In this document: positions 1 to 56,988 of the stretch, piece by piece
Position numbering within the stretch: the first letter of the stretch is position 1
Layout of the letters: every line of letters begins with the position of its first letter
NCBI GenBank assembly: GCA_030390025.1
Contig: JASTWF010000322.1
Coordinates: 496,001-552,988, forward strand
DNA length: 56,988 nucleotides
Reading direction: 5' to 3'
DNA from: Squalus acanthias
Taxonomy: Eukaryota
Notes under the pieces: model-generated
Database searches by the model: none
What the model was told of the DNA's origin: nothing
Seen by the model: only the letters and a program-made list of their open reading frames with translations
Translations under genes and position numbers: made by a program

Positions 1-211
1 ATTTCCTCCCTCTCTCTCTGCAATACCCGCCCCACGGGGATGGGGAAAAACGGTGCATGGGGGAAAAAAACCCCAGCGCAGGACAACGCCCTGTTGGCGC
101 TGCGCCGTTAACCGGCGGCGGCGGCGCGAATTTCGCCGGATTTAGCGCCCCAAAAGCGGACGGATGCAAAAAGGCAAGCGTGCATTTTCCCCCGCCGGCT
201 GCATTGCTCAC

Positions 212-268
212 TTTGGCCCCGATCTGGTTGCCGCACTGGCCGGCCTGAAGGTGCACGATCTCCCGCAT
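212..268 (-). CDS. TUBB: Beta-tubulin coding exon 1 (MREIVHLQAGQCGNQIGAK; TUBB4-type N-terminus); gene continues left of the window
   Basis: Reverse complement of 212-268 reads ACC-ATG CGG GAG ATC GTG CAC CTT CAG GCC GGC CAG TGC GGC AAC CAG ATC GGG GCC AAA, followed by donor GTGAG (211-207). This is the canonical 57-nt first exon of vertebrate beta-tubulins. The paralog cannot be fixed from 19 aa. Confidence 0.96.
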
Positions 269-337
269 GGTTCTCTCTGTCTAGACTGCGATACGCCGGC
301 AGCGTCTGCAATGAGGCTCACTCCGCCCGCACTGCGC

Positions 338-545
338 CTATTTATACAAGGTGGGGGTGGGGCCCGATCCGGGCCACACTCCTCTCCCCCATTGGCCAGC
401 CACCCCTGTCCATCAAGGGCTTCCCCTCCTGATTGGCCCACCACTCACGCCCACTGCGCACAATTTGCGCCGCTCCGCAGAGATGGGGAGGGGCGGGCGC
501 CTCTGATTGGCCGCCTGCCCTGTTTCCCCCCCCTTTGTGACGTCA
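338..545 (-). promoter_or_regulatory. Beta-tubulin promoter: TATA box, three CCAAT boxes, GC box, full CRE
   Basis: Minus-strand TATAAATAG at 338-346; ATTGG (CCAAT) at 391, 432 and 506; GGGCGGG at ~491; palindromic TGACGTCA at 538-545; CpG-rich. Confidence 0.85.
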
Positions 546-653
546 ATGCAGACTCGCCACCACTGCTTCTTAAAGGGGAAAGGTCCTTAAAGGGGCACCC
601 ACAGCCAGCCAACACTCCAATTGCATTCACAGACATGGCCGGTAGCTTGCATT

Positions 654-1183
654 GGTAGATGTATATACTCTAGGACTCGAGCCCCATAATCCAGGCCCAC
701 ACTCCCCGGTGCCAGTACTGAGGGAGCGCTGCACTGTCGGAGGTAGATGTATATACTCTAGGACTCGAGCCCCATAATCCAGGCCCACACTCCCCGGTGC
801 CAGTACTGCGGGAGTGCTGCACTGTCGGAGGTAGATGTATATACTCCAGGACTCGGGCCCCATAATCCAGGCCCACACTCCCCGGTTCCAGTACTGAGGG
901 AGTGCTGCACTGTCGGAGGTAGATGTATATACTCTAGGACTCGAGCTCCATAATCCAGGCCCACACTCCCCGGTGCCAGTACTGAGGGAGCGCTGCACTG
1001 TCGGAGGTCGATGTACATACTCTAGGACTCGAGCTCCATAATCCAGGCCCACACTCCCCGGTGCCAGTACTGAGGGAGCGCTGCACTGTCGGAGGTCGAT
1101 GTACATACTCTAGGACTCGAGCTCCATAATCCAGGCCCACACTCCCCGGTGCCAGTACTGAGGGAGCGCTGCACTGTCGGAGG
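654..1183 (+). repeat. 88-bp tandem repeat (~6 units) made from the 5' part of a Deu-domain SINE
   Basis: Unit gtagatgtatatactctaggactcgagccccataatccaggcccacactccccggtgccagtactgagggagcgctgcactgtcggag; the last unit runs directly into the SINE body. Confidence 0.9.
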
Positions 1184-1515
1184 TGGCGTCTTTCAGATGA
1201 GACGTTAAACCGAGGCCCCGTCTGCCCTCTCAGGTGGACGTAAAAGATCCCGTGGCCACTATTGGAAGAAGAGCAGGGGGGAGTTCTCCCCGGTGTCCTG
1301 GGGCCCAATATTTATCCCTCAACCAACATCACTAAAAACAGATTATCTGGTCATTATCACATTGCTGTTTGTGGGAGCTTGCTGTGCGCAAATTGGCTGC
1401 TGCGTTTCCCACATTACAACAGTGACTGCACTTCAAAAAAAGTACTTCATTGGTTGTAAACCGTTGGTACGTCCTGAGGTGGTGAAAGGCGCTATAGAAA
1501 TGCAACTCTTTATCT
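1150..1515 (+). mobile_element. Deu-domain SINE (SacSINE1/LmeSINE1-like) with L2-type 3' tail
   Basis: gtactgagggagcgctgcactgtcggaggtggcgtctttcagatgagacgttaaaccgagg...aaagatccc...ccccggtgtcctgg is the Deu core; ends gtcctgaggtggtgaaaggcgctatagaaatgcaa. Confidence 0.8.
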
Positions 1516-1522
1516 TCTTCAT

Positions 1523-2111
1523 TGTCTCTCTCTGTCTCTCTCTCTCTGTCTATCTCTCTGTCTCTCTCTCTCTCTGTCTGTCTCTCTCTCTCTCTGTCTC
1601 TCTCTCTGTCTCTCGCTCTGTCTCTCTCTCTCTCTGTCTCTCTCTCTCTCTCTGTCTCTCGCTCTGTCTCTCTCTCTCTCTGTCTCTCTCTCTCTGTCTG
1701 TCTCTCTCTCTCTCTGTCTCTCTCTCTGTCTATCTCTCTGTCTCTCTCTGTCTGTCTCTCTCTCTCTCTGTCTCTCTCTCTGTCTCTCGCTCTGTCTCTC
1801 TCTCGCTCTGTCTCTCTCTCTCTCTCTGTCTCTCTCTCTCTCTGTCTGTCTCTCTCTCTGTCTCTCTCTCTGTCTCTCTCTCTGTCTCTGTCTCTCTCGC
1901 TCTGTCTCTCTCTCTGTCTCTGTCTCTCTCGCTCTCTCTCGCTCTGTCTCTCTCTCTGTCTCGCTCTGTCTCTATCTCTCTCTCTGTCTCACTCTCTCTG
2001 TCTCTCTCTCTCGCTCTGTCTCTCTCTCTCTGTCTCGCTCTGTCTGTCTCTCTCTCTCTGTCTGTCTATCTCTGTCTCTCTGTCTCTCTCTCTCTCTCTC
2101 TGTCACTCTCA

Positions 2112-2144
<33 letters not shown>

Positions 2145-2670
2145 GCTCTCTCTCGCTCTGTCTCTCTCTCTGTCTCTGTCTCTCTCGCTCTCTCTCTCGC
2201 TCTGTCTCTCTGTCTCGCTCTGTCTCTCTCTATCTCTCTCTCTGTCTCGCTCTCTCTGTCTCTCTCTCTGTCTCTCTCTCTCGCTCTGTCTCTCTCTCTC
2301 TGTCTCGCTCTGTCTGTCTCTCTCTCACTCTCTGTCTGTCTCTCTCTCTCTGTCTCTCTCTCTCTCTGTCTGTCTATCTCTGTCTCTCTGTCTCTCTCTC
2401 TGTCTCTCTCTCTCTCTCTCTCTCGCGCTCTCTCTCTCTGTCTCTCTCTCTGTCAATCTCACATTCTCTGTCTGTCTCTCTCTCTCTCTGTCTCTCTCTC
2501 TCGCTCTCTCTCTCTGTCTGTCTCTCTCTCTGTCTCTCTCTCTATCTCTCTGTCACTCTCTCTCTCTGTCTCTCTCCCTCTCTGTCTCTCCCTCTCTCTC
2601 TGTCTCTCTGTCTCTCTCTCTCTGACTATCTCTCTCTGTCTGTCTCTCTCTCTGTCTCTCTCTCTGTCTA

Positions 2671-2701
<31 letters not shown>

Positions 2702-2780
2702 GTCTGTCTCTGTCTCTCTCTCTCTGTCTGTCTCTCTCTCTCTGTCTCTGTGTCTCTCTCTCTGTCTGTCTCTCTGTCTG

Positions 2781-2813
<33 letters not shown>

Positions 2814-2863
2814 GTCTCTCTCTCTCTCTCTGTCTCTCTCTCTGTCTCTCTCTCTCTCTCTGC

Positions 2864-2931
<68 letters not shown>

Positions 2932-3038
2932 CTGTATCTGTCTCTCTCTCTCTGTCTCTGTCTCTCTCTCTCTCTCTGTCTCTCTCTCTGTCTCTCTCTC
3001 TCTCTGTCTCTCTGTGTCTCTCTCTCTCTGTCTCTCTG

Positions 3039-3070
<32 letters not shown>

Positions 3071-3124
3071 TGTCTCTCTCTCTCTCTGTCTCTCTCTCTG
3101 TCTCTCTCTCGCTCTCTGTCTCTC

Positions 3125-3159
<35 letters not shown>

Positions 3160-3208
3160 GTCTCTGTCTCTCTCTCTCTCTCTCTCTGTCTCTGTCTCTC
3201 TCTCTCTC
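1523..3208. repeat. ~1.7-kb compound (TC)n/(TCTG)n polypyrimidine microsatellite
   Basis: Directly visible; it produces the spurious Ser/Leu and Arg/Glu ORFs. Confidence 0.98.
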
Positions 3209-3551
3209 GGTCGATGTTTGAGGTCAGTAAGATGGAGGTCTGTTCGGGGAGGAAGGGCTGTGAGACGTCTCCATGGAGACTGAAGGAGAAGTCATACCCA
3301 GCAGCAGCAGCTGCCGTTGGTGCCAATGAGAAACGCCAGCTGCCTTGCACCATCAGAGTCCACAGCACGTTCCCCGCACACATGACCCGGGGCAGAGGGG
3401 GGTGGGGGGGAATCTGCAGAGGTCACAGTTTAGAGGAATACTGACACCAGCCCAGAATCCAGAGCCACCATCTTAAGACACAATCACCGTTCCCTTTTAC
3501 CTCATCATACTTTAAAAGCAGCCCTCACAGTGAGACTCACTCTTTAAAAGA

Positions 3552-4998
3552 CCTGTATCAATCCCAAACTAATCCCACTGCCCCGCTCTCTCCCCATAGC
3601 CCTGTATCAATCCCCAAACTAATCCCACTGCCACGCCCTCCCCCATAGCCCTGTATCAATCCCAAACTAATCCCACTGCCCCGCTCTCTCCCCATAGCCC
3701 TGTATCAATCCCCAAACTAATCCCACTGCCCCGCTCTCTCCCCATAGCCCTGTATCAATCCCAAACTAATCCCACTGCCCCGCTCTCTCCCCATAGCCCT
3801 GTATCAATCCCAAACTAATCCCACTGCCCCGCTCTCTCCTCATAGCCCTGTATCAATCCCCAAACTAATCCCACTGCCCCGCTCTCTCCCCATAGCCCTG
3901 TATCAATCCCAAACTAATCCCACTGCCCCGCTCTCTCCCCATAGCCCTGTATCAATCCCCAAACTAATCCCACTGCCCCGCTCTCTCCCCATAGCCCTGT
4001 ATCAATCCCCAAACTAATCCCACTGCCCCGCTCTCTCCCCATAGCCCTGTATCAATTCCCAAACTAATCCCACTGCCCCGCTCTCACCCCATAGCCCTGT
4101 ATCAATCCCCAAACTAATCCCACTGCCCCGCTCTCTCCCCATAGCCCTGTATCAATTCACAACTAATCACACTGCCCCGCTCTCTCCCCAGAGCCCTGTA
4201 TCAATCCCCAAACTAATCCCACTGCCCCGCTCTCTCCCCATAGCCCAGTATCAATCCCCAAACTAACCCCACTGCCTCGCTCTCTCCCCATAGCCCTGTA
4301 TCAAACTCCAACTAATCCCACTGCCCCGCTCTCTCCCCATAGCCCTGTATCAATTCACAACTAATCACACTGCCCCGCTCTCTCCCCATAGCCCTGTATC
4401 AATCCCAAAACTAATCCCACTGCCCTGCTCTCTCCCCATAGCCCTGTATCAATCCCAAACTAATCCCACTCCCCCGCTCGCTCCCCATAGCCCTGTATCA
4501 ATCCCCAAACTAATCCCACTGCCCCGCTCTCTCCCCATAGCCCTGTATTAATCCCCAAACTAATCTCACTGTCCCGCTCTCTCCCCATAGCCCTGTATCA
4601 ATCCCCAAACTAATCCCACTGCCCCCCACTCTCCCCATAGCCCTGTGTCAATCCCCAAACGAATCCCACTGCCCCGCTCTCTCCCCATACCCCTGTATCA
4701 AACCCCAAACTAATCCCACTGCCCCGCTCTCTCCCCATAGCCCTGTATCAAACCCCAAACTAATCCCACTGCCCCGCTCTCTCCCCATAGCCCTGTATCA
4801 AACCCCAAACTAATCCCACTGCCCCGCTCTCTCCCCATAGCTCTGTATCAATCCCCAAACTAATCCCACTGCCCCGCTCTCTCCCCATAGCTCTGTATCA
4901 ATCCCCAAACTAATCCCACTGCCCCGCTCTCTCCCCATAGCCCTGTATCAAACCCCAAACTAATCCCACTGCCCCGCTCTCTCACCATAGCCCTGTAT
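3552..4998. repeat. 50-bp minisatellite (~29 units), CR1 3'-end-derived
   Basis: Unit ccctgtatcaatccccaaactaatcccactgccccgctctctccccatag; same unit as the 36.3-46.9 kb array. Confidence 0.95.
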
Positions 4999-5034
4999 AA
5001 ATCAATACTGGGACTTAAGTATCAGGGGCCAGAT

Positions 5035-5262
5035 GACACAATACTGAGGGAGTGCTGCACTGTCGGAGGTGCCGTCTTTCAGATGAGACGTTAAACGAGT
5101 CCCCGTCTGCCCTCTCGGGTCGACGTAAATGATCTCTCGTCAACTATTGGAAGAAGAGCAAGGTGGAGGGGATCCTCCACGGTGTCCTGGGACCCCAATA
5201 TTTGCCCCTCAACCAACATCAAAAAATACAACGTAATCTGGTCGCTGCTGTTTGTAGGATCT
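5035..5262 (+). mobile_element. Deu-domain SINE fragment
   Basis: tactgagggagtgctgcactgtcggaggtgccgtctttcagatgagacgttaaac...ccctcaaccaacatc, homologous to 1150-1380. Confidence 0.75.
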
Positions 5263-6210
5263 TGCTGCCCTTGTCCTTCTAGGTGGAAGAGGTCGCGGGT
5301 TTGGGAGGTGCTGCCGAAGAAGCCTTGGCGAGTTGCTGCAGTGCATCTTGTAGATGGTACACACTGCAGCCACGGTGCGCCGGTGGTGGAGGGAGTGAAG
5401 GTTTAAGGTGGTGGATGGGGGGCCAATCAAGCGGGCTGCTTTGTCCTGGATGGTGTCGAGCTTCTCGAGTGTTGTTGGAGCTGCACTCATCCAGGCAAGT
5501 GGAGAGTATTCCATCACACTCCTGACTTGTGCCTTGTAGATGGTGGAAAGGCTTTGGGGAGTCAGGAGGTGAGACACTCGCCGCAGAATACCCAGCCTCT
5601 GACCTGCTCTTGTTGCCACAGTATTTATGTGGCTGGTCCAGTTAAGTTTCTGGTCAATGGTGACCCCCAGGATGTTGATAGTGGGGGATTCGGCGATGGT
5701 CATGCCATTGAATGTTAAGGGGAGCTGGTTAGACTCTCGCTTGTTGGAGATAGTCATTGCCTGGCACTTCTGTGGCACGAATGTTACCTGCCACTTATCA
5801 GCCCAAGCCTGAACGTCATCCAGGTCTTGTTACATGCGGGCATGGACTGCTTCATTATCCGAGGAGTTGTGAATGGCGCTGAACACTGTGCAGTCACCAG
5901 TGAACATCCCCATTTCTGACCTTATGATGGAGGGAAGGTCATTGATGAAGCAGCTGAAGATGGTTGGGCCTAGGACACTGCCCTGAGGAACTCCTGCAGC
6001 GATGTCCTGGGGCTGTGATGATTGACCTTCAACCACCACAACCATCTTCCTTTGTGCTAGGTATGACTGCAGCCAGTGGAGCGTTTTCCCCCTGATTCCC
6101 ATTGACTTCAGTTTTACTCGGGCTCCTTGATGCCACACTCGGTCAAATACTGCCTTGATGTCAAGGGCAGTCACTCTCACCTCACCTCTGGAATTCGGCT
6201 CCTTTGTCCA
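5263..6210 (-). mobile_element. CR1-group non-LTR retrotransposon fragment (RT domain and C-terminus, disrupted)
   Basis: ALDIKAVFDRVWHQG, GVPQGSVLGP, FINDLP, degenerate FTGD (for FADD), ILGVTIDQKLNW, IYKAQVRSVMEY; split over two frames. Confidence 0.88.
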
Positions 6211-6509
6211 TCTTTGGAGCATCTGCTTGTCCAAGTCCGGAAAACGTCTGCCACCCTCGCGCAGTGGCCCTGTTCGTAGCCTCATGGCTGCGGTCAGAAC
6301 AGGTAGAGTCGGGAAACTTAGCAGAATGGACAGCAAGCTGCCTGCAAAAGCGCAATCAGAGTCGGGGTGACGGAAGTCCCAGGTTACATTTCAAAAGTAC
6401 TTGGTTGGCTGTAATGCTCACTGGGATGTCCTGAGGTTGAAACAGGCGCAGTCGGAATGCAAGTACAGGAAAGGAACAAAGGCCTGTGTTTCTACAGAGC
6501 ATGTCCCGA

Positions 6510-7580
6510 TCTCAGGACGTCCCAAAGCGCTTTAGGGACAGGCGAACAAAAGCTGGGTCAAAGAGGTCGGTTTTAAGGAGCGTCTGAAAGGAGGAGAGAG
6601 AGGCGGAGAGGTTTAGGGAGGGAATTCCAGAGCTCAGGGCCCCAGGCAGCTGAAGGCACGGCCGCCAATGGTGGAGCGATGGAAATCGGGGGATGCGCAA
6701 GAGGCCAGAATTGGAGGAGCGTAGAGATCTCGGAGGGTTGTAGGGGCTGGAGAAGGTTACAGAGATAGGGAGGGGGCGAGAGCCATGGAGGGATTTGAAC
6801 AGGAGGATGAGAATTGTTGGGGCTGGAGGAGGTTACAGAGATAGGGAGGGGGGCGAGGGCCATGGAGGGATTTGAACAGGAGGATGAGAATTGTAGGGCT
6901 GGAGGAGGTTACAGAGATAGGGAGGGGGGCGAGGGCCATGGAGGGATTTGAACAGGAGGATGAGAATTGTAGGGCTGGAGGAGGTTACAGAGATAGGGAG
7001 GGGGCGAGGGGCCATGGAGGGATTTGAACAGGAGGGTGAGAATTGTGAAATCGAGGCGTTGCCGGACCGGGAGCCAGTGTAGGTCAGCGAGCACAGGGGG
7101 TGATGGGTGAAGGGGACTCGGTGCGAGTTAGGACACGGGGGCAGCAGGAGTTTTGGATGACCTCAAGTTTACGTAGGGTAGAATGTGGGAGGCCAGCCAG
7201 GAGTGCATTGGAATAGCCAAGTCAAGAAAGAAAGAAAGATTTGCATTTCTATAGCGCCTTTCACGACCACAGGACGTCTCAAAGCGCTTTACAGCCAATG
7301 AAGTACTTTTTCTTTGAGTGTCATCACTGTTGTATTGTGGGTCAAGTGGTAACAGAGGCAGGGATGAGGGTTTCAGCAGCGGATGAGCTGAGGCAGAGGC
7401 GGAGACGGGCGATGTTATGTCGGTGGAAGTAGGCGTTCTTGGTGATGGAGCAGAGATGTGGTCGGGCGCACATCTGCGGTTCAACGAGGACACCAAGGTT
7501 GTGAACTGTCTGGTTCAGCCTCAGACAGTTGCCAAGGAGAGGGATGAAGACAGTGGCTTCGGTCTTCCCAATATGTCCAA
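6510..7580 (-). mobile_element. L2 LINE 3' portion, degenerate, with an internal 76-bp tandem array and a SINE-tail insertion (~7225-7340)
   Basis: LADLHWLPVRQRLDFTILTLLFKSLHG and PELWNSLP motifs, typical of the L2 ORF2 C-terminus. Confidence 0.8.
6740..7046. repeat. 76-bp tandem repeat (~4 units) inside L2
   Basis: gggctggaggaggttacagagatagggaggggggcgagggccatggagggatttgaacaggaggatgagaattgt recurs with period 76. Confidence 0.9.
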
Positions 7581-7624
7581 GTCAGGATGGGTTGTGTGAC
7601 TTATCATAGCACCAGAGAAACTTT

Positions 7625-8000
7625 TTCTTTATTCGTTCATGGGATGTGGGCGTCGCTGGCAAGGCCGGCATTTATTGCCCATCCTTAGTTGCCCCTTGAG
7701 AAGGTGGTGGTGAGCCACCTTCTTGAACCGCTGCAGTCCGTGTGGTGAAGGTGCTCCCACAGTGCTGTTGGGGAGGGAGTTCCAGGATTTTGACCCAGCG
7801 ACGATGAAGGATCGGCCCATATATTTCCAAGTCGGGATGGTGTGTGTGACTCGGAGGTGGAACTTGGAGGTGGTGGTGTTCCCATGCGCCTGCTGCCCTT
7901 GTCCTTCTAGGTGGAAGAGGTCGCGGGTTTGGGAGGTGCTGCCGAAGAAGCCTTGGTGAGTTGCTGCAGTGCATCTTGTAGATGGTACACACTGCAGCCA
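7625..8000 (-). mobile_element. 3' end of the same CR1-group LINE family as 5263-6210
   Basis: IYKMHCSNSPRLLRQHLPNP and SKSWNSLP, then 3' tail ...cccacatcccatgaacgaataaagaaaag. Confidence 0.8.
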
Positions 8001-8002
8001 AG

Positions 8003-8604
8003 GTATATACTCTAGGACTTGAGCCCCATAATCCAGGCCCACACTCCCCGGTGCCAGTACTGAGGGAGCGCTGCACTGTCGGAGGTAGATGTATATACTC
8101 TAGGACTGGAGCCCCATAATCCAGGCCCACACTCCCCGGTGCCAGTACTGAGGGAGCGCTGCACTGTCGGAGGTAGATGTATATACTCTAGGACTGGAGC
8201 CCCATAATCCAGGCCCACACTCCCTGGTGCCAGTACTGAGGGAGCGCTGCACTGTCGGAGGTAGATGTATATACTCTAGGACTCGAGCCCCATAATCCAG
8301 GCCCACACTCCCCGGTGCCAGTACTGAGGGAGCGCTGCACTGTCGGAGGTAGATGTATATACTCTAGGACTTGAGCCCCATAATCCAGGCCCACACTCCC
8401 CGGTGCCAGTACTGAGGGAGCGCTGCAATGTTGGAGACGTTAAACCAAGGCCCCGTCTGCCCTCTCAGGTGGACGTAAAAGATCCCACATTGAAAGAAGT
8501 GCAAGGGAGGGGGGAGTTCTCCCCGGTGTCCAGGGGCCCCAATAATTACCCCTCAACCAACATCACTAAAAAAAACTGGGATCTGGTCATTGCTCTTTGT
8601 GGGA
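8003..8604 (+). repeat. Second 88-bp SINE-derived array (~5 units, 8003-8428) followed by a Deu-SINE body
   Basis: Same unit as 654-1183, then gagacgttaaaccaaggccccgtctgccctctcaggtggacgtaaaagatccc. Confidence 0.85.
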
Positions 8605-9580
8605 TCCTGCTGCCCTTGTCCTTCTAGGTGGAAGAGGCCGCGGGTTTGGGAGGTGCTGCCGAAGAAGCCTTGGCGAGTTGCTGCAGTGCATCTTGTAGAT
8701 GGTGCACACTGCAGCCACGGTACGCCGGTGGTGGAGGGAGTGAATGTTTAAGGTGGTGGATGGGGTGCCAATCAAGCGGGGCTGCTTTATCCTGGATGGT
8801 GTCGAGCTTCTTGAGTGTTGTTGGAGCTGCAACTCATCCAGGCAAGTGGAGAGTATTCCATCACACTCCTGACTTACAGCACGGGAGGAGGCCATTCAGC
8901 CCCCTGTGCCTCTGCCAGCTCTTTGAAACTTAACTGGACCAGCCACATAAATACTGTGGCTACAAGAGCAGGTCAGAGGCTGGGTATTCTGCGGCGAGTG
9001 TCTCACCTCCTGACTCCCCAAAGCCTTTCCACCATCTACAAGGCACAAGTCAGGAGTATGATGGAATACTCTCCACTTGCCTGGATGAGTGCAGCTCCAA
9101 CAACACTCAAGAAGCTCGACACCATCCAGGACAAAGCAGCCCGCTTGATTGGCACCCCATCCACCACCTTAAACATTCACTCCCTCCACCACCGGCGTAC
9201 CATGGCTGCAGTGTGTACCATCTACAAGGTGCACTGCAGCAACTCGCCAAGGCTTCTTCGGCAGCACCTCCCAAACCCGCCACCTCTTCCACCTAGAAGG
9301 ACAAGGGCAGCAGGCGCATGGGAACACCACCACCTCCAAGTTCCCCCTCCAAGTCACACACACCATCCCGACTGGGAAATATATCGGCCGTTCCTTCATC
9401 GTCGCTGGATCCAAATCCTGGAACTCCCTCCCTAACAGCACTGTGGGAGCACCTTCACCACACGGACTGCAGCGGTTGAAGAAGGTGGCTCACCACCAAC
9501 TTCTCAAGGGCAACTAGGGATGGGTAATAAATGCTGGGCTTGCCAGCGACGCCCACATCCCATAAACGAATAAAAAGTAA
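8605..9580. mobile_element. Inverted pair of CR1-group LINE fragments (8605-8875 minus; 8927-9580 plus, with 3' tail)
   Basis: Both encode ...MEYSPLAWMSAAPTTLKKLDTIQDKAARLIG...; separated by a short CR1 3'-tail piece (8876-8925). Confidence 0.82.
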
Positions 9581-9649
9581 ATGAATGAGCTGTGGTGCCC
9601 AGTCCCACATCCCTGCATTTTGTCCTTAACCCTGTAAGCTCCTCATCCT

Positions 9650-10438
9650 CAGATAGGAGAAACAGAAAGGCAGAGTATTATTTAAATGGCGATAGATTGG
9701 GAAATGTTGATGTACAAAGGGACCTGGGTGTCCTTGTCCACCAGTCACTGAAAGCAAACATGCAGGTGCAGCAAGCAGTTAGGAAGGCAAATGGTATGTT
9801 GGCCTTCATTGCAAGAGGATTTGAGTACAGGAGCAAGGATGTCTTACTACAGTTATACAGGGCCTTGGTGAGACCACACCTGGAGTACTGTGTGTACAGT
9901 TCTGGTCTCCTTACCTAAGAAAGGATATACTTGCCCCAGAGGGAGTGCGGCGAAGGTTCACCAGACTGATTCCTGGGATGGCAGGACTGTCGTCTGAGGA
10001 GAGATTGGGTCGACTAGGCCTGTATTCACTAGAGTTTAGAAGAATGAGAGGGGATCTCATTGAAACGTATAAAATTCTGACAGGGCTAGACAGACTGGAT
10101 GCAGGGAGGATGTTTCCCCTGGCTGGGGGGCGGGGGTCTAGAACGAGGGGTCACAGTCTCAGGATACGGGGTAGCACATTTAGGACTGAGATGAGGAGAA
10201 ATTTCTTCACTCAGAGGGTGGTGAACCTGTGGAATTCTCTACCCCAGAGGGCTGTGGAGGCCAAGTCACTGAATATATTTAAGAAGGAGATAGATAGATT
10301 TCTAGACACAAAAGGCATCAAGGGATATGGGGAGAGAGCGGGAATATGGTATTGAGATAGAGGATCAGCCATGATCATATTAAATGGCGGAGCAGGCTCG
10401 AAGGGCCGAATGGCCTACTCCTGCTCCTATTTTTTTTT
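9650..10438 (+). mobile_element. CR1 (HER1-like) LINE 3' fragment, frameshifted
   Basis: QRDLGVLVH, LYRALVRPHLEYCV, RRMRGDLIETYKI, FFTQRVVNLWNSLP, KGIKGYGERAGIWY*; 3' UTR ...aagggccgaatggcctactcctgctcct. Confidence 0.9.
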
Positions 10439-10569
10439 CTGTGTCCAATTTCCTTCTAAAATTATTGATGGAATCAGCTTCACCACCTTCTCAGGTCGAG
10501 CGGTCCAGATCCCCACAACTCTCTGAGTGAAAAAAATCTCTCCTCATCTCCCCTCTCGATCTTTTAAGT

Positions 10570-12220
10570 ACATACGAACATACAAATTAGGAGCAGGAGT
10601 CGGCCACTCGGCCCCTCGAGCCTGCTCCGCCATTCAATAAGATCATGGGCCCATCCGATTACTCCACATTCCCACCCACCCCCGATAACCTTTCACCCCC
10701 TTGCTCACCAAGAATCTATCTACCTCTGCCTTCAAAATATTCAAAGACTCTGCTTCCACCGCCCTCTGAGGAAGAGAGTTCCAAAGACTCGCGACCCTCT
10801 GTGAGAAAAAAATTCACCTCATCTCTGTCTTAAATGGGCGACCCCTTGGGGGAAAAATTCGGTTGGTTTGCGCCTCCTGTTAGCGCCTTAAGAGGGCGCT
10901 AATGGGGCGCAAAGCAACTAGCGCCCGGGCGCGGCGATGTTTGCACCGCTCGCGAAATTAACTAGACATTTTGCGGCGGCGCTAAACACTACCGCCACGA
11001 TCTCCTGCGCCGGCAGATCGTGACGTCAGTCGAGTGCGCAACGCCCCGGTAACGCCCCGGAGCGGATATTGAGTGGCGCCCCCTGCCTTACCGCCTGCCG
11101 CTAGCAACGACAGGTTGAGGGGAGCATTTTGCAGTCGGGAAGGGACTGGGGGAGCGCTATTTAAAGGCGACCGCTTCCTGCCTTTTATTGTTGGTGACAA
11201 TTTTGAACCACGCATTCTGAGAGAGAGAGAGACTTCTTGAGAGATTCAACGCTGTGTGAAGGAGTTTTGGGTACTGAGCAGCACTTTGCAGGTTCATTTT
11301 GATTTGCCCTTCCTTGTATCGATTTAGAAGAGACTGTGGGGGCTGCACTCTGAGCACTTTCCCTGGACCTCTCCATTGTTCTTTCCAGCAGATTTGAAGT
11401 GCAGGTCTCTCCAGGCCGAGATTCAAGGCTGCAATGAGCAGGATGTGGATGGCGAGCAAGATCAACCCTCCCCTTTAAAAACTGGCCGGGGCCATTGTGT
11501 GTGTGTTCCATTGCTGACTGACATCACATGAGCTTCGCCAGCGCTCTGAGGTAGCGCCTCGCTCCTCGGCCTTTGCGCCTTAAGACAGGTGTGAAGCGCC
11601 TGATTTAGCGCTCCAATCACCTCCAGGGGCGATAGAAGTCAAGTTTGCAGTCGGAGGCGATAATTAGCGCCAGGCGCAAATCTTTGCGCCCGGCCGATAA
11701 TGTCGCCCCAAACGGGGCGATACTGAATTTCTCCTCCCTTAAACATTGACCCCCCCCGCTAGTTCTAGATTCTCCCACAAGAGGAAACATCCTCTCCACA
11801 CCCACCCTGTCCAGACCCCTCAGGATCTTATATGTTTCAATCAAGTCACCTCTTACTCTTCTAAACTCCAGCAGATACAAGCCCAGCCTGTCCAACCTTT
11901 CCTCATAAGACAACCCGCCCATTCCAGGTATTAGTCCGGTAAACCTTCTCTGAACTGCTTCCAACGCATTTACATCCTTCCTTAGATAAGGAGACCTAAT
12001 ACTGTACACAGTACTCCAGATGTGGTCTCACCAGTGCCCTGTATAACTGAAGCATAACCTCCCTACTTTTGTATTCAATTCCCCTCGCAATAAACGATTA
12101 CATTCTATTAGCTTTCCTAATTACTTGCTGTACCTGCGTAGTAACCTTTTGCGATTCATGCACTAGGACACCCAGATCTCTCTGCATCTCAGAGCTCTGC
12201 AATCTCTCGCCATTTAGATA
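10570..12220 (-). mobile_element. CR1 LINE 3' fragment interrupted by a Harbinger MITE
   Basis: SPYLRKDVNALEAVQRRFTGLIPGMGGLSYEERL; the CR1 sequence continues on both sides of 10848-11737. Confidence 0.85.
10848..11737 (-). mobile_element. Non-autonomous PIF/Harbinger element (MITE-like, 890 bp)
   Basis: TIRs GGGGGAAAAATTC / GAATTTCTCCTCC; flanking 3-bp CTT duplication (10845-47, 11738-40); both ends homologous to the ends of the 16078-33027 element; keeps the first Myb-gene codons (MERSRESAQ vs MERARERAE). Confidence 0.85.
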
Positions 12221-12859
12221 TGTCAATGATTTTGAATCTTTGACCCCTGGTTGTTGACCCACTCGACAGAGGGAGTTGTTTTTCGCTCTCTAACCTCTCG
12301 AAACCTCTCATTATCTTGGAAACCTCTCTTGGGTCTCGTCTTCACCTTCTCTGTTCCAGGGAGAACAGCCCTAACTTCTCCAAGCTCTCCTCAAAACTGA
12401 AGACCCCTCCTCCCTGGTAACATCCTGGTAGACCTCCACTGCGACCCTCTCCAAGGCCTTGACATCTTTTCCTGAAGTGCAGTGCCCAGAATTGTCCACA
12501 ATACTCCAACTGAGGTACCCCCATGCACCTGCTGTCCTGGGAAGGACCAGTTGAATGCAGTTGGATTTCTCCTCATTTCTGTCTTAAATGGGTGACCCCT
12601 CCCTCCCTCACTCACTCACTCCCTCCACCACCGGCGCACCGTGGCTGCAGTGTGTACCATCTACAAGATGCACTGCAGCAACTCGCCAAGGCTTCTTCGG
12701 CAGCACCTCCCAAAACCGCGACCTCTTCCACCTAGAAGGACAAGGGCAGCAGGCGCATGGGAACACCACCACCTCCAAGTTCCACCTCCAAGTCACACAC
12801 CATCCTGACTTGGAAATATATCGGCCGATCCTTCATCGTCGCTGGGTCCAAATCCAGTT

Positions 12860-14017
12860 GGATTACCAAGTACAGCAGGTACCTCAAAGCACTGGAGAGG
12901 TACCACCAACGCTGCCTCCGCAAGATCCTGCAAATCCATTAGCAGGATAGGCGCACCAACGTCAGTGTTCTCGCCCAGCATCGAAGCTTTGACCATGCTC
13001 GATCAGCTCCGATGGATGGGCCACATCGTCCGCATGCCCGATACGAGACTCCCAAAACAAGCGCTCTACTCGGAGCTCCGACACGGCAAGAGAGCCCCAG
13101 GTGGGCAGAGGAAACGCTTCAAGGACACCCTCAAAGCCTCCTTGAAAAAGTGCAACATCCCCACCGACACCTGGGAATCCCTGGCCCAAGACCAGAGCAC
13201 AAAGTGGAGGAGAAGCATCCGGGAAGGCGCCGAACACCTCGAGTCTCTTCGCCGGGAGCAAGCGGAAGCCAAGCGCGAACAGCGCAAGGAGCGCACGTCA
13301 ACCCAAGCACCCCACCCACCCGCCCCTTCAACCACCGTCTGCCCCACCTGTGACAGAGACTGTCGGTCCCGCAGTGGACTCATCAGTCACCTGAGAACTC
13401 ATTTTTAGTGTGGAAGCAAGTCATCCTCGGCTCCGAGGGACTGCCTAAGAAGAAGAAGAGCGGCCATGGTTAGGAACCTAAAATAAATGGGGATGTTGCA
13501 CTTTTTCAAGGAGGCTTTGAGGGTGTCCTTGAAGAGTTTCCTCTGCCCACCTGGGGCTCTCTTGCCATGACAGAGCTTCGAGGAGCGCGCTTGTTTTGGG
13601 AGTCTCGTATCGGGCATGCGGACGATGTGGCCCGTCCATCGGAGCTGATCGAGCGTGGTCAAAGTTTCGATGCTGGGGATGTTGGCTTGAGCGAGAACAC
13701 TGACGTTGGTGCGCCTATCCTGCCAATGGATGTGCAGGATCTTGCGGAGGCAGCGTTGGTGGTACCTCTCCAGTGCTTTGAGGTGCCTGCTGTACATGGT
13801 CCATGTCTCTGAGGCAGACAGGAGGGCGGGTATCACTACTGCTCTGTAGACCATGAGCTTGGTGCCGGGTTTTGAGGTCCTGGTCTTCGAACACTCTCTT
13901 CCTCAGGCGACCGAAGGCTGCACTGGCACACTGAAGGCGGTGTTGGACTTCGTCATCGACGTCTGCCCTTGTTGACAGTAGGCTCCCGAGGTATGGAAAG
14001 TGGTCCACGTTGTCCAC
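12860..14017. mobile_element. RTE-clade LINE fragments in inverted arrangement (12860-13459 plus with (AAG)n tail; ~13488-14017 minus)
   Basis: QLRWMGHIVRMPDTRLPKQALYSEL...GGQRKRFKDTLK, C-terminal CPTC...H...H finger, tail gcctaagaagaagaag; minus copy has VDHFPYLGSLLS. Confidence 0.88.
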
Positions 14018-14189
14018 GATGTATCTTAATAATGAACTGAGGGGTCAAATGGTCTTCCTCATCCGTAACTATCTGGAGCTCCATTGATGAGCCTGGGCCT
14101 CACGATGGGGTGGGGGGGCGGGGGGATAATTATCCATTTATTTTATTCAGAGACTAGCAGCTGGTCTCATTACCTAAGAAGAAAAGAAC

Positions 14190-16077
14190 GTCAGAAATAG
14201 GAGCAGGAGTGGACCATTCGGCCCCTCGAGCCTGCTCCGCCATTCAATGAGATCATGGCTGATCTTCTACCTCAACTCCACTTTGCTGCACTATCCCCAT
14301 ATCCCTCGATTTCCCTAGAGTCCAAAAATCTATCGATCTCTCAACGACTGAGCCTCCACAGCACTCTGGGGCAGAGAATTCCCAAGATTCACCACCCTCT
14401 GAGTGAAGAAATTCCTCCTCATCTCAGTCCTAAATGGCTGACCCCTTATCCTGAGACTGTGTCCCCTGGTTCTAGACTCTCCAGCCAGGGGGAAACAGCC
14501 TCTCAGCATCTACCCTGTCAAGCCCTGTAAGAATTTTGTATCTTTCAATGAGATCACCTCTCATTCTTCTAAACTCCAGAGAGTATAGGCCTAGTCTACA
14601 TAGAAACATAGAAGATAGGAGCAGGAGTAGGCCATTCAGCCCCTCGAGCCTGCTCCGCCATTCGATGAGATCATGGCTGATCATCCAAATTCAGTACCCT
14701 GTCCCTGCTTTCTCCCCATATCCCTTGATCCCTTTAGCTTTAAGAAATATATCCAACTCCTTCTTGAATATATTTAATGAATTGGCCTCAACTGCCTTCT
14801 GTGGTAGAGAATTCCACAGGTTCACCACTCTCTGGGTGAAGAAATTCCTCCTCATTTCTGTCCTAAATGGCTTACCCCTTATCCTTAGACTGTGACCCCT
14901 GGTTCTGGACTCCCCGACCATCGGGAACATCCTTCCTGCATCTAGTTTGTCCAGACTTGTCAGAATTTTATAAGTTTCAATGAGATCCCCTCTCATTCTT
15001 CTAAACTCCAGCGAATATAAGCCCAATCGACCCAATCTCTCTTCATACGTCATTCCTGCCATCCCAGGTATCAGCCTTGTGAATCTTCGCTGAAGTCCTT
15101 CCATGGCAAGAACATCCTTCCTCAGATAAGGCGACCAAAACTGCACACAATACTCAAGGTGTGGTCTCACCAAGGCCTTGTACAACTGCAGCAAGACATC
15201 CTTGCTCCTGTACTCGAATCCTCTCGCTATGAAGGCCAACATACCATTTGCCTTCTTAACCGCCTGCTGCACCTGCATGCTTACCTTCAGCGACTGGTGC
15301 ACAAGGACACCCAGGTCTCGTTGCACTTCCCCTTCTCCCAATCTATTGCCTTTCAGATAATAATCTGTCTTCCTGTTTTTAAAGGCCAACATACCATTTG
15401 CTTTCCTAATTGCTTGTTGTACCCGCATGTTAACTTAAGAGGAGAATTGAAGTGACAGGCGACCGCAAGCTTGGGGTCACGCCGAAGGATAGACTTGCCT
15501 TGGAGGCAGTGCAACGAAGGTTCACTAGATTGATTCCTGGGATGTGAGGGTTGTCCTATGAGGAGAGATTGAGTAGAATGGGCCTATACTCTCTGGAGTT
15601 TAGAAGAATGAGAGGTGATCTCATTGAAACGTATAAGATTCTGAGGGGGATTGACAGGATTGATGCTGAGAGGCTGTTTCCCCTGGCTGGGGAGTCTAGA
15701 ACCAGGGGTCACAGTCTCAGGATAAGGGGCCGGCCATTTAGGACTGAGATGAGGAGGAATTTCTTCACTCAGAGAACATAACATACATAAAGACGTAGGA
15801 GCAGCAGTAGGTCATTGGGTCCCTTGAGCCTGCAATAAGGTCATGTAATGTAGCCAAGTTTGCGGATGATACAAAGATGGGTGGGAAAGCAAGTTGTGCA
15901 GAGGACTCAAAGAACCTGCAAAGGGATATCGACAGGCTAAGTGAGTGGGCGAACATTTGGCAGATGGAGTATAATGTGGGAAAGTGCGAAGTTATACACT
16001 TTGGCAGGAAAAACGAAAAAGCAAACTATTATTTAAATGGAGAGAGATTACAAAATGCTACAGTTCAGAGGGACCTG
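14190..16077. mobile_element. Cluster of nested CR1 fragments (14190-15430 minus; 15485-16077 plus)
   Basis: ORFs 14691-15428(-), 15551-15781(+) and 15877-16152(+) carry CR1 ORF2 motifs, including AKFADDTK (RT) at ~15852. Confidence 0.88.
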
Positions 16078-16438
16078 GGGGGGAAAAATTCAGTCGCGCC
16101 CCGTTTGGGGCGCAAATATCGTCCGGGCGCAAAAATTAGCGCCTGGCGCTAATTATCGCCACTGACTGGAAACTTCACTTTTAACGCCCCGGGAGGTGAT
16201 TGGAGCGCTAAATCAGGCGCTGCACACCTGTCTTAAGGCGCAAAGGCCGAGGAGTGAGGCGCTAACTCAGAGCGCGAGCGCAGCGCAGGTGCTGCCAGTT
16301 AGCGAGGGAACACAGACACACTGGCGCCGGCCAGTTCTTAAAGGGGGAGGGGGCGATCTTGCTCCCCAGCCACACCCTGCTCATTGCAGCCTTGAATCTC
16401 GGCCTGGAGAGACCTGAGATTCCATTTTCCAGCCAAGG

Positions 16439-18444
16439 ATGGAGAGGGCGAGAGAACGAGCTGAGCGCTTCACCGAGCGGGCCTTGGATGCTCTGGTTGG
16501 CGCGGTGGAGCGCCGAAGAGCAATACTGTACCCAGAGAGTGGCAGGAGGCCTTTGCCGCGCGACTACAGAAGAGTGTGGAGGGAGGTGGCTCAGCGCGTC
16601 TCCTCCAGGAGCATGGTGCCCAGGACCCATGTCCAATGCCGGAAAAAGTTCAACGACCTCACTCGGGTCGTCAGGGTGAGTGGCTTTTTTGCAATACCTC
16701 TCCATCCCTCCATCTCAACCTCACTCTATGGCCAGAGGGTCTTAAAACCACAATTAACAACACTCATCCAACACCTATGGCCCTTTCATGAAGCACACAC
16801 ACACATTCCATACTTTGCATACAGTAAGGGCTATTCACCTATGGGAGGCACATCAGGTAAGACCATGGCTGCATACAGTAAGGGCTATTCACCTATGGGA
16901 GGCACATCAGGCAAGACCATGGCTGCATACAGTAAGGGCTATTCACCTATGGGAGGCACATCAGGCAAGACCATGGCTGTATACAGTAAGGGCTATTCAC
17001 CTATGGGAGGCACATCAGGCAAGACCATGGCTGTATACAGTAAGGGCTATTCACCTATGGGAGGCACATCAGGCAAGACCATGGCTGTATACAGTAAGGG
17101 CTATTCACCTATGGGAGGCACATCAGGCAAGACCATGGCTGTATATTTACTCAGACGCCGTCCTTTTTCTTGCAGGCCAAGCTGGCGCATAATAGGAGAC
17201 AGCAGCAACGGACGGGTGGAGGGTGGCCTCAGCTGCAACCCCTCAGCGATCTGGAGGTGCGCGTCCACAGGATTGTGGCAAGCCGGGTGATCGGTCTCGT
17301 CGCCACTGGAGACGCCGACCCCGTTCTGGACAGCAATGGTAAGGTCATCACCTTTTTGTCCTCTGTCCTTCCACTTGTCCCTCACAACACCAGCCTTTGA
17401 CACTTTCAATCCAACTTGCTAACTCGCTGCACTTATTCCTCCCTTACTGCCAGCCTGTCCTCACGCTAAAGCCACTCTTGTACCTCCCTGCTTTCAGATG
17501 GTGATTCACCAGCTGAGGAGACGGGCCCTGAAGCTGCCAGTGGGAGTGAAGCTGCAGCCGAGGAGGAAGAGGAAGCCGGAGCATCAGTGCCACCCTCTCC
17601 CGAGGAAGCCCATGCCCACACTGGGAACACGCCTTCCCTGGAGGGGAGCAGGGGGGAAGGGTCTGATGAGGGTGAAGCTCCAGGACCCAGCGGGCTGCAG
17701 CAACGCCATGGAGGTAGGGAAGCTCGGGGGCCTTCTCCCCGGAGGGAGAGTATGCCAGACACTCCTACTGCACTGGACGCAGAGGAGGAGCGGCTGATCG
17801 CGGAAATGAACACCCAGGCGGTGGGCATGCACACTGAGCTCATGGCTGCAGTGGGTAGGGTGCCCGAATGCATTGAAGCACTGGCAAGGAGTGTGGAGCA
17901 CTTCGCTGCAGCGCACGCGGATGCGACACTGAAGCTCAGTGCTGCAATTCAATCTCAGACTGCTCTCATGCAGACTCAGATTGAGGCCACGCGAGCACTG
18001 TCTGCTGCCATCCTCGCTGGTTCATTCACATTTCCCCGGGGCTCTCACCGCGCCGCAGCAGGCCAGCAATCTGTGCTCCAGCGGATTGCTCCGGATGCTG
18101 AGGTGCTGCCCCGTGGGAGTGCCAGTGTGCCGGTCGAGCAGGGAGTTGCTGTCCTCGCTCAAGATGACAGCATTCCTGCTGCCACCACTGTCACTTCTCC
18201 ACTGCAGTTGCCACCGCCTGTAGGACAGACTGCTGCCGCCCATGCAGAGTTGGTGCAGTCTGCAGCCGGGCCCTCCAGGCCCAGAACTGGTCGAGGCCGT
18301 CCCTCAAGGGCATCTGCATTGTCAGGGCCTGACAGTCAGCAGCCTTCCACCAACCTTGCTGCAGCCACTGAGGTCCCATTGCGGAGGAGCAGTAGGGTAA
18401 GAAGGGGGGAAGGGCGCACGGGAAGGAGTTCACCCTCGAGGTAG
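16439..18444 (+). CDS. Harbinger Myb/SANT-like DNA-binding protein, 3 exons (16439-16675, 17176-17338, 17498-18444; 448 aa)
   Basis: Exon 1 RFTERALDALVGAV...WREVAQRV...RTHVQCRKKFNDL is a trihelix/Myb-SANT domain. Donors GTGAGT (16676) and GTAAGG (17339); acceptors ttttcttgcag (17175) and ctgctttcag (17497). Phases 0 and 1 keep the frame. Exon 2 has the RTGGG motif. AATAAA at ~18622. Confidence 0.85.
16817..17144. repeat. 54-bp tandem repeat (~6 units) in intron 1 of the Harbinger Myb gene
   Basis: Unit (g/t)atacagtaagggctattcacctatgggaggcacatcaggcaagaccatggct. Confidence 0.92.
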
Positions 18445-18669
18445 GAGGTGTGACAAAATGCTGGTCATTTTTTTATTAAAGGCCGAGGTTCGTGGTCAAA
18501 CTTTTGTTGAGTGTTTTGCACATGATCTCCAGGTTGTGAGAACCAGTTATGGTAATGACTGTTTTTTTGTGTTTATTTGTATGAGTTTGTCATGAAGAAA
18601 TGACACACACAGAGTTTGTAAAATAAATAAGTTTTGGTACTCAAAATATACATGTTTGGTGTTTGGAAT

Positions 18670-20302
18670 TGTAGAATTCGCAATTATCGCGATTTCATTT
18701 TAATAAGGAGAAAACACAAAGTTTCGTTCAAAACAGCTTTTATTTCAGCGGAATGCTGTCAGGTTTAAATTGGACACAAGCAGCCTGTAAAATGGCCGCC
18801 GCACCTCGTGACAGAACATTCTAGACTTTTCAACAGGCAGACAAGATGGCGTTCCAATAAACATTTTTGCAGGATCGATAACGATTCAGCACAGTGAAGA
18901 CAATACACAGGACATTATGGGTTTACAGTATAAACATCGATACTGGAATCGGTCTCCCAGGTACAAAGGAAAGCCATCAAGGGCCCATCCAAAGGACATT
19001 AGTATGTAAACTCCCAACGGCTCTACGATGAGAGAGCCGTTAGCAGGTAGTTATACAGGACACTTGGAAGCCCCAAACCCCTCCAGGGGGAACACCGACC
19101 GATTTAACAATGGGAGAAATATTAACAGGTACTCAAACATTCAGGAGTAGCCCCGAAACCCATTAAGGACAGAGATCACCCATACAGGACATTTTGGGCG
19201 CCAAACCGTTAAACAAAAGAATGGACATTGTAGTTGGGCGGGAAACGGAAGAACTGTGCACTATAATTGCAGGCCCAAACCGTCCATTCGCTCTCTTGCT
19301 CTTGGCTCTTGCCTCGTGTTCTTGACTCTTGCCGCTTGTTGCTGTTATCATCGTGGCTGCTCCTGTGTTTTATCCGGTCGATTCGTAACCTCGTGGCTGC
19401 TCCTGTGTAAAAGACTGTTGCAAAGACCTATGTTGGTAGCGGGCAGCGGAACCAAAGGCCCGAGATGAGATGAGATGAGATGAGAGGAGAAGAGAAGAAG
19501 ACCTTATCCATCGCCACGGTCAGTAAATCCCGACCGCGCCTGTAGGTCGATCAGCCAAGTCTTCTCGACAGGAAGTTTTCTTCGTTAAACTTTTAACAAG
19601 ACATATTGCATCAATGATAACTGGACTGTGCAAACACATCGTATCAGCGATATTGACAACGGTGCTCCACCATACCCTGTATCCAACCAACAGAGGTCTT
19701 CACTACAGCGGACGGTCCAGCCGACTGACCGAGCAGCAGAAGCAGTAAACAAGTGGGACCAGGAGATCTCCTGACCAACACGTGGGTGCTGCGGTGAAAA
19801 ACATCCGATCAGCTATTCGGGATTTCTCCGAGTTATTACGAGTGGTGAGCATGAGTCTCGGGATCCTACGAAGCTAGTTTAGGACAGACATTGATAGGGG
19901 AGGGTTTAAAGTTTAAGGATATTTGTAATGTGTGCCCTATTTACGTTGTGCTGGTCGTTCCTCGTTTCCCTAAGAGTGATTATAACTGTTTGTAAGATTG
20001 TACTGTCATTAATCTGTGCATATGACATGTATTTCATAATTTTAAGTATCATGCAATAAAGATTTTCCATTTCGTACCGTTCAAACCAAGTCTACATGAG
20101 TTTTATCTCCATTACTGCTCTCGCATCTAAGTCCAGTGTCTAGAACCGTAAGGGAGAGTGATTCGAACCACTCACAGGGGTGTCTAGTGTTCCCAGACTG
20201 GCTGGAGACCAGGCCTAGACCCGCACTGACATACAGGCTGCACAGAGCCGCGTGAATCTCACAGGCTACGAGACACGCAGGGTCAGGAGAGTATCCCTTA
20301 CA
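18670..20302 (+). repeat. 5' LTR (1633 bp)
   Basis: TGTAGAATTCG...CCCTTACA; near-identical to 29643-31275; TATAAT 19262, AATAAA 20055, (GATGA)n ~19464. Confidence 0.96.
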
Positions 20303-20306
20303 GAAA

Positions 20307-22118
20307 ATGGCGACCGCGGCAGGACACTGGCAGCGAGAGGGTAGTGTGTTAGATTTTGGAATGACTGTACGAAATGTGATGCAGGAAAAGATAGCGGATT
20401 ACGTATTTGGAAAGGTTAATCTAACGAAAAAGTGGATAAGCGAATTGTTAGCGGATAAGAGCCCACTAGAGGCAGCTGAAAGGTGGACGGATAGTAAGGA
20501 GCATAAAAAGGCAGTTGAGAAAGCAGTCTGGCTTATGTGCTACAAAAGGCAGGTTCAGATTTCAAACCAGACCAATACAGCGCTAACCGCTCGAATCAAG
20601 CAGTTAGAGGAGGAAATGGAGGAGAAGGTTTCTGGAGGGGAGGCGCTCATTAAGAGTTTAAATGAGTTACGCCAGGAAAGCCAGGAAGTCTCCAGTTACC
20701 TTAAAACAAGGGTAGAGTATCTCGAGTGCCAGATCACTGAAGCAAAATTAAACGAGAGTAGGATGAAGGAAAGATGTAACCGTCAAGCTGCCCAGATAAG
20801 AACTCAAGAAGAGAGCTTAATGGGGGTTAGGTCGGCGTATAAGTTGGCCCTTGAGGATAAGTTTCAGGGAGCCGACCATAGCGCCTGCGAAAAAGAGATA
20901 GAGAGCCTCAAAAAGGCCGTGAATAATGCGAACGGCATGGTGTGCCTTATTAATCCGTCGGCCCGCCAGCCGCTAGTAACTGAGAGATTTAGAAATTCCC
21001 CACCAAGTAAAGCAGAAGAAGTAGTAGCCAGTGCGCCCTCCGCGCCACCCAGCTATTCAGAAACCTGGGTTAGGGAGGAAGCAACGGAAGAAGCAAAAGA
21101 GCCCGTTGAAAAGGAGGTAGAAAAGGGATCGTTGTATCCAGTAACGGGGATTAAAAGGGGCCCAAGCAGAAACGGTGGGGAAGAACCGGGGGATCTCCTC
21201 GGACAGCTGGTGTTGCCTCACAGTTCACATCAGCTGAGGGCCATGATAAACCACGTAAGGAAGCTGACCGAGATAGACGACCCTTCCGTACATTTCAGGG
21301 AAGTTGAGCAAGCCGCAGCCATCAACGGCTGCGATGATGGGGAGACAGCAAAAATGCTGCTGTTCTCATTAGATAGCTCGGTCCTTCAGTGTCTCTCAGG
21401 CGATAGCAAGAGGGGTAATAAAAGTTATGAGGAATTGAAAAATGAGGTCCTAGAAGTAGTGGGAGCGAACGACGGAGGTCCGTTTGCTAGAGTGGGACAG
21501 ACAGTGCAGATGGAGGGAGAACCCCCGAAGGTTTTTGCCGACAGGCTGTGGCCAGTATATGAGCGCAGCTGTCTAGGTGCGCCCGAGCGCGAAGATGTGG
21601 AAGGCGCCGCTTTAATTCATTGGCTTAGGTGCATAATAGCCAACAGTTTACCAGCCGTTAGAGAGCAGGCAAAAGCCTGGTTCGATCCCAATGACCTCAA
21701 CCTTACGGAAGAGTCGGTCTTGAATCGACTCACGTTAGGTTACCGTAACATAAGGGGTATGACGACACGTCCCTTTAAGGGAAGAGTACATGAGGTACGA
21801 CCCGCAGCCCCGACTCAAAGAGAGTGGCATCAGGAGGGTAATCGCGCCCCACAGGCAAGTAATGCCTGTTACGGGTGTGGGAAGACAGGGCACTGGCGCA
21901 AGCACTGCAGGAACCCTTGGAAGGATTCCAAGGATAAAAATCCCGCGGTCCGAGCCCAGGCGCCTGTCCCGGCTAAGGAAGCAAAGGCACCCACCTCTCC
22001 CGAAGACCTCGAAGCAGTGTTAGGAGTCATGCGCAAGATGGTTTTGAATGCGCGTGGACAGGTGGCGGTCGCAACCGGCCCCGTAGGTGCCGCAGGACCG
22101 TCTAATAGTGCCCCATGA
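20307..22118 (+). CDS. gag: Gag polyprotein (603 aa)
   Basis: N-terminal coiled coil, PSAPPSY late motif, MHR-like QMEGEPPKVFADRL, single CCHC knuckle CYGCGKTGHWRKHC. Confidence 0.92.
   Translation: MATAAGHWQREGSVLDFGMTVRNVMQEKIADYVFGKVNLTKKWISELLADKSPLEAAERWTDSKEHKKAVEKAVWLMCYKRQVQISNQTNTALTARIKQLEEEMEEKVSGGEALIKSLNELRQESQEVSSYLKTRVEYLECQITEAKLNESRMKERCNRQAAQIRTQEESLMGVRSAYKLALEDKFQGADHSACEKEIESLKKAVNNANGMVCLINPSARQPLVTERFRNSPPSKAEEVVASAPSAPPSYSETWVREEATEEAKEPVEKEVEKGSLYPVTGIKRGPSRNGGEEPGDLLGQLVLPHSSHQLRAMINHVRKLTEIDDPSVHFREVEQAAAINGCDDGETAKMLLFSLDSSVLQCLSGDSKRGNKSYEELKNEVLEVVGANDGGPFARVGQTVQMEGEPPKVFADRLWPVYERSCLGAPEREDVEGAALIHWLRCIIANSLPAVREQAKAWFDPNDLNLTEESVLNRLTLGYRNIRGMTTRPFKGRVHEVRPAAPTQREWHQEGNRAPQASNACYGCGKTGHWRKHCRNPWKDSKDKNPAVRAQAPVPAKEAKAPTSPEDLEAVLGVMRKMVLNARGQVAVATGPVGAAGPSNSAP
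20308..20325 (+). other. Primer-binding site, tRNA-Arg(TCG)
   Basis: TGGCGACCGCGGCAGGAC is the reverse complement of GTCCTGCCGCGGTCG-CCA, the 3' end of vertebrate tRNA-Arg(UCG) as recalled. Confidence 0.85.
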
Positions 22119-25100
22119 CTAGAACCAGCACAGCCCGTCTACCTGTGTCCGCTCAGCTATGATGCGTGGAGGCGACCTGTGGTGGAGATGGAGGTAGAGA
22201 AACAAAAGGGCAGTTATTTGTTGGATACGGGAGCTTCTTGCACCATAATCCATACAGATGACCCTTTTGACTCGCCGCTATCTACCAAGGTCCCATTCAC
22301 GCTAGCAGGGTTCACGGGGAAAGAACAGGCTGGCACGTTTTCCCTCCCGTTATCCATTCGGTTAGGAACACTTCGCCTTAAGTGGAAGTGTATACTGATG
22401 GCATGGCAAAAGGGGGGTGGAAGAGGTATTCTCGGGTCCGATCTGCTAGCGGGACACGGGATCCTCGTGGACCTCAGAAATCACTGTCTCTGGGGGGCTA
22501 AAGGTGAAAAAGGCGAGGTAATGGTGATTCAAGGGGAGGAAGAAACAGGGGTCCTGTGTACCGTACAGCCATCCGGAGGCTACGACCTCAGGCTTATGGT
22601 CGCAGATGTCCCAACGGACATGCAAACGTACGTGACAGATAATATGCACGCGTTTGCAACCCACAAGCACGATTGTGGGAGGGTGGTCGGGTTTGAGGTC
22701 AGCGTAGATGGGGACCCCATGACCCGACCCCAAAAGCAGTATAACTTCCCCAAAGAAGCAGAACCCGATATGGAGGCAGCAATGTCTTCCTTGGTGCAGC
22801 AGGGCGTGTTGAGGCCGATAGCCACACACGTGAACTCCCCATTATGGCCGGTTAGGAAGCCGGATAATTCGTGGAGAGCCACGGTGGACTACAGAGTCCT
22901 TAACAGTAACATCCCCGCCTGCGCGCCCACAGTAGCAGCAGTTGCTGACCTAATAGGGAGCATCCCAGCGTCCGCGACCACGTTCACGGTGCTGGATATC
23001 TCGAACGGTTTTTGGTCCATCCCGCTGCGGCGAGAGGACCAGTACAAGTTTGCCTTTACGTTTAAAGGGCAACAGTACACGTGGAACTGCTTGCCACAAG
23101 GTTTCCACAATAGCCCCAGTATTTTTCACCAGTGTATGGCAGGAAGCTTAAAGGAGTTTAGTCAGCCCAATCAGATAGTACAGTATGTGGATGATTTGCT
23201 CCTATTTACGGACTCAAGGGAGGAGCACGGACCACTACTGGACGAGTTATTGGAGCTGTTAGCGAGAAAGGGTTTTAAAGTAAACCCAAAGAAAGCACGT
23301 ATCGGTCAGCAGGAAGTAAAATTCCTGGGACTGACCCTACGCGCTGGGGAAAGAGCCATAGACAAAGCAAGGAGGGAGTCGGTGCAAGAATTACCGATTC
23401 CCAACAACGTAAGGGGTGTGAGGTCCTTCTTGGGACTGACCGGTTACTGCAGGGATTTTATCGAGGATTATGCGGCCACAGCGGCGCCGCTCCTCCGACT
23501 CCTCCATAAGGGAGTAGAGTGGCTTTGGGACGAGGGCTGCCAAGCAGCCTTCGAGAAGTTAAAAAGGGATCTGCAGACCGCGCCAGCCTTAGGGGCCATA
23601 GATGGGGGGAAGGAGTTTTTCCTGGAGGTAGCTGCCAGCGGAGACAGCTTAAGCGCCGTGCTGCTCCAAGAGCGTCACGGCAAGCTGAGGCCGGTTGTCT
23701 ATTCATCCAGGGTATTAACGGATGTGGAGAGAAGTTTTTCCAATTGCGAAAGGCACCTTTTAGCCACGCATTGGGCTGTGAAAAGATCAGCGATCTTCAC
23801 AGGGCTCTCTCCCATCACTCTCCTCACACATCACACACCAACTAAGATGCTTCTGGATGGGAGGATTAAAGACGGGACCGTAAGCAGCGCACGCATTGCG
23901 CGTTGGACCCTTCTTCTCTCCCAGTTGGACATCAGAGTAAAAGGTCTTTGCGAGCCCAGGCTTGCGGCCAATTTGGTATACCCCGGTACAGCCCACCGGT
24001 GTTCGGTGGAAGGGGTGTGGGACGTCAACATAGGTTTACGGGCCGGGATACATCCCACTGGGCGCGAGATTTATGTTGATGGGTCTAGCACAGTATCTGC
24101 TGGCGAGCGACTCACAGGGTGTGGAGTTTATGACCCTGCGGCAGACCTTGCCCTGGCGATCAAGCTCCCTAGCACCATGAGCGCGCAGCAGGCTGAGCTG
24201 TCTGCCGTGGTGTACGTGGTAACCCACCCAGACATTTTCCCAACCCCATACACGATTTGCTCGGACAGTATGTTCACCTGCAATTCGTGTACGGAATACC
24301 TGGCCATTTGGTCCCGCCGTGGATACACCTCCGCGGACGGGCGACCTTTAACGGTAAAGCCCTTGCTGGAGAAGATCTTAGCAGCAGCAGTAGGGGAGGA
24401 AGGGGAGATTTTCATCCATAAGGTGAAAGCTCACTCCTCCACAGAGCCCCGTGGGGAGGGCAACCGGCAGGCGGATGCGCTAGCCAGGGAGGGTGCCCGC
24501 GACGGTACTTTCTGGAACCCCTATAGAACCGGACCCATAGCAGCGGTCCGAGGCGGGGACGGGAATACCGGGAACACCAGGGTAGCATTGCCCCTAGACC
24601 TTAAGACCGTCCAAGCCCAGGATCCCGCCCTAAAAGCAGTCCTAAAAACGATTGCTGAGGGGAGGCAGGTAGAAGGTCCGTACAGTACGGCAACCCTCTC
24701 AGTTAAGGAAGGCATGCTGTTCCGCGAGGAGCAGTGGGTTGTGCCGCAGCAGCACAGGAGGGAATTCCTCCAGTTGGCTCACGAGGGACCAGGGGCAGGG
24801 CACCCCGGGCCCGAGGTTACCTGGCAACGGGTAGAGCAAGCGGGATGGTGGCCAGGGCTCAGGGAACAAGTCCGCGAGTTCTGTGCAAACTGTCTTGTGT
24901 GCGCTGCAAATAACCCAGACCCCCAGAAAAGGAAGGTGCCCATGGGACACGTAAGAAGGGTAGAGGGACCATGGCAGTCGATACAGATCGACTATATAGG
25001 ACCCCTGCCCACCACCCAGGGAGGTTATAAGTACTGCCTCGTCCTGGTGGATGTGTTTTCCAAGTGGGTGGAAGCCTTCCCTTGTCGAACAGCTACGGCA

Positions 25101-26621
25101 CTGGGTACTGCAAAAATCTTGGTCCGGGAAGTGTTCTCGCGGTGGGGACTCCCCCGTTTTGTGGAGTCAGACCAAGGGAGTCATTTCACCGGCCAGGTGA
25201 TGCAGAACACCCTCATGCTTTTGGGCATTGAAGGGAAGTGGCACGTAGCACACAATCCCCAGTCATCCGGGATTGTTGAGCGTATGAACCGGACCCTGAA
25301 GGAGAAATTGAGGAAAGAGACTAGGAACTCGCCCCAAAAATGGGCGGAAGTTCTGCCTTTAGTCCTCATGGGGGTCCGGGCCAGTCAGTCAAAAAGTACG
25401 GGGTACTCCCCGCACGAGGTAATGACCGGCAGGCTCATGCGAACCCCCACCCATGTGCTAGCCCCGGTGCTCACTGAGGGTCAGCTTCAAGAGATCAGCA
25501 GGGACAAGTTCGCCCAAACTCTCTTGGAGCGCCTGAAGCAAGTTTATGAGCAGGCGGCTGGGAACATGGGAAGGCAGCACCAGGGCAATCGCTTGTTGCT
25601 GGAACCCCGCAAAACGCGGGAGTGGGAAGTAGGAGACCAGGTCATGGTCAGAAACTACGCCAGAGTAGGGAGTCTGGAACCACTGTATATGGGACCCTAC
25701 AACATTGTAGACAAGGCAAGTCCCATGGTTTACGCCGTAAAAGTACCTCGGCGCACTAAGTGGTTCCACATAAACCAATGTAAACTGTACCAGCCGGGTG
25801 CGCAAGGGAAAACTACAGGGGTAAATCCCGCCAATGGGAAAACACAGCCCCAGGTAGGACCACAAGGCACACAGGCAGGCGTAGCAGCTTGCATCAGGGG
25901 AAGGGACATCCCGGACGATCATGCAGCGTTTTTCTGGAGTTGGGGGTTAGATGACGAGGACCCCAGGGTACCCTGGTCAGATGAGGATAGTGCAGATGAG
26001 CATAGTGATGATGACGGGTGGTTTCAGAGGAACGGTCTGGGAGGATTGGGGCCGCTAGGTAGAGATCCATACGGGGTGGACACACAAGCTGCAGGTCCCG
26101 ACAGCAGGAGGAAGGAGCTAGAGGAGGCCGGGCCAGCCGCTATGTGGTTCCCAGAGGTGTGGCCGCCCGCTTTGAACGTCCAGTCCTCAGGGGAGGCAGA
26201 GTTCGCGAGTGAAGGGCCGCCTGCTGGGCCGAGCAGGGCGGGGCCCCGAACTGCCAGCCCCGAGGTTAGGGAGGCGGAGTCAGCGGAGGCGGGGCTGGCG
26301 CCTGTGATGGAACCCCAGGTCATCCCGTTGAAGGTCTCGGGACCCGGTCCGTCCGTCACGGAGCCCCCGCCCATAGCAATTCCCCGTAGGTCAAGCAGAG
26401 TACCCCAGCCCAGGAAGATGTGGTCAGGTCCACAGGCTGCCCCAGGGCGTAAGTTTCAGGTTAAGATAACCCGGGTAGAGACAGGCCACATCGAAGCAGT
26501 AACAGGCTGCGGCAGATCAGAGGAAAGGGTCAGCGCAGCAACAGGCTGCGGCAGATCAGAGGGAAGGGTCAGTGCCCTCCCACCGTCGGGAAGAGCTCGC
26601 AGCAGCCTTCTCAGGATTTAA
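22119..26621 (+). CDS. pol: Pol (PR-RT-degenerate RNase H/tether-RNase H-IN plus C-terminal extension), in frame with gag
   Basis: LLDTGAS; LPQGFHNSP and YVDD; FLEVAAS...ERHLLA...LLTHH (degenerate RH); IYVDGSS...AELSA...SDS...HKVKAH...NRQADALA (RH); H-H-CLVC zinc motif; IDYIG/SDQGSHF/VERMN; GPY motif. The frame is open from the gag stop onward. Confidence 0.95.
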   Translation, partial: LEPAQPVYLCPLSYDAWRRPVVEMEVEKQKGSYLLDTGASCTIIHTDDPFDSPLSTKVPFTLAGFTGKEQAGTFSLPLSIRLGTLRLKWKCILMAWQKGGGRGILGSDLLAGHGILVDLRNHCLWGAKGEKGEVMVIQGEEETGVLCTVQPSGGYDLRLMVADVPTDMQTYVTDNMHAFATHKHDCGRVVGFEVSVDGDPMTRPQKQYNFPKEAEPDMEAAMSSLVQQGVLRPIATHVNSPLWPVRKPDNSWRATVDYRVLNSNIPACAPTVAAVADLIGSIPASATTFTVLDISNGFWSIPLRREDQYKFAFTFKGQQYTWNCLPQGFHNSPSIFHQCMAGSLKEFSQPNQIVQYVDDLLLFTDSREEHGPLLDELLELLARKGFKVNPKKARIGQQEVKFLGLTLRAGERAIDKARRESVQELPIPNNVRGVRSFLGLTGYCRDFIEDYAATAAPLLRLLHKGVEWLWDEGCQAAFEKLKRDLQTAPALGAIDGGKEFFLEVAASGDSLSAVLLQERHGKLRPVVYSSRVLTDVERSFSNCERHLLATHWAVKRSAIFTGLSPITLLTHHTPTKMLLDGRIKDGTVSSARIARWTLLLSQLDIRVKGLCEPRLAANLVYPGTAHRCSVEGVWDVNIGLRAGIHPTGREIYVDGSSTVSAGERLTGCGVYDPAADLALAIKLPSTMSAQQAELSAVVYVVTHPDIFPTPYTICSDSMFTCNSCTEYLAIWSRRGYTSADGRPLTVKPLLEKILAAAVGEEGEIFIHKVKAHSSTEPRGEGNRQADALAREGARDGTFWNPYRTGPIAAVRGGDGNTGNTRVALPLDLKTVQAQDPALKAVLKTIAEGRQVEGPYSTATLSVKEGMLFREEQWVVPQQHRREFLQLAHEGPGAGHPGPEVTWQRVEQAGWWPGLREQVREFCANCLVCAANNPDPQKRKVPMGHVRRVEGPWQSIQIDYIGPLPTTQGGYKYCLVLVDVFSKWVEAFPCRTATALGTAKILVREVFSRWGLPRFVESDQGSHFTGQVMQNTLMLLGIEGKWHVAHNPQSSGIVERMNRTLKEKLRKETRNSPQKWAEVLPLVLMGVRASQSKSTGYSPHEVMTGRLMRTPTHVLAPVLTEGQLQEISRDKFAQTLLERLKQVYEQAAGNMGRQHQGNRLLLEPRKTREWEVGDQVMVRNYARVGSLEPLYMGPYNIVDKASPMVYAVKVPRRTKWFHINQCKLYQPGAQGKTTGVNPANGKTQPQVGPQGTQAGVAACIRGRDIPDDHAAFFWSWGLDDEDPRVPWSDEDSADEHSDDDGWFQRNGLGGLGPLGRDPYGVDTQAAGPDSRRKELEEAGPAAMWFPEVWPPALNVQSSGEAEFASEGPPAGPSRAGPRTASPEVREAESAEAGLAPVMEPQVIPLKVSGPGPSVTEPPPIAIPRRSSRVPQPRKMWSGPQAAPGRKFQVKITRVETGHIEAVTGCGRSEERVSAATGCGRSEGRVSALPPSGRARSSLLRI

Positions 26622-26905
26622 AGGGGCCGCCCTGAGAACGGGCGGCATTGTAAAGTTATTAGTTTAAGGTGATAAGTATTAGTTTAAAGTTTTAAGTAGT
26701 TTTAATAAGGTTAAGTTTGTAGTGTTTTTAACAGATGACGACATAATGATGGGAGTTTTAAGGCTAGGTTTAGAGGAAGTCTATTTAGCAAACGTTGAAG
26801 TTTACGTGAGGCGAGGTCAGGGGACCCGCTCACCCTTCACAAAAGCCAGAGACTTTTTGCGAGGCTGGCTACCTCATTCTATCTGATCACAGGAACCAAG
26901 GAAGG

Positions 26906-29257
26906 ATGGAACGACTTCTAGTTTTGCTCGTGGCAATCGGATGTGGATTGGCCTATCGGGGCCTCACCAAGGATGTCGTGGTGTTTGGATGTTCCGGGGA
27001 CACGGCCCCCATCGCGGTGGATGGGACCGGAAGACGGAAGGCAGAAGGGACCAGCACCTATTTCCACAAGGGAAGGTGGCCAGGATGGCTGGGAACGAAC
27101 TCAACGGAGTATTCCAGCACATCGGGGTTCGCCTACAGAGAGACTTCTTTAATGTGCCCCAAAGTACGGATCATCGCACCCAGGATCAGCGTCACCGTCG
27201 GCAAACGGATTTGTTTGACCTGCAGTGGGAATGTCCCATTGAGCCGATGGTGGTGGCTGCGAAAGCTGAGCAAAACTATGAGGAACTCTTCGGTTGAGTG
27301 GGAGCGACTGGGTAATAATACCCATCGGACAATTACGGGGACAGATGGACAAGTGAAAGTCTGTTGGGACAAATGGTGGGAACCGGATGAGGGGATTTAT
27401 GTTTGTATGTGGGGGTCAAAGTACGTTTGCCCCAAAGGCATCTCCATATTCTTTATTAACCAGTGGCAGGATAACGGACAGGGGATGAGGTGGGATGCGA
27501 GCACCAGGGGGTGCGGAGCCCCATACTCTCCGATCCCAGTAAATGCCACTGAGCTCATTACGCGCCCACGCAAAGCCCCGCCCACGATTCCGGTAGTTCT
27601 AACTGAGGAAGAAGGGTGCCCTAAAACTAGTAAGGGACCCGGGAACGGTTTGGTACTGGTCCCCACAGACCAGATACTATTTCAGGGAGTGCATTACGCG
27701 GTGGCCTCGGTGATTTTAAATCTCACTGAGGTACGGTTACCAGAGTGGTGCCCCAAAAAGACGGAACAGTTGTACCAGGTCCTGTTGACCAAGATGTTCA
27801 GGCAATTTTACGAGTTTGATTTTGCAGAAATTGATAAGACAAGTTTATACACCGCACCGCAGGAAGTTTTGGACCAAGTAGGGAGGCAAAGAAGGGGTTT
27901 GGTGAACGATGCGTTCACTGCTTTTAATACAGGGACATCTGTGGTCAACGCTCTAGACAGTGTGGAGCTGCAGACCCAGATTAATGGTTTAAAAACACAG
28001 TTAAAGGATATTCTTACAGATGAGAATAAAGTGGTAGGGTCGGGTCTGCACGAGGACCAAGCCATGACACTACACTTAAAGGAAATCATAGCAGAGCTGG
28101 AGAAACATGCGCGTACGGTAAATGCCCTGATTAGGGAAGATCGGAATGCATCCGATCAGGCTGCGCAGAACGAGGTGTGCGTGCTTTACGGGGCGTGGTT
28201 ACTGGGCGAGTTCCGCAGTAATTTGGAGGATTTAAAACAAGGTTTGGTCCCGTCCTGGATAAGTAACAAACACCTGCGGGCGCTCCACCCTTTTCAGAAC
28301 GCATTAAGTCCGTGCCAGCTCAGGCTAGCTTCAGAAGCTTACCCAGTCCCCGTGGACTGCGGACGTTCAAACCATACTATTATGGGAATAGTATTACGCA
28401 TGCCGGTTTTGGGCAACACAGCAAAGCCCGCCCCGGTGTATCGGGTAGAGAACATTGGTGTCATTCAGGGGGGAGCCCACATTCGTTATGCAGCGGTTCC
28501 ACCTTACGTCATCCGCTGGGAGCAAACGATGACAGGTACAGATCTCTCTGGTTGTCGTGGCAGGGGAGCACACATAATACTGTGCCCCCAGCACTTGAAT
28601 GCCTTTTTAACACCACAGTGCGGGTTCAGAACGGCTGGCGCCAAGTCCATGAATTGCACCATGGAGGCAATGGCACAAGATCATGTGCCTCCGCAGGTAG
28701 CATACATCGGGGGTGGAACATATTGTGTTACCACTGCAGCGCAACACTACCAGCATGGAAACCGTAGCCGGTGTCCGGTGAGTGACAGCAGTTTCTGTTT
28801 TAAACCCAGGGCTGAAGTTCAAGTAGCACAACAGCGAATTATCCCAATCCCTGAACCATCCACTGTTCATCTCACAGTAAAAGAGAATTTTACCGACTTG
28901 CAGCGATTTGTCACACATTTTGGGTACCTCATTCCCCCTCTCCCCGAGCATTTAACCAAACTTCTGAAAGCCGTCGCGGTGTCACAAAAGCATTTCTATA
29001 CATTAGAACAGAAAACCGTCGAGATAGGTACAGACATTTTGGACATAGTGGTTCCACCGTGGTGGAATCTGTTCACGAATATTGAAGTGCCCTCATGGGT
29101 CAGAATAGCCTCCCACATTTTAGTCGTCTGTCAAGTGTTTATTGTAGTATACCTTTTGTTCATACATTGTAAAAGAGACAAGCGCCTCACCAAGCATGAG
29201 AACACGGGAGAGTGGCGAGAACGTTACGTGCGCGTGCACGATGAGAGCGCAGTGTAA
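26906..29257 (+). CDS. env: Env glycoprotein (783 aa): signal peptide, Ig-like domain, furin site, F-protein-like fusion subunit, TM
   Basis: MERLLVLLVAIGCGLA signal; C106...W...DEGIYVC167; RQRR|GLVNDAF (aa 327-330); heptad repeat; Cys-rich block; TM IASHILVVCQVFIVVYLLFIHC; splice acceptor ctgatcacag at 26892. Confidence 0.9.
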   Translation: MERLLVLLVAIGCGLAYRGLTKDVVVFGCSGDTAPIAVDGTGRRKAEGTSTYFHKGRWPGWLGTNSTEYSSTSGFAYRETSLMCPKVRIIAPRISVTVGKRICLTCSGNVPLSRWWWLRKLSKTMRNSSVEWERLGNNTHRTITGTDGQVKVCWDKWWEPDEGIYVCMWGSKYVCPKGISIFFINQWQDNGQGMRWDASTRGCGAPYSPIPVNATELITRPRKAPPTIPVVLTEEEGCPKTSKGPGNGLVLVPTDQILFQGVHYAVASVILNLTEVRLPEWCPKKTEQLYQVLLTKMFRQFYEFDFAEIDKTSLYTAPQEVLDQVGRQRRGLVNDAFTAFNTGTSVVNALDSVELQTQINGLKTQLKDILTDENKVVGSGLHEDQAMTLHLKEIIAELEKHARTVNALIREDRNASDQAAQNEVCVLYGAWLLGEFRSNLEDLKQGLVPSWISNKHLRALHPFQNALSPCQLRLASEAYPVPVDCGRSNHTIMGIVLRMPVLGNTAKPAPVYRVENIGVIQGGAHIRYAAVPPYVIRWEQTMTGTDLSGCRGRGAHIILCPQHLNAFLTPQCGFRTAGAKSMNCTMEAMAQDHVPPQVAYIGGGTYCVTTAAQHYQHGNRSRCPVSDSSFCFKPRAEVQVAQQRIIPIPEPSTVHLTVKENFTDLQRFVTHFGYLIPPLPEHLTKLLKAVAVSQKHFYTLEQKTVEIGTDILDIVVPPWWNLFTNIEVPSWVRIASHILVVCQVFIVVYLLFIHCKRDKRLTKHENTGEWRERYVRVHDESAV

Positions 29258-29630
29258 TGGGAAAATGGCGTCACTCCCGCTCGCCACGTGCGCCGCGGAA
29301 GTTTGTACTCATTGTAAATACGTTGGAAACTCGACATGTTTAAGAGTTGGGTTTTGTTTTTCCTTCCCTTGAATAAAAGACAAATATACAGGTGATGCGT
29401 GAGGTATCGGCCTGGTTACGCCGGGAAGGAAAACAGGTGGTGTAAGTTTAAGGGCAAATGATGCCTACGGTGATATAAAATGTGATTTTTCTTGGGAAAT
29501 GAGGACGACACAGAGACCCTAGTGAAGTTAAAATTTATGGGATTAATTTACTGGATTCGGAGTGAAATCGAGATAAGATTGCTCACCACTGAGATTTTTT
29601 TTTGATACGATAAGCGGAGTTATTCGCATC

Positions 29631-29642
29631 AACAGGAGGGAC
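29631..29642 (+). other. Polypurine tract
   Basis: aacaggagggac immediately before the 3' LTR TG. Confidence 0.75.
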
Positions 29643-31275
29643 TGTAGAATTCGCAATTATCGCGATTTCATTTTAATAAGGAGAAAACACAAAGTTTCGT
29701 TCAAAACAGCTTTTATTTCAGCGGAATGCTGTCAGGTTTAAATTGGACACAAGCAGCCTGTAAAATGGCCGCCGCACCTCGTGACAGAACATTCTAGACT
29801 TTTCAACAGGCAGACAAGATGGCGTTCCAATAAACATTTTTGCAGGATCGATAACGATTCAGCACAGTGAAGACAATACACAGGACATTATGGGTTTACA
29901 GTATAAACATCGATACTGGAATCGGTCTCCCAGGTACAAAGGAAAGCCATCAAGGGCCCATCCAAAGGACATTAGTATGTAAACTCCCAACGGCTCTACG
30001 ATGAGAGAGCCGTTAGCAGGTAGTTATACAGGACACTTGGAAGCCCCAAACCCCTCCAGGGGGAACACCGACCGATTTAACAATGGGAGAAATATTAACA
30101 GGTACTCAAACATTCAGGAGTAGCCCCGAAACCCATTAAGGACAGAGATCACCCATACAGGACATTTTGGGCGCCAAACCGTTAAACAAAAGAATGGACA
30201 TTGTAGTTGGGCGGGAAACGGAAGAACTGTGCACTATAATTGCAGGCCCAAACCGTCCATTCGCTCTCTTGCTCTTGGCTCTTGCCTCGTGTTCTTGACT
30301 CTTGCCGCTTGTTGCTGTTATCATCGTGGCTGCTCCTGTGTTTTATCCGGTCGATTCGTAACCTCGTGGCTGCTCCTGTGTAAAAGACTGTTGCAAAGAC
30401 CTATGTTGGTAGCGGGCAGCGGAACCAAAGGCCCGAGATGAGATGAGATGAGATGAGAGGAGAAGAGAAGAAGACCTTATCCATCGCCACGGTCAGTAAA
30501 TCCCGACCGCGCCTGTAGGTCGATCAGCCAAGTCTTCTCGACAGGAAGTTTTCTTCGTTAAACTTTTAACAAGACATATTGCATCAATGATAACTGGACT
30601 GTGCAAACACATCGTATCAGCGATATTGACAACGGTGCTCCACCATACCTTGTATCCAACCAACAGAGGTCTTCACTACAGCGGACGGTCCAGCCGACTG
30701 ACCGAGCAGCAGAAGCAGTAAACAAGTGGGACCAGGAGATCTCCTGACCAACACGTGGGTGCTGCGGTGAAAAACATCCGATCAGCTATTCGGGATTTCT
30801 CCGAGTTATTACGAGTGGTGAGCATGAGTCTCGAGGTCCTACGAAGCTAGTTTAGGATAGACATTGATAGGGGAGGGTTTAAAGTTTAAGGATATTTGTA
30901 ATGTGTGCCCTATTTACGTTGTGCTGGTCGTTCCTCGTTTCCCTAAGAGTGATTATAACCGTTTGTAAGATTGTACTGTCATTAATCTGTGCATATGACA
31001 TGTATTTCATAATTTTAAGTATCATGCAATAAAGATTTTCCATTTCGTACCGTTCAAACCAAGTCTACATGAGTTTTATCTCCATTACTGCTCTCGCATC
31101 TAAGTCCAGTGTCTAGAACCGTAAGGGAGAGTGATTCGAACCACTCACAGGGGTGTCTAGTGTTCCCAGACTGGCTGGAGACCAGGCCTAGACCCGCACT
31201 GACATACAGGCTGCACAGAGCCGCGTGAATCTCACAGGCTACGAGACACGCAGGGTCAGGAGAGTATCCCTTACA
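29643..31275 (+). repeat. 3' LTR (1633 bp)
   Basis: Same length as the 5' LTR; followed by TSD GAAT; AATAAA at 31028. Confidence 0.96.
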
Positions 31276-31367
31276 GAATCATTGGTGCCTTGGCCGGCTT
31301 AGGGGTTGCGTGTTGGGTTCATTCATGCTGTTCTCAATGGCAGAAGCCATTTCCACAACAGGGGCCC

Positions 31368-32528
31368 CTAGAAGCGGCTTGCTATCAGCCGCTGACGGAC
31401 GGCCCTTGCAGTTTCACCATTGTGGGCCGCCCTCACGCCTTGGTGCTGCTGCTGATCATCCTCCTCGTCCTCTTCCTCCTCTTCCTCCTCCTCCTCTGGT
31501 GGTGTTCCAAGGCCTGGTGGCATTGGCTGGGTCCTGAGGATTGCCATGTTATGCAGCATGCAGCACACAACTACGATGTTGGAAACTCGCTCAGGCGAGT
31601 ACTGCAGGGCTCCTCCAGAATGGTCGAGACAGCGGAACCGTTGCTTGAGCACGCCGATTGTGTGCTCCACGATGTTCCTGGTAGCTTGATGGCTCTCGTT
31701 GTACCGCAGCTCAGCAGGGGTGTTGGGCGTACGGAGCGGTGTCATCAGCCACGTGCTCAGTGGATACCCCTTGTCCCCGAGAAGCCAACCAACTGGCTGA
31801 TGCGGTGCCTCGAAAAGTTCTGCCACAGTAGTCTGGCGCAGGATGAAAGCATCGTGGCAGCTGCCAGGATAGTGGGCATTGACAGCGAGTATCAGCTGTC
31901 TGTGGTCACAGACCAACTGAACATTCAAGGAATGGAACCCCTTTCTGTTCCGGAAATCCTCGGCATTCTCATGCGGAGCACGCAAAGCCACATGCGTGCA
32001 GTCAATGGCGCCCTGCACCATGGGGAAGCCCGCTATCCTCGCAAAGCCCAGAGCGCGGTCACGCTGCTTGTCTGGGGTCATGGGGAAAGAGATGAACTCT
32101 CGTCTCCTTTTAAAGAGGGCATTTGTGACCTTCCGGATGCAGCAATGCACCGCGAACTGGGAGATATTGGCGATGTCCCCAACAGCAGATTGAAATGAGC
32201 CAGTAGCATAAAAGTTCAGAGCCACTGTGACCTTCACTGCCACCGACAGAGACGTCCTGGACCTCAGTTGAGGCTGCAGATCTGGCTGCAGCAGGTGGCA
32301 GAGCTCAGTGACCACCTCCTTGCTGAAGCGCAGCCTTCGCAGACACTGCTCCTCAGACATATGAATGTAGGAGAGCTGTTCACGATATACCCTGGGAGGG
32401 TAAGCTCTCCTGTACAGACGCCTGTTGGCCCTCCTCCGTCTGGCCATCATTGCCACTCTCTCTCTGCGTCTCTGTCTCCTCCGATTCAGCTGGCGCAGGA
32501 CGACGCCCCCCATCAGTGCAGCCCCCAT
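31368..32528 (-). CDS. Harbinger DDE transposase (HARBI1-like, 386 aa from the first ATG), intact
   Basis: GAIDCTHV, RNRKGFHSLNVQLVCD, PGSCHDAFIL, LLGDKGYP, YNESHQATRNIVEHTIGVLKQRFRCL, CCMLHN; no stops. Confidence 0.95.
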   Translation of the reverse strand: MGAALMGGVVLRQLNRRRQRRRERVAMMARRRRANRRLYRRAYPPRVYREQLSYIHMSEEQCLRRLRFSKEVVTELCHLLQPDLQPQLRSRTSLSVAVKVTVALNFYATGSFQSAVGDIANISQFAVHCCIRKVTNALFKRRREFISFPMTPDKQRDRALGFARIAGFPMVQGAIDCTHVALRAPHENAEDFRNRKGFHSLNVQLVCDHRQLILAVNAHYPGSCHDAFILRQTTVAELFEAPHQPVGWLLGDKGYPLSTWLMTPLRTPNTPAELRYNESHQATRNIVEHTIGVLKQRFRCLDHSGGALQYSPERVSNIVVVCCMLHNMAILRTQPMPPGLGTPPEEEEEEEEEDEEDDQQQHQGVRAAHNGETARAVRQRLIASRF

Positions 32529-33354
32529 ATCTCTTAGCAAGCAAAGTTATGAAGGCCAGAAACCAAAGTACCAGCGAAGTTAGGATGAGTAGCCAAAACT
32601 ACCTCACACAGCGTTGACTCAATGCAGAAGTCTCTCTTTCTCTCTCTCCGAATCTCTCTCTCTCTCTCAGAACGAGTGGTGCAAAAATGTCAACCACAGA
32701 GAAAGACAGGAAGAGGCCCCCTTTAAATAGCGCCCCCCCCAGCCCCACAGCGATTGTTAGCGTTCCACTCTACCGGTCGTTGGATGCGCCAGGCGGTAAG
32801 GATGGGGGCGCCACTGAAATTCTGCTCCGGGGCGCCACAAGGGCGTTGCACTCTCGTATGACGTCACAATCTGCACGCGCAGGAGATCGCGGCGATAAAG
32901 TTTAGCGCCGCCGCAAAATGTCTAGTTAAGTTCGCAAGCGGCGCAAACATCGCTGCGCCCGGGCGCTAGCTGCTTTGCGCCCCATTAGCGCCCTCTTAAG
33001 GCGCTAACGGGTGGCGCAACCAACTGACTGGGGCGGGCTGGGGTCGTGTCATCCACTTTTCGTGTTATCCACCCGACTGCAATTGGATGTGGGAGATTGA
33101 TGCAATTTTCACCTAATTGGGCAATTGAGTTCCAGCATGTGGGAACCCATGACCCAATGAGTGTTTTCAGTCTGAAAGTCGCCTCTGATGATGTCATCAT
33201 TGCTGCTGCATTGAAGGTCTTCAGAGACTGCCTGGCCTTTGCTGTGAGAGGACCTGGCAAAATATGAGAGAGAGAGAGAGAGAGAATGAGAATTTTTTTT
33301 GCCAGCCAGCCCCAGTCACTGATAGTCAGCCCAGCCACTGATAGTCAGCTATCC

Positions 33355-33659
33355 CAATGTGCTCCCGCCAGGTTTCACAATCGTGGTTCAGAACAGGCGC
33401 GCTTCACGTAGAACAAGGGTTAAAATCACAAAGGCCTTTCAAAATGGCATTATAGAGCCAATTTAGTGCTTGTTAAGGGCCTTAACAGCCTATCTCGCCT
33501 CTTAGAGTCGGGACGGAGTCGGGACCAGCAGACACGATTTCATGAAAATTGCGTGGAGGCGGGATGGAGGCGGGCTTCTGCCCGCCCCACCAGTTTTCAC
33601 AATTTTAACCCCCCACACGCCTCCAAACCCCCCTCCACGGGTCAATGAAAATCCAGCCC
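33355..33659. mobile_element. Probable end of another Harbinger-type MITE
   Basis: Ends in GAAAATCCAGCCC (rc GGGCTGGATTTTC), a TIR-like tip, with GC-rich cccgcc subterminal motifs. No partner TIR seen. Confidence 0.35.
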
Positions 33660-33755
33660 TGTCGGTGCCGCATTGGACTCATCAGTCACCTGCGAACTCA
33701 TTTTTAAAGTGGAAGCAAGTCACCCTCGGTTCCGAGGGACTGCCTAAGAAGAAGG
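33660..33755 (+). mobile_element. RTE LINE 3' end
   Basis: ggactcatcagtcacctgcgaactcattttt...gggactgcctaagaagaag, as at 13375-13459. Confidence 0.8.
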
Positions 33756-34087
33756 GATACGCAAATCCTCTTGTAATAAAGGCCAACATACCATTTGCTT
33801 TCCTAATTGCTTGTTGTACCCGCATGTTCACTTAAGCAGAGAATTGAAGTGACAGGCGACCGCAAGCTCGGGGTCACGCCGAAGGACATACTTGCCTTAG
33901 AGGCGGTGCAACGGAGGTTCACGAGACTGATCCCTGGGGTGAAAGGGTTGTCCTATGAGGAGAGATTGAGTAGAATGGGCCGATACTCTCTGGAGTTTAG
34001 ATGTGGAGATGCCGGTGTTGGACTGGGGTGGACAAATGTGAGAAGTCGCACAACACCAGGTTATAGTCCAACCGCTTTATTTGAAAT

Positions 34088-34122
34088 CACAAGCTTTCGG
34101 AGCGCTGCTCCTTCATCAGGTG
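34088..34122 (-). ncRNA. Minimal type-I hammerhead ribozyme (inverted copy)
   Basis: Reverse complement reads CAC-CTGATGA-A-GGAGCAGCGCTCC-GAAA-GC-TT-GTG. Confidence 0.8.
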
Positions 34123-34728
34123 AAGTGAAGAGATGCATATAGGCACAGCATATATAGTCAGAGAACACTGCCAGGTGACTACAGTTAATCTTTCTAACTG
34201 CCCTTTATCACACCTCGGCAGAGAGATAATCACGGCAATCAAAGGTGTGGATGGTGTCCAAACAGGTCAGTCAGGAAAACATGACATCAAAGACAATGAG
34301 GTGGGGTCACGAGGGGTCAATGTGGCAGATGCTGGGGTCTGGATGGAAAACAAAAAACTTTTTTTGCTGGAAATCACAGCAGGTCCGGCCGCATCTGTGT
34401 AGAGAGAACAAGCCAACGACGACTCGAGTCTGGATGACTCTACGTCAGGAGGGGTTACATGTAGCGTGACATGAACCCAAGATCCCGGTCGAGGCCGTCC
34501 TCATGGGTGCGTAACTTGGCTATCAGTTTCTGCTCGACGATTTTGCGTTGTCGTGTGTCTCGAAGGCCGCCTTTTCCTGACTGACCTGTTTGGACACCGT
34601 CCACACCTGTGATTGCCGAGATTATCTCTCTGCCGAGGTGTGATAAAGGGCAGTTAGAAAGATTAACTGTAGTCACCTGGCAGTGTTCTCTGACTATATA
34701 TGCTGTGCCTATATGCATCTCTTCACTT

Positions 34729-34763
34729 CACCTGACGAAGGAGCAGCGCTCCGAAAGCTTGTG
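34729..34763 (+). ncRNA. Minimal type-I hammerhead ribozyme
   Basis: CAC-CTGACGA-A-GGAGC(AGC)GCTCC-GAAA-GC-TT-GTG: intact core, stem II, palindromic minimal stem III, stem I CAC/GTG. Confidence 0.8.
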
Positions 34764-35024
34764 ATTTCAAATAAAGCTGTTGGACTATAACCTGGTGTTG
34801 TGCGACTTCTCACATTTCTCCGGAGTTTAGAAGAATGAGAGGTGATCGCATTGAAACATACAAGATTCTGAGGGGGATTGACAGGGTAGATGCTGAGAGG
34901 TTGTTTCCCCACTGGCTGGAGAGTCTAGAACCAGGGGTCACAGTCTCAGGATAAGGGGCCGGCCATTTAGGACTGGGATGAGGAGGAGGAGTAGGTCATT
35001 GGGTCCCTTGAGCCTGCAATAAGG

Positions 35025-35970
35025 TCATGTAATGTAGCCAAGTTTGCGGATGATACAAAGATGGGTGGGAAAGCAAGTTGTGCAGAGGACTCAAAGAATC
35101 TGCAAAGGGATATCGACAGGCTAGGTGAGTGGGCGAACATTTGGCAGATGGAGTATAATGTGGGAAAGTGCGAGGTTATACACTTTGGCAGGAAAAATAA
35201 AAAAGCAAACTATTATTTAAATGGAGAGAGATTACAAAATGCTACAGTTCAGAGGGACCTGGGGGTCCTTGTGCATGAAACACAAAAAGTTAGCATGCAG
35301 GTACAGCAAGTAATCAAAAAGGCAAATGGAATGTTGGTCTTTATTGCAAGGGGGTTGGAGTATAAAAGCAGGGAAGTCCTGCTACAACTGTACAGGGTGT
35401 TGGTGAGGCCACACCTGGAGTACTGTGTACAGTTTTGGTCTCCTTATTTAAGGAAGGATATACTTGCATTGGAGGCAGTTCAGAGACGATTCACTCGGTT
35501 AATTCCAGTGATGAGGGGGTTGACCAATGAAGAAAGGTTGAGCAGGTTGGGCCTATACTCATTGGAATTTAGAAGAATGAGAGGTGATCTCATTGAAACG
35601 TATAAGATACTGAGGGCGCCTCGACAAGGTAGATGCAGAGAGGATGTTTCCCCTCGTGGGGAAATCTAGAACTCAGGGGTCACAGTCTCAGGATAAGGGG
35701 TCGGCCATTTAGGACTGAGATAAGGAGGAATTTCTTCACTCAGAGGGCGGTGAATCTTTGGAATTCTCTGCCCCAGAGGGCTGTGGAGGCTCAGTCGTTG
35801 AGTATATTCAAGGCTGAGATCGATAGATTTTTGGACTCTAGGGGAATCGAAGGGATATGGAGATCGGGCGGGAAAGTGGAGTTGAGGTCGAAGATCAGCC
35901 ACGATCTGATTGAATGGCGGAGCAGCTCGAGGGGCCCAATGGCCGACTCCTGCTGATATTTCTCATGTTC
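35025..35970 (+). mobile_element. CR1 LINE 3' ~950 bp (RT end to 3' UTR), frameshifted
   Basis: AKFADDTK...WQMEYNVGKC...QRDLGVLVH...LVRPHLEYCVQFWSP...LWNSLP. Confidence 0.9.
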
Positions 35971-36291
35971 TTCTGTAATAAAGTTGAACGAGAATAGGAC
36001 AGGGCTCAAGGTCGTGGAGCTGCAAGTAGTTAGGTTATTTTCCTGTTAATCATTACTCGATCGCAACGCCAGCCTCACTCTTAATCACTTTGTGCAACGA
36101 GATATTCATCTCAAGGTCGGTCCCAATAAAGGTCTTTTGAACCATTCGATCTCGTTCTTCCAGAACGCCAGCCCAGCCCACGCCCCGTTTCAATAAACAG
36201 CCCATGAGGTACAGCACTTCCTCCTAACCCAGCAGAACAGTTTGCAGCACAGAAAGCTGCCATTCGGCCCTTTGGGTCTGTGGTGGCTCCT

Positions 36292-39200
36292 CATAGCCCT
36301 GTATCAATCCCCAAAATAACCCCGCTACCCCGCTCTCTCCCCATAGCCCTGTATCAATCCCCAAACTAATCCCACTGCCCCGCTCTCTCCCCATAGCCCT
36401 GTATCAATCCCCAAAATAACCCCGCTACCCCGCTCTCTCCCCATAGCCCTGTATCAATCCCCAAACTAATCCCACTGCCCCGCTCTCTCCTCATAGCCCT
36501 GTATCAATCCCCAAACTAATCCCACTGCCCCGCTCTCTCCCCATAGCCCTGTATCAATCCCCAAACTAATTCCACTGCCCCGCTCTCGCCCCATAGCCCT
36601 GTATCAATCCCCAAACTAATCCCACTGCCCCGCTCTCTCCTCATAGCCCTGTATCAATCCCCAAACTAATCCCACTGCCCCGCTCTCTCCCCATAGCCCT
36701 GTATCAATCCCCAAACTAATCCCACTGCCCCGCTCTCTCCCCATAGCCCTGTATCAACCCCGAAATAATCCCACTGCCCCGCTCTCTCCCCATAGCCCTG
36801 TATCAATCCCCAAACTAATTCCACTGCCCCGCTCTCTCCCCATAGCCCTGTATCAACACCGAAATAATCCCACTGCCCCGCTCTCTCCCCATAGCCCTGT
36901 ATCAACCCCGAAATAATCCCACTGCCCCGCTCTCTCCCCATAGCCCTGTATCAACCCCGAAATAATCCCACTGCCCCGCTCTCTCCCCATAGCCCTGTAT
37001 CAACCCCGAAATAATCCCACTGCCCCGCTCTCTCCTCATAGCCCTGTATCAACCCCGAAATAATCCCACTGCCCCGCTCTCTCCCCACAGCCCTGTATCA
37101 ATCCCCAAACTAATCCCACTGCCCCGCTCTCTCCTCATAGCCCTGTATCAATCCCCAAACTAATCCCACTGCCCCGCTCTCTCCCCATAGCCCTGTATCA
37201 ATCCCCAAACTAATCCCACTGCCCCGCTCTCTCCCCATAGCCCTGTATCAATCCCCAAACTAATCCCACTGACCCGCACTCTCCCCATAGCCCTGTATCA
37301 ATCCCAAACTAATCCCACTGCCCCGCTCTCTCCACATAGCCCTGTATCAATCCCAAACTAATCCCACTGCCCCGCTCTCTCCCCATAGCCCTGTATCAAT
37401 CTCCAAACTAATCCCACTGCCCCTCTCTCCCCATAGCCCTGTATCAATCTCCAAACTAATCCCACTGCCCCTCTCTCCCCATAGCCCTGTATCAATCCCC
37501 AAAATAATCCCACTACCCCACTCCCTCCCCATAGCCCTGTATCAATCCCCAAACTAATCCCACTGCCCCGCTCTCTCCCCATAGACCTGTATCAATCCCC
37601 AAACTAATCCCACTGCCCCGCTCTCTCCCCACAGCCCTGTATCAATCCCCAAACTAATCCCACTGCCCCGCTCTCTACACATAGCCCTGTATCAATCACC
37701 AAACAAATCCCACTGCCCCGCTCTCTCCCCAAAGCCCTGTATCAATCCCCAAACTAATCCCACTGCCCCGCTCTCTCCCCATAGCCCTGTATCAATCTCC
37801 AACCTAATCCCACTGCCCCGCTCTCCCCCCATAGCCCTGCATCAATCCCCAAACTAATCCCACTGCCCCGCTCTCCCCCATAGCCCTGTATCAATCCCCA
37901 AACTAATCTCACTGCCCCGCTCGCCCCCCATAGCCCTGTATCAATCCCCAAACTAATCCCACTGCCCCGCTCTCTCCTCATAGCCCTGTATCAATCCCCA
38001 AACTAATACCACTGCCCCGCTCTCTCCCCATAGCCCTGTATCAATCCCCAAACTTACCCCACTGCCCCGCTCTCTCCCCCATAGCCCTGTATCAATCCCC
38101 AAACTAATCCCACTGCCCCGCTCTCTCCCCATAGCCCTGTATCAATCCCCAAACTTATCCCACTGCCACGATCTCTCCCCATAGCCCTGTATCAATCCCC
38201 AAACTAATCCCACTGCCACGCTCTCTCCCCATAGCCCTGTATCAATCCCCAAACTAATCCCACTGCCCCGCTCTCTCCCCATAGCCCTGTATCAACCCCA
38301 AACTAATCTCACTGCCCCGCTCTCTCCCCATAGCCCTGTATCAACCCCAAACTAATCTCACTGCCCCGCTCTCTCTCCATAGCCCTCTATCAATCCCCAA
38401 ACTAATCCCACTGCCCCGCTCTCTCCCCATAGACCTGTATCAATCCCCAAACTAATCCCACTGCCCCGCTCTCTCCCCATAGCCCTGTATCAATCCCCAA
38501 ACTAATCCCACTGCCCCGCTCTCTACACATAGCCCTGTATCAATCCCCAAACTAATCCCACTGCCCCGCTCTCTCCCCATAGCCCTGTATCAATCCCCAA
38601 ACTAATCCCACTGCCCCGCTCTCTCCCCATAGCCCTGTATCAATCTCCAACCTAATCCCACTGCCCCGCTCTCCCCCCATAGCCCTGCATCAATCCCCAA
38701 ACTAATCCCACTGCCCCGCTCTCTCCCCATAGCCCTGTATCAATCCCCAAACTAATCCCACTGCCCCGCTCTCTCCCCATAGCCCTGTATCAATCCCCAA
38801 ACTAATCCCACTGCCCCGCTCTCTCCTCATAGCCCTGTATCAATCCCCAAACTAATCCCACTGCCCCGCTCTCTCCCCATAGCCCTGTATCAATCCCCAA
38901 ACTAATCCCACTGCCCCGCTCTCTCCCCCATAGCCCTGTATCAATCCCCAAACTAATCCCACTGCCCCGCTCTCTCCCCATAGCCCTGTATCAATCCCCA
39001 AACTTATCCCACTGCCACGATCTCTCCCCATAGCCCTGTATCAATCCCCAAACTAATCCCACTGCCACGCTCTCTCCCCATAGCCCTGTATCAATCCCCA
39101 AACTAATCTCACTGCCCCGCTCTCTCCCCATAGCAATGTATCAATCCCCAAACTAATCCCACTGCCCCGCGCTCTCCCCATAGCCCTGTATCAATCCCCA

Positions 39201-42200
39201 AACTAATCCCACTGCCCCGCTCTCTCCCCATAGCCCTGTATCAATCCCCAAACTAATCTCACTGCCCCGCTCTCTCCCCATAGCCCTGTATCAATCCCCA
39301 AACTAATCCCACTGCCCCGCTCGCCCCCACAGCTCTGTATCAATCCCCAAACTAATCTCACTGCCCCGCTCGCCCCCATAGCCCTGTATCAACCCCAAAC
39401 TAATCTCACTGCCCCGCGCTCTCCCCATAGCCCTGTATCAACCCCAAACTAATCCCACTGCCCCGCGCTCTCCCCATAGCCCTGTATCAACCCCAAACTA
39501 ATCGAACTGTCCCGCTCTCCTCCATAGCCCTCTATCAATCCCCAAACTAATCCCACTGCCCCGCTCTCTCCCCATAGACCTGTATCAATCCCAAACTAAT
39601 CCCACTGCCCCGCTCTCTCCCCATAGCCCTGTATCAATCCCCAAACTAATCCCACTGCCCCGCTCACTCCCCATAGCCCTGTATCAATCCCAAACTAATC
39701 CCACTGCCCCGCTCTCTCCCCATAGCCCTGTATCAATCCCCAAACTAATCCCACTGCCCCGCTCTCTACCCATAGCCCTGTATCAATCCCCAAACTAATC
39801 CCACTGCCCCGCTCTCTCCCCATAGCCCTGTATCAATCCCCAAACTAATCCCACTGCCCCGCTCTCTCCCCATAGCCCTGTATCAATCCCAAACTAATCC
39901 CACTGCCCCGCTCTCTCCCCATAGCCCTGTATCAATCCCCAAACTAATCCCACTGCCCCGCTCTCTCCCCATAGCCCTGTATCAATCCCCAAACTAATCC
40001 CACTGCCCCGCTCTCTCCCCATAGCCCTGTATCAATCCCCAAACTAATCCCACTGCCCCGCTCTCTCCTCATAGCCCTGTATCAATCCCCAAACTAATCC
40101 CACTGCCCCGCTCTCTCCCCATAGCCCTGTATCAATCCCCAAACTAATCCCACTGCCCCGCTCTCTCCCCATAGCCCTGTATCAATCCCCAAACTAATCC
40201 CACTGCCCCGCTCTCTCCCCATAGCCCTGTATCAATCCCCAAACTTATCCCACTGCCACGATCTCTCCCCATAGCCCTGTATCAATCCCCAAACTAATCC
40301 CACTGCCACGCTCTCTCCCCATAGCCCTGTATCAATCCCCAAACTAATCTCACTGCCCCGCTCTCTCCCCATAGCACTGTATCAATCCCCAAACTAATCC
40401 CACTGCCCCGCTCTCTCCCCATAGCCCTGTATCAATCCCCAAACTAATCCCACTGCCCCGCTCTCTCCCCATAGCCCTGTATCAATCCCCAAACTAATCC
40501 ACTGCCCCGCTCTCTCCCCATAGCCCTGTATCAATCCCCAAACTAATCCCACTGCCCCGCTCTCTCCCCATAGCCCTGTATCAATCCCCAAACTAATCCA
40601 CTGCCCCGCTCTCTCCCCATAGCCCTGTATCAATCCCCAAACTAATCCCACTGCCCCGCTCTCTCCCCATAGCCCTGTATCAATCCCCAAACTAATCCCA
40701 CTGCCCCGCTCTCTCCCCATAGCCCTGTATCAATCCCCAAACTAATCCCACTGCCCGCTCTCTCCCCATAGCCCTGTATCAATCCCCAAACTAATCCCAC
40801 TGCCCCGCTCTCTCCCCATAGCCCTGTATCAATCCCCAAACTAATCCCACTGCCCCGCTCTCTCCCCATAGCCCTGTATCAATCCCCAAACTAATCCCAC
40901 TGCCCCGCTCTCTCCCCATAGCCCTGTATCAATCCCCAAACTAATCCCACTGCCCCGCTCTCTCCCCATAGCCCTGTATCAATCCTCAAACTAATCCCAC
41001 TGCCCCGCTCTCTCCCCATAGCCCTGTATCAATCCCCAAACTAATCTCACTGCCCCGCTCGCCCCCAGAGCCCTGTATCAATCCCCAAACTAATCCCACT
41101 GCCCCGATCTCTCCCCAAAGCCCTGTATCAATCCCCAAACTAATCCCACTGCCCCGCTCTCTCCCCATAGCCCTGTATCAATCCCAAACTAATCCCACTG
41201 CCCCGCTCTCTCCCCATAGCCCTGTATCAATCCCCAAACTAATCCCACTGCCCCGCTCGCCCCCATAGCCCTGTATCAATCCCGAAACTAATCACACTGC
41301 CCCGCTCTCTCCTCATAGCCCTGTATCAATCCCCAAACTAATCCCACTGCCCCGCTCTCTCCCCATAGCCCTGTATCAATCCCCAAACTAATCCCACTGC
41401 CCCGCTCTCTCCCCCATAGCCCTGTATCAATCCCCAAACTAATCCCACTGCCCCGCTCTCTCCCCATAGCCCTGTATCAATCCCCAAACTTATCCCACTG
41501 CCACGATCTCTCCCCATAGCCCTGTATCAATCCCCAAACTAATCCCACTGCCACGCTCTCTCCCCATAGCCCTGTATCAATCCCCAAACTAATCCCACTG
41601 CCCCGCTCTCTCCCCATAGCCCTGTATCAACCCCAAACTAATCCACTGCCCCGCTCTCTCCCCATAGCCCTGTATCAATCCCCAAACTAATCTCACTGCC
41701 CCGCTCTCTCTCCATAGCCCTGTATCAATACCCAAACTAATCCCACTGCCCTGCTCTCTCCCCAAAGCCCTGTATCAATCCCCAAACTAATCTCACTGCC
41801 CCACTCTCCCCATAGCCCTGTATCAATCCCCAAACTAATCTCACTGCCCCGCTCTCTCCCCATAGCCCTGTATCAACCCCAAACTAATCTCACTGCCCCG
41901 CTCTCTCTCCATAGCCCTGTATCAATCCCCAAACTAATCCCACTGCCCGCTCTCTCCCCATAAACTCTGTATCAATCCCCAAACTAATCCCACTGCCCCG
42001 CTCTCTCCCCATAGCCCTGTATCAATCCCCAAACTAATCTCACTGCCCCGCTCTCTCCCCATAGCAATGTATCAATCCCCAAACTAATCCCATTGCCCCG
42101 CGCTCTCCCCATAGCCCTTTATCAATCCCCAAACTAATCCCACTGCCCCGCTCTCTCCCCATAGCCCTGTATCAATCCCCAAACTAATCTCACTGCCCCG

Positions 42201-45200
42201 CTGTCTCCCCATAGCCCTGTATCAATCCCCAAACTAATCCCACTGCCCCGCTCGCCCCCACAGCTCTGTATCAATCCCCAAACTAATCTCACTGCCCCGC
42301 TCGCCCCCATAGCCCTGTATCAACCCCAAACTAATCTCACTGCCCCGCGCTCTCCCCATAGCCCTGTATCAACCCCAAACTAATCCCACTGCCCCGCGCT
42401 CTCCCCATAGCCCTGTATCAACCCCAAACTAATCTCACTGTCCCGCTCTCCTCCATAGCCCTGTATCAACCCCAAACTAATCCCACTGCCCCGCTCTCTC
42501 CCCATAGCCCTGTATCAATCCCCAAACTAATCCCACTGCCCCGCTCTCTCCCCATAGCCCTGTATCAATCCCAAACTAATCCCACTGCCCCGCTCTCTCC
42601 CCATAGCCCTGTATCAATCCCAAACTAATCCCACTGCCCCGCTCTCTCCCCATAGCCCTGTATCAATCCCAAACTAATCCCACTGCCCCGCTCTCTCCCC
42701 ATAGCCCTGTATCAATCCCCAAACTAATCTCACTGCCCCGCTCTCTCCCATAGCCCTGTATCAATCCCCAAACTAATCCCACTGCCCCGCTCTCTCCCCA
42801 TAGCCCTGTATCAATCCCCAAACTAATCCCACTGCCCCGCTCTCTCCCCATAGCCCTGTATCAATCCCAAACTAATCCACTGCCCCGCTCTCCCCCATAG
42901 CCCTGTATCAATCCCCAAACTAATCCCACTGCCCCGCTCTCTCCCCAAAGCCCTGTATCAATCCCCAAACTAATCCCACTGCCCCGCTCTCTCCCCATAG
43001 CCCTGTATCAATCCCAAACTAATCCCACTGCCCCGCTCTCTCCCCATAGCCCTGTATCAATCCCCAAACTAATCCCACTGCCCCGCTCGCCCCCATAGCC
43101 CTGTATCAATCCCGAAACTAATCACACTGCCCCGCTCTCTCCTCATAGCCCTGTATCAATCCCCAAACTAATCCCACTGCCCCGCTCTCTCCCCATAGCC
43201 CTGTATCAATCCCCAAACTAATCCCACTGCCCCGCTCTCTCCCCATAGCCCTGTATCAATCCCCAAACTAATCCCACTGCCCCGCTCTCTCCCCATAGCC
43301 CTGTATCAATCCCCAAACTTATCCCACTGCCACGATCTCTCCCCATAGCCCTGTATCAATCCCCAAACTAATCCCACTGCCACGCTCTCTCCCCATAGCC
43401 CTGTATCAATCCCCAAACTAATCCCACTGCCCCGCTCTCTCCCCATAGCCCTGTATCAACCCCAAACTAATCTCACTGCCCCGCTCTCTCCCCATAGCCC
43501 TGTATCAACCCCAAACTAATCTCACTGCCCCGCTCTCTCTCCATAGCCCTCTATCAATCCCCAAACTAATCCCACTGCCCCGCTCTCTCCCCATAGCCCT
43601 GTATCAATCCCCAAACTAATCCCACTGCCACGCTCTCTCCCCATAGCCCTGTATCAATCCCCAAACTAATCCCACTGCCCCGCTCTCTCCCCATAGCCCT
43701 GTATCAACCCCAAACTAATCTCACTGCCCCGCTCTCTCCCCATAGCCTTGTATCAACCCCAAACTAATCTCACTGCCCCGCTCTCTCTCCATAGCCCTGT
43801 ATCAATACCCAAACTAATCCCACTGCCCTGCTCTCTCCCCAAAGCCCTGTATCAATCCCCAAACTAATCTCACTGCCCCACTCTCCCCATAGCCCTGTAT
43901 CAATCCCCAAACTAATCTCACTGCCCCGCTCTCTCCCCATAGCCCTGTATCAACCCCAAACTAATCTCACTGCCCCGCTCTCTCTCCATAGCCCTGTATC
44001 AATCCCCAAACTAATCCCACTGCCCTGCTTTCTCCCCAAAACTCTGTATCAATCCCCAAACTAATCCCACTGCCCCGCTCTCTCCCCATAGCCCTGTATC
44101 AATCCCCAAACTAATCTCACTGCCCCGCTCTCTCCCCATAGCAATGTATCAATCCCCAAACTAATCCCATTGCCCCGCGCTCTCCCCATAGCCCTTTATC
44201 AATCCCCAAACTAATCCCACTGCCCCGCTCTCTCCCCATAGCCCTGTATCAATCCCCAAACTAATCTCACTGCCCCGCTGTCTCCCCATAGCCCTGTATC
44301 AATCCCCAAACTAATCCCACTGCCCCGCTCGCCCCCACAGCTCTGTATCAATCCCCAAACTAATCTCACTGCCCCGCTCGCCCCCATAGCCCTGTATCAA
44401 CCCCAAACTAATCTCACTGCCCCGCGCTCTCCCCATAGCCCTGTATCAACCCCAAACTAATCCCACTGCCCCGCGCTCTCCCCATAGCCCTGTATCAACC
44501 CCAAACTAATCTCACTGTCCCGCTCTCCTCCATAGCCCTGTATGAACCCCAAACTAATCCCACTGCCCCGCGCTCTCCCCATAGCCCTGTATCAACCCCA
44601 AACTAATCCCACAGCCCCGCTCTCTCCCCATAGCCCTGTATCAATCACTAAACTAATCCCACTGCCCCGCTCGCCCCCATAGCCCTGTATCAACCCCAAT
44701 CTAATCCCACTGCCCCGCTCGCCCCCATAGCCCTGTATCAATCCTCAAACTAATCCCACTGCCCCGCTCTCTCCCCATAGCCCCGTATCAATCCCCAAAC
44801 GAATCTCACTGCCCCGCTCGCCCCCATAGCCCTGTATCAATCCCCAAACTAATCCCACTGCCCCGATCTCTCCCCAAAGCCCTGTATCAATCCCCAAACT
44901 AATTCCACTGCCCCGCTCTCTCCCCATAGCCCTGTATCAATTCCCAAACTAATCCCACTGCCCCGCTCTCTCCCCATAGCCCTGTATCAATCCCCAAACT
45001 AATCCCACTGCCCCGCTCGCCCCCATAGCCCTGTATCAATCCCGAAACTAATCACACTGCCCCGCTCGCCCCCATAGCCCTGTATCAATCCCCAAAAACT
45101 AATCTCACTGCCCCGCTCGCTCCCCATAGCCCTGTATCAATCCCCAATCTAATCCCACTGCCCCGCTCTCTCCCCTTAGCCCTGTATCAACCCCGAAATA

Positions 45201-46906
45201 ATCCCACTGCCCCGCTCTCTCCCCATAGCCCTGTATCAATCCCCAAACTAATCCCACTGCCCCGCTCTCTCCCCAAAGCCCTGTATCAATACCCAACTAA
45301 TCCCACTGCCCCGCTCTCTCCCCATAGCCCTGTATCAATCCCCAAACTAATCCCACTGCCCCGCTCTCTCCCCATAGCCCTGTATCAATCCCCAAACTAA
45401 TCCCACTGCCCCGCTCTCTCCCCATAGCCCTGTATCAATCCCCAAACTTATCCCACTGCCCCGCTCTCTCCCCATAGCCCTGTATCAATCCCCAAACTAA
45501 TCCCACTGCCCCGCTCTCTCCCCAAAGCCCTGTATCAATACCCAACTAATCCCACTGCCCCGCTCTCTCCCCATAGCCCTGTATCAATCCCCAAACTAAT
45601 CTCACTGCCCCGCCCTCTCCCCATAGCTCTGTATCAATCCCCAAACTAATCTAACTGGCCTGATCGCCCCCATAGCCCTGTATCAATCCCCAAACTAATC
45701 CCACAGCCCCGCTCTCTCCCCATAGCTCTGCATCAATCCCCAAACTAATCTCACTGCCCCGCCCTCTCCCCATAGCCCTGTATCAATCCCCAAACTAATC
45801 CCACAGCCCCGCCCTCTCCCCATAGCTCTGTATCAATCCACAACTAATCCCACAGCACCGCCCTCTCCCCATAGCTCTGTATCAATCCCCAAACTAATCC
45901 CACTGCCCCGCTCTCTCCCCATAGCCCTGTATCAATCCCCAAACTAATCCCACTGCCCCGCTCTGTCCCCATAGCCCTGTATCAATCCCCAAACTAATCC
46001 CACTGCCCCGCTCTCTCCCCAAAGCCCTGTATCAATACCCAACTAATCCCACTGCCCCGCTCTCTCCCCATAGCCCTGTATCAATCCCCAAACTAATCTC
46101 ACTGCCCCGCCCTCTCCCCATAGCTCTGTATCAATCCCCAAACTAATCTAACTGGCCTGATCGCCCCCATAGCCCTGTATCAATCCCCAAACTAATCCCA
46201 CAGCCCCGCTCTCTCCCCATAGCTCTGCATCAATCCCCAAACTAATCTCACTGCCCCGCCCTCTCCCCATAGCCCTGTATCAATCCCCAAACTAATCCCA
46301 CAGCCCCGCCCTCTCCCCATAGCTCTGTATCAATCCACAACTAATCCCACAGCACCGCCCTCTCCCCATAGCTCTGTATCAATCCCCAAACTAATCCCAC
46401 TGCCCCGCTCTCTCCCCATAGCCCTGTATCAATCCCCAAACTAATCCCACTGCCCCGCTCTATCCCCATAGCCCTGTATCAATCCCCAAACTAATCCCAC
46501 TGCCCCGCTCTCTCCCCATAGCCCTGTATCAATCCCAAACTAATCACACTGCCCCGCTCTCTCCCCATAGCCCTGTATCAATCCCCAAACTAATCGCACT
46601 GCCCCGCTCTCTCCCCATAGCCCTGTATCAATCCCCAAAAACTAATCCCACTGCCCCACTCTCCCCATAGCCCTGCATCAATCCCCAAACTAATCCCACT
46701 GCCCCGCTCTCTCCCCATAGCCCTGTATCAATCCCCAAACTAATCGCACTGCCCCGCTCTCTCCCAATAGCCCTGTATCAATCCCCAAACTAATCGCACT
46801 GCCCCGCTCTCTCCCCATAGCCCTGTATCAATCCCCAAACTAATCCCACTGCCTCGCTCTCTCCCCATAGCCCTGTATCAATCCCCAAACTAATCGCACT
46901 GCCCCG
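36292..46906. repeat. ~10.6-kb 50-bp minisatellite (~210 units) with block duplications
   Basis: Same unit as 3552-4998; abuts a CR1 3' tail on the left and a proviral LTR on the right. Confidence 0.97.
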
Positions 46907-48569
46907 TGTAGAATTCGCAATATATCGCGATTTTATTAATAAGGAGAAAAACACAGAGTTTCGTTCAAACAGCTTTTATTTCAGCAGAATGCTGACAGGT
47001 TTAAAGTGGACACAAGCAGCCTGTAAAATGGCCGCCGCACCTCGTGACAGAACATTCTAGACTTTTCAACAGGCAGACAAGATGGCGTTCCAATAAACAT
47101 TTGTGCAAGATCGATTAAGATTCAGCACAGCGAAGATAATGCACGAGACATTATGGGTTTGCAGTATACACATAAATACTGAAATCGGTCTCCCAGTTAC
47201 GAATGAAAGCTATTGTACCGAGTAATCAGGGGCCCATCCAAAAGACATTAATATGTAAAATCCCAACGACTCTACGATGAGAGAGCCGTTAGCAGGTAGT
47301 TATACAAAACACTTGGAAGCCCCAAGACCCCTCCAGGGAGAACACCGACCGATTTAACAATGGGAGAAATATTAACAGGTACTCAGACATTTACGAGTAG
47401 CCCCGAAACCTATTAAGAACGGAGATCACCCATACAAGACATTTGAGCGCCAGACCCTAAACAAAAGAATGGACATTAAGGTTGGGCGGGAAACGGAAGA
47501 TTTTGCACTATAATTGCAGGCTCCAAACCGTCCATCTCTCTCTTATCTTGTTCGTAACCTCGTGGCTGCTCCTGTGCTCTTATTCTCTTATCCTCGTGGC
47601 TGCTCCTGTGTACTCGTAGTCGGGCTCCTGCTTGCCTGTTGCCTCTTTGAAAAGGACTGTTGAACTTTCTGATCCGTTCGGATCTACCTCGTGTCGCGTA
47701 ACGAAGACCTATGTTGGTAACTGGCAGCGGAACCAAAGGCCCGAGATGAGATGAGATGAGACGAGATGAGATGAGAAGAGAGGAAGACCATATTCATCGC
47801 CACGGTCAGTAAATCCCGACCGCGCCTGTAGGTCGAATAGCCAAGTTTTCCTTGCCAGGGAGACTTCTTCGAACTTGCAAAGAACATATCACATCGATGA
47901 TATTGACTGAACTGTGCTCAGAAAAGTACCTGTTAAACCAACCAACACAGGTCTTCATCACAGCAGACGGTCCAGCCTGCTAGCCGGAGCAGCAGAAGCA
48001 AGTAAACAAGTGGGACCAGGAGATCTCCTGACCGACACGTGGGTGCTGCGGTGAAAAACATCCGATCAGCTATTCGGAATTTCTCCGAGTTATCACGAGT
48101 GGTGAGCATGAGTCTCGAAATCCTACGAATCTGGTTAGGATAGATATTGATAGGGGAGGGTTTAAGGATTAAGGATATTTGTAATGTGTGCCCCTATTTA
48201 CGGTGTGCCGTTCGTTCCTCGTTTTCCCTAAGATCGACTATATAACTGCTTGTAAGATTGTACTGTCATTAATCTGTGCTTATGACATGTATTTCATAAT
48301 CTTAAGTATCATGCAATAAAGATTTTCCATTTCGTACCATTCAACCGAGTCTACATGAGTTTCATCTCCATTACTGCTCTCGCATCTAAGTCCAGTGTCT
48401 AGAACCGTAAGGGCGAGTGATTCGAACCACTCACAGGTGTGTCTAGTGTTCCCAGACTGGCTGGAGACCAGAACAGGCAACAAGGCCTAGACCCGCACTG
48501 ACATACAGGCTGCACAGAGCCGCGTGAATCTCACAGGCTGCGAGACACGCAGGGTCAGAATCCCTTACA
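46907..48569 (+). repeat. 5' LTR of provirus 2 (1663 bp)
   Basis: TGTAGAATTCG...CCCTTACA; homologous to the copy-1 LTR with many substitutions and indels. Confidence 0.93.
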
Positions 48570-48573
48570 GAAA

Positions 48574-50385
48574 ATGGCGACCGCGGCAGGACACTGGCAG
48601 CGAGAGGTTAGTGTGTTAGACTTTGGAATGACTGTACGAAATGTTATGCAGGAAAAGATAGCAGATTATGTGTTCGGAAAGGTTAATCTAACTAAGAAGT
48701 GGATAAGTGAATTGTTAGCGGATAAAAGCCCGCTAGAGGCAGCCGAAAGGTGGACAGATAGTAAAGAACATAAAAAGACGCTTGAGAAAGCAGTCTGGCT
48801 TATGTGTTACAAAAGGCAGGTTCAGATTTCAAACCAGACCATTACAGCGCTAGTAGCTCGAATCAGTCATTTAGAGGGAGAAATGGATGAGAAGGTTTCT
48901 GGAGGGGAGGTGCTCATTAAGAATTTAAATGAGTTGCACCAAGAAAGCCAGGAAATCTCCAGTCACCTTAAAACAAGGATAGATTATCTCGAGTGCCAGG
49001 TCACTGAGGCAAAGTTGAATGAGAGCAGGTTAAAGGAAAGAGGTAACCGCCAAGCTGCCCAGATAAGAATTCAAGAAGAGAGCTTAACGGGGGTTCGGGC
49101 GGCATATAAGTTGGCCCTTGAGGATAAGTTTGAGGGAGCCGACCATAGCGCCTGCCAAAGGGAGATAGAGCACCTCAAGAAGGCCGTGAACAAAGCGAAC
49201 GGCATGGTGTGCCTGATCAGTCCGTCAGCACACCAGCCGTTAGTAGGTGAGAAGTTTAAGAAATCCCCACCAAGTAAAGCAGAAGAAGTAGTAGCCACTG
49301 CGCCCTCCGCGCCACCCAGCTATTCGGAAACCTGGGTAAGGGAGGAAGCAATGGAAGAAACAAAAGAGCCCATTGAGAAAGAAGTAGGAAAGGGACCGTT
49401 GTATCCAGTAACGGGTATTAAAAGGGGCCCAAACAGAAACGGTGGGGAAGAACGGGGGGATCTCCTCGGACAGCTTGTGTTGCCTCACAGCTCACACCAG
49501 CTGAGAGCTATGATAAATCACGTACGGAAGCTAACCGAGTCAGACGACCCTTCCGTACATTTCAGAGAAGTTGAGCAAGCCGCAGCCATTAACGGCTGCG
49601 ATGATGGGGAAACAGCAAAAATGCTGCTGTTCTCACTAGACAGCTCGGTCCTCCAGTGTCTCTCGGGCGAGAGCAAGAGGGGAACCAAGAGTTATGAGGA
49701 ATTGAGGGACGAGGTCCTGGAAGTGTTGGGGGCGAACGATGAAGGTCCGTTTGCTAGAGTGGGACAGACAGTGCAGATGGAGGGAGAACCCCCGAAGGTT
49801 TTTGCCGACAGGCTGTGGCCAGTATATGAGCGCAGCTGCCTAGGTGCGCCCGAGCGCGAAGATGTGGAAGGCACCGCTTTAACTCATTGGCTTAGGTGCA
49901 TAATAACCAACAGTTTACCAGCCGTCAGAGAGCAGGCAAAAGCATGGTTTGATCCCAATGACCCCAACATTACGGAAGAGTCGGTCTTGAATCGACTCAC
50001 GTTAGGATATCGCAATATAAGGGGTATGGCAACACGTCCCCTTAAGGGAAGAGTACATGAGGTACGACCCGCAGCCCCGTATCAAAGAGAGTGGCATCAG
50101 GAGGGTAATCGCGCCCCACAGGCAAGTAATGCTTGTTACGGGTGTGGGAAGACAGGGCACTGGCGCAAGCATTGCAGGAACCCTTGGAAGGATTCCAAGG
50201 ATAAAAATCCCGCGGTCCGAGCCCAGGCGCCTGTCCCGGCTAAGGAAGCTAAGGCACCCACCCCTCCCGACGACATCGAAGTAGTGTTAGGAGCCATGCG
50301 CAATCTAATCTTGAGTGCACGTGGACAGGTGGCGGTCGCAACCGGCCCAGTAGGTGCCGCAGGACCGTCTAATAGTACCCCATGA
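48574..50385 (+). CDS. gag: Gag of provirus 2 (603 aa)
   Basis: Same motifs as copy 1; ends TGA-CTAG. Confidence 0.92.
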   Translation: MATAAGHWQREVSVLDFGMTVRNVMQEKIADYVFGKVNLTKKWISELLADKSPLEAAERWTDSKEHKKTLEKAVWLMCYKRQVQISNQTITALVARISHLEGEMDEKVSGGEVLIKNLNELHQESQEISSHLKTRIDYLECQVTEAKLNESRLKERGNRQAAQIRIQEESLTGVRAAYKLALEDKFEGADHSACQREIEHLKKAVNKANGMVCLISPSAHQPLVGEKFKKSPPSKAEEVVATAPSAPPSYSETWVREEAMEETKEPIEKEVGKGPLYPVTGIKRGPNRNGGEERGDLLGQLVLPHSSHQLRAMINHVRKLTESDDPSVHFREVEQAAAINGCDDGETAKMLLFSLDSSVLQCLSGESKRGTKSYEELRDEVLEVLGANDEGPFARVGQTVQMEGEPPKVFADRLWPVYERSCLGAPEREDVEGTALTHWLRCIITNSLPAVREQAKAWFDPNDPNITEESVLNRLTLGYRNIRGMATRPLKGRVHEVRPAAPYQREWHQEGNRAPQASNACYGCGKTGHWRKHCRNPWKDSKDKNPAVRAQAPVPAKEAKAPTPPDDIEVVLGAMRNLILSARGQVAVATGPVGAAGPSNSTP

Positions 50386-53300
50386 CTAGAACCGGCGCAG
50401 CCCGTCTACCTGTGTCCGCTTAGCTATGATGCGTGGAAGCGACCTTTGGTGGAGATGGAGGTAGAGAAACAGAGGGGTAGTTATTTGTTGGACACGGGAG
50501 CTTCTTGCACCATAATCCATACAGATAACCCTTTTGACTCGCCGCTATCTACCAGGGTCCCATTCACGTTAGCGGGGTTCACAGGAAAAGAACAGGCTGG
50601 CACGTTTTCCCTTCCGCTATCCATTCGTTTAGGAACACTTCGCCTTAAGTGGAAGTGTATACTGATGGCATGGCAGGAGGGGGGTGGAAGAGGTATTCTC
50701 GGGTCTGATCTCCTAGCGGGACACGGGATCCTCGTGGACCTCAGAAATCACTGTCTCTGGGGGGCTAAGGGTGAAAAAGGCGAGGTAATAGTGATTCCGG
50801 GGGAGGAAGAAACAGGGGTCCTGTGTACCGTACAGCCATCCGGAGGCTACGACCTCAGGCTTATGGTCGCAGATGTCCCAACGGACATGCAAACGTACGT
50901 GTCAGATAATATGCACGCGTTTGCAACCCACAAGCACGATTGTGGGAGGGTGGTCGGGTTTGAGGTCAGCGTAGATGGGGACCCCATGACCCGACCCCAA
51001 AAGCAGTATAACTTCCCCAAAGAAGCAGAACCCGATATGGAGACAGCAATGTCCTCCTTGGTGCAGCAGGGCGTGTTGAGGCCGATAGCTACACACGTGA
51101 ACTCCCCATTATGGCCGGTTAGGAAGCCGGATAATTCGTGGAGAGCCACGGTGGACTACAGAGTCCTTAACAGTAACATTCCCGCCTGCGCGCCCACGGT
51201 AGCAGCAGTTGCTGACCTAATAGGGAGCATCCCAGCGTCCGCGACCACGTTCACGGTGCTGGATATCTCGAACGGTTTTTGGTCCATCCCGCTGAGGCGA
51301 GAGGACCAGTACAAGTTTGCCTTTACTTTCAAAGGACAACAGTACACATGGAACTGTCTGCCACAGGGTTTCCACAATAGCCCCAGTATTTTCCATCAGT
51401 GTATGGCAGGAAGTTTAAAGGAGTTTAGTCAGCCCAATCAGATAGTGCAGTATGTGGATGATTTGCTCCTATTTACGGACTCAAGGGAGGAGCATGGACC
51501 ACTACTGGACGAGTTATTGGAGCTGTTAGCGAGAAAGGGTTTTAAAATAAACCCTAAGAAGGCACGTATCGGTCAGCGGGAAGTAAAATTCCTGGGACTG
51601 ACCATACGCGCTGGGGAAAGAGCCATAGACAAAGCAAGGAGGGAGTCGGTGCAAGAATTACCGATTCCCAACAACGTAAGGGGTGTGAGGTCCTTCTTGG
51701 GACTGACCGGTTACTGCAGGGATTTTATCGAAGATTATGCGGCCACAGCAGCGCCGCTCCTCCGACTCCTCCATAAGGGGGTGGAGTGGTTTTGGGACGA
51801 GGGCTGCCAAGCAGCCTTCGAGAAGTTAAAAAGGGATCTGCAGACCGCGCCAGCCTTAGGGGCCATAGATGGGGGGAAGGAGTTTTTCCTGGAGGTAGCT
51901 GCCAGCGGAGACAGCTTAAGCGCCGTACTGCTCCAAGAGCGTCACGGCAAGCTGAGGCCGGTTGTCTATTCATCCAGGGTGTTAACGGATGTGGAGAGAA
52001 GTTTCTCCAATTGCGAAAGGCACCTTTTAGCCACGCATTGGGCTGTGAAAAGATCAGCGATCTTCACAGGGCTCTCTCCCATCACTCTCCTCACACATCA
52101 CACACCAACTAAGATGCTTCTGGATGGGAGGATTAAAGACGGGACCGTAAGCAGCGCGCGCATTGCGCGTTGGACCCTTCTTCTCTCCCAGTTGGATCTT
52201 AGAGTAAAAGGTCTTTGCGAGCCCAGGCTTGCGGCCAATTTGGTATACCCCGGTACAGCCCACCGGTGTTCGGTGGAAGGGGTGTGGGACGTCAACATAG
52301 GTTTACGGGCCGGGATACATCCCACTGGGCGCGAGATTTATGTTGATGGGTCTAGCACAGTATCTGCTGGCGAGCGACTCACAGGGTGTGGAGTTTATGA
52401 CCCTGCGGCAGACCTTGCCCTGGCGATCAAGCTCCCTAGCACCATGAGCGCGCAGCAAGCTGAGCTGTCTGCCGTGGTGTACGTTGTGACCCACCCAGAC
52501 ATTTTCCCAACCCCATACACGATTTGCTCGGACAGTATGTTCACCTGCAATTCGTGTACGGAATACCTGGCCATTTGGTCCCGCCGTGGATACACCTCCG
52601 CGGACGGGCGACCTTTAACGGTGAAGCCCTTGCTGGAAAAGATCTTAGCAGCAGCAGTAGGGGAGGAAGGAGAGATTTTCATCCATAAGGTGAAAGCTCA
52701 CTCCTCCACAGAGCCCCGTGGGGAGGGCAACCAGCAGGCGGATGCGCTAGCCAGGGAAGGTGCCCGCAACGGCATTTTCTGGAACCCCTATGGGACCAGA
52801 CCCATAGCAGCGATCCGAGGCAGGGACGGGAATCCCGGGAACACCAGGGTAGCATTGCCCCTAGACCTTAAGACCGTCCAAGCCCAGGATCCCGCCCTAA
52901 AAGCAGTCCTAAAAACCATTGCTGAGGGGAGGCAGGTAGAAGGTCCGTACAGTACGGCAACCCTCTCAGTTAAGGAAGGCATGCTGTTCCGCGAGGAGCA
53001 GTGGGTTGTGCCGCAGCAGCACAGGAGGGAATTCCTCCAGTTGGCTCACGAGGGACCAGGGGCAGGGCACCCCGGGCCCGAGGTCACCTGGCAACGGGTA
53101 GAGCAAGCAGGATGGTGGCCAGGGCTCAGGGAACAAGTCCGCGAGTTCTGTGCAAACTGTCTTGTGTGCGCTGCAAACAACCCAGACCCCCAGAAAAGGA
53201 AGGTGCCCATGGGACACGTAAGAAGGGTAGAGGGACCATGGCAGTCGATACAGATCGACTATATAGGACCCCTGCCCACCACCCAGGGAGGTTATAAGTA

Positions 53301-54922
53301 CTGCCTCGTCTTGGTGGATGTGTTTTCCAAGTGGGTGGAAGCCTTCCCTTGTCGAACAGCTACGGCACTGGGTACAGCAAAAATCTTGGTCCGGGAAGTG
53401 TTCTCGCGGTGGGGACTTCCCCGTTTTGTGGAGTCAGACCAAGGGAGTCATTTCACCGGCCAGGTGATGCAGAACACCCTCATGCTTTTGGGCATTGAAG
53501 GGAAGTGGCACGTAGCACACAATCCCCAGTCATCCGGGATTGTTGAACGCATGAACCGGACCCTGAAGGAGAAATTGAGGAAAGAGACTAGGAACTCGCC
53601 CCAAAAATGGGCGGAAGTTCTGCCTTTAGTCCTCATGGGGGTCCGGGCCAGTCAGTCAAAAAGTACGGGGTACTCCCCGCACGAGGTGATGACTGGGAGG
53701 CTCATGCGAACCCCCACCCATGTGCTAGCGCCGGTGCTCACTGAGGGCCAGCTCCAAGAGATAAGCAGAGACAAGTTCGCCCAGACTCTCTTGGAGCGCC
53801 TGAAGCAGGTTTATGAACAGGCGGCTGGGAACATGGGAAGGCAGCATCAGGGCAATCGCTTGTTGCTGGAACCCCGCAAAACGCGGGAGTGGGAAGTAGG
53901 AGACCAAGTCATGGTCAGAAACTACGCCAGAGTAGGGAGTCTGGAACCACTGTATATGGGACCCTACAACATTGTAGACAAGGCGAAGTCCCATGGTTTA
54001 CGCCGTAAAAGTACCTCGGCGCACTAAGTGGTTCCACATAAACCAATGCAAACTGTACCAGCCAGGTGCGCAAGGGAAAACTACAGGGGTAAATCCCGCC
54101 AGTGGGAAAGCACAGCCCCAGGTAGGACCACAAGGCACACAGGCAGGCATAGCAGCTTGCATCAGGGGAAGGGACATCCCGGACGATCATACAGCGTTTT
54201 TCTGGAATTGGGGGTTAGATGAGGAAGAATTCAGGGTACCCGGGTCAGATGAGGATAGTGCAGATGAGGATAGTGATGACGACGGGTGGTTTCGGAGGAA
54301 CGGTCCCGTTTACGATATGGAGGGAATGGGGGCTGCAGATAGAGATCCACACAGGGTGGACACACAAGCTGCAGGTCCCGAAGACAGGAGGGAGGAGCTA
54401 GGGGAGGCGGGGCCAGCCGCTATGGGAGCACAGAGAGTACCGGTGTGGCTCCCAGAGATGTGGCCGCCCGCTTTGAACGTCCCGTCCTCGGGGGAGGCAG
54501 AGATCACGAGTGAAGGGCCGCCTGCTGGGCCGAGCAGGGCGGAGCCACAAACTGCAAGCCCCGAGGTTAGGGAGGCGGAGTCAGCGGAGGCGGAGCCAGC
54601 GACTGTGGTGGAACCCCAGGTCATCCCGATGGAAGTCTCGGAACCCGGTCCATCCGTCACGGAACCCCCGCCCATAGCAACTCCCCGTAGGTCAAGTAGA
54701 GAACCCCAGCCCAGGAGGATGTGGTCATGTCCCCAGACTGCCCCAAGGCGTAAAATTAAGGTTAAGATAACCCAGATACAGGCCGGCCACATCGCAGCAG
54801 TAACAGGCTGCGGCAGATCAGAGGGAAGGGTCAGTGCCCTCCCACCGTCGGAAGAGCTCGCAGCAGCCTTCTCAGAATTTAAAGGGGCCGCCCTGAGAAC
54901 GGGCGGCACTGTAAAGTTATAA
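50386..54922 (+). CDS. pol: Pol of provirus 2 with a +1 frameshift at ~53985 (after the IN core)
   Basis: ORFs 50446-54027 and 53993-54922; aaggcGaagtccc versus copy-1 aaggcaagtccc. Confidence 0.88.
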
Positions 54923-55171
54923 GTTTTAAGTTTTAAGTTTATAGTTCAAGGTTAAGTTTATAGTTTTTTTGATAAGGTTAAGATTGTAGTGTTTTTAACA
55001 GAAAACGATAAAATGATGGGAGCTTTAAAGATAGGTTTAGTTAAAGTTTATTCAGCGAACGTGGAAGTTTACGTGAGGCGAGGTCAGGGGACCCGCTCAC
55101 CCTTCACAGAAGCCAGAGACTCTTGCGAGGCTGGCTACCTCATTCTATCTGATCACAGGAACCAAGGAAGG

Positions 55172-56988
55172 ATGGAACGAATTCTAGTATTGCTCGCGGC
55201 AATCGGATGTGGATTGGCCTATCGAGGCCGCACCAAGGATGTCGTGGTGTTTGGATGTTCCGGGGACACGGCCCCCATCGCGGTGGATGGGACCGGAAGA
55301 CGGGAGGCAGAGGAGACCAGCACCTATTTCCACAAGGGAAGGTGGCCAGGATGGCTGGGAACGAACTCAACGGAGTATTCTAGCACATCGGGGTTTGCCT
55401 ACAAAGAGACTTCTTTACTGTGCCCCAAAGTAAGGATCATCGCACCCAGGATCAGCGTCACCGTCGGCAAACGGATTTGTTTGACTTGTAGTGGGAATGT
55501 CCCATTGAGCCGATGGTGGTGGCTGCGAAAGCTGAGCAAAACTATGAGGAACTCCTCGGTCGAGTGGGAACGACTGGGTAATAATACCCATCGGACAATT
55601 ACGGGGACAAACGGACAAGTGAAAGTCTGTTGGGACAAATGGTGGGAACCGGACGAGGGAATTTATGTATGTATGTGGGGGTCAAAGTACGTTTGCCCCA
55701 AAGGCATCTCCATATTTTTCATTAATCAATGGCAGGATAACGGACAGGGGATGAGGTGGGATGCGAGCACCAGGGGGTGCGGAGCCCCATTCTCCCCGAT
55801 CCCAGTAAATGCCACTGAGCTCATTACGCGCCCACGCAAAGCCCCGCCCACGATTCCGGTGGTTCTAGCTGAGGAAGAAGGGTGCCCTAAAACTAGTAAG
55901 GGACCCGGGAATGGTTTGGTACTGGTCCCCACAGACCAGATACTATTTCAGGGGGTACATTACGCGGTGGCCTCGGTGATTTTAAATCTCACCGAGGTGC
56001 GGTTACCAGAGTGGTGCCCCAAAAAGACGGAACAGTTGTATCAGGTCCTGTTGACCAAGATGTTCAGACAATTTTACGAATTCGATTTCGCGGAAATTGA
56101 TAAAACAAGTTTGTACACCGCACCACAGGAAGTTTTGGATCAAGTAGGGAGGCAAAGAAGGGGTTTGGTGAACGATGCGTTCACTGCTTTTAACACGGGT
56201 ACATCTGTGGTCAACGCTCTAGACAGTGTGGAGCTGCAGACCCAGATTAATGGTTTAAAGACACAATTAAAAGACATTCTAACAGATGAGAATAAAGTGG
56301 TAGGGTCGGGTTTACACGAGGACCAAGCCATGACTCTCCATTTAAAGGAAATTATAGCAGAGTTGGAGAAACATGCAAAGACGGTAAATGCCCTGATTAG
56401 GGAAGATCGGAATGCATCCGATCAAGCTGCGCAGAACGAGGTGTGCGTGCTTTACGGGGCGTGGTTACTGGGCGAGGGCCGCAGTAATTTGGAGGATTTA
56501 AAACAAGGTTTGGTTCCGTCCTGGATAAGTAACAAACACCTGCGGGCGCTCCACCCTTTTCAGAACGCATTAAGTCCGTGCCAGCTCAGGCTAGCTTCAG
56601 AAGCATACCCAGTCCCCGTGGACTGCGGACGTTCAAACCATACTATTATGGGAATAGTATTACGCATGCCGGTTTTGGGCGACACAGCAAAGCCCGCCCC
56701 GGTATATCGGGTAGAGAACATTGGTGTCATTCAGCGGGGAGCCCACATTCGCTATGCAGCGGTTCCACCTTACGTCATCCGCTGGGAGCAAACGATGACA
56801 GGTACAGATCTCTCTGGTTGTCGTGGCAGGGGAGCACACATAATACTGTGCCCCCAGCACTTGAATGCCTTTTTAACACCACAGTGCGGGTTCAGAACGA
56901 CTGGCGCCAAGTCCATGAATTGCACCATGGAGGCAATGGCACAAGATCATGTGCCTCCGCAGGTAGCATACATCGGGGGTGGAACATA
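55172..56988 (+). CDS. env: Env of provirus 2, partial (runs off the window)
   Basis: ATG at 55172 (MERILVLLAAIGCGLA); collinear with copy-1 env at constant offset 28266 (no net indel). Absent from the ORF track, presumably because no stop is reached. Confidence 0.88.
   Translation, partial: MERILVLLAAIGCGLAYRGRTKDVVVFGCSGDTAPIAVDGTGRREAEETSTYFHKGRWPGWLGTNSTEYSSTSGFAYKETSLLCPKVRIIAPRISVTVGKRICLTCSGNVPLSRWWWLRKLSKTMRNSSVEWERLGNNTHRTITGTNGQVKVCWDKWWEPDEGIYVCMWGSKYVCPKGISIFFINQWQDNGQGMRWDASTRGCGAPFSPIPVNATELITRPRKAPPTIPVVLAEEEGCPKTSKGPGNGLVLVPTDQILFQGVHYAVASVILNLTEVRLPEWCPKKTEQLYQVLLTKMFRQFYEFDFAEIDKTSLYTAPQEVLDQVGRQRRGLVNDAFTAFNTGTSVVNALDSVELQTQINGLKTQLKDILTDENKVVGSGLHEDQAMTLHLKEIIAELEKHAKTVNALIREDRNASDQAAQNEVCVLYGAWLLGEGRSNLEDLKQGLVPSWISNKHLRALHPFQNALSPCQLRLASEAYPVPVDCGRSNHTIMGIVLRMPVLGDTAKPAPVYRVENIGVIQRGAHIRYAAVPPYVIRWEQTMTGTDLSGCRGRGAHIILCPQHLNAFLTPQCGFRTTGAKSMNCTMEAMAQDHVPPQVAYIGGGT

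What the first reader, a model, noticed from the sequence alone, without database searches (positions are those of the whole stretch)
22110..22181. Gag-Pol made by UGA-CUAG stop-codon readthrough
Seen: the gag stop TGA (22116-18) is followed by CTAG and 20 open codons (LEPAQPVYLCPLSYDAWRRP) leading in the same frame into the protease. The context is identical in copy 2 (50383-50389). Known: UGA-CUAG is the strong readthrough context of AQP4/MDH1/LDHB, and UGA-CUA is used by some alphaviruses, whereas gamma/epsilon retroviruses read through UAG. The GTG start given by the ORF track is therefore probably not the real pol start.
Basis: partly seen in the sequence, partly recalled or inferred. Interest (0 to 1): 0.75.

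Follow-up and report, generated by a model that had tools for sequence, protein, structure and literature searches.

The report
Leaky gag stop in fish provirus
A young endogenous retrovirus, most likely of a shark or ray, has a UGA stop followed by CUAG between its shell gene and its enzyme gene, so it probably makes its enzymes by reading through that stop, a known retroviral trick done here with the leaky signal of host genes and alphaviruses instead of the usual retroviral one.

Summary
Observation confirmed. A provirus with open gag, pol and env frames (LTRs 18670-20302 and 29643-31275, 5 differences) has gag-TGA-CTAG-pol in one frame; copy 2 has the same seven bases. The stop is inherited: Gag relatives at 43-53% identity end within one residue of it. 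The codons before the GTG encode the protease's first strand, so the GTG is not the pol start. Gag-Pol by readthrough is the best explanation (about 0.85; CUAG as the stimulator about 0.7). It is inferred, not measured. What appears unreported is the UGA-CUAG context: a 2026 review lists none for retroviruses, and relatives with DNA use UAG-GG or UAG-CGC. A distant lokiretrovirus subgroup shows UGA-CUA in 5 of 6 readable published junctions and CGA-CUA in the sixth, unremarked in that paper's text. A downstream stem is not established, and splicing is not excluded. New variant of a known kind.

The parts
18666..18669 (.). 4-bp target-site duplication GAAT, left copy (right copy 31276-31279)
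18670..20302 (+). 5' LTR of copy 1, 1633 bp, TGT...ACA
   Evidence: 5 differences from the 3' LTR
20308..20325 (+). likely primer-binding site (TGG...), overlapped by the gag ATG at 20307; tRNA not identified
   Evidence: position inferred from the LTR end
20307..22118 (+). gag, 603 aa, one CCHC zinc knuckle, ends in TGA
22116..22122 (+). TGA-CTAG junction, inferred readthrough site; A at -1
22119..22178 (+). 20 startless codons: spacer plus first strand of the protease
   Evidence: Pfam RVP match starts at codon 17; HIV-1 protease residues 5-35 align to codons 16-46; related motif in relatives
22125..22185 (+). predicted stem-loop 6 nt after the stop; not established
   Evidence: -26.7 kcal/mol, z -2.13; 2 of 23 pairs broken in copy 2; 10 of 63 control windows score as well
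22119..26621 (+). pol: protease, RT (YVDD), tether, RNase H, integrase, C-terminal extension; no start codon before the protease's first strand
26906..29257 (+). env with RQRR cleavage motif; features resemble paramyxovirus-type F0 (lead only)
29643..31275 (+). 3' LTR of copy 1
48574..50385 (+). gag of copy 2, 603 aa
50383..50389 (+). TGA-CTAG junction of copy 2
50386..56988 (+). pol and env of copy 2; pol frame broken near 53985, env frame broken near 55121; runs off the window end

Best explanation
This is the programmed gag-pol junction of a recently integrated endogenous retrovirus of a cartilaginous fish (host inferred from relatives). Most ribosomes on the full-length RNA stop at the UGA and release Gag. 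A minority decode the UGA with a near-cognate tRNA, helped by the CUAG after it and a purine before it, and continue in frame to make a Gag-Pol of about 2,100 residues that the protease then cuts. This sets the ratio of shell to enzymes. Shown: layout, inherited stop position, coding nature of the post-stop codons, selection on pol. Inferred: that readthrough happens, that CUAG drives it, its rate (a few percent, by analogy with 1.5-31% in reporters) and the residue inserted. A 3' stem may add to it but is not established.
For: (1) Same frame, one stop, no other stop for 1500 codons. (2) Protease homology starts at codon 16-17, before the GTG (codon 21) and ATG (codon 24); 43 ATGs lie between the presumed promoter region and that ATG. 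(3) Pol differs between the copies at 75 synonymous and 23 non-synonymous of 1190 codons. (4) Gag relatives end 12-13 residues after the same conserved motif: skate P0151, P0153, P0154 (51%), P0155 (53%), P0156, P0182 (43% by best stretch, 37% overall). (5) Retroviral loci with DNA keep an in-frame stop here: 9 of 10 gamma-type loci, L001, L013, L015, L016, L017, L022. (6) UGA-CUAG is a tested readthrough motif; deleting CUAG nearly abolished readthrough (PMC4132726 passages). (7) CTAG after TGA is rare here, 1 of 162. (8) In 3 of 4 sequencing runs, contigs with an unrelated gag end join the stretch 1-2 bases before the TGA (table 7). (9) Published lokiretrovirus consensuses: Ofa, Cne, Pyo, Sau have UGA-CUAG, Bsp UGA-CUAA, Pfl CGA-CUAA at the gag end (read by eye), like the opal/arginine switch in alphaviruses.
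Against: No translation or RNA data. DNA for the junction was read base by base in only two copies, 93% identical; the run evidence does not print the matched bases, and shows 40 of 103 variant rows and 22 of 57 loose-end rows. The nearest named Pol relatives had no DNA; the coelacanth model P0006 has Q-G-C at the same spacing, which points to a UAG-GG-type junction (inferred). The lokiretrovirus subgroup is distant, so it supports the motif's use, not this element's. The predicted stem is not kept in copy 2 (z +0.84). CTAG is also a possible splice acceptor, with a branch-point-like CTAAT about 20 nt upstream.
Confidence: 0.72

Rival explanations
1. Readthrough happens, but CUAG is incidental: it is kept for the Leu-Glu peptide near a cleavage site or by descent, and a downstream RNA structure does the work.
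For: A 61-nt stem starts 6 nt after the stop in copy 1; such stems raise alphavirus readthrough 3- to 14-fold (PMC3159437 passages). About 33 nt after the stop seem kept in divergent contigs. Other UGA retroviruses lack CUAG.
Against: Two of 23 pairs break in copy 2, no pair before 22207 has probability over 0.1 in both copies, and 10 of 63 control windows fold as well. One stem-breaking variant (22171) is common in two runs. Leu is one of six codons, yet CTA recurs in the lokiretrovirus junctions.
Confidence: 0.13
2. Pol is made from a spliced RNA that uses the AG of CTAG as acceptor and skips the stop, loosely as foamy viruses use a separate pol RNA.
For: CTAG is a YAG with CTAAT 20 nt upstream. 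Two weak donors in gag (21838, 21859; 6 of 9 consensus matches) are in the needed phase and kept in copy 2.
Against: Poor pyrimidine tract: 124 of 374 YAG sites in the coding region rank above it. The LTR donor at 19845 has no ATG in the needed phase. The sequence before the stop differs wholly in divergent contigs. Splicing would not need the stop to be in pol's frame.
Confidence: 0.07
3. Pol starts on its own at GTG 22179 or ATG 22188 by internal initiation or reinitiation (an ATG also overlaps the stop as AUGA).
For: ATG 22188 has a fair context; gene callers start relatives here (P0004).
Against: The product would lack the first 9-12 residues of the protease by alignment to HIV-1 protease. 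Relatives have V or C, not M, at that place. The GTG is not kept in copy 2. The AUGA ATG opens only a 15-codon frame out of phase.
Confidence: 0.03
4. The UGA is read as selenocysteine or edited in RNA.
For: The codon is UGA and a stem lies close behind it.
Against: No SECIS among 5 Rfam matches at E up to 2 over 18600-31400, all below gathering score. Homologous junctions are UAG or sense codons.
Confidence: 0.02
5. The TGA is a recent nonsense mutation in a once-fused gag-pol gene.
For: Fused gag-pol exists: 10 of 24 lokiretrovirus consensuses are annotated so; the coelacanth model has Gln at this place.
Against: Both copies share it, Gag relatives at 43-53% identity stop at the same place, pol is under purifying selection and the LTRs are nearly identical.
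Confidence: 0.01

Closest known systems
Snakehead retrovirus and the SnRV-related, class III-like ERVs ('clade Huo' of Xu et al. 2018, PMC6001957; Ovex1, PMC2717909)
   Same: gag and pol in one frame with one stop shortly before the protease; presumed suppression; L001 (read as SnRV from its UAGGGC junction) has YVDD, one zinc knuckle and 36% identity over RT-tether
   Different: SnRV has UAG-GGC and Ovex1 an amber codon; the window element lies outside the SnRV+gamma/epsilon group in the RT-tether tree (SH-aLRT 99); no env similarity to L001
Gammaretroviral UAG-G plus pseudoknot readthrough (MoMLV)
   Same: Gag-Pol by in-frame readthrough between zinc knuckle and protease
   Different: UAG-GG with a compact pseudoknot after an 8-nt spacer; here UGA-CUAG, and no conserved structure shown
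UGA-junction retroviruses: SSSV (UGAAGA), ZFERV (UGACGA), cane-toad RMERV (UGAAGU), XtERV-S (TGA)
   Same: UGA between in-frame gag and pol in aquatic hosts; readthrough presumed, not tested
   Different: The three listed contexts are not CUA; the XtERV-S context was not seen; different lineages
UGA-CUAG readthrough of vertebrate genes (OPRL1, OPRK1, AQP4, MAPK10, MDH1) and type II alphavirus readthrough
   Same: Identical seven-base signal, purine at -1
   Different: Here it gates the enzymes of a retrovirus; alphaviruses add an extended conserved stem, not shown here
Lokiretroviruses (Wang and Han, PMC7947760)
   Same: Dual RNase H, F-like env features, and a subgroup with UGA-CUA(G) at the gag end
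   Different: RT groups elsewhere; CCHC Gag and compact protease-RT spacing; none was found in the 6 cartilaginous-fish genomes that paper screened

Membership tests
Endogenous retrovirus (Retroviridae-like) | [quoted passage not shown] | tested here: met
Endogenous retrovirus (Retroviridae-like) | PR-RT-tether-RNase H-IN order with two RNase H-like domains | tested here: met
   Pfam RT_RNaseH_2 470-558 and RNase_H 650-793
Endogenous retrovirus (Retroviridae-like) | RT groups with retroviruses, not Ty3/gypsy | tested here: met
   SH-aLRT 99 split in both trees; best PDB matches are MLV-type and foamy-type RTs
Programmed Gag-Pol stop-codon readthrough | gag and pol in one frame with a single inherited stop between zinc knuckle and protease | tested here: met
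Programmed Gag-Pol stop-codon readthrough | measured fusion product or reporter readthrough | not testable with these tools
   no ribosome profiling, proteomics or reporter
Type II readthrough signal (UGA-CUA/CGG) | hexanucleotide UGACUA or UGACGG | tested here: met
   definition
Type II readthrough signal (UGA-CUA/CGG) | conserved 3' stem-loop after a short spacer, as in many alphaviruses | tested here: inconclusive
   present in copy 1, weakened in copy 2, not above control windows
Type III gammaretroviral signal | UAG-G context | tested here: not met
Type III gammaretroviral signal | H-type pseudoknot 8 nt downstream | not tested
   the folding programs used do not predict pseudoknots
Gamma/epsilonretrovirus (class I) | RT inside the gamma/epsilon clade | tested here: not met
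Lokiretrovirus | RT inside the loki clade | tested here: not met
   the one loki-type row (P0030, assigned by eye against the paper's supplement) lies across a 99-supported split; no named loki sequence was in the tree
Lokiretrovirus | Env related to paramyxo/pneumovirus F | tested here: inconclusive
   Atlas feature score 0.93 to PF00523 clusters; no Pfam or PDB sequence match; fold failed, pLDDT 33
SnRV-related / class III ('clade Huo') | RT clusters with SnRV or ERV-L | tested here: inconclusive
   sits in a weakly resolved grade with frog, coelacanth and turtle Pol between ERV-L-like rows and the SnRV+class I group; no named ERV-L, foamy or ERV4 reference in the tree
Foamy virus (spliced pol) | pol in a separate frame with its own ATG; Gag without zinc knuckle | tested here: not met
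   same frame, no ATG before the protease's first strand, CCHC present; pol-frame feature, zinc-finger feature

The most novel reading that the evidence does not exclude
Aquatic retroviral lineages have more than once swapped the UAG-G plus pseudoknot signal for the host's own structure-free UGA-CUAG signal: once in this shark/ray lineage, at the codon where its relatives have UAG-GG, and again in a lokiretrovirus subgroup that also shows the opal/arginine switch known from alphaviruses. Gag-Pol output would then follow the host tissue's UGA-CUAG leakiness, and the signal may even go back to the ancestor of lokiretroviruses and retroviruses.
Probability: 0.35. Interest if true: 0.62.

Novelty: new variant of a known kind. 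Interest (0 to 1): 0.47.

Why it matters
Only UAG readthrough of gammaretroviruses has been shown by experiment among retroviruses. A type II UGA-CUAG junction would add a second signal class to the family, link it to host and alphavirus readthrough, and give a short cassette to test whether sequence context alone can set a Gag to Gag-Pol ratio. It also corrects annotation: gene callers and the lokiretrovirus paper start pol at a downstream GTG, TTG or CTG and cut off the start of the polyprotein. It does not change the basic picture of how retroviruses make Pol.

Tried and rejected
No whole genome is held for this window, so copies could not be counted. No close DNA relative in viral contigs with the single protein; the alignment search gave 12 loci there and 79 in metagenomes, none above 41% over RT-tether. 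The exact 20-base junction pattern had 0 matches in viral and prokaryotic genome contigs. No RNA holder listed among 24 runs. No joint into 22123 in the 4 runs laid on 21700-22500; the only joint was 21927-22270 in a DNA run, and the one RNA label is a guess, so this tests splicing poorly. No variant row at 22115-22153, but only 40 of 103 rows are shown and such a gap is unremarkable at that density. Lokiretrovirus membership, my first guess from the Env, was rejected by the RT trees. Env fold failed (pLDDT 32.9); no fold search was run. Rfam gave nothing at gathering score. The first tree kept 80 of 137 rows and is the quick search, as the careful one did not finish. Of 17 TGACTAG hits in the lokiretrovirus supplement, 4 were at a gag end and 13 were not; the search misses motifs split by line ends and the file is cut. 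The Ape consensus lacks the junction; the Bsp consensus shifts frame further down, before the protease motif; 17 of 24 consensuses were not examined at the junction. Paper searches for 'UGA CUAG'+readthrough+retrovirus, 'UGA-CUAG'+'endogenous retrovirus' and lokiretrovirus+readthrough gave 0 papers; CUAG+readthrough+gag-pol gave 17, of which I read passages of 2. Earlier scan findings: none by sequence or by the first word set.
Full report
Observation. TGA at 22116-22118 ends gag and is followed by CTAG and a 1500-codon open frame in the same phase. Twenty codons precede GTG 22179; the first ATG is 22188 and the catalytic Asp is codon 36. Copy 2 has TGACTAG at 50383-50389, but its next 20 codons differ at four and its GTG is TTG. 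CTAG follows 1 of 162 TGA triplets in the element, and TGACTAG occurs only at the two gag stops in the window. The copies are about 93% identical and count as one lineage.

What the element is. Copy 1 is a provirus: LTRs 18670-20302 and 29643-31275 with 5 differences, a GAAT duplication, gag with one zinc knuckle, pol with protease, RT (YVDD), tether, RNase H and integrase, and env. Copy 2 has frame breaks in pol and env and runs off the window. The named relatives of Gag and Env are from skate (51% and 75%) and sawshark, so the host is most likely a cartilaginous fish (inference). Apart from one unnamed protein at 82%, the closest Pol relatives are frog and coelacanth models at 44-46%. Two quick trees (80 of 137 rows on RT; 42 chosen rows on RT-tether) place it among retroviruses and apart from gypsy and the one loki-type row; the second puts it outside the SnRV plus gamma/epsilon group (SH-aLRT 99), in a poorly resolved grade. 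Labels of unnamed rows are my inference: L001 as SnRV from its UAGGGC junction, L002-L011 as gamma-type, L017 and L022 as ERV-L-like, P0030 as loki-type. No named foamy, ERV-L or ERV4 sequence was in the trees, so no genus or clade is assigned.

The stop is inherited. Skate Gag P0151 aligns over 99% of the window's Gag and ends at the same place. P0155 and P0156/P0182 end one residue later after the same motif; P0155 comes from a short contig, so its end is less secure. A catshark Gag at 26% was too distant to place. Pol differs between the copies at 75 synonymous and 23 non-synonymous codons of 1190; gag at 73 and 66 of 603.

The GTG is not the start. The Pfam protease model matches from codon 17, HIV-1 protease residues 5-35 align to codons 16-46 (weak E-values, best 2e-5), and relatives keep a similar P-L-x-x-D-x-x-G-R-P-x-V stretch there. 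A product from codon 21 or 24 would lack the first strand, which by established knowledge forms part of the dimer interface of retroviral proteases.

Is CUAG selected? Direct DNA for close relatives was not available. Laying contigs of four runs from four coded organisms on 21700-22500 gave cover in all bins; in three runs, contigs with an unrelated gag end join the stretch at 22114 or 22115, and some leave it at 22148-22150. This suggests an island from the stop to about +33 kept in divergent subfamilies, but the matched bases are not printed and the tables are cut (40 of 103, 22 of 57 rows). One contig (X18 piece 11) spans the junction with a single difference elsewhere. Among loci with DNA, 9 of 10 gamma-type loci have TAG-GG (one record is out of frame), L001, L013 and L016 have TAG-GG, L014 and L015 TAG-CGC, L017 TAG-AGG and L022 TGA-AGG; none has TGA-CTAG at an in-frame gag junction. 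The coelacanth model has Q-G-C at the same 36-codon distance from the Asp, which suggests that near relatives had a UAG-GG junction and this lineage changed signal (inference from one protein model). Independent support for the motif comes from the lokiretrovirus supplement, read by eye and cross-checked against the annotated Gag ends where given: Ofa, Cne, Pyo and Sau have UGA-CUAG, Bsp UGA-CUAA, Pfl CGA-CUAA in a fused gene, Ape lacks the region. That is 7 of 24 consensuses examined; 10 of 24 are annotated as fused.

Structure. Copy 1 folds a stem at 22125-22185 (-26.7 kcal/mol, z -2.13), copy 2 does not (z +0.84). Two changes keep pairing as G-U, two break it; 10 of 63 control windows reach the same z. 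A stimulatory stem is therefore not established. Pseudoknots were not tested. No SECIS was found.

Splicing. CTAG could be an acceptor: a branch-like CTAAT lies 20 bases upstream and two weak gag donors are in phase. The pyrimidine tract is poor (124 of 374 sites rank higher), the LTR donor supplies no ATG in phase, and the upstream sequence is not kept in divergent contigs. No usable RNA data were found, so this rival stays open at low odds.

Mechanism. Most ribosomes release Gag at the UGA; a minority insert an amino acid and make Gag-Pol. Layout, inheritance and coding are shown; the event, its rate and the role of CUAG are inferred from tested cases (UGA-CUA alone 1.5%, OPRL1 31%, loss on deleting CUAG).

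Comparison with what is known. The 2026 review PMC13517186 lists UAG contexts for gammaretroviruses and SnRV and UGA contexts UGAAGA, UGACGA and UGAAGU for three aquatic retroviruses, untested, and UGACUA only for alphaviruses and a triatovirus. XtERV-S has an in-frame TGA and Ovex1 an amber codon. So readthrough and even UGA are known; the CUAG context in a retrovirus was not found in my searches, which cover open-access papers only. Two earlier scan notes report TGA junctions in a diatom copia and a Euglena element; they are unchecked and suggest that leaky UGA junctions are common in retroelements, which tempers surprise.

Papers seen. PMC7947760: parts 1-3 of 4 of the text, term searches, supplement parts 8 and 46 and search passages (file cut). 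PMC4422223: part 1 of 2. PMC13517186: outline, abstract, passages. PMC4132726, PMC3159437, PMC8278194, PMC2717909, PMC6001957, PMC12193657, PMC10435555, PMC12440569 and bioRxiv 10.1101/2023.10.26.564294: passages. PMC9040795: term search with no hits. The XtERV-S sequence is in a figure, and supplements of the shark and vertebrate ERV surveys (PMC4422223, PMC6001957, PMC10435555) were not read; they may hold this family and its junction. LDHB, ERV4 and the role of the protease's first strand are recalled, not checked.

Verdict. Real, and most likely a readthrough junction (about 0.85 in all; 0.72 with CUAG as driver). A new signal variant of a known retroviral mechanism, with an unremarked parallel in lokiretroviruses. 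Interest 0.47.

Noticed in passing
window 20303-20325 and 48574: The gag ATG overlaps the presumed primer-binding site, 5 bases after the LTR, so there is almost no leader; skate and other Gag relatives also begin MAT.
   Followed up: partly
window 26906-29257: Env has paramyxovirus F0-like features (Atlas 0.93) and a weak Ig-like stretch near its start, on a Pol that is not lokiretroviral; relatives only in skate and sawshark, faint match to L013.
   Followed up: partly
window 18670-20302 and 29643-31275: Long LTRs (1633 bp) with 5 differences and three open genes: a very young insertion. TATAA at 19262 and AATAAA at 20055 suggest a long R region; a donor-like site at 19845 lies before the primer-binding site.
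   Followed up: partly
PMC7947760 supplement, Dataset S1: Lokiretrovirus consensuses Ofa, Cne, Pyo, Sau (UGA-CUAG), Bsp (UGA-CUAA) and Pfl (CGA-CUAA); the main text has no hit for readthrough or stop codon.
   Followed up: partly
L002-L007, L009 gag ends: Several gamma-type loci contain TGAC-TAG across their junction, the same seven letters one base out of frame; probably coincidence.
   Followed up: no
window 22114: A C-to-A variant giving CAA before the stop is seen in all 4 runs laid; skate Gag also ends in Gln.
   Followed up: no
window 22207-22265: A second hairpin over the protease active-site codons has high pair probability in both copies.
   Followed up: no
window 25790-26621: Pol carries a long acidic, proline-rich tail after integrase with indels between the copies.
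   Followed up: no
window 36287-46906: A 50-bp tandem array of about 214 copies abuts copy 2's LTR, whose 5' LTR is shorter by gaps than copy 1's; the same unit lies at 3552-5003.
   Followed up: no

What the first reader, a model, noticed from the sequence alone, without database searches (positions are those of the whole stretch)
27884..29200. Env fusion subunit resembles paramyxovirus/pneumovirus F, not retroviral TM
After furin site RQRR come an apolar peptide, a long heptad (SVELQTQINGLKTQLKDIL...LKEIIAELEKH) and ~450 aa in total. GTDLSGC-x-IILCPQ...C...NCTME...PQVAYIGGGTYC parallels the F1 pattern G-x-D-x-x-x-C...Y-I-C-P...C...CP...P-K-F-A-F-x-N-G-G-x-x-x-x-C. There is no CX6CC/immunosuppressive motif of gamma-type TM. 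This implies glycoprotein exchange between negative-strand RNA viruses and a retroelement.
Basis: partly seen in the sequence, partly recalled or inferred. Interest (0 to 1): 0.85.

Follow-up and report, generated by a model that had tools for sequence, protein, structure and literature searches.

The report
F-type envelope of a shark-like retrovirus
The envelope gene of a young, intact endogenous retrovirus folds like the F fusion protein of paramyxoviruses, a link already published for other retrovirus groups but here seen in a further, non-loki lineage of cartilaginous fish, coelacanth and frogs.

Summary
No F family is detected by sequence. AlphaFold models match solved paramyxo- and pneumovirus F proteins: Foldseek E 3.8e-12 to hPIV3 F, with 237 chains at E<=1e-3, and VIA Z 13.0 over 335 residues.

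The gene is the env of a complete 12.6-kb provirus with LTRs 5 of 1633 bases apart, a 4-bp target duplication and a second copy. Env dN/dS between the copies is 0.084.

F-like Env is already published for lokiretroviruses (2020) and foamy viruses (2024). The model also matches foamy virus Env and predicted epsilonretrovirus Env, so it is a retroviral envelope type and no recent exchange with RNA viruses follows.

By RT motifs the element is not a published lokiretrovirus. Its closest named exogenous relative is snakehead retrovirus, whose Env aligns weakly with this family. Its exact placement is unresolved.

What is new: a distinct Env sequence family with about 215 extra N-terminal residues, in hosts where lokiretroviruses were reported absent.

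The parts
18666..18669 (+). Target-site duplication GAAT, 5' copy
   Evidence: Read directly. The same four bases follow the 3' LTR.
18670..20302 (+). 5' LTR, 1633 nt, TG...CA
   Evidence: Self-BLAST. Ends read. 1628 matches, 5 mismatches and 0 gaps against the 3' LTR.
20308..20325 (+). Primer-binding site TGGCGACCGCGGCAGGAC, 5 nt after the LTR
   Evidence: Identical in copy 2 at 48575-48592; 0.01 matches expected by chance. That it matches the 3' end of a tRNA-Arg is recalled, not tested.
20307..22118 (+). gag: N-terminal coiled coil, one CCHC knuckle, TGA stop at 22116-22118 in frame with pol
   Evidence: ORF. zf-CCHC is weak (E 0.33). Collinear BLASTP with SnRV Gag, E 7e-5 over the coiled coil.
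22119..26621 (+). pol: protease, RT, tether (degenerate RNase H), RNase H and integrase, then about 270 residues with no domain hit
   Evidence: Pfam: RVT_1 9.8e-36, RT_RNaseH_2 2.1e-21, RNase_H 2e-19, Integrase_H2C2 1.6e-17, rve 5.6e-15. The tail 25800-26618 has no family.
26906..26956 (+). Env signal peptide (residues 1-17)
   Evidence: Hydrophobic N-terminus and helix 2-14 in the model. Inferred.
26957..27610 (+). Env N-terminal variable domain (residues 18-235), putative receptor-binding module, possibly Ig-like
   Evidence: It lies upstream of everything that aligns to F, since matches start at model residue 243-245. pLDDT is 25-54, with strands only at 102-169. Ig_3 is weak (E 0.093). 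It differs or is absent among relatives.
27611..27883 (+). F2-like segment (residues 236-326): beta hairpin and HRC-like helix
   Evidence: pLDDT 81-93. E249-260, E263-272, H284-306. Aligns to residues 26-38 onward of mature paramyxovirus F. The CP..GP..GL motif is conserved in the family.
27884..27895 (+). Furin-type cleavage site RQRR (residues 327-330)
   Evidence: An R..R column is conserved in the family consensus.
27896..27961 (+). Fusion peptide (residues 331-352)
   Evidence: Position directly after the cleavage site; moderately apolar. Inferred.
27962..28237 (+). Heptad repeat A, long central helix (residues 353-444)
   Evidence: Helices 330-373 and 383-444 in the model. Aligned with HRA of post-fusion F.
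28238..28855 (+). F domains III, I and II core with conserved cysteines (residues 445-650)
   Evidence: pLDDT mostly 75-94. Foldseek and VIA matches to F. C550, C560 and C584 are nearly invariant.
28946..29038 (+). Heptad repeat B helix (residues 681-711)
   Evidence: Helix 681-711 in the model at low to middling confidence. Post-fusion Langya F aligns out to residue 715-721.
29099..29170 (+). Membrane anchor (residues 732-755)
   Evidence: The strongest hydrophobic 19-mers start at 732-739.
29171..29257 (+). Short cytoplasmic tail (28 residues) and stop codon
29643..31275 (+). 3' LTR
31276..31279 (+). Target-site duplication GAAT, 3' copy
46907..56988 (+). Second copy of the same element, cut by the window end inside env
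   Evidence: 87-95% DNA identity. gag is open; the pol frame changes near 53963-54024; env residues 1-605 are open and 97.5% identical.

Best explanation
This is the env gene of a recently integrated, apparently intact endogenous retrovirus (LTR-gag-pol-env-LTR). It encodes a class I fusion glycoprotein of the F type, the same three-domain core as paramyxo/pneumovirus F, foamy virus Env and baculovirus F.

Likely mechanism: the precursor enters the ER by its signal peptide and trimerises. A furin-like protease cuts it after RQRR. The N-terminal subunit carries a variable domain of about 215 residues, the presumed receptor binder, followed by an F2-like hairpin and helix. The C-terminal subunit starts with the fusion peptide, then heptad repeat A, domains III/I/II, heptad repeat B, a membrane anchor and a 28-residue tail. 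On triggering, repeat A extends into a long coiled coil and inserts the fusion peptide. Repeat B then packs back on it and pulls the two membranes together.

Shown here: the ORF, the cleavage motif, the domain order, the predicted fold, the provirus anatomy, and purifying selection. Inferred: cleavage, trimer, receptor binding by the N-terminal domain, and fusion activity.

The element is not one of the published lokiretroviruses. It belongs to a deep lineage of dual-RNase-H retroviruses found in elasmobranchs, coelacanth and frogs. Its closest named exogenous relative is snakehead retrovirus (SnRV).
For: Provirus: LTRs of 1633 nt differ at 5 positions, with TG..CA ends, a 4-bp duplication GAAT and a PBS 5 nt after the LTR. 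Pol holds PR-RT-tether-RNase H-IN.

Fold: the F1-only model (pLDDT 67) gave Foldseek hits to foamy virus Env at 9.6e-7, hMPV F at 3.7e-6, then measles, RSV and PIV5 F, with 53 chains at E<=1e-3. A search independent of Foldseek over 48161 chains put foamy Env (Z 8.8, 270 residues) and hMPV F (Z 8.5, 258 residues) at ranks 1-2. The full-length model has pLDDT 59.9, but residues 236-310 and 400-650 are confident. It gave hPIV3 F 3.8e-12 over 506 columns, RSV, Langya and NDV F at 4.7e-10 to 4.7e-9, and 237 chains at E<=1e-3. VIA gave Z 13.0, 12.7, 12.5 and 12.1 over 315-366 residues, collinear from model residue 245 to chain residue 26-38, with 168 chains at Z>=8. A language-model search gave Fusion_gly (10) and Baculo_F (13) clusters among 30 hits, best score 0.94.

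Selection: env dN/dS between the two copies is 0.084 (605 codons, 57.5 synonymous and 17.5 non-synonymous differences), pol 0.085, gag 0.217.

Lineage: Pol scores about equally against Ty3 (247 bits), MLV-type RT (240) and foamy PR-RT (218). Its nearest proteins are frog and coelacanth Pol at 43-45%. SnRV is the best of 24 viral reference loci (E 2e-97), with 37.5% RT identity against 32-36% for the 13 other retrovirus-like loci. In the published RT alignment, read by eye, the 6 loki rows I saw carry PFGY where the window and SnRV carry PQGF. The RNase H stretch YLA(I/V)W(S/K)RRG is shared with SnRV only. Profile A1 against SnRV Env: probability 69.7%, E 4.2e-5, 267 collinear columns including the cleavage site. 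SnRV Env 420-900 has the same nearest language-model clusters, at 0.90.
Against: No sequence method finds an F family. Pfam gave 0 hits to PF00523 or PF12259 for the window Env at E<=1. Among 18 relatives, 0 hit PF00523, and 1 had a sub-threshold Baculo_F hit (18.1 bits against a cut-off of 24.1). phmmer and the family profile against PDB sequences found no F protein.

TM-scores are modest (0.27-0.31 by query length, 0.42-0.54 by target) and rmsd values are large for several rows. The models are monomers from shallow alignments of 22 and 28 rows. The N-terminal 235 residues and the repeat B region are of low confidence.

Lineage: in the 58-row RT tree the window clade falls outside the branch (SH-aLRT 95) that holds SnRV plus gamma- and epsilon-like rows. 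A window+SnRV clade costs 10.5 log-likelihood units and is merely not rejected (p-AU 0.199). No foamy, loki, beta or lenti rows could be put in my trees. The SnRV-Env link is weak by pairwise BLASTP (E 0.047-0.29). There is no direct evidence of expression or fusion activity.
Confidence: 0.75

Rival explanations
1. It is simply a lokiretrovirus (Wang and Han 2020), the published retrovirus-like lineage whose Env resembles Mononegavirales F, now found in a cartilaginous fish.
For: It has the same overall architecture: dual RNase H and an F-like Env (PMC7947760 passages). By eye the Loki-Xtr Env printed in that paper's supplement shares short motifs with the window Env around the F2-like start, heptad repeat A and the strand before the cysteine-rich core. 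My trees hold no loki rows, so a sister relationship is not excluded.
Against: All 6 loki RT rows I read carry PFGY where the window, its frog and coelacanth relatives and SnRV carry PQGF. The loki RNase H rows lack the W(S/K)RRG..ADG stretch that the window shares with SnRV. The Latimeria Pol closest to the window (P0073, 44%) is visibly not the Loki-Lch consensus Pol. The authors screened 6 chondrichthyan genomes and found 0 lokiretroviruses, including two species that hold relatives of this Env. Loki Env matched PF00523 at 2.2e-7 in their hands; this Env has no match. Loki-Xtr Env has about 110 residues before its cleavage site, against 326 here. All comparisons with the loki sequences were made by eye.
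Confidence: 0.12
2. One reading: a retroelement captured the F gene of a paramyxo- or pneumovirus, a direct exchange between negative-strand RNA viruses and a retroelement.
For: The best solved matches of the full-length model are paramyxovirus F proteins. A common origin of loki Env and Mononegavirales F has been proposed in print (PMC7947760 discussion).
Against: There is no detectable sequence similarity to F. Sequence identity in the structural alignments is 7-15%. Glycoproteins of arli-, chu- and lispiviruses, baculovirus F, epsilonretrovirus Env and foamy virus Env match at similar or better E-values. The PDB holds many paramyxovirus F entries, which biases the top ranks. The Env family travels with its Pol lineage across elasmobranchs, coelacanth and frogs. 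That fits an old association, not a recent capture.
Confidence: 0.06
3. It is a domesticated host gene, a syncytin-like captured env kept for a host function, and no longer a viral gene.
For: The ORF is intact and under strong purifying selection. Genome annotations list relatives as host 'uncharacterized proteins'.
Against: It sits inside a complete provirus with near-identical LTRs and open gag and pol. A second copy lies 16 kb away. Public runs hold many variant contigs of the whole element. pol is under the same constraint as env (0.085 against 0.084), as expected for replication as a virus.
Confidence: 0.03

Closest known systems
Lokiretrovirus Env (Wang and Han 2020, PMC7947760)
   Same: An Env of a vertebrate LTR retroelement with dual RNase H, built as signal peptide, F2-like part, RX(K/R)R site, fusion peptide, coiled coil and membrane anchor, and related to Mononegavirales F (passages). 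By eye it shares short motifs with the window Env.
   Different: Loki Env matched Pfam PF00523 (E 2.2e-7 in the paper); this one does not. Loki-Xtr Env has about 110 residues before cleavage, against 326 here. The RT and RNase H signatures differ. No lokiretrovirus was found in the 6 chondrichthyan genomes the authors screened.
Snakehead retrovirus (SnRV) and the SnRV-like ERV clade
   Same: SnRV is the nearest named exogenous virus by RT (37.5%). Both have a Gag of about 620 residues with an N-terminal coiled coil and one CCHC, and gag and pol in one frame. The Env family profile aligns collinearly with SnRV Env 431-739 (E 4.2e-5). SnRV-like ERVs are reported from coelacanth, amphibians and elephant shark (PMC4977317 and PMC4422223 passages).
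   Different: SnRV Env has 1042 residues, with about 420 before the F-like part, and a long tail. SnRV also has a 205-codon 3' ORF. The window has no plus-strand ORF of 80 aa or more between env and the 3' LTR. RT monophyly with SnRV is not shown. I found no paper that calls SnRV Env F-like.
Foamy virus Env (PDB 8rm1; Fernandez et al. 2024, PMC11468914)
   Same: A retroviral Env whose fusion core has F domains I-III. It is the best solved match of the F1-only model.
   Different: In foamy virus the receptor-binding domain is inserted between domain III elements, and a leader peptide with a second furin site is present (paper passages). Here the extra domain lies N-terminal to a contiguous F2-like part.
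Paramyxovirus and pneumovirus F (hPIV3 1ztm, Langya 8tve/8tvg, NDV 1g5g/3maw, RSV 6apb/3rki)
   Same: The whole F ectodomain aligns collinearly: F2, cleavage site, fusion peptide, repeat A, domains III/I/II and repeat B. Z is 11-13 and E is 1e-9 to 4e-12.
   Different: 7-15% identity and no profile match. The window Env has an extra N-terminal domain and is encoded by a provirus. F relies on a separate attachment protein (established knowledge); none is encoded here.
Epsilonretrovirus Env (WEHV-1 Q9WHI8, WDSV A4GTG3; predicted structures in BFVD)
   Same: Foldseek E 3.6e-13 (rank 2) and 6.8e-9 (rank 20) against the full-length model. Fish retroviruses.
   Different: These Envs are much longer (1317 and 1159 residues).
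Baculovirus F (Ld130) and errantivirus Env (Pfam PF12259)
   Same: The same F-type fold: BFVD E 1.4e-11, and Baculo_F clusters make up 13 of 30 language-model hits. One relative (P0039) has a weak Baculo_F match.
   Different: Hosted by insect viruses and Ty3/gypsy elements. The window Env has no Pfam match.

Membership tests
Paramyxo/pneumovirus fusion glycoprotein F0 (Pfam PF00523) | Match to the family's sequence profile | tested here: not met
   No PF00523 hit at E<=1 for the window Env. 0 of 18 relatives hit at E<=0.1. The family profile against PDB sequences finds no F protein.
Paramyxo/pneumovirus fusion glycoprotein F0 (Pfam PF00523) | Three-domain F ectodomain fold (domains I, II, III with repeats A and B) | tested here: met
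   Predicted models only. Foldseek 3.8e-12 to 1ztm_B, with 237 chains at E<=1e-3. VIA Z 13.0-12.1 over 315-366 residues. An independent search ranks F-type proteins first.
Paramyxo/pneumovirus fusion glycoprotein F0 (Pfam PF00523) | Order F2, polybasic cleavage site, N-terminal fusion peptide, F1, membrane anchor | tested here: met
   RQRR at 327-330, an apolar stretch after it, and the anchor at 732-755. Model residue 245 aligns to residue 26-38 of F.
Paramyxo/pneumovirus fusion glycoprotein F0 (Pfam PF00523) | Encoded in a negative-strand RNA virus genome | tested here: not met
   It lies between pol and the 3' LTR of a provirus.
Paramyxo/pneumovirus fusion glycoprotein F0 (Pfam PF00523) | Homotrimer that refolds into a six-helix bundle and fuses membranes | not testable with these tools
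   Needs expression, biochemistry or cryo-EM, and a fusion assay.
Gamma-type retroviral TM | CX6CC motif | tested here: not met
   0 matches to CX6CC and 0 to CX6C in the 783 residues.
Gamma-type retroviral TM | Immunosuppressive domain and short hairpin ectodomain | tested here: inconclusive
   No profile for the domain was run. The ectodomain after cleavage has about 400 residues with a large beta-rich core. The rows listed are all F proteins, which does not exclude lower-ranked matches.
Lokiretroviruses | RT groups with lokiretrovirus RTs | tested here: inconclusive
   No loki sequence could be put into a computation. By eye, 6 of 6 loki RT rows differ from the window at the PQGF/PFGY motif and elsewhere, while the SnRV row agrees. 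This leans to 'not met'.
Lokiretroviruses | Dual RNase H (tether plus acquired RNase H) | tested here: met
   RT_RNaseH_2 and RT_RNaseH at Pol 470-602, and RNase_H at 650-793. Canonical retroviruses share this feature.
Lokiretroviruses | Env similar to Mononegavirales F | tested here: met
   Met by fold only, not by the Pfam match that the authors report.
SnRV-like retroviruses | RT forms a clade with SnRV | tested here: inconclusive
   The 58-row tree puts the window clade outside a 95-supported branch that holds SnRV. In the 24-row tree a window+SnRV clade is not rejected (p-AU 0.199). SnRV is the best viral reference hit.
SnRV-like retroviruses | Env homologous to SnRV Env | tested here: inconclusive
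   hhalign probability 69.7%, E 4.2e-5, 267 columns. BLASTP E 0.047-0.29. Similar language-model neighbours.
SnRV-like retroviruses | Accessory 3' ORF overlapping the end of env | tested here: not met
   No plus-strand ORF of 80 aa or more between 29257 and 29643. SnRV has a 205-codon ORF there.
Foamy virus Env | Receptor-binding domain inserted inside the F-like core, and a leader peptide with a second furin site | tested here: not met
   F proteins align collinearly from residue 243-245 on with no large insert, and the extra domain is N-terminal. The only other RX[KR]R site lies behind the membrane anchor.
Baculovirus F / errantivirus Env (PF12259) | Match to the family's sequence profile | tested here: not met
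   No hit for the window Env. 1 of 18 relatives hits at E 1.1e-3, below the curated cut-off.

The most novel reading that the evidence does not exclude
F-type (subclass Ib) Env may be the original or at least the dominant envelope of early-branching retroviruses, not an oddity of lokiretroviruses and foamy viruses. On this reading the exogenous snakehead retrovirus, the epsilonretroviruses (WDSV/WEHV), foamy viruses, lokiretroviruses and this elasmobranch-coelacanth-frog lineage all carry homologous F-type fusion cores. Receptor-binding modules of different sizes were added at the N-terminus: none in loki, about 215 residues here, about 420 in SnRV. The short gamma/beta-type TM would then be a later replacement. 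The window would supply an intact, young, selectively constrained example from a lineage that is neither loki nor foamy.
Probability: 0.3. Interest if true: 0.8.

Novelty: new variant of a known kind. Interest (0 to 1): 0.55.

Why it matters
Where retroviruses got their envelope is an open question. F-like Env has been reported for lokiretroviruses (by sequence) and foamy viruses (by structure). Here the same fold turns up in a third pol lineage, in hosts where lokiretroviruses were reported absent.

The Env belongs to a sequence family that Pfam does not recognise, and it has a different way of adding a receptor-binding module. It also gives leads that snakehead retrovirus and epsilonretrovirus Env are of the same type. 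If those leads hold, the F-type core is widely shared among fish and amphibian retroviruses, and 'glycoprotein exchange with RNA viruses' becomes a question of deep common ancestry.

The two copies have open env frames under purifying selection. That makes the protein a practical subject for expression, fusion assays and structure work.

Tried and rejected
**Sequence searches for an F family, all negative.**
- Pfam on the window Env and on 18 relatives.
- phmmer against PDB sequences: 5 hits at E 0.88-3.4, Ig-like or designed proteins.
- Family profile against PDB sequences: 5 hits at E>=0.019, coiled-coil proteins.
- Pfam on SnRV Env: nothing relevant.

**Word-indexed homologue searches.** They returned only 2 and 12 proteins, all elasmobranch or frog, and no SnRV Env. 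That index is of limited sensitivity.

**Lokiretrovirus hypothesis.** This was my first reading (odds 75%). I dropped it after reading the published RT, RNase H and Env rows.

**Trees.** AU tests on the 58-row tree did not finish in time. I repeated the window+SnRV test on 24 rows under a simpler model. The window+frog/coelacanth test was never completed.

**Trimer prediction.** No verdict.

**Expression.** No RNA holder is listed among the 14 runs that hold the stretch. Contigs of 4 runs guessed to be RNA cover all 30 bins with many variants, but show no joint from the leader to env. Contig depth cannot rank parts of the element. Nothing follows for or against expression.

**Earlier notes of this scan.** None for this genome, and none for the word lokiretrovirus.

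**N-terminal domain.** The fold is not resolved: pLDDT is below 55 and the only Pfam hit is Ig_3 at E 0.093. Only the regional correspondence was seen: model 208-355 of the F1-only model aligns to measles F 289-436.

**Literature not seen.** Hayward et al. 2015, which defines the SnRV-like clade, and Hart et al. 1996, the SnRV genome paper, were cited in the papers I read but not read themselves. bioRxiv supplements were closed. The vertebrate results announced in 10.1101/2023.10.26.564294 are not in its text.


Full report
**1. What is there**

Window 18670-31275 is a complete LTR element. Two 1633-nt LTRs with TG...CA ends differ at 5 positions with no gaps. They are flanked by a 4-bp duplication, GAAT. 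An 18-nt primer-binding site lies 5 nt after the 5' LTR and is identical in a second copy.

Three ORFs follow:
- **gag**, 20307-22118. It has an N-terminal coiled coil and one CCHC knuckle, and ends in TGA in the same frame as pol, which points to readthrough.
- **pol**, 22119-26621. Pfam finds protease, RVT_1, the Ty3-like degenerate RNase H 'tether', a second RNase_H, Integrase_H2C2 and rve.
- **env**, 26906-29257, 783 aa.

A second copy starts at 46907 and runs off the window inside env.

**2. The observation**

- RQRR is Env 327-330, window 27884-27895.
- 453 residues follow it.
- The strongest hydrophobic stretch is 732-755.
- There are 10 N-glycosylation sequons.
- There is no CX6CC or CX6C.

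**3. Is it F-like?**

By sequence, no. Pfam gives no Fusion_gly or Baculo_F hit for the window Env at E<=1. Of 18 relatives, 0 hit PF00523, and 1 has a sub-threshold Baculo_F hit. phmmer and a 22-sequence profile against PDB sequences find no F protein.

By structure, yes.

*F1-only model.* An AlphaFold model of residues 297-783 has pLDDT 67, with a confident core.
- Foldseek gave foamy virus Env 8rm1_D at E 9.6e-7, hMPV F at 3.7e-6, then measles, RSV, PIV5, Nipah and Hendra F. 53 chains reached E<=1e-3.
- A search that does not depend on Foldseek, over 48161 representative chains, put foamy Env (Z 8.8, 270 residues) and hMPV F (Z 8.5, 258 residues) at ranks 1 and 2. F proteins of RSV, NDV and measles followed. 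The unrelated rows at similar Z cover only the 65-residue helix.

*Full-length model.* Mean pLDDT is 59.9, but residues 236-310 and 400-650 are confident. It gave much stronger matches.

| Match | Foldseek E | VIA Z, aligned residues |
|---|---|---|
| hPIV3 F (1ztm_B) | 3.8e-12, 506 columns | 13.0, 335 |
| Langya F, post-fusion | 7.4e-10 | 12.7, 330 (rmsd 5.6) |
| NDV F | 4.7e-9 | 12.1, 315 (rmsd 5.6) |
| Nipah F, post-fusion | – | 12.1, 292 |
| RSV F, post-fusion | 4.7e-10 | 11.2, 354 |

In all, 237 chains reached E<=1e-3 and 168 chains reached Z>=8. All alignments are collinear, from model residue 243-245 to residue 26-38 of F. Env 236-326 is therefore the F2 equivalent, RQRR the F2/F1 cleavage site, and 331 to about 720 the F1 ectodomain.

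The first 235 residues lie upstream of everything that aligns. They are variable or absent among relatives and are poorly predicted. Pfam gives only a weak Ig_3 hit.

A language-model search agrees with the F-type assignment: of 30 hits, 10 are Fusion_gly clusters and 13 Baculo_F.

Caveats: both models are monomers built from shallow alignments. TM-scores are 0.27-0.31 by query length and 0.42-0.54 by target. Sequence identity in the alignments is 7-15%.

**4. Is it specifically paramyxovirus-like, and 'not retroviral'?**

No. Against predicted viral structures:

| Rank | Protein | Foldseek E |
|---|---|---|
| 1 | An arlivirus-like glycoprotein | 5.3e-14 |
| 2 | Walleye epidermal hyperplasia virus 1 Env | 3.6e-13 |
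| 8 | Baculovirus F | 1.4e-11 |
| 13 | First paramyxovirus F0 | 2.2e-10 |
| 20 | Walleye dermal sarcoma virus Env | 6.8e-9 |
| 43 | Feline foamy virus gp130 | 7.5e-5 |

The fold is the 'subclass Ib' core that Fernandez et al. 2024 describe for F, coronavirus spike and foamy virus Env (PMC11468914, passages). Viro3D traces it across viral realms (PMC12583693, section 9 read). This Env is a retroviral envelope type that is not gamma-type. No particular RNA-virus donor is indicated.

**5. What is in print**

- Wang and Han 2020 (PMC7947760; abstract, section 5, discussion passages and supplement) described lokiretroviruses.
- Wang and Han 2022 (PMC9040795, passages) restated it.
- Chary and Hayashi (10.1101/2023.10.26.564294, passages) describe F-type Env in invertebrate Ty3/gypsy elements.

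The concept is therefore known.

**6. Which lineage is this element?**

My first reading was lokiretrovirus. It did not survive.

*Hosts.* The 50 Env relatives found by an exhaustive HMMER search come from the following hosts. Of the 20 I looked up, 16 carry names: 10 elasmobranch, 2 coelacanth and 4 anuran proteins. Pol's nearest proteins are frog and coelacanth Pol at 43-45% identity. Class I ERV-like Pol follows at 30-35%, then Ty3/gypsy.

*The loki survey.* It screened 6 chondrichthyan genomes and found none, including two species that hold this Env family.

*Motifs, read by eye in that paper's printed alignments.*
- The 6 loki RT rows I saw carry PFGY where the window, its frog and coelacanth relatives and SnRV carry PQGF.
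- The window's LDISNGFWSIPL block and its RNase H stretch YLAIWSRRG..ADG match the SnRV row, not the loki, foamy, ERV-L or epsilon rows.

*SnRV.* A scan of viral contigs with a Pol alignment returned 24 loci. The best (L001, 10688 nt, E 2e-97) is SnRV: its RT equals the printed SnRV row, and it has the 205-codon 3' ORF described in PMC12193657.
- RT identity to the window is 37.5%, against 32-36% for the 13 other retrovirus-like loci.
- SnRV Gag has the same length class, coiled coil and single CCHC.

*Trees.* They are indecisive.
- In the 58-row tree the dual-RNase-H rows form one clade (SH-aLRT 100). Inside it the frog/coelacanth rows and the window clade branch before a 95-supported group that holds SnRV, an unnamed clade and the gamma- and epsilon-like rows.
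- In a 24-row tree the base is a polytomy, and a window+SnRV clade is not rejected (p-AU 0.199).
- No loki, foamy, beta or lenti rows could be included.

*Fit with the literature.* Published surveys place 'SnRV-like' ERVs in coelacanth (as its major ERV category), amphibians and elephant shark (PMC4977317 and PMC4422223, passages). That fits the host range seen here.

My reading: a deep, non-loki lineage of the retrovirus radiation, SnRV-like in the broad sense, with its placement unresolved.

**7. Env of SnRV**

The family profile aligns with SnRV Env 431-739 at probability 69.7%, E 4.2e-5, over 267 collinear columns. The alignment includes the F2-like CP..GP..G start, the polybasic site, the C..(Y/M)G and G.(L/V)P motifs, and the strand before the cysteine-rich core. 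Pairwise BLASTP is weak (E 0.047-0.29). The language-model neighbours of SnRV Env 420-900 are again Baculo_F and Fusion_gly clusters, at 0.90.

This is a lead, not a proof. I found no paper that calls SnRV or epsilonretrovirus Env F-like. One preprint notes that epsilonretrovirus Env lies outside the beta/gamma classification (10.1101/2021.11.05.467493, passages).

If the lead holds, the N-terminal add-on grows from none in loki (about 110 residues before cleavage), to about 215 residues here, to about 420 in SnRV. That is the modular pattern Fernandez et al. propose.

**8. Activity**

LTR divergence is 5 of 1633.

| Gene | Codons compared | dN/dS between the copies |
|---|---|---|
| env | 605 | 0.084 (57.5 synonymous, 17.5 non-synonymous differences) |
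| pol | 1200 | 0.085 |
| gag | 610 | 0.217 |

The lineage therefore spread under selection for a working Env, as a virus does.

Fourteen public runs from 7 studies and 6 coded organisms hold at least 51% of the sampled words of env. Contigs of four of them cover the whole element with many variants.

**9. Verdict**

What is new is a distinct F-type Env family. Pfam does not see it, it has an N-terminal add-on, and it sits in a non-loki retrovirus lineage of elasmobranchs, coelacanth and frogs. It also gives leads that tie SnRV and epsilonretrovirus Env to the same type.

Noticed in passing
window 46907-56988: A second copy of the same element, 87-95% identical in DNA and cut by the window end inside env. 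gag is open and env residues 1-605 are open. The pol frame changes near 53963-54024, after which the tail continues open in another frame.
   Followed up: partly
window 25800-26621: About 270 residues at the C-terminus of pol, after the integrase, have no Pfam family. They are much less conserved between the copies (73.8% aa identity against 98% for the first 1200 residues). This could be a disordered tail or a separate or accessory reading frame.
   Followed up: partly
window 31368-32546, minus strand: A 392-aa ORF with a Harbinger/PIF-type transposase domain (DDE_Tnp_4, E 5.7e-42) starts about 90 bases downstream of the 3' LTR.
   Followed up: partly
window 36000-46000: Ten kilobases with extreme GC skew (-0.63 to -0.70) at about 55% GC, probably a strand-biased satellite or simple repeat.
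   Followed up: no
window 1379 to about 4000: A long array of degenerate short tandem units, spaced 8-14 bases, with over 170 overlapping 300-nt copies reported.
   Followed up: no
window 32655-33000 and 10887-11232: An inverted repeat pair of about 346 bases at 82.7% identity, unrelated to the provirus.
   Followed up: no
window 20308-20325 and 48575-48592: Both copies carry the same 18-base primer-binding site. From memory it matches the 3' end of a tRNA-Arg. It is absent from the SnRV locus and the other 23 viral loci.
   Followed up: partly
BFVD entries Q9WHI8 and A4GTG3; L001:6407-9535: Predicted Env structures of the epsilonretroviruses WEHV-1 and WDSV match the F-type model at E 3.6e-13 and 6.8e-9. 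SnRV Env aligns weakly with the family. I found no paper stating that these Envs are F-like.
   Followed up: partly
proteins P0039, P0003, P0009 (relatives): Several annotated 'host' proteins in shark genomes are gene models that fuse a fragment of this Env family to host domains: F-box, cadherin, and zinc fingers (read from the aligned sequence). These are probably annotation chimeras over ERV remnants.
   Followed up: no
PMC7947760 supplement: The lokiretrovirus survey screened 6 chondrichthyan genomes and reported 0 positives. Two of those species (Scyliorhinus torazame, Chiloscyllium punctatum) hold relatives of this F-type Env. An RT-based loki screen therefore misses this second F-type-Env lineage.
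   Followed up: partly
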